Positions 1 through 64,000 of a DNA stretch of 64,000 nucleotides are shown piece after piece. The DNA comes from Lingula anatina (taxonomy: Eukaryota; Animalia; Brachiopoda), in the NCBI GenBank assembly GCA_051362555.1, contig CM120640.1, positions 558,001-622,000 of the forward strand. Reading direction: 5' to 3'. The notes beneath the pieces are model-generated. The model had not been told where the DNA came from. It was given only the letters and a program-made list of their open reading frames with translations, and searched no databases. Position 1 is the stretch's first letter, and each line of letters starts with the position of its first letter. Both the position numbers and the translations under genes were made by a program.

Positions 1-3000
1 AACACAGCAACTCTCTGTGGTAGTAGATACTGGACTCTGGGCTGAAACACAGGATTACACATATAACATTTAATATAAACTATGAAAACAGTCAAAATCT
101 TACTGTACATGCACTTTGATCACCAAACTGTATTTAATGTTATGCAGGCATGTAGCAAATGGCTATATTCGACATTTCTCGAGGTATATGAACATTCTTT
201 CTATCTGGGAAGAATTATTCTTATTGACAGGTAATCTTTTGGGTGCACCAAATGGTCTGTAAAGGAAATATCCAAAATTAATAAAAATTTCACCTTTGTT
301 GGTTGAGATTCTTGCAGTGTTCAAACTTTTTATCCAGGGCTTCCAGCTGCTCTTGGCTCTCCTGATATGACCAGGGGTAGCAGAACGTGAAGTAGGTGGT
401 GGCACCTCGATACTCCAAGAACCGGTGGGTAAAGCTCAAGATGAAGTCTTTGTCTGCATTCTGGAAAGATAGGATACATATTAGTAACATGTTCTTCATT
501 TTCATTACAATTCTCATTGATTTTATAAAAAAGTTATTGAATTAAAAATGGGGAGCTAAGTGATGAGAACAAAAATAACACACAAGGGAAACCTTGCACA
601 CAATATGATGCTTTTAAATAAGAGCAGTTTATATATATATATATGATCACTGCCACATGTAGACAACAGAAACTTATTGATTTGTACTCCAGCAACTAGG
701 TATAATCCTTTTATTAATCCATGTCATGTAAACTTCATCTAAACTAATGGGGTTCCAAGGGACTAAGATTACACTGCAGATTACACCAGATTTACTTTTA
801 GTGAAAGGAATCTCACATGTACTTACACAATAAGAAAGCAACAAATATAATAAAAATGAAAGTCTAAGTCAATTGCTTTAGCTACAGGAAACACGTGTGC
901 AACTTTTAATATGCAATTTACTCGCATCAGTTGCAATCTGAAAATAAAATCTAGGAGTGGGTCCCCATCTCTAGATCGATCTAACAGGATCGATCCATTT
1001 CTGAGGGGTTAATTACCCTCTAGCAGCTTCAATAGGTGTGACAGACATCTAAGATGCCTAAATTGATTGCAATTTAGTGAGAATCCTCTTGGAGATAGAT
1101 TGATCCACAGTTAGTACGACAGGGTCTGGGAATGGCCCTTAGATCAGGTCCTGGGCACAGAATGACATTAATCCAGTAAGCTTAAATTACTTCTCTGTGG
1201 AAGGCTTGTCAACAATTTTCTTTACATGTACATGGTTCACAATTCCACTAATTTAGAGAAGACTCAGAACAGAAGACTCAGTACAGAAGACTCAGAACAT
1301 ATTCAGACACCATACACACACCTCCCATGTGGGTCTGTCTCTAATCCTCTCCCACTTTGGTTTACCAGGGACAGTCTTCACCAGAGGGGCATGGCCCTGG
1401 CTGTACAGCTTGCCTTGCTTGTTCAGGTTCATGATGTTAATCTTGATGAGGCGACCTGAGGACCCGCCCCGAACACCAAAGTGGAACCAAGTTCTGGAAT
1501 GGAGCAACACGTAATTTACCCAAATGAGTAATTAATACCATATTTGCATTTTTTTCAAGTTTTAAAGAATATGTTTTCACACTCTTTAGAATAACTGTTT
1601 GAGTGTTTCAAATAGAAATATGATGCAAATAGAAATAAATAAATACTCCATAAATCAACTGATATTTTCAACAATGCAATATTGCTCCTGTCACCCATTA
1701 TACACAAACCACTGGTCTTGCTTACATCAGAATACAGTTTTAGTTAATTGCTAGATTATATTTTGGAAATTTATATAAAGGTATGATCCAAAGATCAATC
1801 TATCTACTCGTCTTGCAGCATTTCCAATATGCATAAATATTCTGGAAAGCCATGAATTCTAGTTTCACTGAATCCCTTTTACCTTCATGCTGATTATCAA
1901 TGACCACTTTAATCAATAAAACATCAAAGCCTTTATTAAAAGCAGCTCTGTCATGCTCAAAGTATTGTTAGACTAAAAGAATCTATTGACCTTCATATCT
2001 GATCAATAGAACCACAGCAAGCTTCTGATTGATGAGGATAAAATGGGAGATTAATAGAAATCATACGTGATGGAAATCCTATTGAATTCAAATATTGCTC
2101 AATGTGTGACAATACTGCAATATGTCTGGAGTTATCTAATTTACAGTAATATGGCTTCAAACCACTTGAGAACCATTTACTTCAAAAGTGTTTTATGGTA
2201 CTTCCAACTTCTTAAAATTTTAATTATATCAAATGAAGAATAAAAACATGCTATGTGGTTTTAGTAAACATATACAACATACTAGTACTAGACTAAGTAT
2301 TATCTGAGTGTGTTGTATGAAGAGTCTCTCCTTCTCTGTTATTTACCTGTTTCCATTCTCAAAAGGAGTCCCTGCACAGTCAGGTTTAGTCCACACATTG
2401 AATTCATAGTCAGGTCTAGGCTCAGTGTAAGACCCACCTGGACAAAGAAAAGATCACATTAATCTTACTGACTTGAAAGATCCTAGGTAGTATTTACTGT
2501 TCTAAGTTCATACTTGAAATGCTGAAAAAAAAAAAAAAAACAGGTGTTTACAAAAGATACCAGGTGTTTACAAAAGATACCCTACTGTATACAATATAAC
2601 TATGCCCACATAGAATTAAATAGTAAAGTTCTAATCTTTAGAACCAATTACATAAATACAAAGCCATGGAGTTGGGTGAACTTGGTAATGTACAATGACA
2701 AGTAGCACCTGTTCATATTATCCTGATAGACAAACTTGTATTGTAGCATGTGTGCATGCCTGCCTGTGTTTGAAAATGCATACAAAGATGACAATTGTAA
2801 GGGTAGGGAATAACAAGCTTAGACAACAGATAATCTCACAAACTGAGAATGTTGATCTATCAAAGAATATCTGGGCAATAACCAAGGCTTGTCCTTGCTT
2901 CTATCCGTCACTGCTTACCTGAATCGCCTTCGTCATCTCGTGTGACCCTCTCTACCCTAGCGAGATTCCCAGAGTCAAACTTGGAGGTAAAAAGCAGCCC

Positions 3001-3018
3001 TCCGCACCGACACTCCAT
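1..3018 (-). CDS. AGBL5: Cytosolic carboxypeptidase 5 (tubulin deglutamylase), 5' part; gene continues beyond the window start
   Basis: Coding exons 3018-2919, 2437-2347, 1493-1322, 460-294 and 41-<1, all GT-AG and phase-compatible. Translation [23 protein letters not shown]...[27 protein letters not shown]...[27 protein letters not shown]...IYYHRELLC matches the CCP5 N-terminus as I recall it (human [20 protein letters not shown]). Confidence 0.93.
950..1140. mobile_element. Internally deleted, inverted copy of a palindromic MITE family (see 26373 and 48412)
   Basis: CTAGATCGATCTAACAGGATCG and GTTAGTACGACAGGGTCTGGGAATGG are reverse complements of the two ends of the 48412-48668 copy. Confidence 0.75.
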
Positions 3019-4178
3019 CGTGTGGAGACAATCACATCTAAAATAGTAGAAGTCACACATGAAAAAGATCATATAACAACAGTCTCTCCAGTATATACAC
3101 AGTACCGTAAAGACGTCTTCCTGTGGTAATGTTTAAAGCATGGAAAGACACAGGGTTGTAGTTAATTATCCAAAATTTAACTCTGATAGGAAAAAAAATG
3201 CTCAGTAAATATTTAAAGAAATTATGTAACAATATTGCTGCAATGTGTTTTTTACTCTGAGCATTTGGATTATAAGTAAAAGGTCCCCATTTCACAGCTG
3301 TAATGATCTGTGAGATAAGACCTCTTTTATCTATGTAGATTGTTTTATGACTTATGTCCTGCTGAGATATCTGTTGTTAATGTCTCATATGATATCAACA
3401 TGATATCAACATGGTTCTGTATTTTTATTTCATGTTTAGATCTACTTCTTTAAATTTTATTTGGAAGCATAATCATGATAGAAATGTCTGGTTTAGATTC
3501 TTTTCTTTAGAATTTCACAACAAAATATATAACAATATGATAATAAATAGATAATAGTCACTTATTCATTATTTTTAATGTTCCTTCTTCGTCATGATAT
3601 AAATCTTCCAACCACCATAAAAAGAAAGTCTAATCTGCTAAACTCTATGAGCTGCTGTACAACTTCAGTGATATGTACTAGTACATGTACCATAAACACT
3701 GATGAACATGTATATATTAAAAGATGAGACATTCTTCATTAAGAATCAGTTCAGTTGATCAGCTATGGAATAGAAGGTTTTTTAGAAATAATATGTACAG
3801 AGTAACAGTGTGAGCAATATAAATGAAATGAGAACCATCAGATCATAGAAGACAGCTGTCACAGCTTCTGGCCTCAGAAGACATGGTGCTGCTACAAGCC
3901 TCTCTTCTCGTTATTTCGCAATTTGCATACAAATTTTAGTACTCAAACGTGATACTGAATATTAAGTTTCACTAAGCAGAACATAGTCACCAACGGAAGC
4001 ACAAGAACAGCATACTGTGCAAGTACACATATAAATTATATTACAATAACAAGTAATGTTTCAACTTTTCAAGACTTGTCTACGTTGTGAGCTTCTTGAA
4101 CTCAAGTTCAAGAAGCGATTTCTACATAGGACAACCCAACTCACAAGGGATATTCTTGAAAATGAAGTGTGCATTTAC

Positions 4179-4500
4179 CTTTTTTAATTTTTTCCTATCC
4201 CTTTTCTTCTGACATGTACTAACTAGGAAATCCTGGGTCGTAGTTTTTAGATTGAAGTACAGAATAAACTATCCGTTGCTGTCACATGACCTAAATCTGG
4301 CCTTTAATTGGCTCGTTTAGCTTGGTCACATGATAGCTAAAATGGCCGATAAATGTCCCATTTTCGAGCACCTGATGCCTCTAGTACAACAGAGGTCTTG
4401 AACGTTGTGCATGACAAAATTGTTTTGTAAAATTTAACTAACCAAATAATTAGTATTAGCCTTTGGCTTAAAAAGATGTGAGCGGGTTGGGAAAGACCGC
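4179..4500 (-). promoter_or_regulatory. Probable AGBL5 promoter and non-coding first exon
   Basis: Minus-strand donor (gtaaat) at ~4178, local CpG enrichment, two TCACATGA E-box-type motifs (~4282, ~4326) and a YY1-like AAAATGGC (~4339). The matching acceptor is at 3038. Confidence 0.5.
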
Positions 4501-5781
4501 GAGTATTTTAGTATACATATTTTAAAGTTTGGATCACTGAGGTAGTCAATGCCAAAAAACGAGGATATATTTTTACCAGAAATTTTGGTCCAAGAAAAGT
4601 TGTGTTGCAGTGTGGTTTATCAATCACTTAAGAAAACACAGGGCACAAGATTTTCAACAATTAAAAAAGAATATATTTTTTTAAACTAATTATGTCAATG
4701 TCCCCTTCATTTTATTTTCCTGCATAAGCCAAATTCAGTTACTTGCATTCTTTGACATTTTATTTTCGGTAAATATTACAATTTTTGAGTAGGAGCAATC
4801 GTATAACTAATAACAATATGTCATATGCTTGGAAACAGGCCAAATAATGCTCTTCCTGTACTCCTATTAATTTTAATTACATTTTCTTTGCCTATATTTT
4901 ACATTATATACATGTTTGTATATTGAACTAGTACAATGGAAGGGAAAACATGAATAGCAGTGTTAGAGACCCGACTATTCAGTCTTGCTTGGAAACATTA
5001 GTGTCAACTATTTGAAAAGTGCATCAGAATTTTTGGAATTATTACACTCTATGAACCATTAACTTAAAATTATGGAAAAGAGGCATATCATTTTAAGTGA
5101 GGTATACTTCACAAAAATGAAAAATACACGCATATATATTAACATGAATGAATTATAATTGTACGCCCAAGAAATCTAAATTATAAAAAAATAAAATTAT
5201 GAAATCAAATCTCTCTCAATAATCTGTGTTGAAAGTCCATTCATAATTGTTCGATATATGCTTATTGATAAATAAAAATATCACAGTTTTCCCACAGCTT
5301 TAAAATTTACTTTTGGAACCATTATAATGCCATTAATTCAGTGAAGCCCAGATTTATGATTGTTTAGCAAATGTATATACAGAATTTTTCATACATGCAG
5401 GGTTGAATTCAGTGTCCCAAGCTCTCCCAACTCAATGGTGCTCTCTCATACTGGGACAGGTATATTGTGCTGCATGATTTACAAATTAAAAAATCTCATT
5501 GCTCTTATATATATTAATGTTTTGTTCTGTCCTCTCTGCCATCCAAATATCTCATCCCATTGCTATGTACTTATCATATATTTGTACTTAATTGTTCTTT
5601 TATCCCTGCAATCCAAATATCACTTTTCTCAATTTTAGGTGAATTTTCCACCTTTCATGTGTTTATTTTTAACTCTGGAAGTTTGGTGCCCCCCTGAGTC
5701 ATAGTGGCTTTAACATGTACTTACAGTAGTCTGCATGAATCCAGCCCTGCCTTGGGGCCTCCAGTAAATAAACTTAACATG

Positions 5782-8700
5782 AAACTAGAGGATCAGAGAG
5801 GCGATACCGCCTCCGTATATTGTACCACCAGCTGGAGCAAGCGCATTCATACAGACCCCCACATACACAAAGTAAGGGACACAGCCACCAGTCTTGTGCT
5901 TGACAAGCTGTAAAAATGCAATCAACAAGAATTTTCAAAATATGCAAAAAATATGTATAACTTAAATGGTACAATCAAAGTTTATTCATCGTAAGGTAGG
6001 TCAAAGGTCAATTTCAAGGTCACATTTAGATTGCCAGTATATGACTTCCTATTCAAGTTCTATAGTAATTATGGACCTATCTCAGCCAGTTTTGGAGAAA
6101 AAAGGGAAGCAAAATATGCAAAGTTCAGTTCATGGTAAAAAGGTCAAAGGTCAATTTCAAGGTCACAGTAAATTGCCAGAATATGACTTCATATTTAACT
6201 TCAATGGTAACTATCAACATATCTCTGCCAGTTTTGGAGATAAAAGGGAAGCAAAATTTGCAAAGTTCAGTTCATGGTGAAAAGTAGGTCAAAGGTCAAT
6301 TTCAAGGTCACAGTAAGATTGCCAGTATATGACTTCCTATTCAAGTTCAATAGTAACCATGGACATATCTCTGCCAGTTTTGAAGATAAAATGGAAGCAA
6401 AATATGCAAAGTTCAGTTCATGGTAAAAAGAAGGTCAAAGGTCAATTTCAAGGTCACAGTAAATTGCCAGAATATGACTTCATATTTAACTTCAATAGTA
6501 ACTATGGACCTATCTCTGCCAGGTTTGGAGTTAAAAGAGATAGAAATTAGCAGAGTTCAGTTCATGATAATAAGTAGGTCAGAGGTCAATTTCAAGGTCA
6601 CACTTAGATTGCCAGGATATGACTTCCTATTCAAGTTCAATAGCAACTATGGACCTATCTCTGCCAGTTTTGGAGATAAAAGGGAATCAAAATTTGCAAA
6701 GTTCAATTCATGGTGAAAAGTAGGTCAAAGGTCAATTTCAAGGTCACATATAGATTGCCAGTATATGACTTCCTATTCAACTTCAATAGTAACTATGGAC
6801 CTATCTCTGCCAGGTTTGGAGTTAAAAGAGAAAGAAATTAGCAGAGTTCAATTCATGGTGAAAAGTAGGTCAAAGGTCAATTTTAAGGTCACATTAAGAT
6901 TACCAGTATATGACTTCCTATTCAAGTTCAATAGAAACTATGGACCTATCTCTGCCAGTTTTGGAGATAAAATGGAAGCAAAATTTGCAGAGTTCAATTC
7001 ATGGTGAAAAGTAGGTCAAAGGTCACTTTTAAGGTCACATTTAGATTGCCAGTATATGACTTCCTATTCAAGTTCAATAGAAACTATGGACCTATCTCTG
7101 CCAGTTTTGGAGATAAAAGGGAAGCAAAATTTGCAAAGTTCAGTTCATGGTGAAAAGTAGGTCAAAGGTCAATTTTAAGGTCACATTTAGATTGCCAGTA
7201 TATGACTTCCTGTTCAAGTTCAATAGAAACTATGGACCTATTTCTGCCAGTTTTGGAGATAAAGGGAAGCAAAATTTGCAAAGTTCAATTCATGGTGAAA
7301 AGTAGGTCAAAGGTCAATTTCAAGGTCACATATAGATTGCCAGTATATGACTTCCTATTCAACTTCAATAGTAACTATGGACCTATCTCTGCCAGGTTTG
7401 GAGTTAAAAGAGAAAGAAATTAGCAGAGTTCAATTCATGGTGAAAAGTAGGTCAAAGGTCAATTTTAAGGTCACATTAAGATTACCAGTATATGACTTCC
7501 TATTCAAGTTCAATAGAAACTATGGACCTATCTCTGCCAGTTTTGGAGATAAAATGGAAGCAAAATTTGCAGAGTTCAATTCATGGTGAAAAGTAGGTCA
7601 AAGGTCACTTTTAAGGTCACATTTAGATTGCCAGTATATGACTTCCTATTCAAGTTCAATAGAAACTATGGACCTATCTCTGCCAGTTTTGGAGATAAAA
7701 GGGAAGCAAAATTTGCAAAGTTCAGTTCATGGTGAAAAGTAGGTCAAAGGTCAATTTTAAGGTCACATTTAGATTGCCAGTATATGACTTCCTGTTCAAG
7801 TTCAATAGAAACTATGGACCTATTTCTGCCAGTTTTGGAGATAAAGGGAAGCAAAATTTGCAAAGTTCAATTCATGGTGAAAAGTAGGTCAAAGGTCAAT
7901 TTCAAGGTCACATATAGATTGCCAGTATATGACTTCCTATTCAACTTCAATAGTAACTATGGACCTATCTCTGCCAGGTTTGGAGTTAAAAGAGAAAGAA
8001 ATTAGCAGAGTTCAATTCATGGTGAAAAGTAGGTCAAAGGTCAATTTTAAGGTCACATTAAGATTACCAGTATATGACTTCCTATTCAAGTTCAATAGAA
8101 ACTATGGACCTATCTCTGCCAGTTTTGGAGATAAAATGGAAGCAAAATTTGCAGAGTTCAATTCATGGTGAAAAGTAGGTCAAAGGTCACTTTTAAGGTC
8201 ACATTTAGATTGCCAGTATATGACTTCCTATTCAAGTTCAATAGAAACTATGGACCTATCTCTGCCAGTTTTGGAGATAAAAGGGAAGCAAAATTTGCAA
8301 AGTTCAGTTCATGGTGAAAAGTAGGTCAAAGGTCAATTTTAAGGTCACATTTAGATTGCCAGTATATGACTTCCTGTTCAAGTTCAATAGAAACTATGGA
8401 CCTATTTCTGCCAGTTTTGGAGATAAAGGGAAGCAAAATTTGCAAAGTTCAATTCATGGTGAAAAGTAGGTCAAAGGTCAATTTTAAGGTCAAATTATGA
8501 TTGCCAGTATATGACTTCCTATTCAACTTCAATAGTTACTATGGACCTATCTCTGCCAGTTTTGATAAAAGGGAAGCAAAATTTGCAAAGTTCAGTTCAT
8601 GGTGAAAAGTAGGTCAAAGGTCAATTTCAAGGTCACAGTAAGATTGCCAGTATATGACTTTCTATTCAACTTCAATAGTAACTATGGACCTATCTCTGCC

Positions 8701-9698
8701 AGTTTTGGAGATATAAGGGACTAAATGTTATAATTTTGGAGTTACCATAATGTGCCATAAATTTCCTACAGAAAAAATTAATTAAAATAAAGAAAAGGTC
8801 ATTTTGGTCAAAATTCTTGAAATGGGAGGTGCTCTGAAGTTCCAGAAGTTCAAATTTGATGAAATAATGTCATTTTTGACCACAAGTTGTCTGCTTTGCC
8901 AAGCCTTATATATTTTTTTTTTCTGGAGTTCAGAATTTATTATCCATTACCGTACTGCACATTTTGCTTTCACCACCAATATGTACTTTTTGACACAGCG
9001 TAACTCGAAAACCATATGGAATACAAAAAAACGGAGACCACATTCTGTGTTGGGCTTTACATGCTCTACAAAATGCAAAAAAAGAATGGGTCTCTAGCGT
9101 TAACAGTTCCCGAATTAGAGACAGTTTTCAGTTTCGGTATCTTATGGCCGCTACTCCTGACCCCAAATTCACGAAGATGAAAGATGACCTGAAGGGTAAC
9201 AACTTCCAATAATATTATTGGTTAAGTCTGTGTGGTGTCTGAATAACAGGGCAAATAATTTTTTTTTTCGTAAAAAAATTAATTTTTTTGAAAATTTTGG
9301 CCCGTTTGACCTTGAAATAGAGGTCAAAGGTCAAATCCAAGGGCATATTTAAAATCTACACATATGACTTTTGGAAAGCCGTCTGTAGAAATTTTTCCCA
9401 TAATTCCTTCCGTAGGGTAGATAATTAGCATTTAATTTTGCCATTTTTAGACAAGGGTGCATTGCAATGAGTGCCACACCTAGACCCCAATACCGACAAA
9501 GCCCAAATTTTACGTGGAACGAGTTGAGATTATAGGTGACCTAAATCCAAGAGATGGGTACGGGGGCCCTTACCGTCTAGGAGGAGAAGCGGTAACGGTA
9601 GCCGTCCGGCGGAGCCGCAGGAGCCAGCGGAGCCGGCGGAACGATCCGGACGGGACTAAAACCATGTGTACCGCCAGTGCTAACGCTGGTGGTACAAT
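5782..9698 (-). mobile_element. Non-autonomous Helentron/DINE-1-like (HINE) element with central tandem repeats
   Basis: 14 bp subterminal inverted repeats ATTGTACCACCAGC (5819-5832) and GCTGGTGGTACAAT (9685-9698). A partial inverted copy beside one of them forms a hairpin (9667-9696), and a GAGGCG-ATAC-CGCCTC stem-loop lies near the other end (5798-5813). Short GC-rich repeats at ~9600-9650, an internal satellite and no transposase ORF. This matches DINE-1/HINE architecture. Confidence 0.7.
5990..8720. repeat. Tandem array of ~19 monomers of ~145-146 bp with a 582 bp (4-mer) higher-order repeat
   Basis: AGGTCAAAGGTCA recurs about every 145 bp from ~5998 to ~8611. Identical spurious ORFs recur at 6765/7347/7929 and 7202/7784, exactly 582 bp apart. 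Confidence 0.97.
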
Positions 9699-11463
9699 GA
9701 CTTACAGAAAGTTTACAAAGAACACTTATGGGACAACACAATCTACTTTGAACAATTAATCACTGCCTTTAATGTTGTAATTAATATTGTCATTCATCAT
9801 GACATATTTATGGTGAAGCTCTGAACCAGGTAACTTAACTGTATCAAATTTCATTAATAAATTTACTTATGAAACAATAAACATTTCTTGAATGTCAAAT
9901 AGAAAGCAAATACAATAACTAAGTACAAAACTTATTGCACAGTTTCACATTTGATTGACCATTAACACAAACAAGACATTGAAAATCTAAATATTGATTT
10001 AAATGCCAGGTAAAGAAGTTAAAAGGTATGCTATCTTTATTAGATCACTTCCCAAATCATTCCCAATGTCAGATCCTTAAAAGTGATAAACCCCCTTAAA
10101 TACAAGTACCTGATGGGGATATTTATTTCTGATATGTACAGGAAGACAAGGTGGTCTAAATGTCTGTCAGTCATTTAGAACTATGTAACTTAATTAGAAA
10201 TGGTAAAATACTATAAATCCAAGTGCAGGGATGGAAAATTGCATTTTTTGTTTTTAAGGAAAATTCAATTCGACAATAAACACCAAGACAGGATACCTTT
10301 TACTGAAGACCTGGATATGTGCTGTAAAGATATGTACAACTTATATTCTAAAAGTATACTTCAAGTAAGTTATAGTGTGCATTAAGATATATACAGCCGA
10401 CATTTTGATAGCACACTTTAAATAAGTCATTGTAGGCTTCAACTGAAGCATCAGACTGAGTCTCTTTATTTCACCATGGTGAAAAATAAATGGTAGGCAA
10501 AATGAGGCAAATATAAAACAGTGGACAAGTTTTTTTCATCATAATTTGTAGTGCACAGGGATTGAGATTTGTTGGCTTTTGCTTTGTTTGATATGTTATA
10601 CTGTCACCTATTTTCTTTTTGGAGGCCAAAGGTTGGTGATACTTACAAAACAACAAATACACCCCACTCCTGTTCCACCACGGTAATCATACAGGATAAA
10701 CTTATATTATGCATAATGTGTTTTCACTTTACGTAAATCAGTGAGGTGAATAATTAACTTGCATTTTGCTAGAACATAAAATATACAATTTTAAGATCTG
10801 TTCACTGATTATAACCATATTTTTGAAAGCATTCAAATGTAGGTATTACCTGTAATACTTCAATTAAGCACCTAAGCACATAAACATATAATAATAAAAT
10901 GTTGTAGTTATAAACACAGAGCCCCTGTTCACTCAGGCACTCTACAAATGATCCATTAGCAAGTCACTTTCTCTTGTGGGCAAGTACAATTTTAGTTCCA
11001 TGACCACAGAAATCACTAATGCCAGGCAAATAATTCTGATGGGTACATCAAGTCCTGCCTTTTATTCTCCACCCTTGTTGCCCTACTGCCAGAAGACCTG
11101 GGGGGCAGCCCATCCGTCCAAAAAAAAAAAGAGGTTTGCTTGAACATGATTTTGGGTTGTAAAAATAGTGGGAATAAATGTTCTGTGGCATTATGATGGG
11201 GGGGATAAGTTGTAAAAATGCCAATAAAAATTGGATTTTTGATTTAAAAAATCTGTGAATCAGACATCCATTTGGGAGAAATGGTGTAATTCCCAGATCC
11301 TCTGCTAATAAGGGAATATGGCACTGATCTCATATTTAGCAAAAAATATTAGTTCAACTCAAGGTGACATTTTAGTAAGATAAAAGGAAAAAAAATGGAA
11401 AATTCAAGTCATTATTCAGGAGCCTTAAAACAGCTCCATTCCTTCAGTGCAAAGACCATCTAA

Positions 11464-14172
11464 CTACCAATCTTCTTCCTCTTCATCATCCTCATCATCT
11501 TCTGTTTGTGGTTTCCCTACACGGTCAGCCAAACCCAACACATAGCCCTTCATCTCTGAGGCCATCTGGGAGGAGTCTGGTTTCTCTGTTAGCACCCAGG
11601 TCTCATCTGTACTGCTTACTGTGGCTCTGCACACGGGACACGTATGGCTTGACACACTCCTATAGAATAGCAGAACAATTTATTATCTCATGAATCTCAA
11701 GAAGCCTATTAAAGTTATGGTGTGCAACATAAAAATCAAACCACAAAGGTGCAAGTTGTACATTATAATTCTTTTTTTTTTTCTTAGCTTATGTATATAC
11801 ACTGTTAAGATTCACATCATAATCTCAAGTGTCTGCAAGATCCACGAACATTGTGAAGTTATGAACTGATAACAAATGAAGAGATCTTGATTATCTCATG
11901 AATCTCAAAAAGCCTATTTAAGTTAAGGTGTGCCACATAAAAATCAAACCATTAAGGTGCATGTTTTTTTACTTTATTTTTTTGTTGGTATGTAGGTGTC
12001 ATTCTTAGCTTATACACTGTTAAGATTCACATCATAATGTCATGTGTCTGCAAGATCCACGAACATTATAAACTGATAACAAATGAAGGGCAGACAGGCT
12101 TGAAAGGACTGTAAGATTAATTCTAATGATGTCACATCTTTCTGTAACTCTGGTTATCTCAAACATTTGTATTTTTTCTATATAGCCTGTATTTATGCCA
12201 TGAGGCATGTTTCAAGCTGTTAAAGGAACAAAAAGGTCATAGGTTTCAAGGATAACAGTAAATCATTCCCTTGGCTCAAGCTGTGAGAAAATAAAAAGTG
12301 CAATGTAAACCTGTGTATGATGCCAAGACAATTTTATTGATGAAAAAAATCAAATGCCAATCCCTTCTTGTAGCAAAACTGCACTGTTTTCATTTCTCTA
12401 CCATAATCACATATATATAGAGCTGGGGAAAATGTAACAACTTACGTGAGAACACATAGTAATATAACATACTTACCACCTGTCAATACACTGTTCACAG
12501 TACAGGTGAGCACATGGTAATATAACATACTTACCACCTGTCAATACACTGTTCACGGTACAGGTGAGCACATGGTAATATAACATACTTACCACCTGTC
12601 AATACACTGTTCACAGTACAGGTGAGCACATGGTAATATGACATCAGCTTTTCTCTCCATACAAATAATACATTCATTGGCTTCCTCAGATGCACATGAC
12701 AAACTGTCAGCTCTGAAAAGCAATAAGAAAGAGATTTAGACAATGTTCTCCATTTCCAATTCTATATTAATGTATCAAAAACAAATGGAATGCTTTTTTT
12801 TTTCAAGATAATTCAAGAAAACACAAAAAATACAAACCAGCTTTGAAAAAAATTTGTCTACAGTGACAATAGCAACTAGTGTAAAACTAGTTTTTTTTGG
12901 TAGAAGAAATTATTTACCATTTTTGTACATGAGCTAGGGTTTAATAATACATTTTTGAGGATTACTACAGTGGTGAAGTCATCTCTTACTTACTCTGACA
13001 GTATAATGGAGGCAGTGAGAGCTGTCCTCTTAGGGTCTGTGTTCAAGGAAGATGGCTCAGCTTGTGCAATAATCTCATGATACAGACGTACAAACTGCTT
13101 GATGTTCAGTATCCTGGTAGATTCCACATGACCACTCTCTGACATGACCTGGAGTATTGGAAACTGACATGATGTACACATGATGTACGGTAACACACAT
13201 GATATATACATGATATATACATGATGTTCAGTATCCTGGTAGACTCCACATGACCACTCTCTGACATGACCTGGAGTATTGGAAACTGACATGATGTACA
13301 CATGATGTACAGCCATACACATAATATATACATGATATATACATGATGTACATGTAATATACCCCGACAAAATATTTTATAAATATCTGCTTTATGTCAG
13401 AAATAGCTGTAGCGGTGTCACTGCATTTCTTATTGAAACAAATGGCTGCACACTGTTAAAACATGATATTAATTAAGTGAAAGTTCTAAGTCATCCAAAA
13501 TAATAAGAATCAAATGAAATGGAAAATAAAATGACAAGCAGATGTTGCAGTGTCATCTTGAGACCTTTCATTTTAAACTTTTACACAAAAGTTCAAAAAT
13601 TTCTTAAATTTAAAAATGCATTTTGATTGTGATAACTTTTTTTTCAGAATAATCCATCACCAATTACCTTCATGCACCTAATCCTGACAGCAGCCTTCCA
13701 TAGCAGAGTAGAATCAGTGCCTGGTTTTACCTGGAATACCAACTTCTTCCCAGTGTCATCTGTAAATGCCTCTGTACTAAAATAATGAAAAACATGAATA
13801 TATATAACAATGCGTTACATATATGTCAAAATAACAACATTATCATATTATTAATGAAATCATTTGTACAAAAATGTTAAAGAGAAAATACCATGCAATC
13901 CATGCTTAATTATTTCACAGATGTTTGTTTAGACGAAGTGGTAAGAGCAACTAGTTAAAACTAACTTGTTGAAAGAAAATAAAATAAAATAAAATAAAAA
14001 TCCTAAACAATGAAGTGACCTACATTTCATTTACTTGTCTCACAGCCTCCAGGAATTCTTCATAACTCAGTGCAGCTATTTCCTTGAGCTGTGAGGCTTG
14101 GTTCCTCAGTTTATCATGCACCCACACCACCTGTGAGGGGACGTTCTCACGCAGGCTTTGTCCCTGACCCAT
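11464..14172 (-). CDS. RNF141: RING finger protein 141 (C3HC4 RING, N-terminal MGQ myristoylation-type start)
   Basis: Coding exons 14172-14024, 13776-13668, 13148-12994, 12712-12593 and 11659-11464, phase-compatible. Translation includes MGQGQS..., LVFQVKPGTDSTLLWKAAVRIRCMK, the RING ECIICMERKADVILPCAHLYCEQCIDRWSVSSHTCPVCR and DETWVL, all characteristic of RNF141. Confidence 0.92.
11683..12090. repeat. Imperfect ~208 bp tandem duplication in the last RNF141 intron
   Basis: TTATCTCATGAATCTCAA...CTGCAAGATCCACGAACATT...ACTGATAACAAATGAAG occurs twice, starting at ~11683 and ~11891. Confidence 0.85.
12437..12640. repeat. 58 bp tandem repeat (3 copies plus a degenerate one) made of the RNF141 RING-exon 3' end and its splice donor
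   Basis: ACTTACCACCTGTCAATACACTGTTCAC at 12471, 12529 and 12587. Confidence 0.92.
13100..13350. repeat. 122 bp tandem duplication of an RNF141 splice acceptor and exon start
   Basis: GATGTTCAGTATCCTGGTAGA...GACCTGGAGTATTGG at 13101 and 13223. Confidence 0.92.
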
Positions 14173-14499
14173 GGATACCTTCTGCTCTTCTAGGAGACTG
14201 AAGTAGGACAACATTATGCCAGGAATGTGTATCAAAAGGAGTGCTTACGCATAAAATTCGTTCTACACTTCCCATTACAGTGGCCCCGTCCCTCTGGTTA
14301 AAATAAAAACACAATCCCCGTCGCAGTTAAACTTTAAGACAAAACTGTGAATTCAAATGCAACATCTATAAATGTGAGGCTGCGATCTCTCAAATACTGA
14401 ACCAGTTTGATATCAATGGAACAAAATATAGAACTGGAAATGGTCCCTTCTCATTCATTCACAATGAAGGCCTCGAGGCTCGAGTGGAAGGAACTACAA

Positions 14500-14950
14500 A
14501 ACTTACAAGTAAGAGATGACAACAGATCGTAACTAACGGATTTCACAGTTTTATGAAGTAGTAACCACTTACTATTGATCCTAGGTAAAACTGCCCTTAT
14601 TCTGTGGGAACATACTTCTGTTGCTGTCCTGGTTCATAAAAATTTCGCAATTTTATACAATTATTTTTCTTTCTGTCTGATGACCAATGTGAAGTACGTC
14701 ATCAAAATATGGGTAAACATTGCCGGTGACGTCACGTCATTTAGTGTCGGTACACAGGAAGAGTGAAGCTAGCAGGTGTGACAGCCAAATTCAGTTGTGG
14801 CGACTTTTCTGCAAGATTCTACCAAAAAGACGTGAGTTGATTAAGCAGATTCCATCTTTTTCAAATACTTATGTCGTGACATTGTAATCTTTCTGCTTGT
14901 TTGTATAAGTATTGAGAGAAAAAACACTCTAAAAAACTTTCTAAGTAAGT
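14500..14950. promoter_or_regulatory. Bidirectional promoter between RNF141 and the RASSF7/8 gene
   Basis: CpG-enriched patch with a full CRE TGACGTCA (14727-14734) and CRE half-sites. It is flanked by a minus-strand donor (acttac, ~14501-14506) and a plus-strand donor (gtaagt, ~14945), consistent with divergent non-coding first exons. Confidence 0.65.
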
Positions 14951-17540
14951 TTGACGTGACTGTTATCGTGTTGAATCAAAGAAAATTGAAGATGGACTTT
15001 TTAAGTGTCAAGTTGTTGTTCATTGACGCGCTTTTTGTCGCAGCTCCTGTTCTGTTTTCAAGTTTTATATCCATTATGTTTCCTTTCTTGTTAATGTCAG
15101 TGTTATTAGTAAATCCCTTAAGTGTCCAGAGATTGTAATACAAATGACTTCTTGTCGTTGGCTCAATGAGTGTATTTATGAGTCACCATTGGGCATCGCG
15201 TTACATATTAATTCTATGTATGCAGTTTATTGTAATCATAAAGTGTACCGGTAATCTGATAGACTTTGGCCTTAAATGATTAGGTACTGCATTCATTACT
15301 GTTGTTATCAGTGAGGCAACTGTACAGCAGTTTAGTTGCCAGCTGCCTGTACGAAGTCGTTTCCTTGTTAGTCTTAGATACTACCAGTTGACATGTACCC
15401 ACATTGTAAACATTTCATATTATATTTGAGTTAGTTTTTAGTTACTGATTATGCCTAATTGACTGCGTGGGTGCAGTAAAGTCATTATCATGAATTCTGT
15501 TACTGTATTTTTGATAATTTGCCAATGCCAGGTGATATTTACAGGTTAATAATTTATCTTAAACAGCCTGCAGCACTTTGGTGGAATGGACATGTTATGT
15601 AACATTACATACCCAATGTATTTAATTTCACAGAATAGAAAACCACATGCAGGATGTGCATGATTTGTTGTATTTGAAAGACAGTTGATGTGCTCTAATT
15701 ATAACATCTGTCATTTTTGTCAAAAATTGTCAAGCTATTCTCTTGAGGGATAAAATGCATGGTAGCATGTGTATTTTATGATGTGTGCACTAAAACAGTA
15801 AGCAGTAAGAGAATCCTTTGAAAATTGATTTAGTTTTTGGGCCAGATGCCCATATATTTCCCAAAACAAAAACAAATTCAGATCTAAGGACTTTTTCTCT
15901 TAATGGTGGATTGTGTGACTTTCATCTTTCTGTTGATCGCATCATTTTATAAGGAAGAAAGCAGTTGTTGGAATACCAAGAACAAAGTTTTGACTAAATT
16001 TAATAGTTTTTATCCATAGAATCCTTTAATTCAAGTATTCCAGGGCTTTGAAATAAGGTGTATCCTACTGCGCTGTGTGTTATCAAGGAAGGAAGTCCTT
16101 GTGGAGAACTAGGTACTTTATGTCAAATTATATGATTGCTGAAAAGTTAGAAATTGTTGTATGTTGAGAAAATCATTTGCAGCTGGATGTCTCGTATATT
16201 TGACATGAATAGGCTTTTTTTTATGAAAGTGTGCTAATAAATCCCAAATTTTAGTGGTGTGCTGACTAAGAAAATGAAATGACATGAAGAACCATAGGTG
16301 TCTGTGTGAAGATATACGAGCAGTAGACATTTGTCCAAACTGTGACTCAAATAATGATTTTCAGTGATCTCTTTAAAAACATCAAAGAAAAGAACTTGAA
16401 TTAAGTGTGTTTGTGGTGACAAGCTACAAATAATACTGTATTAAGTTTGGATGTTCAAGGTAATAATGAAAGCCTGTGTGTCAGTAGATAATCAAAGTAC
16501 AATACGGCCTAGTTCTTAACAGATGGTTAGTTGTGATACACTTTCATTGCCTGATTGGTCAGTGGTCTAGGACATCATAATGGAGTCTTCTGTGACCTTT
16601 TGTCAGCAGGGTGTCATCTCTGTGTCACCTGTGTATTTAAGAATGATGCCCCCCCCCCTCTTCTGACTCACTGGTATACCCATTAGCTAAGTTAGAAGTA
16701 CAAGGTCAATGTATGAATAGCCAGCAGAGATGTAATATGTTTCTTGACCAGTTACATATCAAGGCAGGATGGGCTTTTAATGAGAAAGTAGCCCAGTGTT
16801 TGCTAATGGATGCTGATATATAGAGTCTCCAGCAAACTTTGCTAAATCAAAAATCAACAGTTTGATCACATGAGGCTGGTCCATGATAAAAGTAATTCTG
16901 GACATTGTTTAGTCCTTCTCCTGTGACATGATATTGTTTGTGAAATATTTATTGCAATGTATTGTGATAACATATCAGATATCTGGCCTATACCCAAACA
17001 GCAAGTAGGTGCTGAAATTTGAAGCTTTGGAGATCTTGCTGGAGTCACTTTAGGTAGTTTATACAGTGATAAAGTTACTAATTACTTGCCCCCCAAGGTA
17101 GACATCAACTTCAACTTTGCTCAAGGTATCAGGAGAGTCAAAGTTGAAAAATGATCCAGTTTGCTTGTATATCGTTGCATCACACTAAACATTCAGTATT
17201 CAGCACAAACAATGTCATTTTATCCTGAAGGTTTGTGAAAATTAATAATGTGTAAGTTTATTTACTCTGTGTGCTATGGAAAGGTAAGTACATTTGGTGG
17301 GCCAATAGGTTGCTGATATTGAATAGAAAGGACAGGTGTTGACATAGCTTTTTGATAGCATAGTCAGGTATTTGCACGTGTATTATGTTCCCAAATACGG
17401 CCAACGGAAGCAGGTAGCACCGACGCTTACTTAGCACAAAGGCAACTTACACTAATTGACCAAGGGGGTTCATTTGTTTTCCTTCCTTTTTTTACATATG
17501 TAGATTTAAAATGGGATCTCACCTTTTCTTATTTTTGACA

Positions 17541-17613
17541 CTTCAGTGCAAAGACCATCTAACTACCAATCTTCTTCCTCTTCATCATCCTCATCATCTG
17601 TTTGTGGTTTCCC
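17541..17613 (-). other. 73 bp dispersed copy of the RNF141 stop-codon region
   Basis: Identical to 11442-11517 except for a 3 nt deletion. Confidence 0.93.
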
Positions 17614-19996
17614 AAATTGTGGCCAGTTTTTACAAAATGTTTTAGATTAACTTGTAGCAGTGGACTCATGGTTACCTTGTGTGACCCCTGAGTCAAGTAG
17701 CAAACACAATGAGTTAATGAAGAGAGGTTTTAACACCTCAGAATAACCCAGTGCATTGGTCTCTGATCACTGTGTGATTAGGAGTTCCTATCAAACCTGT
17801 CATTTTGTGTAAAACATTTTGACTTTGATCTTAAATCTAGTCTGTATTTCACAGGGATTCACAATATCATAAAACTGCTTTGACATTAAATGGGTGCATG
17901 GTATCCATTCTGTGTTGAATTTGAGAAATCCTGTGTTAATATGCCTGCTCTTGAAACTCTGTTGAACAAGGCCCTTGAGTAATTCTAATAATTCTAGCAT
18001 CACTGTTAAAGAGACTTGACCTTTTTACAGTGTTGATGTGTTATTTAAGTAAAGAAAGTTGTCATCAGGCTTGTTTGATTATCTTAGCTGTAAATCTGTA
18101 ATGAGGGGAAACTGTTGATGTAACAGGGATAATGGTGGTATTTATCTTATCCATCTTAGCTTGTTAAGGTATGGCTGCTGTCTCTGTTAATGAAAGGTGA
18201 GATATATCCTTGTCATTGCTGGACTGGCCAGAAAGTCTCACTCTCACCATAATAATTCATACTTTAACCAGGTAAATACAACATGGGTTGGTGTGCCTTA
18301 ATTGAATCACCAATGAAGTGTCCCTTTAGGGTGAAAGAAAATAGTCCCTAGTTGAAGTAATGAGTGACCTGTCACTCCTAAAGGTTGGAAGTTTGCTTCT
18401 GATACATTCCTTAAGGACATTACAGCATTAGGTCCTTATACAAGACAAGTCTGAGATTTTATCAAGATGATTTATACATTTGGTTAGAAAATGATCAAGT
18501 TCAGGAAAAACCATCTTACTTCATTGCATTTTGTTGTCAGTGCCGCTGTAGCCAGTTAAAGAGCCATGGTTATGCATTAGCATGTTACCATTTGTGACTT
18601 TGCTTATTTACCTTTTCTCCCTGGTTAATCAGGTGTGGTTGTGTGGGGGGAAATACCTGCCCATTGGAATACCAGTGATGTGACGGACTATTGTATTAAC
18701 GGGGAGGGTCTGAAGGCAGATTCTTTAAGTACATGAGGAAAGAATGCCAGGCATGGCCAGTTGTTGGTGGGTTGTATTACACAGGCCTGGTATACCACAC
18801 TGATGTGTACACTACCTCATACCATGGACTATCAAGAGCTCTGGTATATACGTAGTCACTGTATCAGATGAATGTATGTGTGTTTAGAAAGAGAATTGTC
18901 AGGATTATCATGGAGGCATGGAAGTGAATTGTTGGTGCTATGTGTTGAGGTTAAAACTTGAGAGTGCAGAAGCTGAAGTACTCAGTGTATAAAAGTAATG
19001 GGTCCATTGATAACCAAAATGCTAGTATCATTAATGGTATAGGGTGTCACATTTCTGTGCAGCATTAAGTATTAGCTATCGCAGTAGGCCAAGACCCTGT
19101 AATTGATGAACACATGGCTACCATAACTGTCAGTTTCATGTTGATAAAACTTTTCAGAAAACTTATTCTTCTTTAACCTAGTAGTGGGAATGGTAAAGTC
19201 TATCCTTTCATCTCCTTAGCATAAATAACAGTCTTCTTTCTCCATTCCAGAGACACCAACAAGTAGGAATCTGTGCACAGTGACATCTGAGACCTAAGAC
19301 AAGGCAGAGGACTGTTTACATTGAGGTTCACGTCCCACTGTCACTGTACTCTGGCTGTTGTTAATAGACGCATCTCTGAATCTGGAAAAAATGAACTCTG
19401 ATCCGCCTGAGTAAACGTGACAGGGTTGGAGATCCTGCATGACTTCTTTCATTGACCCGAATAGCTGACAGATCAAGGCACACACGGAGGTAGAGCAGAG
19501 TGTGTACTCAGTGTGTGTTTGGGGGATGTCAGCCCAGTCATAAAACACAAGTATTATTCCAGTTGGTGTTGTGTAGTAATGAGATAACTTCCAGCAGTAG
19601 AACTGACAGTCATCTGTCCTGAGGTACATCACAGTCAGAAAACTACCACTTCCAGGTGGTGTGTGTGTGGGTACATTGCCAGAGGATTCTAGTACAACAT
19701 ACATCTTCTGTAGGAAAGTTCAGAGAAGAGAAAGAGAGAGGAATAATAATAATCTCACTGTCATGATAGCTGGAGGCAGGCTGGCTCTGGTGATGACTCT
19801 ATGGAAAAGTATCTTCTGAGAAGATCAGATGGCTGATGTGACCTGATAGTGGTTGTGGCTTACAGCTGTTTGTGTTCTTTACATTACTACCCGCTGCTAT
19901 CTCATCTCATCTCATCTCGGATATACTGGAAAGTATCAGCATTCTCTGCAGTGCACCAGTCTAGTGCTATGCTGCAGTCCTAGTTGACGTGGTAAC

Positions 19997-22900
19997 ATGG
20001 TGGAGCTGAAAGTGTGGGTGGACGGGATTCAGAGGGTCATCTGTGGTGTGACAGAGTCCACCTCTTGTCAGGATGTAGTCATTGCTCTGGCCCAGGCCAC
20101 AGGAAGGACAGGGAGATTTACCCTTATAGAAAAATGGAGAGACAATGAAAGATTGCTCTCCCCTTCAGACAATCCTCTGAAAATCCTTCACAAGTGGGGA
20201 GAGTATGCTCATGAAGTGCAATTTGTTTTACGTCAAAGACAAGAAGGCAAACAGAGGACTGATAAGTTTTTACACAATTTCACACCACCACCCTCCCATG
20301 GTAGTGTTGGCGGAGGCATTAGTGCAACCAGTATCAAAAAATCCCTAACATTCAGTGGTGCTCACAACTACAGTTTTCAAACCAAACCAAGTGCAAGAGT
20401 CCAACCTCGTCATGCTATACAAGAAAACTCATCTCTGGAGAGTCTGGAGGAGGAACCAAGTGCCTCGGACATTCCTCTCTCAAAACACTCTACAGAAAAC
20501 ATCAGTACATCTTATGCCAAATCAGGAGGCCCACCCTCATCATCCTCGTCATACTCCTCTTCTCCATACAGTAGTTTGGACAAAAAACATTATCAAGGTG
20601 CTTTCCAGCGAGTGACAAATTCAAGTGCAACTAATTCCACCCTTGGTGGAGGACAGAGCAGCGGTCAGCCGCAAACTTCTGCCCTTTTCAGGTCCCGCAA
20701 TCAGCCGTACCCAGGGGTGGGAAGGTCCCCTGTGGCCAGTATCGCCCCTCAAGTGGGAGGAGGAAGTTGGAACCATGGGCACTCACACACCCCTAGTCCT
20801 TTGACTGACATAGAGAAAAGTCCCCAAGAATTTGCTCAGTTTGATCAAAATCAAAATGCTAAAGGAATTGTTGAGAATCATCAAGATTTAGAGGAATTAG
20901 ACTTGGACCAGAGCTTAGCCGAGGAAGCAGCTAAACTTCACATAGACCAAGCATTTGGTTTGGACGAGTATAGAAATATAGTCCCTGCTAAAACCCAAAC
21001 TGACGACCTCATTGAACTGATTAACATGCAGCACGAGAAGCTGGTAAAACAAGAGGCACAGTTAAAAGATCTGGATGAAGGTAAGAGCCATTGTTCTTGG
21101 TTGATTTTAACCATGCATAACACTCTAGTTCATGCCTCAATGCATTGAGTGATGACCGTGTAGGCAGCTTCTTGATTCACTGAATATTATGTGCAAGAAT
21201 GAGATTACAAGTTTATGGATATTCGTCACGCTATAAGGGTGAATACCAACACTACACAAATAGTTAAAAGACCATTCACAACATGTGCTGGTATTTCTTC
21301 AGCCTCTCTGGTGCCCTCCTTTCTTACACTGACTGGTTTAGAAACTGACAGATCCCCATAGCTGATGATAGGGTTGAGTTCCTCCCTTCACTGTTGATTG
21401 GGCATGACACCACCTTGGCATGCTCTGCTAGGTGTTTTGTACTAGTACATAGGGGAATATTCAGGTTGTATTGTAGTATAACAAGGAGATATTCAAATTG
21501 TTTTGTTGGAGGCCCTGTCCCATCTGTGGCTAAGGAGGGCTAGATAAATGTGTTTGAACAGAGTCAGTAATGACCTCCTCACTTTTTATATGGCATGATG
21601 AGTGGTTTGATGTCTTCAAAGGAGTATTAAGTTCACAATCTGTGTGAAGTGAACTACATATTTTTTGCTATTATAGGTTCCAAGCTAAGCCCCCATGTAT
21701 TATGATCACCCAGTACCTCCATTAAGCCTAGGTCCCAACTACGTTTTGGACGCATGGTTTTTTAGGTTCCTTGCGTCCGGCTAGGACGTAGCAAGATCGC
21801 AAGGAAGAAATCAATGCACAATGGACGTGCTCCTCACACACAAACTCCCACGTTTTCCCCATTTTTTTGGCCATAGACCACACGTAGCAGCCTGTACGCT
21901 CGGTTGGGACCTTCTCTACTTCTTCTCTTAGTGTGAACATTCCCATTGCAAACTGTGTAGTTAGGGGGTTTCTGGTGGCAACATTGTGATTTATTTACTG
22001 ATAACCTTCCTGATTGATCTATTGATTTTATCAGGTGCTGTGCCCTTGGGAATTCAGACTTTCTCACAGTGTAATTGAAGTTTGGTAAATAATACAAATC
22101 AAAGAAAATAAATATATTTCTGTCATGTTAGTTTGGGGGATTGATGAGAACAAATTCATAAATTGTTTGCATAGATAACTTTTAATGTTTATTAGCATGT
22201 TGAGATTTATAAGCAAGATTTAAACTAGCTTACATTCTTGGCTGGTCATTTGCTCATAACACCATAAGTCTAATAGAAAGTTGTAAACCAAGAACTTTAA
22301 AGAAAAACACATAAGAAAAAAAGGGAACTGCATCAAGTGTTTTTAGGTTGATTTATGTAGATTAGGCAAGTGTTTAAGCCACATGCTACAGTTAAGAAGA
22401 TGTGTGGTAGAGTTTTTATCACTGACTGCATGCTTGCCCTGCTATGTATTTAGAAGCACCACCCAGAATTCTTCTCTGCACATACTGTAGGTCAGCAGAG
22501 AGAGAGAGAGAGGAATGGGGAATGGAAGGCTAGCTAGATACCTCTTGCTTCATCCTGTCTGTTATAAAAATCAGTAATTTCTTTGATGTTGATGAAATAC
22601 AAATGTCAGATTTATTCCATTTACAAGATATTTTATCACAGAAAAGTTTTAGGCAAAAATGGTTTAATTTTTTTAAAACTAAAAAAAAAAAGAAAAGATT
22701 TTAAACAATATTTTTTCAGTTTTAAACAATATATTTATGGATCCTATTTTGGCTAAGATTTTACACTGTAGTGCAAGTATTAGTACAGGAGTTCAGGAAT
22801 TTCTAGTTCTTCATGGGTGCATGGCTTTGACACTCCAGGCTGTGTGATTTCTGGATTATCAGCTAGAAATGTGGAATACATGTGTAAACTTGATGACATA

Positions 22901-24745
22901 ACCCATCATTGTTGTGGCCACTGAAAGTCAGTATGAAGATTGGAATGCCAAAAATGCATTATTTACAAGCTAGCTGAGATAATTGTGAACACAAAAAGGC
23001 TGTTATTAGGAGAATCAGCTGATTTTCATGGTTAAAAAATGATCATTTTGAAATCAGTCTTATTATATTCTAGATGAGGTTGTAAATTCTAGATCAAAAT
23101 ATGTTTTTCTTGTGAAAATTATGTGTGTATGGGTTCTATATATTTTTAACCACTGTATCAGTTTGTTAAGTTATAGAGCATTCTACATTGTCAGTGTGAT
23201 TTTTCTTACCAGAATATGAAATCTCCAAGAATCTATTTATTTCCTGGTATCCATACAGGTTAAAAAGGAAGTAGTATTTAACTATGATCTGATTTCTCTC
23301 AGTGAGTGTTACCTTTTCTTTCTACCTGGTAGGGTGGGTGTTTGTGGGATATGCAAGCTTTTCCTGGTATTGTGAACAATTAACCTTTAAAGCAAAACAT
23401 CCGTCTTATTGACTTGAAACCTAGATTGCATGCCATATTTTTCTAAAATTAGATTCTAAACTGTCATGTTATTTTTGGAATGTTTTGTATGATGAGCAGA
23501 ATAAGGTGTCCAGGTACAATGTCTCCTTGTACCATGGTATAGAGCCATGTGGCAGCATCTGTGGAATGTTTACTATGAGGAGTGGACCAATACATTACAG
23601 GACCATGCCTGATGTACTACCAGGCACTAATAAAGTAAGACTAGGGCTGTCTGCAATTATGACACACTAGTTATCATTCACATCAATATTTTGGTTCAGA
23701 CCATTCTATTGTTTTCAAAGAAATTTTAAAATTATAATAAGATGAACAAAAAAAAAAAAGAAAAAAAATTCAGTCATTCCATTTCAAGCCCTGTCTGCCA
23801 ATTTCCAAATGAACAGAGCAGTTATGATTTATTGTCCCTTAAATTCTGTTGTTTGAATATAGACTGAGGCAGAGACACTGCATATTAAGTCTGGACTGAA
23901 TAAGATCCAGTGATTTATTGTCATTGATGTGCAAATTGTTATTAACAAGTGGACATATATTAAATTATAATTAGATGATGCAAGTAGGCCTGGTTATTCT
24001 ACCAGCTAATAGTTTATTCAACATCATAATTTACAGTCACTTGAAAATTAGTTTGGTATTTTAGCTGGGAATAGGCTGGTAATAAAAGGGGATACATACA
24101 CACTTAATAAGACTTAATTGTCTTCCTATGTTGTTTGTTAGAAATTGTTAACATCTAGCTAACCAGGTGTTGAAATGTCCTAACTGAAATAAGCATAGTT
24201 GATGTGATGAAGTGTATGCAGAGAGACCAGTTTGTAGTTATAAATTGAAATAGCAACAAACCATTTTGAGCACTCTCAAGTAAAGGTCATATTTTTGTGT
24301 TCAATCCCACTGATATTAGCGTTAAAGGGCATTTGTTTCATTACTAATGCCCATACACAAAAAGTCAACTATTTATTCACAGCCAAAGAGTCCAATGTAT
24401 CATTATAAATATAATTCACAGAAGAAGTCCATCAATCATTTCTGGAGTTGACCTTACTTCCTGTCAGTGAAGCCACACCTTAAGAACAAGGTGTCTCCTG
24501 TTCTCTTGTCTCCACTCATCAGGTGACAGTGATTAGTAATCTATGTGTCAGGTAGAGGAAAGGGTCATAGAACAGGTCAGTGGGCACCTGTTTGGAGATG
24601 GAACTGGACCCAAGTGACCCTAGCGGTCTCTCCTTCATGTTATCCAGCTTGGCTCCTAGTAAAAATGGTGTTACACTTGGGTTTGTGAACTGTCTCCACC
24701 ATATAACTGGAGATTTTTTGTGTTGTTACACACATTGGCCTGTAC

Positions 24746-24786
<41 letters not shown>

Positions 24787-27700
24787 AGGGAGAGCCTAGC
24801 ACCCAAGGTCATACTGTCTCGGGTCTTTCTTTCAAAATATGACATACAGGGGTAACCCAGCATGCTAGCACCCCTAATTTTAGGGAGAGGGGATATATAG
24901 ACCTGTTCAGTTATGATGACAGGTACTATAGACAGGGGGGGAGGGGGGGCTGTGGTATGTGTAAATTATGATGGGGGGGGGGGGCATAATGTGTTTTGAC
25001 AGTAGATCAAAAAGTGTGTGTGAACATGCATGTTTGAGTACTTGCGTTTGTAAGTAATCTTGTATTTCCACTACAAAGAGAAGTGATCTTTGCTGCTCCT
25101 GGAGTAAAAAAATTGAGAGTTAATCATCTTAAGGTGAGGAGTTGAGTTATCTGTTGATATAGACCAGTGTCAGGATGGGATGCGTTACTGAGAAGATGGT
25201 CCACGTTGACGTAAATTAAGATATGTGTTGATGTAAATTAAAGTTGATGTTGAGTAGACAAGATACACAGGTGATTTCACCCTCTATCACCTGTGTCAGC
25301 CAGGTAGCAGAAATGAACCAGATTCTTTAGATCTTATCTCATTAACGGCAGTACTGTACTGACCAGCAGGATATGATAGGTGGACAAGAGAATCCTGGCC
25401 TTTTTATATACTTACAGTATTCATATTGTGGTAGAGAGAAAAAAAGACTGATGATTTCCATTTCTGGGCTACAAGCTAGGAATGGTGATAAGGAGTGATG
25501 ATAAATACCTCATTTTATACGGGGAATTTTGTTAAATCAGAATTGATTGTAAAGATTTTCTCAGTTAACACCACAGTTCAGGAAAAGAGTGTTTTTTATA
25601 AATACTTCAGAGTTTACTGTTTTTGGTATAAAAATGTAATTTACATGAAGTGCATATTTAATCATTAAACCAATTGATTCAATGAACAAAGTGCATCCAA
25701 CTTTTGGTAGCCTTTTCCTTCAGAAGAATTCACAAAGAAACTTTTCAAGTAATTCCAAGACCAATCTCCTTGAGAATTAATAAAATGCTACTTCAGCATT
25801 AAAAATTGGAACTTCACCAATGGCTTAGGAATGTGGATACTTAACCTTGCAGCAGAATCCATTAACCTTGGGAGCTGGGGACCTTAGGCTACTGGAAATG
25901 TCTGCAGAAAACTTGCTGTGGGTTTTGGCATCAAAACAGAAAATAATGTCATTTTCCTCTCCTTGGGAGTAGCAGCATCAATATCCCTGATGAAAAATAA
26001 CTGGAAGGAGTAGTGCCAACATGCACATTTAGTCTAATTAACTCCTAGAACCTAATCACTGTCAATTAACTAGAATTGATTGTTTTACAGTCAGTTTTTT
26101 ATGCACTGGAAAACATTTTGTAACATGTCTAGCAGATCTGAAAAGTATTTAGGTTTTGGGCTGATTTTGGCTGTTAAGAAAATATTCCGTTCAATACCCC
26201 CAGAGCCTCTGGGTCAAGCACCCTAATAGAATTATGGAGGAATATATCACATCATATGATGCAAGTTGGGATGTTGAATAGAATTGTAAGAAACATAGCA
26301 GTACGGGTGGTGGTAACTGTGTTTACATGTGACAGAAATAATGAGTTGGGGTTTGTAAAAACAGGGTTCACTTAGAGACCATTCCCAGAGACTATCGTAC
26401 TAACTTTGGATTGATCTGTCTCCAAGGGGGCTCTCACTAAATTGCTATCAACTTTAGCATGTCCACTGAAGCTGTTAGAGGGTAATTAACTATCGTTTAG
26501 TGGCTTCAGTGGCATGCCAGACATATAAGCTGTTTAAGCTAAAAGCAATTAAGTGAGAAACCCTTTGGAGATGGGTCGATCCAGTTAGATCGATCTAGGC
26601 ATGGGAACACAGTCTTATTTAAACAGTTGAACATTGGTGGCTTAAGACAAACTTGCCAGGTAGTTGGTCTAATGTTTAAAGGCATGCTTAGACTGTTTTA
26701 AGAAATCAAATTACTGTCCCTGGCTTAGATATTGCATATTTACCTAAAGACAGAAGTTAAGGAACTATTAACACAGCCTTGTGGAGAAACTGTTTTTTAA
26801 AAATTTATTCATGGAGTAAATTTTAGTTTGGAATTTGCTGGAATGGTGGCAGATAATTACTAGTAAATTGTTGAAGTTTGAGGAGAATTTTTCTTGTATT
26901 TTTCCATGCCAATATTCTGCAAATGACCAATTTAAGAACTGAAATGTTTAGTACAGCTTCAAGACTTCTGTCTTTTCTCCTCCAGGTCCCATGAAAGAAG
27001 TCTTAAATTTAGGTTGTTATATCTAGTTACTTCAGACATGCAGTTTATTTGTGATTGAAATGGAAAAAATTGCACTGAAAGATCTCATTTTCCCCCATGT
27101 TGTAGAGGCTGCCTGCTGAGGCAGAGAACTCTGCTGTCGTTGCCGCGGGAACTCTGCTTAGTGTTTCACAAGTTGCCGTGACAAATCTGACCTCATGTTA
27201 ATTGTTAAATGTAAAAAAACAGTTGGAACTATTTGGAAATTTGATAATTTTGTTTAATTGTAGAATTGAGTAAAACAGACTTTCTTTTAAAGAAAATGTA
27301 GACAAATTCCTGAAACACAAGCTAAACAAAGAAAAAGTTGACAGGCTGGGTGGAATAATTACAAAAGTTTAGTTTTAAACAAATGAAATGTGATGTTTTT
27401 CTTTACATTAAGGGCATTTGTTCCAATACTACAAATTATTTTGGTGATGCCCTGTAGATTTGACAACAAACCATTCCAAAATGCATTTCCTAAAATTGTT
27501 TATTACAAGCTCTGAGTATCAAAGATGCAAAATCACAAGTGACAAGACAATTTGATTAAACCTTAATTTTTCTTTAAATAGTGTATTTTTTTCTCATTTT
27601 TGATGTTTTAATTTTTTGCAGAGATACAGTACTGGGAGAAGCAAGATAGAGAAAGTTCTCACCAAGCTTCCCTTATTGAAGATGAAATCAAAAGACTTGA

Positions 27701-30012
27701 ATATGCAAAAGAGCAATATGAACTAGAAATGAAAGACACTGATTCAGTGAAACTGGAAGAGGAACTCCAGCTGTTACAACAAAATGACAAAACATTGCAA
27801 TCTGAAATTACGTTATTTAAGTCCAAAACGTCAAACAGTGAAACAGATCTATTACAGTCTAAGAACAAAATACGGCTTTTGTTGGATGACATAGACGAAG
27901 AAAAACTTGCACTGAACAAAAGACAACAGGAAGAAAAGGAAGAAGAACTCAAGATTTTATCCGAGGTTTCAAAATTACAGAAAGAATTGAAAGATCTGCT
28001 TACGGAATCTGAACAAGAGCGCAGTAAGGTTGAAGAAGTTGAGAAAGAGGTCAAGGAGGTGGAGGAGTCATTAATAACAAAAAAGAAGGAAATTACTAAC
28101 CTTGAACAAGGCATCAAAACTGTCAATTTAGAGCTGTTCATGAAGACCCCTACTGAGCTGCATACAGTGGAAATTGCTGACGGTTGGTATTATTTGTATT
28201 TTTTTTTCTTATGGGAGGGAATGGTTTTCTTGAAAATGAACTTGTTGTGGGAGTTAGGACAAAAAAGTTATGAGGATAATCTGTATAAGACATGTTGGAA
28301 TTCGTTTCCATGTAACATATTACACTCAGACTGAACTTGAAATAGTTGCATATTGTCACATCTCTGAGTCAGAAACATCAAATTATCCTATGAAGAACTT
28401 TTCAAAGAAATGCCCATTGGAAAATGTCCACCCACCCAATAGGATCTGTTCATACTTCAATATCTGATCCACATGAATTCCACACACAGATAATTAGGCT
28501 ATTTGTGAAAAGCTTTCTGAAAATTATTTATTGTATGAATTTGTTTACTCTTGCTAGCTTGAATGTTGCATGTTAAATTTAAACTTAAGTAATGGTAGTC
28601 ATAGTTATAGTAGAAAATAGTTCTCAAACTTGACGGATTAGTATTATTTATGAGGAAGAAGTCAAGCCTAGCTGTTTATAATTCTAGTGCATGGGGAAGT
28701 GTATTGAGTTGCAAGAGTATGTATTGAAGTTAGTATGTATGTATTCACCCTGTATCTACCTTATTGTTCAGGCTGAAGTCTGTCCCCCCTTTACCCTGTA
28801 TTGTAAGCAGTTTTGTCTTCTTACAGTCAGCCTTAGATGTGAAATAACATCTGCATTGCGTTTGTCACAACTAACACAATCTAAGTGGGTGCAACCACCA
28901 CACTCCTCGTAGCAGTTTAACCTAACTAAGGCACTCTGTTTAAAACAAAGAAATTGTGTCCAGAAATTAAACTGTCAGTTTATTCTACAAGTTGGCTGAG
29001 ATGATAATCCATTTTCTTTTCTTTAATTTGATGTGATTTTGTGTGATTTGATTTTTATTTCAGACATTTTAAACAAACTAAATAATGCATGTTCAGAAAA
29101 ATTCTCTCAAACGTCTTTTTCTCTCTTTTTTCTTCACCAGAGTTTTAGTGGATACTGTAGTTTCACTAGAAGAGTAAGCAACTTGAATGTTGATTTTTTG
29201 TTGTGGTTTTTTGAACTTTGTTTTTTGCTTGTGTTTGTTTAATTAGGTAGATTGCAAAGAAAAAGGAATATCATATACACCGTGTCTTTTCTTTGTTTAA
29301 CTCGGCACACTTCAGTAACATTTTCACTCATTTATGTGGCACCAGTACACTAATGACCATATACATGTAGCTGCTGCCAGTGGAAGGGCATTTAGCATAA
29401 TTTTGTCATGTGATATGGAATGTTATCAATGCCTGAGTTTATTTATGTTGTATTTCATTCATTAAATTAATTTAAAACCCATATTTATTAATACAGCAGG
29501 AATGTGTTTTTGCTATTTATTCGTATGATATCATAAAATATACTCTTAATAGAATAGTATGAATGATTAAATAGTCATTTATATATTATGTGTACAATTT
29601 TGCATATTTTGATATAATTGCCAAATAATTCATCGAGTGAATACTTTTTGATCTGCTTCTGAAGCTTTAAGAATTGCTAGAGCATGCCTTTTGACTGGCT
29701 GATTCAACAGTTGCATTTAAATGAAAGGCAAATAGTTTCTCTTAGTAAAACAGAGGAATGTCAAACTTTGCTATTGTCTATTAGGTTATGTTTCAACTGT
29801 TTTGCCTGTTGCATTTGAACTGGCGAGTGACACTTCTTTAAACATAAGAAACATCCATAATTTGACTGTTCTATGCATTCATTTTAGGTTTCTCCTCAAC
29901 GCGGCCCATGTCTCCCATCCCCCCAGGTAGCACAAGAAAAATGACCAGTCTACCCCAAAAGCTGGCAGAGACCGCGCCCACTGCCAGAAACCCTCAAGGT
30001 CTGTGGGTGTGA
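19997..30012 (+). CDS. RASSF8: N-terminal Ras-association domain protein, RASSF7/RASSF8 family (~589 aa)
   Basis: Exons 19997-21080, 27622-28182 and 29888-30012, with phase-1 GT-AG introns. It has the N-terminal RA domain [54 protein letters not shown], a coiled-coil second exon, and the C-terminus PGSTRKM...RNPQGLWV* resembling the vertebrate RASSF8 ending NPEGIYV. It is probably a pro-orthologue of RASSF7 and RASSF8. Confidence 0.93.
21730..21912. mobile_element. MITE-like insertion in a RASSF intron
   Basis: 10 bp terminal inverted repeat AGGTCCCAAC / GTTGGGACCT around a CpG-rich interior that contrasts with the flanks. Confidence 0.5.
26373..26615. mobile_element. Palindromic (fold-back) MITE family copy
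   Basis: Long imperfect inverted arms (TCTCCAAGGGGGCTCTCACTAAATTGC / GCAATTAAGTGAGAAACCCTTTGGAGA; CCACTGAAGC / GCTTCAGTGG), similar along its length to 48412-48668. Confidence 0.8.
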
Positions 30013-32591
30013 CCCTGCGTCCTCTGGGTGTGTGGGTGTGTGGGTGTGATGGTGATCCCTACCAGGAACCCTCAGGATTTGTGGGTGTGATGCTAGTTAT
30101 CTTCAGTCGTGAATCTTCTTGAGATCTTGGACACCACATCAGAACTCATCCTCATCATCATCTTCTAAGAATGGTATTTTTCATTAGCAAAGAACTAACT
30201 TTATATTACAGTATACCGCAATATGTATTTATATCTATATCCTGTTGGCAGAGTCTGCCCCCAGGATAATAGTACCATTGGGTTTAGAAACTTCTCAATT
30301 AAACTTAGAAATGCCACACGTGTCATATCTTTTGCTTTGGGCGCTTCTATTTTTAATCTGAGAATTTGTGCTGGTCCAGTGCCTTAAAAGTCTATGCAAA
30401 GAATGAATGAATTGTGATATTGTGATGTAAATGGAGGCAAGCAAATGTTTGGATTGAGGTGAATTTTGACTGCTTGCAATTTTGTTAAAAAATGATAGTT
30501 TACCAATTTAACTTTTAATATATTAAGACTTGTTTTTTGACTGTGCTGATCAGCCGTTGACTGAACATTTGTATGATAAAATTACTTTTTTATTAAAGAT
30601 TTGCCTTTATCTGTATATCATTAATACAAAAAATATATATAAACTATATCATTTTTTAAAAAATTGTAATGATGAAGGTGATTGACATTTCATTGATGTA
30701 GACGTGCAGTTCTCCCGCCGCAGAATTCAAGACCTACATTTCCAATTCTTAGATGCATCCAGAAAGGACATTGATCATTGTAATGAAGCATTATTTTGCT
30801 ATTACTTTACAAAATCATAGAAAACATTATTGCCATAAGTCTTGTAGACATTGCCATGTAACATTTAAGAAAAATAGAGGTGTTATTTCTATATCGCATG
30901 AACTTTAATAAGCAATATCATTTCATGGTTTGAACAGCTTTTGTTTTTCAATTTTCATTAGACAAAATTTATTATGAAAGAACAATTTTATAAGATTTAA
31001 TGTCAAACTAAAAAGCTAAATGCATGACTCAAAATGGTGATAAAGCAAATATTAAGACTGAATTGATATCAAAATATTTCTTTGTAAACATTTTATCATA
31101 TTTTTTATAAAAACAATTTTTCTGACAGTGGACATACTTTGCTTCTTTATCTAGAATCTGTGGTTTATAAAATTTCTGAAGCGTTCCATTTGCTTTTTGT
31201 GCAATCTTGCCATACGCAGGTGATGATCTTTGACTGCAGTTTTGGATATAGTAATTTTACATACAGGTTTTCATTGCAAATGGCTGAAAAACTCGGTTTC
31301 TGGACATTTACTTTTCCTTTGTCATAAGAAAGCTATTACCAATAATCGGGTGCTCTGATTATGTCAGTTACTAAGCTCATGTACAATACTCTTCTGGGTG
31401 AGTATTCACTTTATTACCACAGAAGGATAAATATCCAAGGGATAAAAATCCAGGTTTATGCAACAGAGAACAAATGGATGAATGTTTTGAGAACACATGA
31501 ATATTAAGTTTCTTGTATGTCTTTTGTATCTTTAATAGGAGTGAAAAATTGGCTGAGTTATAAGAAATACAATTTTTTCAGTGGAAGTGCAGGTAGTAGA
31601 AACGATCCCAGAAATCTTGCAACTTGGAAATGATTTTTCTGGTGTTCATTGAGGCATCAGTTTTGAAAAAAAATAAATAAATAAAATAAAACTATCTAGC
31701 ACATAGCTTTGGCTACCTGTGGTTTTCCTGATATATATGCTGAATTAGTTATAGTATAAATGGTCAGAATATTTATATAGCTTGAGATTTTATAGTTCTC
31801 ACAAGAACTTTATTTCATGCTTTATTATGTATTCATAAATGCTAGACGGTATTAATTCAATTTTCCCTCATTGTAAATAGAAGAATGAAAAATATAAGAT
31901 CAGAACTTATTTAGTTATTTCTTTTTATTAACTTCTATGAGTGTAATAAATTTTGCATATTTTTACTATCTATGCAACAGTATTAATACTTCTATGAATA
32001 CAGATATTGTTTAAAAAAAGGATTTGTACTTACTCTGTCTGATTTCATTTCAACTTATTGCAAAAAGTTTAAAGAAAACCTTCCTGAGTGAAACCTAAAA
32101 GTCCACACTCTTACGTCCCATAGCCCATCATTTGTGAACTGTGGCTTAAGGCGTGGCAGGGAAAGGGTTATCCAGCAGAAATGGCTGAAAGAACAAAGCG
32201 AGATCTCCTAGTTCTTCTTCTTTCATCCTGTTACAGTAACGTACATTTACACCAGTTCATTTTTCTGAAATGGTATGAAGACATCTTTTGTTAATTTCTC
32301 GGCTTGATTCATTGGTGGAACAGATGTATTTTTTACAGTATGTTGCTTATTCCCAAAGAAGCTTTCTTGGAAATCAATATCTATTAGTCTGTTTTTTTTG
32401 TCCTGCCCTATGGCTCATAGCCGCTAGTGGTTCCTTACAGTGTTTTAGCTATTGTTATCCACAGCATGTAAAAGTCCTGTTTCCACACGTCCCTGGAGGA
32501 CTGAATTGTCCAGTGTTATGGCGGGTAATGTGTTGGCAGATAAATGCCACGACTGTATTTAGAGCCCACAGCAGAATTCTGCTCACTGCAG

Positions 32592-32682
32592 ACGTGGAAA
32601 CCTCTATTGTCACTGTCACACGCACAAGATATTACGTTGTATCTCTGTGCAGAATAACAGTGACAATCGTGGCTACCATCTC
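32592..32682 (-). ncRNA. mir-210: miR-210 family precursor, copy A; predicted mature 3p CUUGUGCGUGUGACAGUGACAA (32628-32607)
   Basis: The minus strand reads AUUGUCACUGUUAUUCUGCACAGAGAUACAACGUAAUAUCUUGUGCGUGUGACAGUGACAAU, a ~62 nt hairpin with an additional basal stem (UGGUAGCC/GGUUUCCA). Its 3p arm carries UUGUGCGUGUGACAG, the same 5' region as fly miR-210 and sharing UGUGCGUGUGACAG with human miR-210. Confidence 0.92.
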
Positions 32683-34877
32683 GCTGCCACCTCCGGGAGT
32701 CCGGAACTTTGGTAAATATGGTTGCCTCTCTCTCTCTGAGCCTTGCGCACGCTCACTGTTCACTAGCCTGTACCTACGCCAGTCGCGGCTGCAGCTGGGG
32801 CATTATTTGTAATAATAAAGTTCTCACTGGTACGAGCCATAAATTATACCAAACTGCCTTCTCATGCTAATAGGAGAACATTAACACGTTTGCAGCATAT
32901 AGATCATCCAAGGTGAATGAGAATTTCAGAAGACTACTGCTGTCGTTATACTTACTTGACCTCTGCTACAGATTTGTCTGCTGATCTGCAAATTGTTCTA
33001 TGTCCAGACAAACACATGAATGGTTTGATTTCACATTTCCTAACTAGGCATTGACAGATATCTTTTTTCACAGAGATTTTTTTGCCTTCTTTTGGAAGAG
33101 TGAAGGTCTTCTGAGCCAAATTTTGCCTTTTTTGTACATTTTATTTCTTCAGTGTAAAGCTGGAAATACTTGGTTAACACATTTTTATTGTAATTAATTC
33201 TTTTTTGTGGTTTTTCAAGTTACTTTTTTTATGCTTTCAAGTTTATCTACAGCAGTTCTATTAAGTGAATTCAGTTCAACTATGTAATCCTCTTAGTTTG
33301 TTGCATAGATTTCACTAAACATCATTTCACACACACACAAAAAAAGGAAATGCAAAGTAAGATTTTTTCACGAAATATTGTAACTTCTTCATATTTCAAA
33401 ATTGTGCAAATAAACATCAGGTTTGATGTCCAGTAGAATAAGATATGGACAAACAGATTAATTTGTAATATTTAGGAGCAATCAGGAATCGTTGGTATTG
33501 TCAAAGTCCTGTAAGCCTCACAAGGGGGGTAACTGAGTGCTAAAATGAACCACAAATGGTAAAAGAAGGGCTGTCAAAAAACCAAGTCGGGTCATGGATT
33601 GACAAATTCCAAAAGCATTTTTATCCCAAGTTGTCGTGGTTGCAGTGGAAGGTGAATGTATTTGTATCACAACGGACTGATGGAGAACTGAGCTTACATA
33701 CAGCTCAAAGAGAGACATAAATTGTAGCGGAAAGCTGGAGAAGTGATTCTGTAGCAGCATATGGTGGGCAGGTGATGCCAACATATTTCAGTATTGTTCC
33801 CTTGCATACATTATGTAAATAATATACCTTTTCCAGCTTAGTAATGATTTAGTTGGGAGATAACAAGAACACTATCATCTTTTTGCAGCTGGAAATTTTG
33901 CTAACATGTTCGAACAGTTTTAAAGTACTGTTTTGCTGCGTACATAATATAGTGAGAATTATTAATTATATTTGATAAAAGCTTTCAAATCTTGGGCATG
34001 TCTTTTAATTTTAAAATTTTGCATTTTTGACAGAATGAAGAAAATGAAAATGTTTTTGATTTTCCTTTGTCTTAAAGACTGACAATTATTCCTCTGTAAA
34101 ATGCAAAACAAAACAAAAAAATAAAATAAATAAACTTAGACATTAAGGTTATGTATTGTTGCATGTTTACATTTACATCAGAAATAAACCTTACAATTGT
34201 TTTGGATAATCAGTGCTGTTTGAACCCTCTATCATTATAACCTGGAATATTCTTGAAAAATATTTTCTTGATGCTAAAAGCATTTCAAAAAGAAATTATT
34301 ACCCCTGCCAAAGAAGTTGTTTTTGCATTTGTTGGTTTGTTAGTTTACAATCTTACTCAATAATTATGGTAAGATTGAGATAAAAAATATCAGGATGGGA
34401 CAGGAATGGACTAACTTAGAACCACATAATTTTTGGTGGTGTTCCGTTACTTGGTTACAACATAGAAGTAGAGAAAACTTCTATGGTTACAATGAAACTG
34501 CATTGGTAGAGAAGGCAACACTGACTGATTTTCTTATTCGTTCTTTAAGTTCTACAAGTTCCAGATTTATTTATTTTGCCCTTATTTTGTAAAATGTGTA
34601 CTTTTTGTGATAATTATGTTACACAAAAAGGTATATAAAATAGAGACAAGGCTGAATGAAACCCAATTGACCAAGAGAACTGCCAGTTTTAAGGTGAGTT
34701 AAGCCATGAAGAAATGGACATATTGACCTTGCAAGTGGCAAACAAGGTCAGATCTTTCGGAAAACTTTTTAAAAGTTGTTAAAATATAATCGGAGGTGAA
34801 GAGAAATATTTGGATACATAAATAACAGACAATGTACTACAAAATATACATTCAGGGATGTGCCAATGGCCAGCTCC

Positions 34878-34908
<31 letters not shown>

Positions 34909-35529
34909 ACACACACATTGGCCACACCCCTCTTTTTCAATTAGCCATCACGTTTTTGTTGACCCCAAAAATAAAAAAGAGCACTGGCTGACTCACAGCT
35001 GTTAGGTCCATTCTAGAAGGCCATTGGCCTTCCATACTTTGGAGTATTTGATTGTTGTAGACGAATTAACCGATTGGTTGCCATGACTACCAATGGCTGT
35101 GGTTGATGAAAACTACTTGATCAGCAGTAAATCTTGTCTTGGCAAGCCCTTGGATGACTTCTTGTGCTGATGGGCAAATGATATGTGTTTCTTTTTAATC
35201 TCCATGTCTCTTAAACCCTCTGAAAAATTTCATATGATAATCCCAGACTTCCTATAGTTGTACTTCTCTCAGATGCTTAGTGTAATGGCTGGAAACTCGG
35301 TGAACTCTGACGGTCATGTTCAGAACATTAAACTTGTGCTCACAGATTAGATAATGAATAGTAACTTGCTCATGGCAAGATTTACCTGGGCATTCAAGGA
35401 GTAATTGATTTTCGTCTACAGTACTTGAGCAATCATCATCAGTAAGATTGTTCATGGTTCCAAAGAATTGTATTAACTGATATTTTAGTGATATTGTAAT
35501 CACTTACTTCATTAATTAAATACATAATT

Positions 35530-35755
35530 TTTTTTTGTGAAGCAGGTAAGCTGTGCTCGTCACAAGAACATCATCAGGCTGAATGCTCACAGGTCATTGG
35601 GTGTTAGAAAACCTGTGAACAATTCTCACCAATTTGCCAATTACTACCCCCAGTGAGAATAGTTCACAGGTCTACCAACAGCCAACGACCCGTGGGCATT
35701 TAGCCTGATGATGCTCTTATGACAAGAGCGAAAGTTGGCTGTTCCACTAAAATTT
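35530..35755. mobile_element. Fold-back/MITE-like inverted repeat element
   Basis: Arms GCTCGTCACAAGAACATCATCAGGCTGAATGCTCAC / GTGGGCATTTAGCCTGATGATGCTCTTATGACAAGAGC and ACCTGTGAACAATTCTCAC / GTGAGAATAGTTCACAGGT. Confidence 0.7.
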
Positions 35756-37705
35756 TGTTCAAAAGTACGTGATCACTGTCACTAAAATATCAGTAAGTTG
35801 AGCAATGATTGTTAATGACATTTGTCTTTACAAGGTTTCTTATCAACAGTGATCTTTATATGCATATAAAGTAAGTCTTCTGTGTTGTTAAATGATAAAT
35901 GAAAAAGATGGATCATTTCCTTCATCATTTTAAGTACAGAGTATGTCATATCTTTATTTTTGACCGAATGACAAAATTTACATATTTTACTAATGTAAAG
36001 ACTGTAACCATTTTTCAAGTACACTATCTTCATAATAAAACGAAAGTGAGTTCACAAACTTTTATTAATTTTTAAATGGATAAATTGTATCTACTAGACC
36101 TTTTTGTAGCTAGAAATAAATAAATGACTTAAAATCAAGCAAAAAAATTCTGGAAATTTCAAAAATTTTCCCTTCATTACCAGGTTATACTTTTCAAAAT
36201 TGTTGAAAAAATTGATCCTTAAACATATTTCTGAGTTCTAAATTTCTACAGTTATAATGAGAAGTTGAATTCTGTTGCTCTCTATCTTCATTATGAGAAT
36301 GACTGAAAATTTAGAAACTTTGAAAATGAAAAATAAAAAAATTGTCAATAGTTTTGGATAAAGAGTAACTTGGTAATACAAGAAAGTGTTAAAATTTCTT
36401 GGAAATTTATTTAAATTTGCTAATATAAAAACTTTACCGGTCTCAGGTGGTTTTAAATATTTTGAAATATCTTTATTATCCTCTGTGATTAAAATAATAA
36501 TAATAATAATAATTTTTATGTGAAAGCAAAATGCATAAATAAAAAAGAATAGTGGTAAAATAAAAAATAAAAATTTTAAAAATGAAGATAAACACCGACA
36601 TTAAGGTGCCTGGTTCTTGGAAGATTCAAGAAGAGACACATTTAAAAGATCAATGGTTAAATTATATTTATTTCGATTCAGTTACAAGTATTGCAACATC
36701 TTTTAAAATTTTTACTGTAAATGTTACATATGTATTTAATATGTGAAGGAAGCTAAACAAATTTACATATAGTATGTGTAACACTTTTTATGCAAAATTA
36801 GTCTTGTCTTACATGCTTTAACTGTTGCAATTGAACTGTAACTAAACATTATAGATTGTGACAAAAAACATTTAAACAAATTAGTTGTTTGTTAATAGCT
36901 CAAATTAACCTTGGCCTTTCAACCACTACCCGACCACAAAGATTGCATCACTTATATTTAACATTATGCAATACCTTAGAACCCATGAAGAATTCCAATG
37001 AACAACAGTGCATAATAAATTTAATTGAAGTTTACTGATTTTGTTAAAAAAACTAATTTTTTCTAATTTAAACTTTTAACAGTTAAAAAATCTATATATC
37101 ATATAAAGCAGTAAAATAGAATAAAACATTGAGAACAAGCTCCAACAATATTTTTCATTACTATCCAGACAAATCTATTCCTCTGCATTTCAAATTGTCG
37201 AACCCATCCTTAAAAGAACTTTTACATGACCCAATGCATGTAGACAGCACTAGTCCTTTTCCTCCATTTCCTTGTGGCAGACATACTTGTGGTCAACCAA
37301 TGAATATACACATATGAAACCAAATAGAAGGTGGTATTTCACCATTCTTTTTAAGTGACCATGTCTCCGACTTATGCTCATTTGGGAAATCAAAAACAAA
37401 GGCTTAATTCATACCACTCTTGGTTAACAGAGACACAAATGTGATGCCAGACAATGGCCAATCAAGCGATCTAAAAAGGCATGTGACTGATGTCAAAACT
37501 TTGCATTTGCCTCATACAATATGTCACATATTTCAGTTGTCAGGAAGTGATACATCTGAAAACTATCTAATGAAAAAACATGAATACATTTGTCTACTTT
37601 GGGGGACTTTTACAAGAATAATTAAGGTCACAGTTTACTAATAAATTGAGACTAGCCAGGATTATTTGGTAAATAACGTTTTATGAATAATTTTCTATTG
37701 TTTAC

Positions 37706-38067
37706 CAGACATGCTGAAACTGTAGATCCGATCGGTCATGACCAGGAAAATTTGTCTGGACCAGTAAAAAATGGAACTTGGTCGGTCCAAAGGACCGACA
37801 AGGGTTTTAAGAACTGCAATTTTGAATTTACAGTCATCATTCGACATACTTCACTAATAAAATTATATAAAACCCAAAGCGTTTTTTCCCTTCCATTTCA
37901 AACCTATCACATTCACAAACAAAGTAAGCTACCTTATAATACTGGTAGTATCTGTCTCAAACGAATAGGGTGATTTTCGGTCTGACAAAAATCCATTCAG
38001 TCCGGCAAATTTTTCATGACTGCCAGTCCAAATGTCTGGCCATTCTGAAAAGTTTTCAGCATGTCTG
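37706..38067. mobile_element. MITE (non-autonomous DNA transposon)
   Basis: Terminal inverted repeats CAGACATGCTGAAA / TTTCAGCATGTCTG, flanked on both sides by GTTTAC (apparent target-site duplication). Confidence 0.8.
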
Positions 38068-39600
38068 GTTTACCAGCCCTTGCTCTTAAAAGTAAAGAGC
38101 TAAAAAATATCTCCTGATCTTATATTTGTATCTAAGATCCCAATTTTTCTTCACTTGACATGAACAATGAGGGTGGTCATATGGACACTACTTGTATTTT
38201 CAGTTAGATAAGAACATTTCTGAGAAGAGATATAATTATATTCATCACCTAATATGGATGTGCAATGTCTTTGAACTATAAGCCCCAGTTATCTAAAGCA
38301 AAGCTATCATGTGAAGATATAATACAACAAAAACCCACCCCCTGTCTTTTAAGCTGTAAACCAGATAAATGCTGATTTATTTCTGATAATACCACCAATG
38401 TTATCTTTTCACATAGTTTAGGTCACCTCAGCTCCATGGTGACATTAGGAGAGTGACAACCATGTTTTAAATGTACCTGTACTCTGGATGAAATGTGCCA
38501 TACACTAGAACTATAAGTCTAGTTCATGTAAGGAGATTCAGTAATAATTGCTTAAACCAGTTCAGAACTCATACAGAACTGTTTCAATGTGTTTAAAGAA
38601 TGGAACATCTCCATGGTGCTGATTGAAGTTTAACTTTTAGTATACATCACTGGCACAAACAATAGATCAAAATTTGATTACAAAGTATGTTTAAATGCTG
38701 GTATTAAATAAATAAAAAGGGGGAATCTAAGAAAGTTTTGAAACAGAATTTGGTTCAAGCCAGAAAAGGTGATTATATGATTAGAACTAAGAAATCTTCA
38801 AAATGATTAAATGCTTCAATAATTAAGTCGGCTCTGGTATTTGTTAGAATGTTATTACCATACTCAGAATGTTAGCTATGAAAATAACATTTGACAAGCA
38901 GAGTTGGGGTTGACAAGTGCCACATGATGATGTAAAAATGTACACTTTTAAGTTTAAAAACTCTATAAAACTTTAATAACACTACGGACAGAGTTTTCAC
39001 ATATATGCATGTAAAAATATATAAATATATATTTAGAACGACTCAAAACTTATCTTCAGTGCCATTTCTAGGTAGACTTTCATTCCAGCATTCTATACAC
39101 TTACTTTTCTAACTCTAGACTTTCATATTCTAAATAAATCTAAAAATCTGTGATTCATTAAATACGGCCGTAGAGGAAGATTTCTCGATAACTTGTTTCT
39201 CTTTCTCAGGTGTGCACGGAGTCTAAATGAATACAGGTAAAACTATTTGTCACGTTTCAATAACCCCTCACATATCTCTCTGCTGTGACACATGTATCTT
39301 AGCATGAAATACTAAATAAACACACTTAATGTCTAGACTGATGGTTATCGACTGTAGCCAAATGGTACAGGGACCGTTTGTTGTGGATTTGTGCCAAAAA
39401 ATGTGATTCCAGTACTCACTTTCATTTAATTCATCAAATAGATATCATTTACTGATGCAATCCAAAAAAAAAGCAGTTGTGGATGTGTACATTAGAGTCT
39501 ACAAGGTGTAAAAAAGTTCATAAACATACGGTTAGCTACAATTATGTCCTGTGCGTTTCTCTCATAATTCTGCTGTGTCTTACCACCAATTATTGAGCCT

Positions 39601-39669
39601 TCACAAAGGTCGCTGTCTCACGCACAACATCTCACATTGTGTTTGTGCCTGAGACAGAAACACCTGTGA
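39601..39669 (-). ncRNA. mir-210: miR-210 family precursor, copy B; predicted mature 3p UUGUGCGUGAGACAGCGACCUU (39627-39606)
   Basis: The minus strand reads UCACAGGUGUUUCUGUCUCAGGCACAAACACAAUGUGAGAUGUUGUGCGUGAGACAGCGACCUUUGUGA. It folds with stems CUGUCUCA/UGAGACAG and GCACAA/UUGUGC, a basal UCACA/UGUGA stem and an apical UGUG motif. The 3p arm keeps the miR-210 seed UGUGCGU and the GACAGCG block. Confidence 0.85.
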
Positions 39670-39929
39670 CACTCTTTAACGTACTTCTTGGGCACTTTTT
39701 TCATCTTGGATTGGAATCTTCTCTTTCAATTAACCTACAGAGATAAAAACAAGGCAAAATCAGCTTGTGGAAAAGCATATAAAAAGATATTAGGACTTCA
39801 TCATTGCGTCGTCATAGGTTAATTAAGTTTTAGGTAGGCAATTAATTAATTGAGGTCATGAACAACTTTTTTTTTTTACTTCCACATCATTACTATGATA
39901 ACTAAGGTCCAGGGATGGTGGTCTACACC

Positions 39930-40340
39930 CCCTCCCTTCATCCTCCCTCCCCCACTCTCTCTCCACCCCCTCCCTTCATCCTCCCTCCCCCACTCTCTCT
40001 CCACCCCCTCTCCTCACACTCTAGCAGGGGGGGGGCTTTGTTTACTGTGTGCCTACAGAACTGTTACAATATTGGCTCATGGCACATGTTATTAAAGCAT
40101 ATTGGCACAGGGTATGCATTTCTTTATGTACACACGATTCATGTATTATAATGTGTGTGTGTACGTGCATGTGTGTGTATGCTGTTATTTGTACATATTT
40201 ATTTGTCTTTGTGTATTACAAAATTGTGGGTGGGTGTGTTTGTGTATTACAAAATTGTGGGTTGGTGTGTTTGTGTATTACAAAATTGTGGGTGGGTGTG
40301 TTTGTGTATTATAAAATTGTGGGTGGGTGTGTTTGTGCTT
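39930..40340. repeat. Short tandem repeats: a C-rich 37 bp duplication and a ~34 bp GT-rich minisatellite
   Basis: CCTCCCTTCATCCTCCCTCCCCCACTCTCTCTCCACC twice; TTTGTGTATTACAAAATTGTGGGTGGGTGTG about 4 times. Confidence 0.85.
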
Positions 40341-41152
40341 GTATTCTTTTTTTGTCCACATTTGACCTAAAAGCCAAGACTTGAAGGTTATCAGGTGGAG
40401 TAGTTTCCACAATGACATCTATCTCTGAACCCACCTCTTCCACCTACAGCTACATTATATCTGCCATGATTAATGAAGCCTTAAATTGGGACGTTATCGT
40501 CTCTCACGTGATCTGAAGGATAAGGAATGCATGCAGCTTAGAGCATAGTCAGGAAAAAGATACCTTATCTCCTTTTTTTATTGATACACTCCCTGTTTAA
40601 CATATTATCATGAACTGTTGATTCTGTGAACTTGTTGTAGTTAACAGGTAAAAACTAGGCAAATTTTCTCTTGCTGTTTATATTTATTTATTATGGTTGT
40701 TATTAATGAGGCCAAATTACTATTTTAGAGACCATTTCACCCCGCCCCTTGTACTTTATACAAATATTGCCTTACTTCAGACTAATTTTAGTAAATATTT
40801 ATGATGTTAATCAGGACATAAAGCAATGTTTTGTGATAGGTAAGAGAAGAGCAAGACCTACATCATACTTTTCTGATATCTGAACATAGGTAGAAGTGTA
40901 CATGTTCAATTAGTGTCTCACAGGTTTATCCTGATAGTCTAAGGGCGTCAATGACCCAGAAATATTTTGACTGGAAAGTTTATTACATGGTCGGAAAGTT
41001 AATAATTTTCAGTTGCTTGCCCATTTAAATGCTTGTTTTATTCTGAGGTTGAAATGCTGTTAGAGATCAATTAAGAAGTTTTCCCCAAAATTTGAATGAA
41101 ATAACATGTCTCACAATAACAACAACAAAATAAATAAATAAATAATAATGAA

Positions 41153-41183
<31 letters not shown>

Positions 41184-42099
41184 TAATACAACTTAAGTAA
41201 CAAAGGACTTTAAATCAGTGGATCGACCTTCTAACTATCTAATCTTCTGACCAATGGACTTTCATATTATTTTTTAAAGCAAGAATTACAGCAGTTGACC
41301 TTTAAACCAGTTATGTGAGATTTTTTTTAACCAGTTGCATTTTCGTAGTCCAATGAATCATTGGACTTTTGAACCCTAAAGTCCTGTTGAAGAGGATCCC
41401 CACGTTATCAGTATAGATATATAGTTTAATCATTAATACAAGGGAAGGGAGAGATAACTGAAGCAGTCAGATTGTTCCTCCAGCAGTCTGAGCAGTATTT
41501 ATTACTGTAATTATTCAAAATTAGGCAGTAAAGTTACAGACAGTGAACACCACATTGCTTTGTCTATTTCCTGAAAGAAAAATTTGAATTCCAAAATACA
41601 CAATTACCAGATGAATTATGCAATTTTACATTCATTTTTACTATACATAAATAATTAGAAAAGCAAATATTAGAATGTGTTGGTCTAAAATATGTCATTC
41701 ATTTAATAAAATGGTGGTGGGGGGTTACACATACCAAAATTCTGGTTAATCTGCTGATTTATTTCATTATTTCCACTACAAGTGCTTCTACACAAGGACA
41801 CTGCCTTCATTTATCATTCTTAACAGTAAGTACAAAAAGCTGCTTACGTTATTATTATATCAAAGTAAGAAAAGTAATAATAACCCCCAAATTTCGCATT
41901 AATTAAGCATCCCCTTCTTTCTTACAGTATGTAATAATGTATGGTAATGGTAGTTGAAATAACTGGCACCTAATTTGGATACATTGTACTTCACGAAATA
42001 AAATGTCCCTTGGGAACGAGAATTAATTATGTTTAATGAGATATTGTTTAATGTTTAATATGATTCATGTGATGGTTCCGGTACTATTGTTTGACGCTG

Positions 42100-42540
42100 A
42101 CCTTGCCAATTCACGAAATGAGTCCATGTTTTAACAACTTACTTTGTTACTTTTCTGCACCCGTCACTGTCAAACTGGCGACGCTGCCGAACCGCTGCAA
42201 GGTCACCTTGTTGCTTGTGTTTTGCAGAGTTTAAATTTGACAAAAAAGCTTTAAAACAACACAGGAGACTCCCTAATCATCGCCCGGGTGTGTGTAGCAG
42301 TGATATGTGACTTACAGCGCGACCCAAGTAGATTTTATTCCAACATATCAGCCGAACATGTGCTGCGCAAGGTATCCATGCATCATGTCACGTAGGAGAA
42401 TCCTAACCCGAGACACAGTGACGTCACGGAGGGATTCCCCTTCAGCCGCGTGCTATTTATATCAAGTGACCTTACCTTATATGGATGGTGGGGATTCCTG
42501 AGACCTGGTGTTGGCCTGACTGGGCTTCACGTTTTATTTT
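42100..42540 (-). promoter_or_regulatory. Candidate promoter and first exon of the miR-210 host transcript
   Basis: CpG-enriched patch with TACGTG on the minus strand (42389-42394), GTGACGTCAC (42418-42427), GGGATTCCCC (42431-42440), minus-strand TATAAATA (42454-42461) and CCTTATATGG (42475-42484). Minus-strand donors at ~42141 and ~42315 could splice to a strong acceptor (ttgtttttatctctgtag) at 39735, just upstream of hairpin B. Confidence 0.6.
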
Positions 42541-42901
42541 CAATCTACATGATTGAATAATGTGGCTCGTGATAACGATTGGTATTAAGGCATATATAAT
42601 TTTACTCTAAACATTTAGTCAAGTATGTATTAATGAGACAAATATTTTAACTAAGGAAGAAAGTGAGAAATGTATGTAATGAATGAACAGGCATCTCTTG
42701 CCCCACCTGAATAAATGACATCCCCTTAGACAAGGGCATCAAAGATGGTTCATCAGTCCCTCCCCCAACTTTCTAAGGATTTTTAACATTTTTGTGTAAA
42801 GAAGGTACCTTTTTATCTCAAGCATTGTTATTCATGCACACACGCACTTGACGCACGCACACAAATTAACATAATTTGTTGCCGGGTCATTGGCAATGAT
42901 G

Positions 42902-42932
<31 letters not shown>

Positions 42933-43921
42933 TTTGGCTTCCAATTTATCTATAATTCTTTAACCACGCATCTTATTTACAAGATTATTCAAATATCATT
43001 AGCCATTCTAAGATAGAAAGTGCCGAAAAGAATTTCAGAGAAAACTTGTAAAATATGATGCAAATAGTAAACGCCTCTGTAAAAATTTTGGCATCAATTG
43101 GATGCTTTTATATGTGAAAATGGTCTTCGGAAAAAAAGAAAAAGAAGGAAGAGTGGCATAATAAAAGATGTGCAAACACTGCGCCTCAGCTGGCTACGAC
43201 TGGTTGAATGACAACTGAGAGCTTTACCTGAGATGTACTCACAATGTAATATAATACAGGGCTAATTACCAGAAAGAAAAACAAGGGATAACCAAGCAGT
43301 CAAATACCTGGTACCAGAATGGCAAATTTATAAAAGAATAACGTCTGGTCAACCGACACTGAAATACATCAATGCCACATCAAACCATTTAGAAAAATCG
43401 AAATCTGCCAGAAGACTTGATTTTCACGTGCACCGAACGCTGTTCAAAGTTAGTTCTGAAGAAATTTGGGTCCAACTTTGATATCTATTATTTTGGGGAC
43501 CCCTAAGATATTTTTGTTTGTTCCCCTGCGGGTCTTGGGTTTGCAGAGGGATTTGCACGAGGATAAAAAATTGCCAAGCGTTCGAGACTATCTACAATTG
43601 GCAGACAAGGCCAAATTGACGAGAAAGTTGCTCAGATTTGCCACCTGTTTATATCAATTGAAATTTGTTTATCATAAGAATGACTAGAATATTAATATTT
43701 TATAAAAATTAATAAATTAATTTAAACAGGATTAAGAAGGGAAGGTGCTAGAAGATAAATCTCTAGGTTATTTTTGATCATTGAATGAAATAAAAAAAAA
43801 AACTTGTGGAGTGTAATTTTACAATGAAAGGGTATCAACAATCAGTATGTTATGTCAATTTGTGTTAATCCCCTTTCTTTTAACTTAAGACTGTTTAAAC
43901 TGTTTGGGGACCTGTATAAAA

Positions 43922-43956
<35 letters not shown>

Positions 43957-46394
43957 GGAAATTTTTAACAAGAGCAATAGCAATGTTATCCAAAGTATTT
44001 TGATTAAGAATTGATTTTAAACCATTTTCTTTGTTGCCATTTTGATATGTTTTACTTTATTTACATGTTAATATAGTGTTATATACTTAGTATGTATGTT
44101 TCTAATCTGAACTTGCTCTTAATTCTGAACCATGGAAAATATTAGCATGCTCCAATTGCTCAATTTACAGTACGTAATTTTGATTTAATTTTTTGTGCTT
44201 TTTATTCCATGGAAAGTTAACCATATCTCCCTATTACTAATAGAAATATGCCGATTATTTTTCTCATAATTGAAAGAGAGGGTATTTTGTTTATTCACCC
44301 CTTTGTCTAGTATTGCAAAGTTGCCAAGTGCCATGCTGCACAAATAAAGAAATAATGATAATCTAAAAAGAGAATCTAGAAAAAGCATTGTGAAAAATAT
44401 CTTAGATATGCTGTCAGAGTTTTTAAAACATGTACGCAATATATTTTTTATGAACTATAAAACAAAAAATATTATCAGTGAATAGACATTCTCGTTCGTA
44501 ATATTTAGTAATGGATGCAAGCATTCCTGCTGCCAAGTTATTTGGTTGTTTGGGTTTTTTGAGGCAGGAAAGAGCCAAACAGTCTGGTTCAGCAACTCCT
44601 GTACATTTAATCCATATCTTGTTTGAGAATGCCATTTACTTAATACCAATTAAGACCAATGGCATGAAGGTACCGGGCTGACCCTTTCATGTAACACATT
44701 AAGGAGCCCATTGATCCCATAGAGAGTTGTTAGGAGGCCGTTTTTTCACATAAAACTGTCTATAAATCATTTGTCATTGATTCTGGATCCATATGCTGAA
44801 ACAACTCTGTTTTATTTCTGGTCCTCTGTTCCAGTAGGGAAGAATAAAGAAAGGTTCTTGTACAAATATAGAAATATTCCTTTGTGCTGCTGAAGTGTCT
44901 GGCCTCAGCTAACCTGAGAGCTAGCAATTGATTTGTCATTTCTGAAATGTTTTAAATGATGGAAGCTTTTCTTTTGACTTGAGTCTCATTTTGGGGAAAT
45001 ATTGTTTGCATGATAAAGCCTCCCATTATTGATGTCCTTGAAATATGTCAAGTATTTTAATGGTATTTACAAAACATAACTGTGACAAAATGTTACTGTT
45101 ATGTGGTTCCACGGTTTTGCTGGAACTAATTTTTTATATTCAATAAATTGCCAATAACCAATTAACTGGCTGTATGCAAATACATTCTCTATTCTGTTGT
45201 AAACTTAATGCTGGTTTTTATTCAATGCCAAAGTCATTTGGTTTACAAATGAGATGGAGAGAAAAATTAGATGCCTGATTTACAACTGAGTTAGCAACAT
45301 GTTTTTTTAGCACACACACACAAAGAAAAAAAGTGAAACAAATAAAGATTTTTGAAAAATCAAAATGAAATATATAGCTACACAACTCAACTATTTCATA
45401 CTGTAAAAGTACTTGCATCACAAATCTTTCAGGAATCCAGTGTGTGGAGATAAACAGGTTGGAATTTGTGTTACACGTACTAGAGGAAGACCTTAAGTAC
45501 ACATGTTAGCAGGTCAGCATTGGGACCTTAACTGGACCAAGGGACAACTCTTAAATTTTCTTAGAAATAGTGATAGTGATAGACTTGACTAATATGTTAG
45601 TCAGAAGCAAATTTCCAAATAAATAACAAATACAAGCTAAAAAAGGGAGTTCATAAGATTACATAAAAAATTTTGTTTCAACTGTATCAGATTTACAAGA
45701 GTTCATTCAAATTGTGGAATTTTTTACTGTAAGCTGTATCAAGGCTGTATATAGAATATTGTGTGAACAGCTCAGATTTACCTGACAGACCACCTGATCC
45801 TGCACCTGCTGACCTGGTTAATATGTACAGAGGAGGCAGGTGTACCAGTTCCACAAATACCAGTGGAAATAATACTCAAATAATACATCAATTTATAGAT
45901 ATGTAACGGGTAATATCACCAACAACATTTTCCAAAGATAAAAGAATGCATTGTTTTTTAACAGTTCATATCGTATTATGTTGTTTCTTGTATAGTCAAA
46001 AACTTAATTGTATAATTATTTGATATTGCATCTGATAAGGAATCTCTACAAATTAACATAATTTATTCCTCCTCCAAATGACTTGTGAATAGCCTAAGTC
46101 ACATTTAAAAGAAGATTCCAATTTATTGAAGCAAATATTTTTATTCACTTGTTTGAAAAGTAAAATACCAAACATTAAACACAACAATTCTGGAATGTAG
46201 ACCTGAAAGACTTAAACATGATTAAAGTCAAACAAACAAATTTCAATATCTACAAATGAATTTCATCAACAAGAACATATTATCACATGAAGTGTAACAG
46301 TTTTGAGCAGTGTTAACAAGTCATGGGTTGGACAGCACAATGTGTTCAGTTACTGGAACACCTAACACAATTGACATAGAAACCCTCTGAGCGC

Positions 46395-46570
46395 ATTGAG
46401 AACAGTGGACTTAAAGATCTGCAGATCAAATATGGTGACCTACTAAAAAGCTTGCTGCTTAATTCAGGATTAGACACTGAATAAATTCCCCACGGGGATT
46501 ACGCAACAAGCATTCAAGTTGGACAGCCATATTTGATCCGTGGATCTGTTAGTCCCCTGTTCTCAAAGAG
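46395..46570. mobile_element. Fold-back/MITE-like inverted repeat
   Basis: TTGAGAACAGTGGACTTAAAGATCTGCAGATCAAATATGG pairs imperfectly with CCATATTTGATCCGTGGATCTGTTAGTCCCCTGTTCTCAA. Confidence 0.6.
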
Positions 46571-48411
46571 GTCTCTGATTCTCATAACAAGTACAAATGT
46601 AGAATGAATGAATGAATCTCCAATAAAAGATTTAAATATTTACATTAAAATATTTACATGTAAAATCCATATAGAGATAGTCATATCACTATATGTTAGA
46701 TGAAAATAAATAAAACAAACCTACTGAGATTCTCTTAGAAACTTGAACGACAGATTACTGGTAAGTTGAATAAAAACACAGAATGTTACTTCTGTCTAAA
46801 AAAAAAAAAAAAACAAAACTGATAAAATTACTTTTGTTATCTAACTTCTCTTCCATTTCTGTAGCACTGACCCAACTTCCTCTTTTTCTGTCAAATCTTA
46901 ATAACGTATTTTGTGCGATTTCTGACATTTTCCATAAACAATCACTAAGCTGACACTTAACATAATATTACTGAAAACAAAAAAATTACTTAACATAATG
47001 CTCTGGCAACACAATGTTGAAATGAATGCTGAACGCAGCAGGAAACTTTATGTAAATATCACACGGCACAAGTAATGACCATAATTGCAATTCTTTAAAC
47101 AATGAATTTGAGATATATGGGCAATGGTCTGTTCTTAATGAGCGTACTGTGGTCTATTATTGTGCATAATTTAAGGCATAAACATTGTTATTACTGTAGC
47201 TAGACTTGTGCTAACATGCGTTTTAACTGATGGCTAAAAAATGTTGTATGGTAGCTTAAAGACATAGAAAGTAAGTTTTCTGAATCAAACTGAAACCATT
47301 TTTGTAATAAATGACTACTGCATGGCTTTAATATGCCATGTAATTATGTTTAGAAATAGGCATCTGCAAAACATTCAAGTGAATATGTGGACAATGCAAT
47401 TTGAAAGAATACAATAACATTACCTCTGGGAACAAGGAGGGGAAAGTGACAAAAGAACTAAAACTGTTTCACACAGTACAAATAATAAGCTTCCTATGCT
47501 TTTTGAAAACATTAACATTTGTCAACACTTAAGCTAAAAATATTCCTTGACTGAACATGAATACTCATCATCCCTCTGAAAAATTATGTGTCAATCATGT
47601 TATCATATGACAATATATGCCATGTTGGAGGAATAAACGATAAAATTAATCAGTACACAACTGAAACATGAAGACACCCTTACTTAGAGACTGTAAAACT
47701 TAAATTGCTATTTTACCAGTCATATCTTTTAAGTATATGGCAATTTGCAAATTCTGCCTCTTATTAATGAGTTTTAAGAAAATAATATTGAGCAAACTTG
47801 AGTGGACAAATCCCAAATAACAAAGGCAAAATAAAGCTAAATAAACTTTATGAACTACTACACTTATACACTTGAATATTTGGTTCTAAACATTTTCCCT
47901 ATGTTACATGTATGACATTGTCCACAGCAGAATGGAACACATCATATTACATTTGGTTTATTACAATACTTGTACATTCCTGTGAAGTTCATGCACCATA
48001 ACATGCAAATGCTCCATGTTTATAACTATTACCATGGCAAATTGCATAGAGTTTGGTAGAACCAGTGTTTTAGGATAACACTACAACAATGAAATAAAAC
48101 CCAGAAGTATCATTGCAGCATTCTGTCATTTGTAATTGCTCAATTTGTCATAGCAATCTACTGTTCCTAACATCTGGAAGGTCAGTGACATTATTGATAC
48201 CTTGTACAGTAAAATAGGTCAAACCACATATCTGCATACACAAGACAAAATGTGACTTATCTGAATTCATCAAAGCACTTTAAAGAGATTAATTAAGACA
48301 CAAACAGTTATCCTTTTACAGGGCAGCACGTGTTGGAACTTACAGTGGTTGAAGTTAACAAAGTACTTCAGCATGAGGAGTATTGTCATGCTGTCTGAGC
48401 TTCTTCTCTAT

Positions 48412-48668
48412 GAGACCATTCCAAGACCCTATCATACTAACTATGGATCGAACTATCTCCAAGGGGTTTCTCGCTAAATTGCAATTAACTTAACCAGCTT
48501 TGATGCCTGTCACACCTACTGAAGCTGTAAGGGGGTAATGACTATCGTTTAGCAACTTCAGTGGGCGTGCCAGACATCTTAGCCACTAAAGCTGAAAGCA
48601 ATTTAGCGAGAAACCCCATGGAGATGGACCGATCCTGTTAGATCGATCTAGGTATGGGAACCCAGTCT
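48412..48668. mobile_element. Palindromic MITE family copy (most intact of three in the window)
   Basis: ATCTCCAAGGGGTTTCTCGCTAAATTGC / GCAATTTAGCGAGAAACCCCATGGAGAT near-perfect arms. TCTATGAG appears as a direct repeat at both boundaries. Confidence 0.85.
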
Positions 48669-49037
48669 ATGAGCATTTTGCTTATATTTGATGATCTAAT
48701 CCCTTTGTTCACTGGACAGCAGATCAACAACAGATATACTCATTTTACTGCTAATAATATCAGACAAACTTTAAAGTTACACTTATGAGCACAAAAATAA
48801 ACTGAAAAAAAAAAAAATGAAATGGTGATTTTACCATCAATTGTAACTGTTATCACAGAAATAAATTTTAAAAATAATATCAACAGTTTTTCTTTTTGTG
48901 TGCATTGGACTAGATGTGCCTTATTAGTGATGTAATTAGTGAGAATAATGGCCTATCTCACTCTTCTGTTATATACCAATCATCTGAGCTTAATACAGGT
49001 GTTGATGGGAATATATTAATTATAAATACAAACTACA

Positions 49038-52000
49038 TTACTCCTGGGAGCTCCTATCACTGGCACTTTTGAGCAGCCTAGTTCTCAACTCAGCAGAGAC
49101 CATCCCTTCTGCACGTCTGAGCAATCTCGATGTGACCTTTGAGCTGACGTGACTGGACGCCACGCTGTGTCTGTCATGGCTCTTGCTCACTGACTTATGG
49201 TTTGTCATGGTTGTGCTTCGCCCACTGTCCACACTTTTTGTCACTTCCATTCCACTAGTTCTTTCTCTACTGGTAGGTCCACTTGGCTGCCTGGTTTTTT
49301 GAGACACCGTAGAAGGCCTGTCAGTGGAAAAGGATGAAAGCAATTCCCTGGTCATTCCACTTTGCTGGCGGCCACTACCTTGAGCTACAGTAGAAGGTCT
49401 GTGATAGCTGTCATAAGACAGAGATGAAGGCAGCCCGCTATCTCTGGATGCTTTCCCACTCTGAAGTTCTCTAATGGTAGTTTGTGAGTGAAAGTCTCTC
49501 CATGTGGCTTGACTGACTGACTCTCCCCTATGACTGGGGCTGGTCTGGCTGAATGCTACGTGGGTTTCTTTAGATTTCCTCTCATCAGTACTAGAACTCT
49601 TCACTGGTCTAGGGTAAGAAACTGGGTGTGCTGAACTCTCCATCTCTGTATCTCTTGATGTAGCATGTGATTTAGTTTCTACAGTCGTAAAATCATCATC
49701 GACTTCTAATATATTTTCTAGAACTGATACCTTTCCCATTTTGCTCATTTCGATAATTTTTGGTTTTCCATATACAAATTCTCCAACAGGCAACTCGGCC
49801 CTGGGTTTGGCAGGTGGTTGATGGACTGGTCTTTCCTTGTCTGTTTTTACTGGGGAGGATCTTTCTTGTCTTTCAAACTGTTCATATTCTTTCTTATGCT
49901 GAGATTTTTCCCTCTCTGCCTTGTGAATTAATTTGTCTCTGTCCAGTTTCACAATGAGCAGTTTTTCCCTATCAGTACTTCCTGTACCATCAACTTTTTC
50001 CCTGAGTTTGTGTACACCAGTATCTACTCTGTCCACATCTGTGTGAGATACGAAGCCTCTCTCTGCTATGTCCCCCATCTCCCCAGCTTCTTCCTCGGTC
50101 TTCTTCCTGTCATCCAAGACCTCTCCATACATGTTGAAGTCACTGAAACTGACCGAGGACTCGGAGGCAGTGTCCACTACACTGGGTGACTTGGTCCGGT
50201 AGCCACTCTCTCCAGACGTGGTCTGACCAGAGCTGACCTGAGCATGCTGGTCAGTGGGCAAAATCTCCGAGTCCGAGTCCTCAGACTGAAACTTCTGTGA
50301 TCCGAGCATGGTCTTCTCGCGGGTAATTTCAGGCTTCACTTCAGATCGTTTTGAATGGCGATACACAGCTTCTCCTCTGATGTGGCGTATTTCCCTCATT
50401 GCACTTTCATGGAGTTTCCTGTGGAGCAGTCCGCGCGGGGATTTCTCATAGGACGGACTTGACAAGATGTAGTGGGTGCCTGCTTGGGTCCTCACCTTGT
50501 GCCAACCTCTAAATCTGAAAGTAATAAAATATTTGATAAGATTTAGTGGGTGCCTGCTTGGGTCCTCACCTTGTGCCAACCTCTGAATCTGAAAGTAATA
50601 AAATATTTAATATCAAGAAATAGGAAGAGTACTGTAGTTCCATGGGTGAAAGTTGTAAAAACTAAAAATCCTGAAAACATAGCTTGCAATTTCTCATCAC
50701 ATTAAGACCATATGAAAAAAATGATTAAAATGAAGACTTGAAATCTTGAAATCAGGCATAATCCTGAAAACTTTCACCCATGTTACATCAAAAGAACTGA
50801 CATGTAAGAACTGAAGTGACATGTAATTTTTTTACCTGTGGTGTATTGTCTTCAATAGTATATCATCAAAATTAGACGTCTTAGTGCTGAATTATGTTTC
50901 ATACTTTGTCAAATGACACATCTAGGGGAAGATTAAATTTTCATGATTTCACAGATGCCAAAGATAAAATTTACATCTTAGTATAAAATGTTCAGTCTTT
51001 TTCAGACAATATTTGGTCAGGTCTGTTAAATGGGGGCCTGGCACCATGCGGGCATTTCTGGCATACTCCATACCTGGCATCACAGGCCCTGGCATGAGAC
51101 GGGAGGATGCCCACATCTGTATATGCCATCTTATTAACAATACAATATGTAGATATACTCCATACCTGGCATCACAGGCCCTGGCATGAGACGGGAGGAT
51201 GCCGACATCTGTATATGCCATCTTATTAACAATACAATATGTAGATATACTCCATACCTGGCATCACAGGCCCTGGCATGAGACGGGAGGATGCCGACAT
51301 CTGTATATGCCATCTTATTAACAATACAATATGTAGATATACTCCATACCTGGCATCACAGGCCCTGGCATGAGACGGGAGGATGCCCACATCTGTATAT
51401 GCCATCTTATTAACAATACAATATGTAGATATACTCCATACCTGGCATCACAGGCCCTGGCATGAGACGGGAGGATGCCCACATCTGTGTACGCCATCTT
51501 GCGGAGGAACTGTTCTGACGGTGGCTTCTTTTTCTTCACCTTTGGTTTTTTGGTGGGTGGAGGAGGTGGTTCTGAAAAAGTGGATAAATTGTTAATCAAT
51601 TATAATAACTAAGTAACGTATCAGGATTTATTTAGATTATTTTGACTTCACTTTTTGGTTTGTTATCACTGAGACAAGGCCGTTGTAGTGTCTTACTGAA
51701 CTCAGTTTTACATTTCTTGTCACAAGTCCATTTCATAACCAAATGCAGTGGGAATGCTTTTTAATGTGAAAAAAAAAAAATAATAATAAAAATAATGCAG
51801 ATACAAAGCTGAGTGTAAGAGACAGTTGTTACCTGGTTTTTGTTTTTCTTCCAGCCTCTCTCTGTAGCCTGGCATAAGGTAGTCCAGATCTGTGTCCACT
51901 AAATGTTGATAACGATTCTCCTGAAATGACATATGGGATATTGCCATGTGTGTCAATGCACCTTTGAAAATATTTCAGATTTAAAATCAGTAAATGTTAA

Positions 52001-55000
52001 AATGGAACTGTTTACTCATTTACTTTTTCATAAATATATAAAGTTTAGACAAATCAAAGTCTTATAAATTTATTCTAAACATTCTAAGAATTAACAAATA
52101 GCTAAGTTCCGCACCAGAGTCTCCATTTCAAACTGTAGACTCTGAATGAGATTCTCGGTGTCTTTGATGTCTTTATCTGTCACAGTCATGGAGGGATGAG
52201 GCCTCACGTAGGTGTCTACTTTCAAAGGACGCCTTTCAGCACTGTCAGCTACAAATCAAACACAATTTCTTTATTCTACATCAATGATAACCAGAGATTT
52301 ATATCACATACTATTTGTGACCAATTTGGAATCTGTTCAAGCTCAAGTTGACACAAACAATGAAAATCTGATAAGTATGTTTCATTTCTTTTATTCACAG
52401 GAAACAAATAATATTGAAAAATCATGCATCTTTTATTATAAATATGATATGCAAATTTGTTACAAACACACTTACTCAACTTAACTTTCTACCAGAACTG
52501 TTAAATAACTCAGATCATTTTCTGTTTAAAATCTTTATTTCCTAACCTACATTTTAAATAACTGTTTAAAATCTTAATTTCCTTAATCTCTGTTCTATAT
52601 TTTAATTTCCTTACTTTCAGTTTTCTTAGCTCTGGCCTTCTTCATCTGTTCCAGGGTTTCGTAGACAGTCTGTGGTCTGATGTCGTTACTGGGTGCTACC
52701 ATGGTGGGGTCAACGCGGTCATACATCTCCAAGTCAGGGGCAGAGATAGGGCGTGGTCGCACGTACCCTGCCTTGGCATGATACACACGCTTCTGAGCGT
52801 TCACTACTTCTGACTTCAGGTGCTGGTATTTGCCTTTGTGGAATTTTACCTTTTAAATTGAGAAAAGATATCTCCAGAATACAAGCTACAAAGAGTTGTC
52901 TTTCTAGTGTCATATTGGGTGGTCTATCTTAAAAAGTAAAAGATATGAAAAGTCATCTTAGCTGATATATTATCGATACATATTTGGGATATCCACCCTT
53001 TATTATCTTTTATCTGAAAAAAGATGTCACAACTGAAATTTTACTCCTTCTTTCTCCATTTTATACAACTGTGCTACTTCCCAAACAAAAACCTTACCAT
53101 TTGCTTGCGTTTATCCGTGGCTTTCACAGGGGGCTCTCGGCTTTGTTTTAACGACTTGATGATTTCTTTTCCAAAATCCCATTCCTCATTCAAGTAATTC
53201 TGGTTAAGATGTGTTGCTATGACTTCATCCTGGTGGTGCAGCAAGTCTTCAAAATCATCCAACTGAAGGAGAGAAATGTTCACAGCTTGGTACATCTTAT
53301 TTCTTCAATTCTTGTGTTATACAGACATTTTTTAAAACAAGTACTACTACTAGTACAATGTTCCTTTATATCAAATTGAAAATGCAAACAATGATATATA
53401 TAAGCAAGTCTTCCAAAATACTTCTCTAATTTTTCAAAATTATATACAAAACATGATCAGATGAAAAAGAGTTATATCAATAAGTTAACATAGAGACAAA
53501 ATAATGATGATATTAATACTAAAATTCTTACTTAATAGAAACCTAAAGCCCTACACCCTCAGCAAGCTGATACATCTACTGTACACCCAAACCTGCTTCA
53601 ACTAGTGGGCGACACTTTAGATGATATAAAACTAATACTAAACAGCACTTGTCTGTAAGTACAACTCGCCTGATGGAGCAAGCCGCTGCTTGTTACCTGA
53701 AGATCTACTAGCTCCAGTTCTGTTTGCAGAGCTTTGTTTTCACTATCACTTGCAGGGACAGGCAATGCCCTTAATCAATAATGTCAATGTTTGCTTTCTG
53801 GATTTTGTTACTAACTGGATAGTGCTGTGATTGGTATTCTAAAGAACTGGAAACTTACTTTGACACTTACATCCATACTAATGCATTTCATCTACCTGAC
53901 TTGTGGAGCTTTTTTGTGATGAATAAAGTGTTTGATCAGATTCTAGTTTTCTGGGATATTTGTAGCCCTTAGGGCAAGATCTATACTTTTTTGTTCTTCT
54001 CCTACAACATTTCATTTTTCTGGTGGCAGATTTGTTTAATTGATTTATCAATGCTATTAATAACTTTGTTAAAAATGATCATTTCTGTCCATCTATTTTG
54101 TTAACTGAACAGTGTGACTTTAAAAATCCACAATACAATGCCTTTCTCTTCACTCAAATGATGTCACACTGAAAAGGCCACAATAAATTCTGAAAATTAA
54201 ATAAGTGCTAAACAATTAACCTGGTCAGACCCCTTTTTGATCTTGACTTTAGCAGCCCTGCAGGGACCTTTTGCAAGAATTAAAAATACAAAAAGTTTTG
54301 GATCATTGAGACAGTAAGAAATGTGCACAGCTTGCCGTTCTCTGATTATTGCTAAATATACAGACACAACAGTGAGTGAAAATAAAATAGTTGTTTATGT
54401 ATGGAAAATAGATCAATACCTTATAAAGTCCATATTTAGTTTTACCAGTAGCTTCTACTTTGCTTGGTCTCTCTACTTGGACATCTTTATACAAGTCACA
54501 CCTGACAATGAATAACAAATTATATAAAGAAAAATGAAAATAATTTTTCAAGTGTCAGTGATTTGTTAAAAATTGTTTGGTTTGAGTTTTAAGCATTAGG
54601 ATGGACAAACCATCTTAAATGAATTTTCGCAAATACATAATAATACACAGTAAAATGTACTTGTAGGCAACAAAGCCTACTGAAATAAAGAAATAAATAT
54701 ACAGCACACATCTTGGAACAAAATATTAACAAGAAAACCAATAAATATATGTTTTTACATGATGAAGAGGAGATCAATAATAAATAGAAATGCAGAGTAA
54801 TCCACTTACCACAAAATGAGGTCTAGAAACTCGTAGAGTTGCATCCTACCGTTTTCGTCAAAGTTCTGACTCATGTGTTTTAACCTCTGCATCATCTTCA
54901 GTGGGGCTATTACACGACCACACATCTGGAAAATAACACATCCCCAATCAAAATGAATAAATAGTTCATAACCAAACATATATTTCCTGCTTTTACTTTT

Positions 55001-55230
55001 TTCCCACTTTTCTTGAAATTGTAAATATTCCTGCATATAATATTATAAAAGTGGAAGTGTTCATAGCAAAACATTTTTTTTTGCTTTAATTATTTTTCTG
55101 TTTTTTTTTTTCTTTTTTTTTTGCTTTTTTCTGTAAATGTTAGTAATTCTGTCTAATCTGTTATAAAGAGGGCCATGTGGAGGATAAAAATTATATATTT
55201 ACCAGTTTTTACCACCAATAAATAAAGTTC

Positions 55231-55287
<57 letters not shown>

Positions 55288-57250
55288 CAGAACTACATTA
55301 GTGGTGGAATGAATGGAGGATTACCAGGTTCACTTGTTATATACAGTGAATTAACCACCCCTCTTAACACAAAACACCTTCCCTCAGCCACTCCTGTCTT
55401 ACAATGCCTTTTTATCCCTCTATGACAACAAGAACAGTGTCCATATTATAGCACTTCAAACACGTATCCAAGACGGCCTTACAGCAATGAATTTTAAAGT
55501 GTTTTTTCAGGAGAAAAGTTGTAAATGGTTTCTTTGTCCACATGACTGTATACACAAACTGTACAGCCAGCCATGACTGGTGCTTAGTTTATATACACAA
55601 CTGTACTTCCACTGTGGCAGTCAGTGTGATAAACCTCTCTGCCTACCAGTCCCTCAAGATACTAGGGTCTTAGGGTGAATTCACAAGGAAGCTATTGTGT
55701 ATGTGTGTGTGTGTGTGCATGTGTGCATCTGTGTGCATGTGTGTGTGTGTGTGCATGCATGGGATAAAGCACAACAATTGGCCACATACAAATGTATATG
55801 TACAATGTCAAATCTATATCTGTAATAGCAAAACAAAGAACTTTATATCATACATTGTAGCTGAGGATATAAAACCTCACTCCTCAACAAGTGACAACTA
55901 CAATCCATTGACTTCCTTTAGAACCATTCAGTAATTATTCTAATTATTCTTCCATGTTCATAGCTTACCTTCAATGCCCTGAGCACAATGTGTTCATCTA
56001 CCAGTATTCCCTTCATGTCTCCTGCTTCGTATACCTGGTAGGCTATCCTTACATCCTGCAGCTCTTCAAAGCTGAACAAAATAACATCGTCATTGAGCAA
56101 AACTGTTCATTAGCTTGGTAGTTGGATCATAAATGAAATTATCAAACACAAGCCGAAAAACTTTCACACCATTAGCTTACGGTCAACCTGGACGAAGGCC
56201 TTCATCAGACTGATATGAGTAGATGTTGACACCCAGTGACTGCTACGTGGTATAGGGGCCAGGACCTTCTTACGAATGTCAGGTAGATCAACCCCCCTCC
56301 CTATTCATCGGTTGGCCGTAAGCTAGTGGTATGAAAGTATTTCGGTTTGTGTTTGATAATTTTCATTTATAACATCGTCATTATTCTTTATATATGGGGG
56401 CATCACTCTGCAGGATTTCTTTAGAGGTCTGTTCACTGAATCTATTCTACTTCATAAATCAGTTTATTTTATCAGAACTTTTAATTTAGTTTAAGGGGAT
56501 TAAGGTGAGGTAAATCAAATTAATTTAGAGATCAATGATTAATACCCAAGTCAGGCCTGTGTGAGAAATCTAACAAAAGTACTAGTAACTACATTGTATA
56601 ATTTATATATCTGGTATGAAAATAATCTACTTCATAAATCAGTTCATTTTATCAGAACTTTCAATTTAGTTTAAGAGGATTAAAATGAAGTAAATCAAAT
56701 TAATTGAGAGCTCAATGACAAAGACATAAGTCAGGGCTGTGTGAGAAAACTACCATAACTAACTCCAGGTATAATATACTAAACATGAAAAATTGGTGTT
56801 ATACCAGGTTCAAATCATTATCGAATATATAAAAAATAAATGTCTATATAATTATCTTGACAAAAATCTCTAATCAGTGGCAGTGTAAACAGCATCAGTC
56901 TGTATCACCCGGTTACTCCTGAATGTCAAACATTTCTATATCCTGCCCTTTACCAGGGTTACACTGAGATTTTTCACTAGAATTCCAGAGTTTTTTTTTT
57001 TTTTTTTTTTGGCTAATGCTGTGCACGCTACTGTTCTGTCCAGTATACATGATGGATTCAAGCGTCCAAAGAGAATTTTAGTTCGGAATTGACATCATCA
57101 TTCTGCTGGCTTTTGTGTACGTGTGTGTGCATGCGTGGATGCATGTGTGTGACGGGGAGGGGGGGGGGGGGGAGAGGGGTGTACATACCTGAGAGCATGA
57201 TAGTCTAACAATCTCACAGCTCTCTTTACTACACATTGGTTCCAGTCTGC

Positions 57251-57282
<32 letters not shown>

Positions 57283-59647
57283 TGTGTGTGGGGGGGGGGG
57301 GGGGGGTACTAGTACATACCTGAGAGCATGATAGTCTAACAGCCTCACAGCTCTCTTTACTACACACTGGTTCCAGTCAGCTGTGTGCATGTTGAAGGTC
57401 CTGTGCAATGCTTTCACAAAGTATTTGTAGTCTATCATTCTGTGGAATTCCTGAAATAAAGATGACAAAATCAAAATGGTGCCATTTATAAATATCTACA
57501 CTTTTTAACCTCACACATTTGTGACAAAGGTTTTGGAATAATCTTTTCCTGTCCTGCCATGCATCTTTGTATCCATCCACTGGTTCATTTGTTATTTCTG
57601 CTACCTCTAGCTAAACCATTAGAAACTTGAAACTGATTGACAGGAAGATTTGGGGGCTCCATGGAATTTTAGTGCACATGGGGGTTCTATTTCTTCACAT
57701 AAAAAATTTTTTCATCAATACATTTAAATAGCCATGCATGAAGGCATATGTTGTAATAATTATGACATTTATTATCAACGGTGAAGACCCAGGCAGTGAC
57801 ATACTAGTAGATACCTGGTGCTCCTGGAGCAGTTGGAAATAAATTTTTTTAACAAAGAGCTTATTATTGGAGAATCTAACTTGCAAAAATAATGATCATG
57901 TTTTATGTTGAAGAACAACAGTAGTAGGACCCTGGGTTCTCTGCGGGTAGGCTAAACCTGGGGGTGGGGCTGTCCCTGGGGATGGGGCTGTCCTTGGAGG
58001 TGGGGTTATCCCTGGGGATGGGGCTGTCCCTGGGGTTCTATACCTGGGTATTGAATGGCAACCCATCAACAACATCTAGAATACATTTGAAACTATTACT
58101 AGTGCATCATACAAATTCAAAATTACCCTTATAGTAATGATATATTTTGCATAGGAAAATTGAAGAAGTTCACTAAAACAGTATATGGCTATATATCTAT
58201 TTCCTTCAGGAAAGTAATTTTCTGCAAAGACTCAAAATACAGTATACACAAAACTATCAAGCATAAATAATACAAAGGCTTTTTACGGATAAACCAGGAG
58301 TAAAATCAACTGGTGTAACAGCTGTCTGGTTTTAAGTACAGTTTTTTATTTACTTTCTGTCAGTCAAAGTGGTTGTATTTAAAAAACTACACCCAGTCTG
58401 GGGAAGTTATATACTCTTTTGAATACATATTTGTCAGTGAAATCTTGCTCTTCAGTGAAATTTTCCACCAGAATTAACACCAATACTTTTGCAACTGCTT
58501 AAAAAAGCAACAACATTTAGCAAAAAAAATGTTGAACATAAATGTTTTAAATTACTAGTCAACATTTATTGCATTTTTCTATTCTAAAAATGTAAAGGTA
58601 ACTAAACAGGGGTGTTGAACCTTCACATATATTCTATTGAGGCATCTGTTGTAATAACATTTACTTTACAACCCGATACAGAAGCAGCTCACAAAAGGGC
58701 AGGTTTTAATGAATGAAATTAAATTGTAACTGTGACACATGCCTACAGGTGCTGCCAATATACAGAGAATAAATCCCGTGTTTACTTGGCAAGAAAAGAA
58801 ATGAGCAATAAATTATAACTTTGTTTATTTTCTAATCAAGCGTCTCCCAGCAAACTGAATGTAGCTCGCTGCTCCACATTTGAATTTCATTCAAAACGGG
58901 AACAATAATAATCATAATCCAGTGGTAAAAAGACTAGGGTTTATATTAAGGCTGGCACAGTTAATATAACACTGGCAGCTGGGACTCTTGGTATATTATT
59001 TACTACTAAATAAAAAGCAATCTATTTATTTACAAGAATGTCCATGACTACAGCTATAGCATATATTTTATGAGGACCGGGGGAACAAAAATCCTATAAT
59101 GTAACTGAGAAGACTAAGCATAATATGAAAATAACTGAGATAAAGATATTGATCAGTATCAATGTAAACATATTTTTTCTGTAAATGGATATAAGCTAGT
59201 GCCTTGCATTTTCATCAAAATTATCACCTCTGCCAAGGAAAATATGTAACCACCTTGTTTTGTCTGATTGTCAACACTATTACTCAAAAAGTTGGTTTTT
59301 GATGACATTTTTAGGAACGTCCAACTCAGAAGTGTTTAGATTTTGACTGGATCACCATCTGAATCTAGGAATTTCTCACCATCGCAAGATAGGGACAGTT
59401 TGATTATTTTCACTTATAACTGCTCCAAAAATATAGTTTATTCATGAATAATGAGAATTTAGCTAATTAATTAGTTAATTAATAAATAATTAATAACAAT
59501 GAGTTTTCTGGCAGAGTGCTTTTCAGGTCATCACAACAATTATTGCACAAATATTTTACATGTGGAAACATCTAAACGTTAAGTTCAAATTAACTGCAAA
59601 GTAAAGCAAAATAACTGTGCACAGGTCCTTATGGTATTGTCTTAACT

Positions 59648-59702
<55 letters not shown>

Positions 59703-61752
59703 CATGACATTGAGCAGTAAATGTGTATATATGACTTGGCATTTGCTGGCTCACTAATTTATGAAGAGTAGTATATATATACATGTATATACATGAATTC
59801 AATACTAGTACAGTAAATATAATAATGAATATATCAACTAAATCATAAAACATAAAAGTTTTACTAACCGGGATGGTAAGTCCTTCAAGATCCTTAACTG
59901 CCTCATTTTCCGGAATATTACTACGGAAAACATTGTCTGGAAACTGGAAGATAATGAAAAAGTAATTAGTGAATTCTTTGAACAAAATAATAAACATAAA
60001 TATATAGAATAGTTCATTTTTGTGCTGATATAAAAAAAGTTACTAAATAAAGTTATATGTATGTCCTTTCCAGGGCTTTCCTTTGTGATGATAAGTATAT
60101 GTAACATCAAAATATATATATTTTTTATAGCAAGTAAAAGACAAAATTGATATTTTTAAGTATACAACCAGCCATCTCATACAGTGTGTTAGTCCTACAG
60201 AAATTGTTTTTTGATTATTTTTTGATTATTTTTGATTATTTTAGCTAATTTTTTCTATATTTCAGGGGCGGATTTAGGGGGTCTTCTGGGTCTTCCGGAA
60301 GACGGTCAGATTTTCAAGTTTACATTGACGGGTATCTAATTATTTCTGTCGGAAGACGGTCAGAAAAAGGAGGATGGATCAACAAAGATAATTTGGAAGA
60401 CTGTCAGAAAATAACTCTGGATCCGCCCCTGTATTTTATTCCATTTTTTAAAATTTAAACTACAGGAGATAGCAGCAGAGTTTCTAACATCCCCAACTAA
60501 TGAAAACATAAATCCACACTACAAATCCTTTCTCTAAACATTCAACAGAAGCAAGACTGATATTCCCACGTCACTCAGATATTTATCTAAAGTCATTTTT
60601 CAATCAGTTTGGGCATTCTTTATTTCAAGTGATTTTTGTTCAAGTGCAAACTCTGACTCCATTTCTATAGACAGGAAATGATGTACAAATATTTGATACT
60701 GCAGCAGCATCCTTGAGGACTGACTACAGAAATCTATAGCTCATACAAAGCATGGTTAATCAAATGGCAGCCAAGGGAATTCAGGTCTGAATATAAATGA
60801 AAGGTTACAGTGAATAAGGTATGATTAAGATCATAAGAGCAGATATGTCTGCAAATAAATTTGTAATTAAATATTTAATACTTATCAGTGACAGACATGT
60901 TGAGAACAGAAGTAAAGTTACATGTTTATGAGTCTATTAACAAAGTAAAAGATTTCTCAAGGCTGTAAGTATATCATATCAGTACAGTTTCTAATACTAT
61001 CTTTAGATGTATTCAAGAATAGAAAATATTGATGATCTGTGCAGCGTACTTACCCCCAAAGACCTGGCAAGACATCTGAAAATTAAAAAATCAATATCGA
61101 TTTTAAAAAAATCAATAAAATGTATGATCATATTTTGACATAAACATTGTCAGTAAAACCATAAGTTCTGAAATTCACAATTTTATCCTACATGTCAGAA
61201 AAAAATGGGGAATGTCAACAAAATATTTTACTGTAAAATCAATGGTCAAACTGCAGCATCCATTTACTCATGCATCGCTAACTGTCTGGTATTTGACTTT
61301 GCAGATATTGTTATGAATGTTTATTTTGAAATACTTTCACCAGAGAGTAGAAAAGGAAGCTTCTGAAGATGGTAACATTTTATTCCACTACATGTACCTT
61401 TAGAGGAGCAGACATTTCCACGATACTAACATGATCAAAGCCAAAGGTAGGGTTCCCTTACTGTACTTTCCAACATTGTAAATTAACCTAAGTTTCTACA
61501 TCTAAATTTAAACATCAAAATATTTCAAATAAAATAGGAAGTAAAGTATTTAAAAGTGTGGACAAGACCGCATAAAACTTTAATATCGATTTCTGATTGT
61601 CGCTGTTGCACTGATTGATTCAATCTGAATCCTAAGATCAATACTTGGCAAACACTTGACTTAGGCAAACTTACTTGCTTGGCAACTTACCCCATTTCTT
61701 CCCAAGTGAAAAATCCGCGTCTGTGCGGATATTTCAAATGAATCATAGTCAT
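49038..61752 (-). CDS. Uncharacterised ~920-940 aa protein with an EF-hand-like segment and a long Ser/Thr/Arg-rich disordered tail
   Basis: Phase-compatible GT-AG exons: 61752 (or 61695)-61691, 61075-61054, 59943-59869, 57450-57320, 56071-55969, 54925-54810, 54501-54420, 53262-53098, 52849-52615, 52248-52115, 51920-51833, 51571-51442, 50514-49038. It contains SFEELQDVRIAYQVYE...LRALKMCGR and an EF-hand-like FDENGRMQLYEFLDLILW. The 5' exons and the 52115/51920 junction are the least certain. Confidence 0.75.
50471..50610. repeat. 74 bp tandem duplication of the terminal-exon acceptor and exon start
   Basis: AGTGGGTGCCTGCTTGGGTCCTCACCTTGTGCCAACCTCT(A/G)AATCTGAAAGTAATAAAATATTT twice. Confidence 0.92.
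50641..50782. mobile_element. Short MITE
   Basis: 14 bp terminal inverted repeats CATGGGTGAAAGTT / AACTTTCACCCATG, with internal AATCCTGAAAA repeats. Confidence 0.7.
51060..51500. repeat. 92 bp tandem repeat (~5 copies) consisting of an exon 3' end plus splice donor
   Basis: ACTCCATACCTGGCATCACAGGCCCTGGCATGAGACGGGAGGATGCC at 51065, 51157, 51249, 51341 and 51433. Confidence 0.95.
55231..55286. repeat. (AAT)n microsatellite
   Basis: Pure AAT run; similar runs at ~59648-59700 and ~41130-41190, and (AAAT)n at ~43918-43955. Confidence 0.95.
56129..56370. mobile_element. MITE with ~60 bp terminal inverted repeats
   Basis: ATAAATGAAATTATCAAACACAAGCCGAAAAACTTTCACACCATTAGCTTACGGTCAACC / GGTTGGCCGTAAGCTAGTGGTATGAAAGTATTTCGGTTTGTGTTTGATAATTTTCATTTAT. 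Confidence 0.85.
56445..56755. repeat. Imperfect ~181 bp tandem duplication, intronic
   Basis: TCTACTTCATAAATCAGTT...TTTATCAGAACTTT...AAGTCAGG...CTGTGTGAGAAA twice. Confidence 0.85.
57100..57385. repeat. 131 bp duplication of an exon 3' end plus donor, with (GT)n and poly-G tracts
   Basis: ACATACCTGAGAGCATGATAGTCTAACA...TCACAGCTCTCTTTACTACACA.TGGTTCCAGTC at 57183 and 57314. Confidence 0.9.
60263..60431. mobile_element. hAT-like MITE
   Basis: Terminal inverted repeats CAGGGGCGGAT / ATCCGCCCCTG, with internal GGAAGAC(G/T)GTCAGA repeats. Confidence 0.75.
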
Positions 61753-61779
61753 TCTGATCTTCCTCTCGTAGTCCTAAGT

Positions 61780-61935
61780 TAGGACCGTCACTTTAATCAA
61801 CTTGAACGCTCCTGGCACTCCATTTATCTGGTATCCAAGTTCAATAGTTTGTGTAGGCCGCCATCTTTTGTTGACACTGCTGTTGATTCGAGTGCTTGTA
61901 CGCCCGGTAGCGGGCCAACAATTGCCAATAAAATC
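61780..61935 (-). promoter_or_regulatory. Promoter/5' UTR of the uncharacterised minus-strand gene
   Basis: YY1 consensus AAGATGGCGGC on the minus strand (~61858-61868), CpG enrichment and two short upstream ORFs ahead of the main frame. Confidence 0.5.
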
Positions 61936-62690
61936 AAGTAAAACTACAGCACTCAGTTTCTTGTACTAATACATCTTTCTTAAGAATGGCTGTATGTTAA
62001 TATTAATATTATCACGTCTCAATACAACCAAATTTAAAAAGAACCAAAAAATTCAGTAAAAACTTAAGATAAAAAGAGCAGAAATGTGATAGGTGTGCTC
62101 ATCCTTCACAATCGTCTCACCTAGCACATTTTATATTAACAACTGCATGCGTTTGTGCAGAAAAAGTTTTTATGACTATCGCCCGGATTTCGCAGCAATT
62201 ACAGGGTTTTTTTAAAAGCAACATATTTTTTTGAAACTGCGGTAATTCGTTCAAAGCATTATAGTGGTGTTTTCTTGTATAGTGTTGCAAAGAGATGATA
62301 TATTATAATTGTGCATCTTTGACAGGATAAAAGTTTCCAAAGGCATTTGTTATTCACTATGTTCTCGCAGAAAAAAATATCAAAAACAGAAAAAAATAAC
62401 ATCTTCAAATCTGCTTGAGGAGCTAAAGAGGGGAGATAATGTTTTTAAAAGCCCTCGTTTCGAACCCTTCCAAGCTATCTTATCTAGCCTACTTTCTCCA
62501 AGAAGCATTACCTGGAAAGTCTAGTGCAATAGTATCAAGGTTTACCCGGTAGGGGGTGGGTGGGGGCACATGAGTTAAGTATTCTTTTTTCATACCATCC
62601 ACTGGATAATAGTTAAAATATATGACGCATGATTTTCAGGACAACGGAATCTTTTTTCTCGCTTTTTTGGGAGTAGTTGGGGTGGGGTGG

Positions 62691-62938
62691 CAGGGACGGA
62701 TCCAGGATTATTTGAAGGGGGAGGGGCGCGGATGCGAAGCTGGCTTTGGGTTAGGGGACCATTTAAGGACCTCGAAAAAAAATGGATTGAAGAGGGTAAA
62801 TTGTGCCATTTGGTACGGTTTAGAACTATGATTCAGCTCATCAAAATTATAATTTGAAGAGGGGACCATTGGTGTGATTTTTTTTCGGATATCGAAGGGG
62901 GGGGGGGGGGTCAGGACCCCTCTCTAAATCCGCCCCTG
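62691..62938. mobile_element. hAT-like MITE related to 60263-60431
   Basis: Ends CAGGGACGGATCC and TAAATCCGCCCCTG. Confidence 0.7.
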
Positions 62939-64000
62939 GGTGGGGGTGGGGTGAGTGGGTGATAAATGTGACTCCTCCTGATCTTTAATAAGTATGTTCG
63001 TCCTATGTATTTTGAACACCTTAATTTTTTTCCTTTTCATTTCACAAAATGTATTAAAACTTGATATAGACATAAAACGCTTCTCATGTGTCTTTTTACA
63101 AATTAAGTACACCTGTACAAATAATTACTTTCGGTAATACTAATTCGATTATCCAGTTTATTTTTTTAATGCTTACATAATAGCTTTTATAATGCATAAT
63201 ACACAAACAACATTCTTTGAAAAAAAATGCAGTTGATTTACGCATTTTTATGCAAATCACCAATTAAAGGCAATTAATATTTCACATTGATTAAGATTTT
63301 TTAAAATCTCGTTAGAGAGAGTTGACAATAAAAGACATAAACGTGGATATTTCATCACACAAGAACGTCGAACTAATATAAGGCAAACACTATTCTTCTT
63401 CCTATTAATTCGGGGTGTAATGTGAAAGTGCGATAAAACTGTCTGGAATCCGTGTGTCAAAATGCCAATCATCTGTCATCGTAATCACAGCACAGCATCA
63501 ATGGCATTTGATGAACACACTTTGTTCTGCAGGTGCGCGTTGTGCCTGGGCATTACAATCTAAATCTAAGATCTCAGAACGATAAGGGATGTTATAGGTT
63601 GGTTATGAGCAACCAGTTTTTCGAATAAGAACATAAAGACATATACTGGGTGTTATAAACGTCGAAAAATTCCAAATGTACAATGAAAAAACAGCTTTTA
63701 ATCGGTTTGAGCAGTGAAAGTTACTTTGTTGTTCTGGCGGAAGGATCCAGATTCCAGGTCGAGGTTGGCCGCAAGTAGTGCCCGGGTCAGAGAAGTCTCA
63801 AGAGATTGCAGTGAGAAAGTTGTAGAAACTTTGTGTTGATTTTCGTCTGTTTCCAAACGAATTGATGACTCCAGAGGAGCAAAAAGAGGGATTTCACCAT
63901 CCCGTGATTACTTAGGATGAGGTGGATTGGTTTAATCTCCATCTTGTCCAGTGTTTTCAACATAATCCATGGTGAGTACCGATAAGTTCATAAGTTAGTG

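Follow-up and report, generated by a model that had tools for sequence, protein, structure and literature searches.

A two-hairpin mir-210 locus beside a RASSF7/8 gene in the brachiopod Lingula anatina

The window examined here, a stretch of 64,000 nucleotides from Lingula anatina (contig CM120640.1), contains a RASSF7/8 gene, an RNF141-like RING gene on one side of it and, on the other, two hairpins of the mir-210 family, designated H1 and H2 (Table 1). At the protein level, RASSF7/8 shares 99% identity with XP_013410894.1 of Lingula anatina (P0121), which carries the NCBI name RASSF8. Its sequence places it in the N-terminal RASSF7/8 family, as it combines the N-terminal RA domain PF21712 with a C-terminal end of the NPxGxWV type; an ending of the form GxW[VI] is found in 71 of 124 proteins compared. 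Four long-RNA runs (X1, X4, X5 and X7) were mapped to the span 27000-36500, with H2 and the candidate promoter lying outside it. The RASSF7/8 mRNA is present in all four runs, spliced and on the plus strand; loose read ends from exon 1 lie at 27620, a GT..AG splice joint of 1705 nt before the last coding exon occurs in three of the four, and plus-strand depth continues through bin 31438-31754 of the 3' UTR in every run. The RING exon of the RNF141-like gene (12592-12711) finds its best match in RNF141 structures (E 3e-10, against 1.5e-4 for the next family), and the other exons of this gene were read from translations. The far-side neighbour, LOC106174045, encodes an uncharacterised protein with no Pfam family; H2 is 9.4 kb away from the stop codon of this gene, and a location of the hairpins inside its coding span was rejected on this account.

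Table 1. Positions of genes, hairpins and candidate regulatory features in the window.
Feature	Position	Strand	Basis or remark
RNF141-like RING gene	11467..14214	-	head-to-head with RASSF7/8
RASSF7/8 segment with Pfam PF21712 (E 1.7e-13)	19997..21080	+	
RASSF7/8 coding exon 2, probable coiled coil	27622..28182	+	tblastn of P0121; RNA reads
RASSF7/8 last coding exon, ending NPQGLWV-stop	29888..30012	+	C-terminal profile, E 5e-16
RASSF7/8 3' UTR	30013..31950 (end approximate)	+	AATAAA at 31672-31685 and 31945
Transcribed 3' flank of H1	32050..32605 (limits approximate)	-	stranded RNA, 2 of 4 runs
H1, predicted pre-mir-210	32606..32665	-	fold and covariance model
H1 mature 3p arm, predicted	32606/32607-32627/32628	-	
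H1 lower stem	reaches about 32598-32672		
H2, diverged mir-210 paralogue, predicted pre-miRNA	39606..39662	-	
H2 mature 3p arm, predicted	39606-39627	-	
H2 lower stem	reaches about 39598-39672		
Candidate host-transcript promoter, CpG-rich	42150..42560	-	composition; putative function
TATA-like box in candidate promoter	42454-42462		
RCGTG motifs in candidate promoter	42389, 42448, 42528		
LOC106174045 (P0125, 939 aa), uncharacterised, far-side neighbour	49038..61752	-	

A preliminary description of this DNA had reported two same-strand hairpins about 7 kb apart and tail-to-tail with RASSF7/8, and this arrangement was confirmed, as were the 3p arm sequences given for them. Both hairpins are on the minus strand and the gene on the plus strand; H1 is 2.6 kb from the RASSF7/8 stop codon (30010-30012), and the 19-nt cores of the hairpins (32609-32627 in H1, 39609-39627 in H2) are spaced 7,000 bases apart. 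Folded over 91 nt, H1 reaches -34.4 kcal/mol (z -4.55) and H2 -38.8 kcal/mol (z -5.90), and none of 200 shuffles equalled either. Each forms an unbranched hairpin with the canonical dimensions (a length of about 60 nt, arms between 20 and 26 nt, at least 16 pairs and a loop of at least 8 nt), H1 measuring 58-62 nt with 18 of its 19 core bases paired and H2 55-59 nt with 17 of 19. Basal UG and CNNC motifs, at the positions generally expected of them, are optional for the Microprocessor; H1 possesses UG at -14/-13 and CNNC at +16 (C-start register), and a search of H2 found neither. The seed previously described as common to the two arms is shared only if both begin at the first U, since as written one arm is C-start with UUGUGCG and the other U-start with UGUGCGU at positions 2-8. 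The interval was likewise described as free of open reading frames, which must be qualified: a plus-strand stop-to-stop frame of 177 codons (32279-32812) spans H1, but this frame and four further ones of 95-120 codons lack any Pfam match, and plus-strand RNA depth in bin 32389-32705 is 0 in all four runs.

An Rfam search at the gathering score returned no match. In E-value mode over 28000-49000, RF00679 (mir-210) matches both loci on the minus strand, with 25.1 bits for H1 (E 0.053) and 21.4 bits for H2 (E 0.74) against a gathering score of 50, and these are two among 11 weak matches in that interval. A covariance model built from 17 other animal mir-210 hairpins, an invertebrate-rich set from which H1 and H2 were left out, gives 45.9 bits for H1 (E 4e-11) and 24.2 bits for H2 (E 7e-5), the latter no higher than what chance matches to the pattern reach in very large collections (27.1 bits for L007, 23.9 for L092). 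Antisense images aside, the next-best match in the window scores 8.4 bits, and a third mir-210 copy within the window was rejected on this score. When 19 hairpins including H1 and H2 are aligned, 15 columns are invariant, and the UUGUGCGUG.GACAG core and the seed are intact in both. The first 23 nt of the H1 3p arm recur identically in three distinct animal hairpins from metagenome loci (L016/L040, L050 and L053), and this arm variant is therefore conserved. The MirMachine report describes a comparable case in Capitella, where MIR-210 dropped below threshold once that species was left out; in view of this and of the leave-out scores, the shortfall against RF00679 counts more against formal Rfam membership than against membership of the family. 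Thus, the sequences support membership of both H1 and H2 in the mir-210 family, with a weak match for H2. The family identity proposed in the preliminary description is borne out by the leave-out model, while the check it suggested by folding and Rfam succeeded in part, both loci folding strongly and matching RF00679 but scoring under the gathering score.

H1 and H2 can be aligned only over a 32-nt core (81% identity), with no similarity in their flanks, and the duplication must therefore be old; H2 as a doubled haplotype was rejected on the same evidence. The earlier proposal that mir-210 has duplicated here accordingly holds, with two family-matching hairpins of old divergence, and duplication of mir-210 is common among animals judging from MirGeneDB names. 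MirGeneDB 2.1 has a single Lan-Mir-210 for Lingula anatina, in a table that gives names alone. With two hairpins in the window, one copy is thus known, by inference H1, and the other, probably the diverged H2, looks unannotated. The single database entry could also mean that H1 is the copy that functions and that H2 is in decay or silent, a question separate from that of synteny. The weak model score of H2, its G before the arm where C is usual, the A at arm position 10 (found in one of the 19 aligned hairpins) and the missing UG and CNNC motifs all point in this direction. However, the flanks of H2 have diverged past alignment, yet its seed and long stem are intact (z -5.9), the change at position 10 is offset by a Watson-Crick partner, a U in the star arm, and the predicted 22-nt arms and 13-15 nt loop give a normal precursor shape, so that decay or silence of H2 appears somewhat unlikely. 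H2 would be an old tandem duplicate with a single arm change, at position 10 and outside the seed; provided that both hairpins are processed in one register, they would act on mRNAs carrying a common seed match and repress them.

In two runs, minus-strand RNA is found over the 3' flank of H1, with first-mate-plus depths in bins 32072-32705 of 6.55 and 4.43 in X4 and of 3.32 and 0.75 in X5; it is absent there from X1 and X7. This coverage begins in bin 31755-32071, next to bin 31438-31754, through which the RASSF7/8 UTR coverage runs, and depth in this orientation is 0 in bins 32706-35558, between the hairpins. A flat-depth estimate, based on low counts (84 and 77 reads overall in X4 and X5), places the coverage end at 32603 in X4, which is the predicted Drosha cut, and at 32461 in X5, with no accumulation of read ends noted there. 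The flank RNA is likely the 3' end of a primary microRNA transcript. H1 and H2 are co-oriented with no gene between them, and their spacing of 7.0 kb is within the approximately 10 kb expected of a cluster. Both would likely be cut by Drosha and Dicer out of one non-coding primary transcript, which may be about 10 kb long, starting in the CpG/TATA region close to 42.4 kb and ending around 32.0 kb. The placement of the promoter is a guess from base composition, as this region has the second-highest CpG count of the window's 500-nt bins and an observed/expected ratio of 0.88 versus 0.30 overall. RCGTG occurs five times in 42150-42900 against 1.96 expected, a marginal excess reached by 6% of resamples.

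The human MIR210 gene presumably lies on the strand opposite to RASSF7 at a gap of a few kb. The human gene order RASSF7, MIR210, PHRF1 (PMC6607050, Table VI) confirms the adjacency given in the preliminary description, and the order in frog is hras, lrrc56, ifltd1, rassf7, phrf1. Published linkage-group labels assign Mir-210 to O and frog rassf7, rassf8 and rnf141 to I (CLG I); these labels may reflect the presence of Mir-210 and RASSF7/8 on different amphioxus chromosomes, and they may rest on different methods. No earlier report of RASSF7/8-mir-210 linkage in invertebrates was found in the literature. A pattern scan of metagenomes for mir-210 yielded 91 loci. Under the leave-out model, 25 of them reach 45 bits or more (17 by construction), and these represent 20 distinct hairpins. 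Two loci that got through the folding filter, L037 and L079, were dropped as chance matches, with at most 15 bits or no score. No RASSF was found near any of the 91 loci by tblastn or with three profiles able to recover the full set of three RASSF7/8 exons in the window, nor at the loci that the scan returned from prokaryote genomes (two) and viral contigs (two). The informative contigs, defined as distinct hairpins with at least 2.6 kb downstream, are L019/L031 (5.0 kb), L040 (6.2 kb) and L044 (4.3 kb). In none of these three is RASSF downstream of mir-210; its neighbours are instead a TPR gene in L031, which we take to be TTC17, PLAT and GMC oxidoreductase genes in L040, and chitin-binding genes in L044. 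The sole organism-labelled relative of L040 is a gregarine transcriptome protein; the host of that gregarine is, we assume, a polychaete, and an annelid origin of L040 is a weak guess. These contigs offer no third lineage with the adjacency, while the match between brachiopod and human stands. The earlier statement that the linkage is older than the protostome-deuterostome split is plausible, with the support of these two lineages, but is weakened by the three contigs and by the labels O and I.

The adjacency of RASSF7/8 and mir-210 is probably inherited gene order, a conclusion that rests on two lineages. There is about an even chance that the fuller account is correct, in which family hairpins on one primary transcript lie behind an expressed RASSF7/8 gene in a bilaterian order kept without an obligatory link between the genes. 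Such an order would survive because, with the 3' ends nearly in contact, there is little room for a break that does no harm, and slow genome rearrangement, which we assume for Lingula, would help to keep it; the adjacency would have been lost in several arthropod-like lineages and one probably lophotrochozoan lineage. RNF141, the other neighbour of RASSF7/8 here, has the same CLG I label as frog rassf7 and rassf8, which suggests that the neighbourhood in the window keeps old associations. The lack of a seed site in the RASSF UTR and of RASSF in the three informative contigs argues against an obligatory link. Alternatively, mir-210 (O) may have joined the RNF141-RASSF7/8 block (I) separately in vertebrates and in Lingula. 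The differing labels, the other genes beside mir-210 in L031, L040 and L044, and a far-side neighbour that is LOC106174045 and not PHRF1 as in human are all consistent with a double origin by chance, which nevertheless seems rather unlikely, as two separate moves would have had to end beside one and the same gene with matching orientation. A rough estimate of such a coincidence is about 0.3% for any of about 30 bilaterian families, with two sides and about 25,000 genes, rising to between a few per cent and 10% if both genes were in one linkage group; a single translocation, in amphioxus or the vertebrate stem, is a cheaper account of the O and I labels.

An ancestral adjacency could also have been held by shared cis-regulation, with enhancers or hypoxia-response elements of the mir-210 locus also driving RASSF7/8, or with interference between the convergent 3' ends. 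In human, RASSF7 is among the neighbouring genes that went down upon MIR210 deletion, above all in hypoxia, and chromatin contacts reached RASSF7, but the effect covers about 11 genes and not RASSF7 alone (PMC12217331); these data favour some cis link and count against inheritance without one. Human RASSF7 is up in hypoxia (PMC2922839), and a review ties MIR210HG, HIF-1a and RASSF7 together (PMC13433495). Snail miR-210 rises in anoxic hepatopancreas but does not change in foot muscle (PMC5054212), and fly miR-210 shows no hypoxia induction (PMC6343102). The candidate promoter has RCGTG motifs, though their excess is marginal, RASSF mRNA appears in four of four runs versus two of four for minus-strand RNA, and the pair is kept in none of the three informative contigs. 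On balance, retention by shared cis-regulation is unlikely. Direct repression of the adjoining RASSF7/8 mRNA by miR-210, for which proximity is the only argument, is highly improbable: a microRNA acts in trans and does not need linkage. Neither 6mer nor 7mer-m8 sites of miR-210 occur in 30013-32050 in either register, and direct UTR targeting was rejected for want of a canonical seed site there. The suggestion that long retention reflects functional coupling is thus not borne out, given the missing seed site, the absence of the adjacency from three contigs and the fly result. It is doubtful, although conceivable, that RASSF7/8 and mir-210 formed a convergent regulatory unit in the bilaterian ancestor, with shared and possibly hypoxia-responsive cis-elements, that the cis effects of human MIR210 are its remains, and that Lingula added a second working mir-210, as yet unannotated, on the same transcript.

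Among the closest known systems is Lan-Mir-210 (MirGeneDB 2.1), a member of this family from a species identical with, or very close to, that of the window. It has a 3p mature product with the U-start seed UGUGCGU, but is listed as one gene versus two hairpins in the window; the family MIR-210 (Rfam RF00679) is assigned to the node Bilateria in MirGeneDB 3.0. At human 11p15.5, as in Lingula, the gene immediately preceding mir-210 is an N-terminal RASSF7/8 gene, but there is one hairpin and the flanks differ (HRAS, LRRC56, LMNTD2 and PHRF1 in human; AGBL5, RNF141 and LOC106174045 in Lingula). HIF control has been shown for human MIR210; in Lingula it would be hypothetical, with RCGTG motifs at a marginal excess. 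In flies, mir-210 and RASSF8 are presumably on different chromosomes. The Drosophila mir-969/mir-210 locus is likewise a two-hairpin cluster with this family (PMC4238352), although mir-969 is an unrelated young microRNA, unlike the mir-210 paralogue H2, and fly mir-210 is expressed in sensory organs without hypoxia induction (PMC6343102). Two mir-210 paralogues per genome, compared by name, are represented by Cte-P5/P6, Obi- and Esc-P15/P16, Pfl-P7a/b, Xbo-P17/P18 and Hme-P3/P4; the v1/v2 entries of cephalopods are read as alternative 5' ends.

The two-hairpin mir-210 locus beside RASSF7/8 is real and modestly new, with H2 as a minor amendment to a curated microRNA set; if the adjacency is due to chance, H2 would be an ordinary tandem duplicate. 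To our knowledge, very old microRNA-gene neighbourhoods are few, the usual examples being Hox-mir-10 and hnRNPK-mir-7. A RASSF7/8-mir-210 pair common to brachiopod and human would, if true, be one more such neighbourhood and would establish where mir-210 lay ancestrally. Lingula burrows in sediment, and flies lack hypoxia control of miR-210, which makes this animal a fair place to ask whether such control is ancestral. Since human MIR210 deletions act largely via neighbouring genes including RASSF7 (PMC12217331), an ancient linkage would point to one candidate cis target among them.

Both hairpins that the preliminary description placed on one strand are found on the minus strand (H1 and H2, mir-210 family, 7 kb apart), and the 9-mer TTGTGCGTG has two exact matches in the window, namely H1 and H2 only. 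Folded as 91-nt RNAs, both loci give stable hairpins, H1 at -34.4 kcal/mol (z -4.55) and H2 at -38.8 kcal/mol (z -5.90), and in neither case was any of 200 shuffles equally stable; at both, the minus-strand fold is more stable than the plus-strand fold. Family comparison is less clear-cut: neither has an Rfam match at gathering score, and in E-value mode over 28000-49000 both match RF00679 mir-210 (two among 11 weak Rfam matches there) at 25.1 bits (H1) and 21.4 bits (H2), below the cut-off of 50. Intended as a fairer test, a covariance model was built with H1 and H2 excluded, using 17 mir-210 hairpins from other animals. On it, H1 reaches 45.9 bits (E 4e-11), H2 reaches 24.2 bits (E 7e-5) and the best match elsewhere in the window 8.4 bits; the E-values are rough, and the test is not fully independent because the pattern used to collect the 17 hairpins was modelled on H1 and H2. 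Searches of the window, including this model, found no third mir-210 copy.

The two copies have a common 32-nt core at 81% and unalignable flanks, and their duplication is therefore old. Their predicted 3p arms as first written do not share a seed (UUGUGCG vs UGUGCGU), and the seeds are equal only if both arms start at the first U; the base just before that U is G in H2 and, in 17 of the 19 hairpins aligned, C. Three distinct hairpins of other animals (L016/L040, L050 and L053) match the H1 arm exactly over its first 23 nt. Basal UG and CNNC motifs have expected places around a microRNA hairpin; H1 carries both there, and neither is present in H2. H2 alone among 19 hairpins has A at arm position 10, which pairs with a U of the star arm. 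Since its score falls within the range of chance matches drawn from very large collections, the case for H2 rests on position, fold and intact seed.

Duplication of mir-210 as such is common among animals. The accessible part of MirGeneDB 2.1 Supplementary Table 2 (PMC8728216) lists two Mir-210 each in Capitella, Octopus, Euprymna, Ptychodera, Xenoturbella and Heliconius, and one each in Lottia, Crassostrea, Eisenia and Branchiostoma. It lists a single Lan-Mir-210, so that one of H1 and H2 is very likely already known and the other looks unannotated. The MirGeneDB 3.0 supplement places MIR-210 at the node Bilateria, per-gene Lingula names being absent from the part available (PMC11701709).

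Pfam PF21712 identifies the gene on the plus strand as an N-terminal RASSF, and its protein shares 99% identity with Lingula anatina XP_013410894.1, which bears the name RASSF8. The tail-to-tail arrangement described for it holds, the hairpins lying downstream of its last exon; as they stand between RASSF7/8 and LOC106174045, which has no Pfam family, they are intergenic. The interval is not strictly ORF-free as had been stated, a plus-strand frame of 177 codons crossing H1; this frame has no Pfam match, and plus-strand RNA is absent from its bin at H1 in four runs.

Features of the window and their coordinates
Feature	Position	Strand	Remark
AGBL5/CCP5 (cytosolic carboxypeptidase 5) exons	293-3132	minus	upstream of RASSF7/8; E 8e-26
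RNF141-like gene	11467-14214	minus	upstream of RASSF7/8; RING exon best match RNF141 (E 3e-10; next family 1.5e-4)
RASSF7/8 coding exon 1	19997-21080	plus	
RASSF7/8 coding exon 2	27622-28182	plus	
RASSF7/8 coding exon 3	29888-30012	plus	
H1 19-nt core	32609-32627	minus	
H2 19-nt core	39609-39627	minus	
LOC106174045	49038-61752	minus	939 aa; beyond the hairpins, ends at 49038

The RNF141-like gene stands head-to-head with RASSF7/8, and the CpG-rich stretch between them (14251-15250) may be a shared promoter. In the RNF141-like gene, exon edges recur in tandem repeats of 58 bp (12453-12735) and 122 bp (13100-13349). Exon ends of LOC106174045 are copied by a tandem repeat with a 92-bp unit (51063-51500) and by a 74-bp repeat (50459-50612), and an array at 5996-8720 holds about 19 copies of a 146/291-bp unit at 91% match. 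Just past its stop, at 30010-30090, RASSF7/8 has a partial repeat of its coding-exon end (a second RNPQG-like stretch), and at 30025 the RNA reads differ in length by 8 bases. The 380-aa protein P0122 (from a second Lingula locus, LOC106157474, on another scaffold), 98% identical to exon 1 of RASSF7/8, is probably an allelic or partial duplicate. A long inverted repeat at 35575-35735, with a weak Rfam microRNA match (mir-4880, 29.8 of 100 bits), is likely a dispersed repeat because RNA reads cover only about 40 of its bases, with loose ends on both sides.

Four of nine listed long-RNA runs (three of the four stranded) were analyzed over 27000-36500, a span that includes H1, at 6-25% of each run. 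RASSF7/8 splicing is seen as a 1705-nt GT..AG joint in three of four runs, its UTR depth runs through 31438-31754 in all four, and in the three stranded runs the first mates of its reads map to the minus strand. The RASSF UTR has no miR-210 6mer or 7mer site in either register, which makes direct targeting of RASSF7/8 unlikely. Minus-strand RNA is present at the 3' flank of H1: opposite-orientation depth in runs X4 and X5 is 6.55 and 3.32 in bin 32072-32388 and 4.43 and 0.75 in bin 32389-32705; bin 31755-32071 shows a trace, the bins of 32706-35558 show nothing, and X1 and X7 have none in the bins at this flank. A flat-depth estimate puts the RNA end at 32603 in X4, which is the predicted Drosha cut, and at 32461 in X5; with 84 and 77 reads in all, the match in X4 is only a hint. 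The 3' ends of RASSF7/8 and the minus-strand RNA lie within a few hundred bases of one another, with AATAAA at 31945 (plus) and 31924 (minus). Judged by sequence features, a candidate promoter lies 2.8 kb upstream of H2, in the CpG-rich stretch 42001-42500 (o/e 0.88 vs 0.30), which has a TATA-like box on the minus strand; RCGTG motifs there number 5 against 1.96 expected, a count reached by 6% of resamples.

An RNF141-like gene is the direct RASSF neighbour in the window, and human RNF141 is on 11p15. At the human RASSF7-MIR210 locus, MIR210 is on the strand opposite to RASSF7. Neighbour and orientation are unlikely to agree by chance; our own rough estimate of the probability is 0.3%, or up to ~10% if both genes were on one linkage group. 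The human order is HRAS, LRRC56, LMNTD2, RASSF7, MIR210, LOC143666, PHRF1 (PMC6607050 Table VI), and the frog order is hras, lrrc56, ifltd1, rassf7, phrf1, irf7, with mir-210 not in the part of the table available (PMC8789304 supplement). In that frog-amphioxus table, rnf141, rassf7 and rassf8 are all labelled CLG I, so RNF141 and RASSF7/8 may themselves be long-standing neighbours. Mir-210 bears the label of group O, as do hras, lrrc56 and deaf1; according to the text available, chordate microRNAs were assigned to ancestral groups and all except Mir-33 stayed (PMC8789304). Should amphioxus have served for this placement, mir-210 and RASSF7/8 would lie on separate chromosomes in that animal.

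No RASSF occurs among 91 pattern-matched mir-210 loci from metagenomes, whose contigs are short and compatible with longer mir-210-RASSF gaps. Downstream sequence of 2.6 kb or more is available for only three true distinct hairpins, each followed by a non-RASSF gene; L031 has a TPR gene downstream of mir-210, L040 has PLAT-domain and GMC oxidoreductase genes and L034/L044 has chitin-binding genes. In the AT-rich animal contig L031 (277-852 and 5010-5087) mir-210 is tail-to-tail with the TPR gene, which we take to be TTC17; in frog, the available table assigns ttc17 to CLG O, as it does Mir-210. L040 may, tentatively, come from an annelid; at 4096-6311 its H1-type mir-210 lies ~1 kb from an opposite-strand PLAT-domain exon, and because the domain is incomplete in that exon, the hairpin may sit antisense within an intron of the gene. 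All the data fit a single translocation, either in amphioxus or on the vertebrate stem, combined with losses; two separate chance meetings of mir-210 and RASSF7/8 would be costlier and are unlikely. The adjacency is, in our judgement, quite probably ancestral. A full-text search, with subscription papers thinly covered and most matches seen as listings, found no published account of an invertebrate RASSF7/8-mir-210 linkage, and synteny data are absent from the accessible parts of PMC4238352, PMC5054118, PMC11468086 and the MirMachine preprint.

Functional coupling of RASSF7/8 and mir-210 is doubtful. In the portions of the sources available, MIR210 deletion in human cells has cis effects that lower RASSF7, mostly in hypoxia (PMC12217331), hypoxia raises RASSF7 (PMC2922839) and MIR210HG is connected with RASSF7 in a review (PMC13433495). 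However, the deletion also lowers about ten other neighbours and is not RASSF7-specific, fly miR-210 is expressed in sensory organs and is not induced by hypoxia (PMC6343102), and in a snail anoxia raises miR-210 in hepatopancreas but not in foot muscle (PMC5054212). A simpler cause would suffice: the nearly touching 3' ends leave a small target for a harmless break, which would be enough to keep the adjacency without need for coupling. The feature is real and comprises one known microRNA gene and one probable new paralogue, and the RASSF7/8-mir-210 neighbourhood, still unproven, is likely an ancient one that has often been lost.
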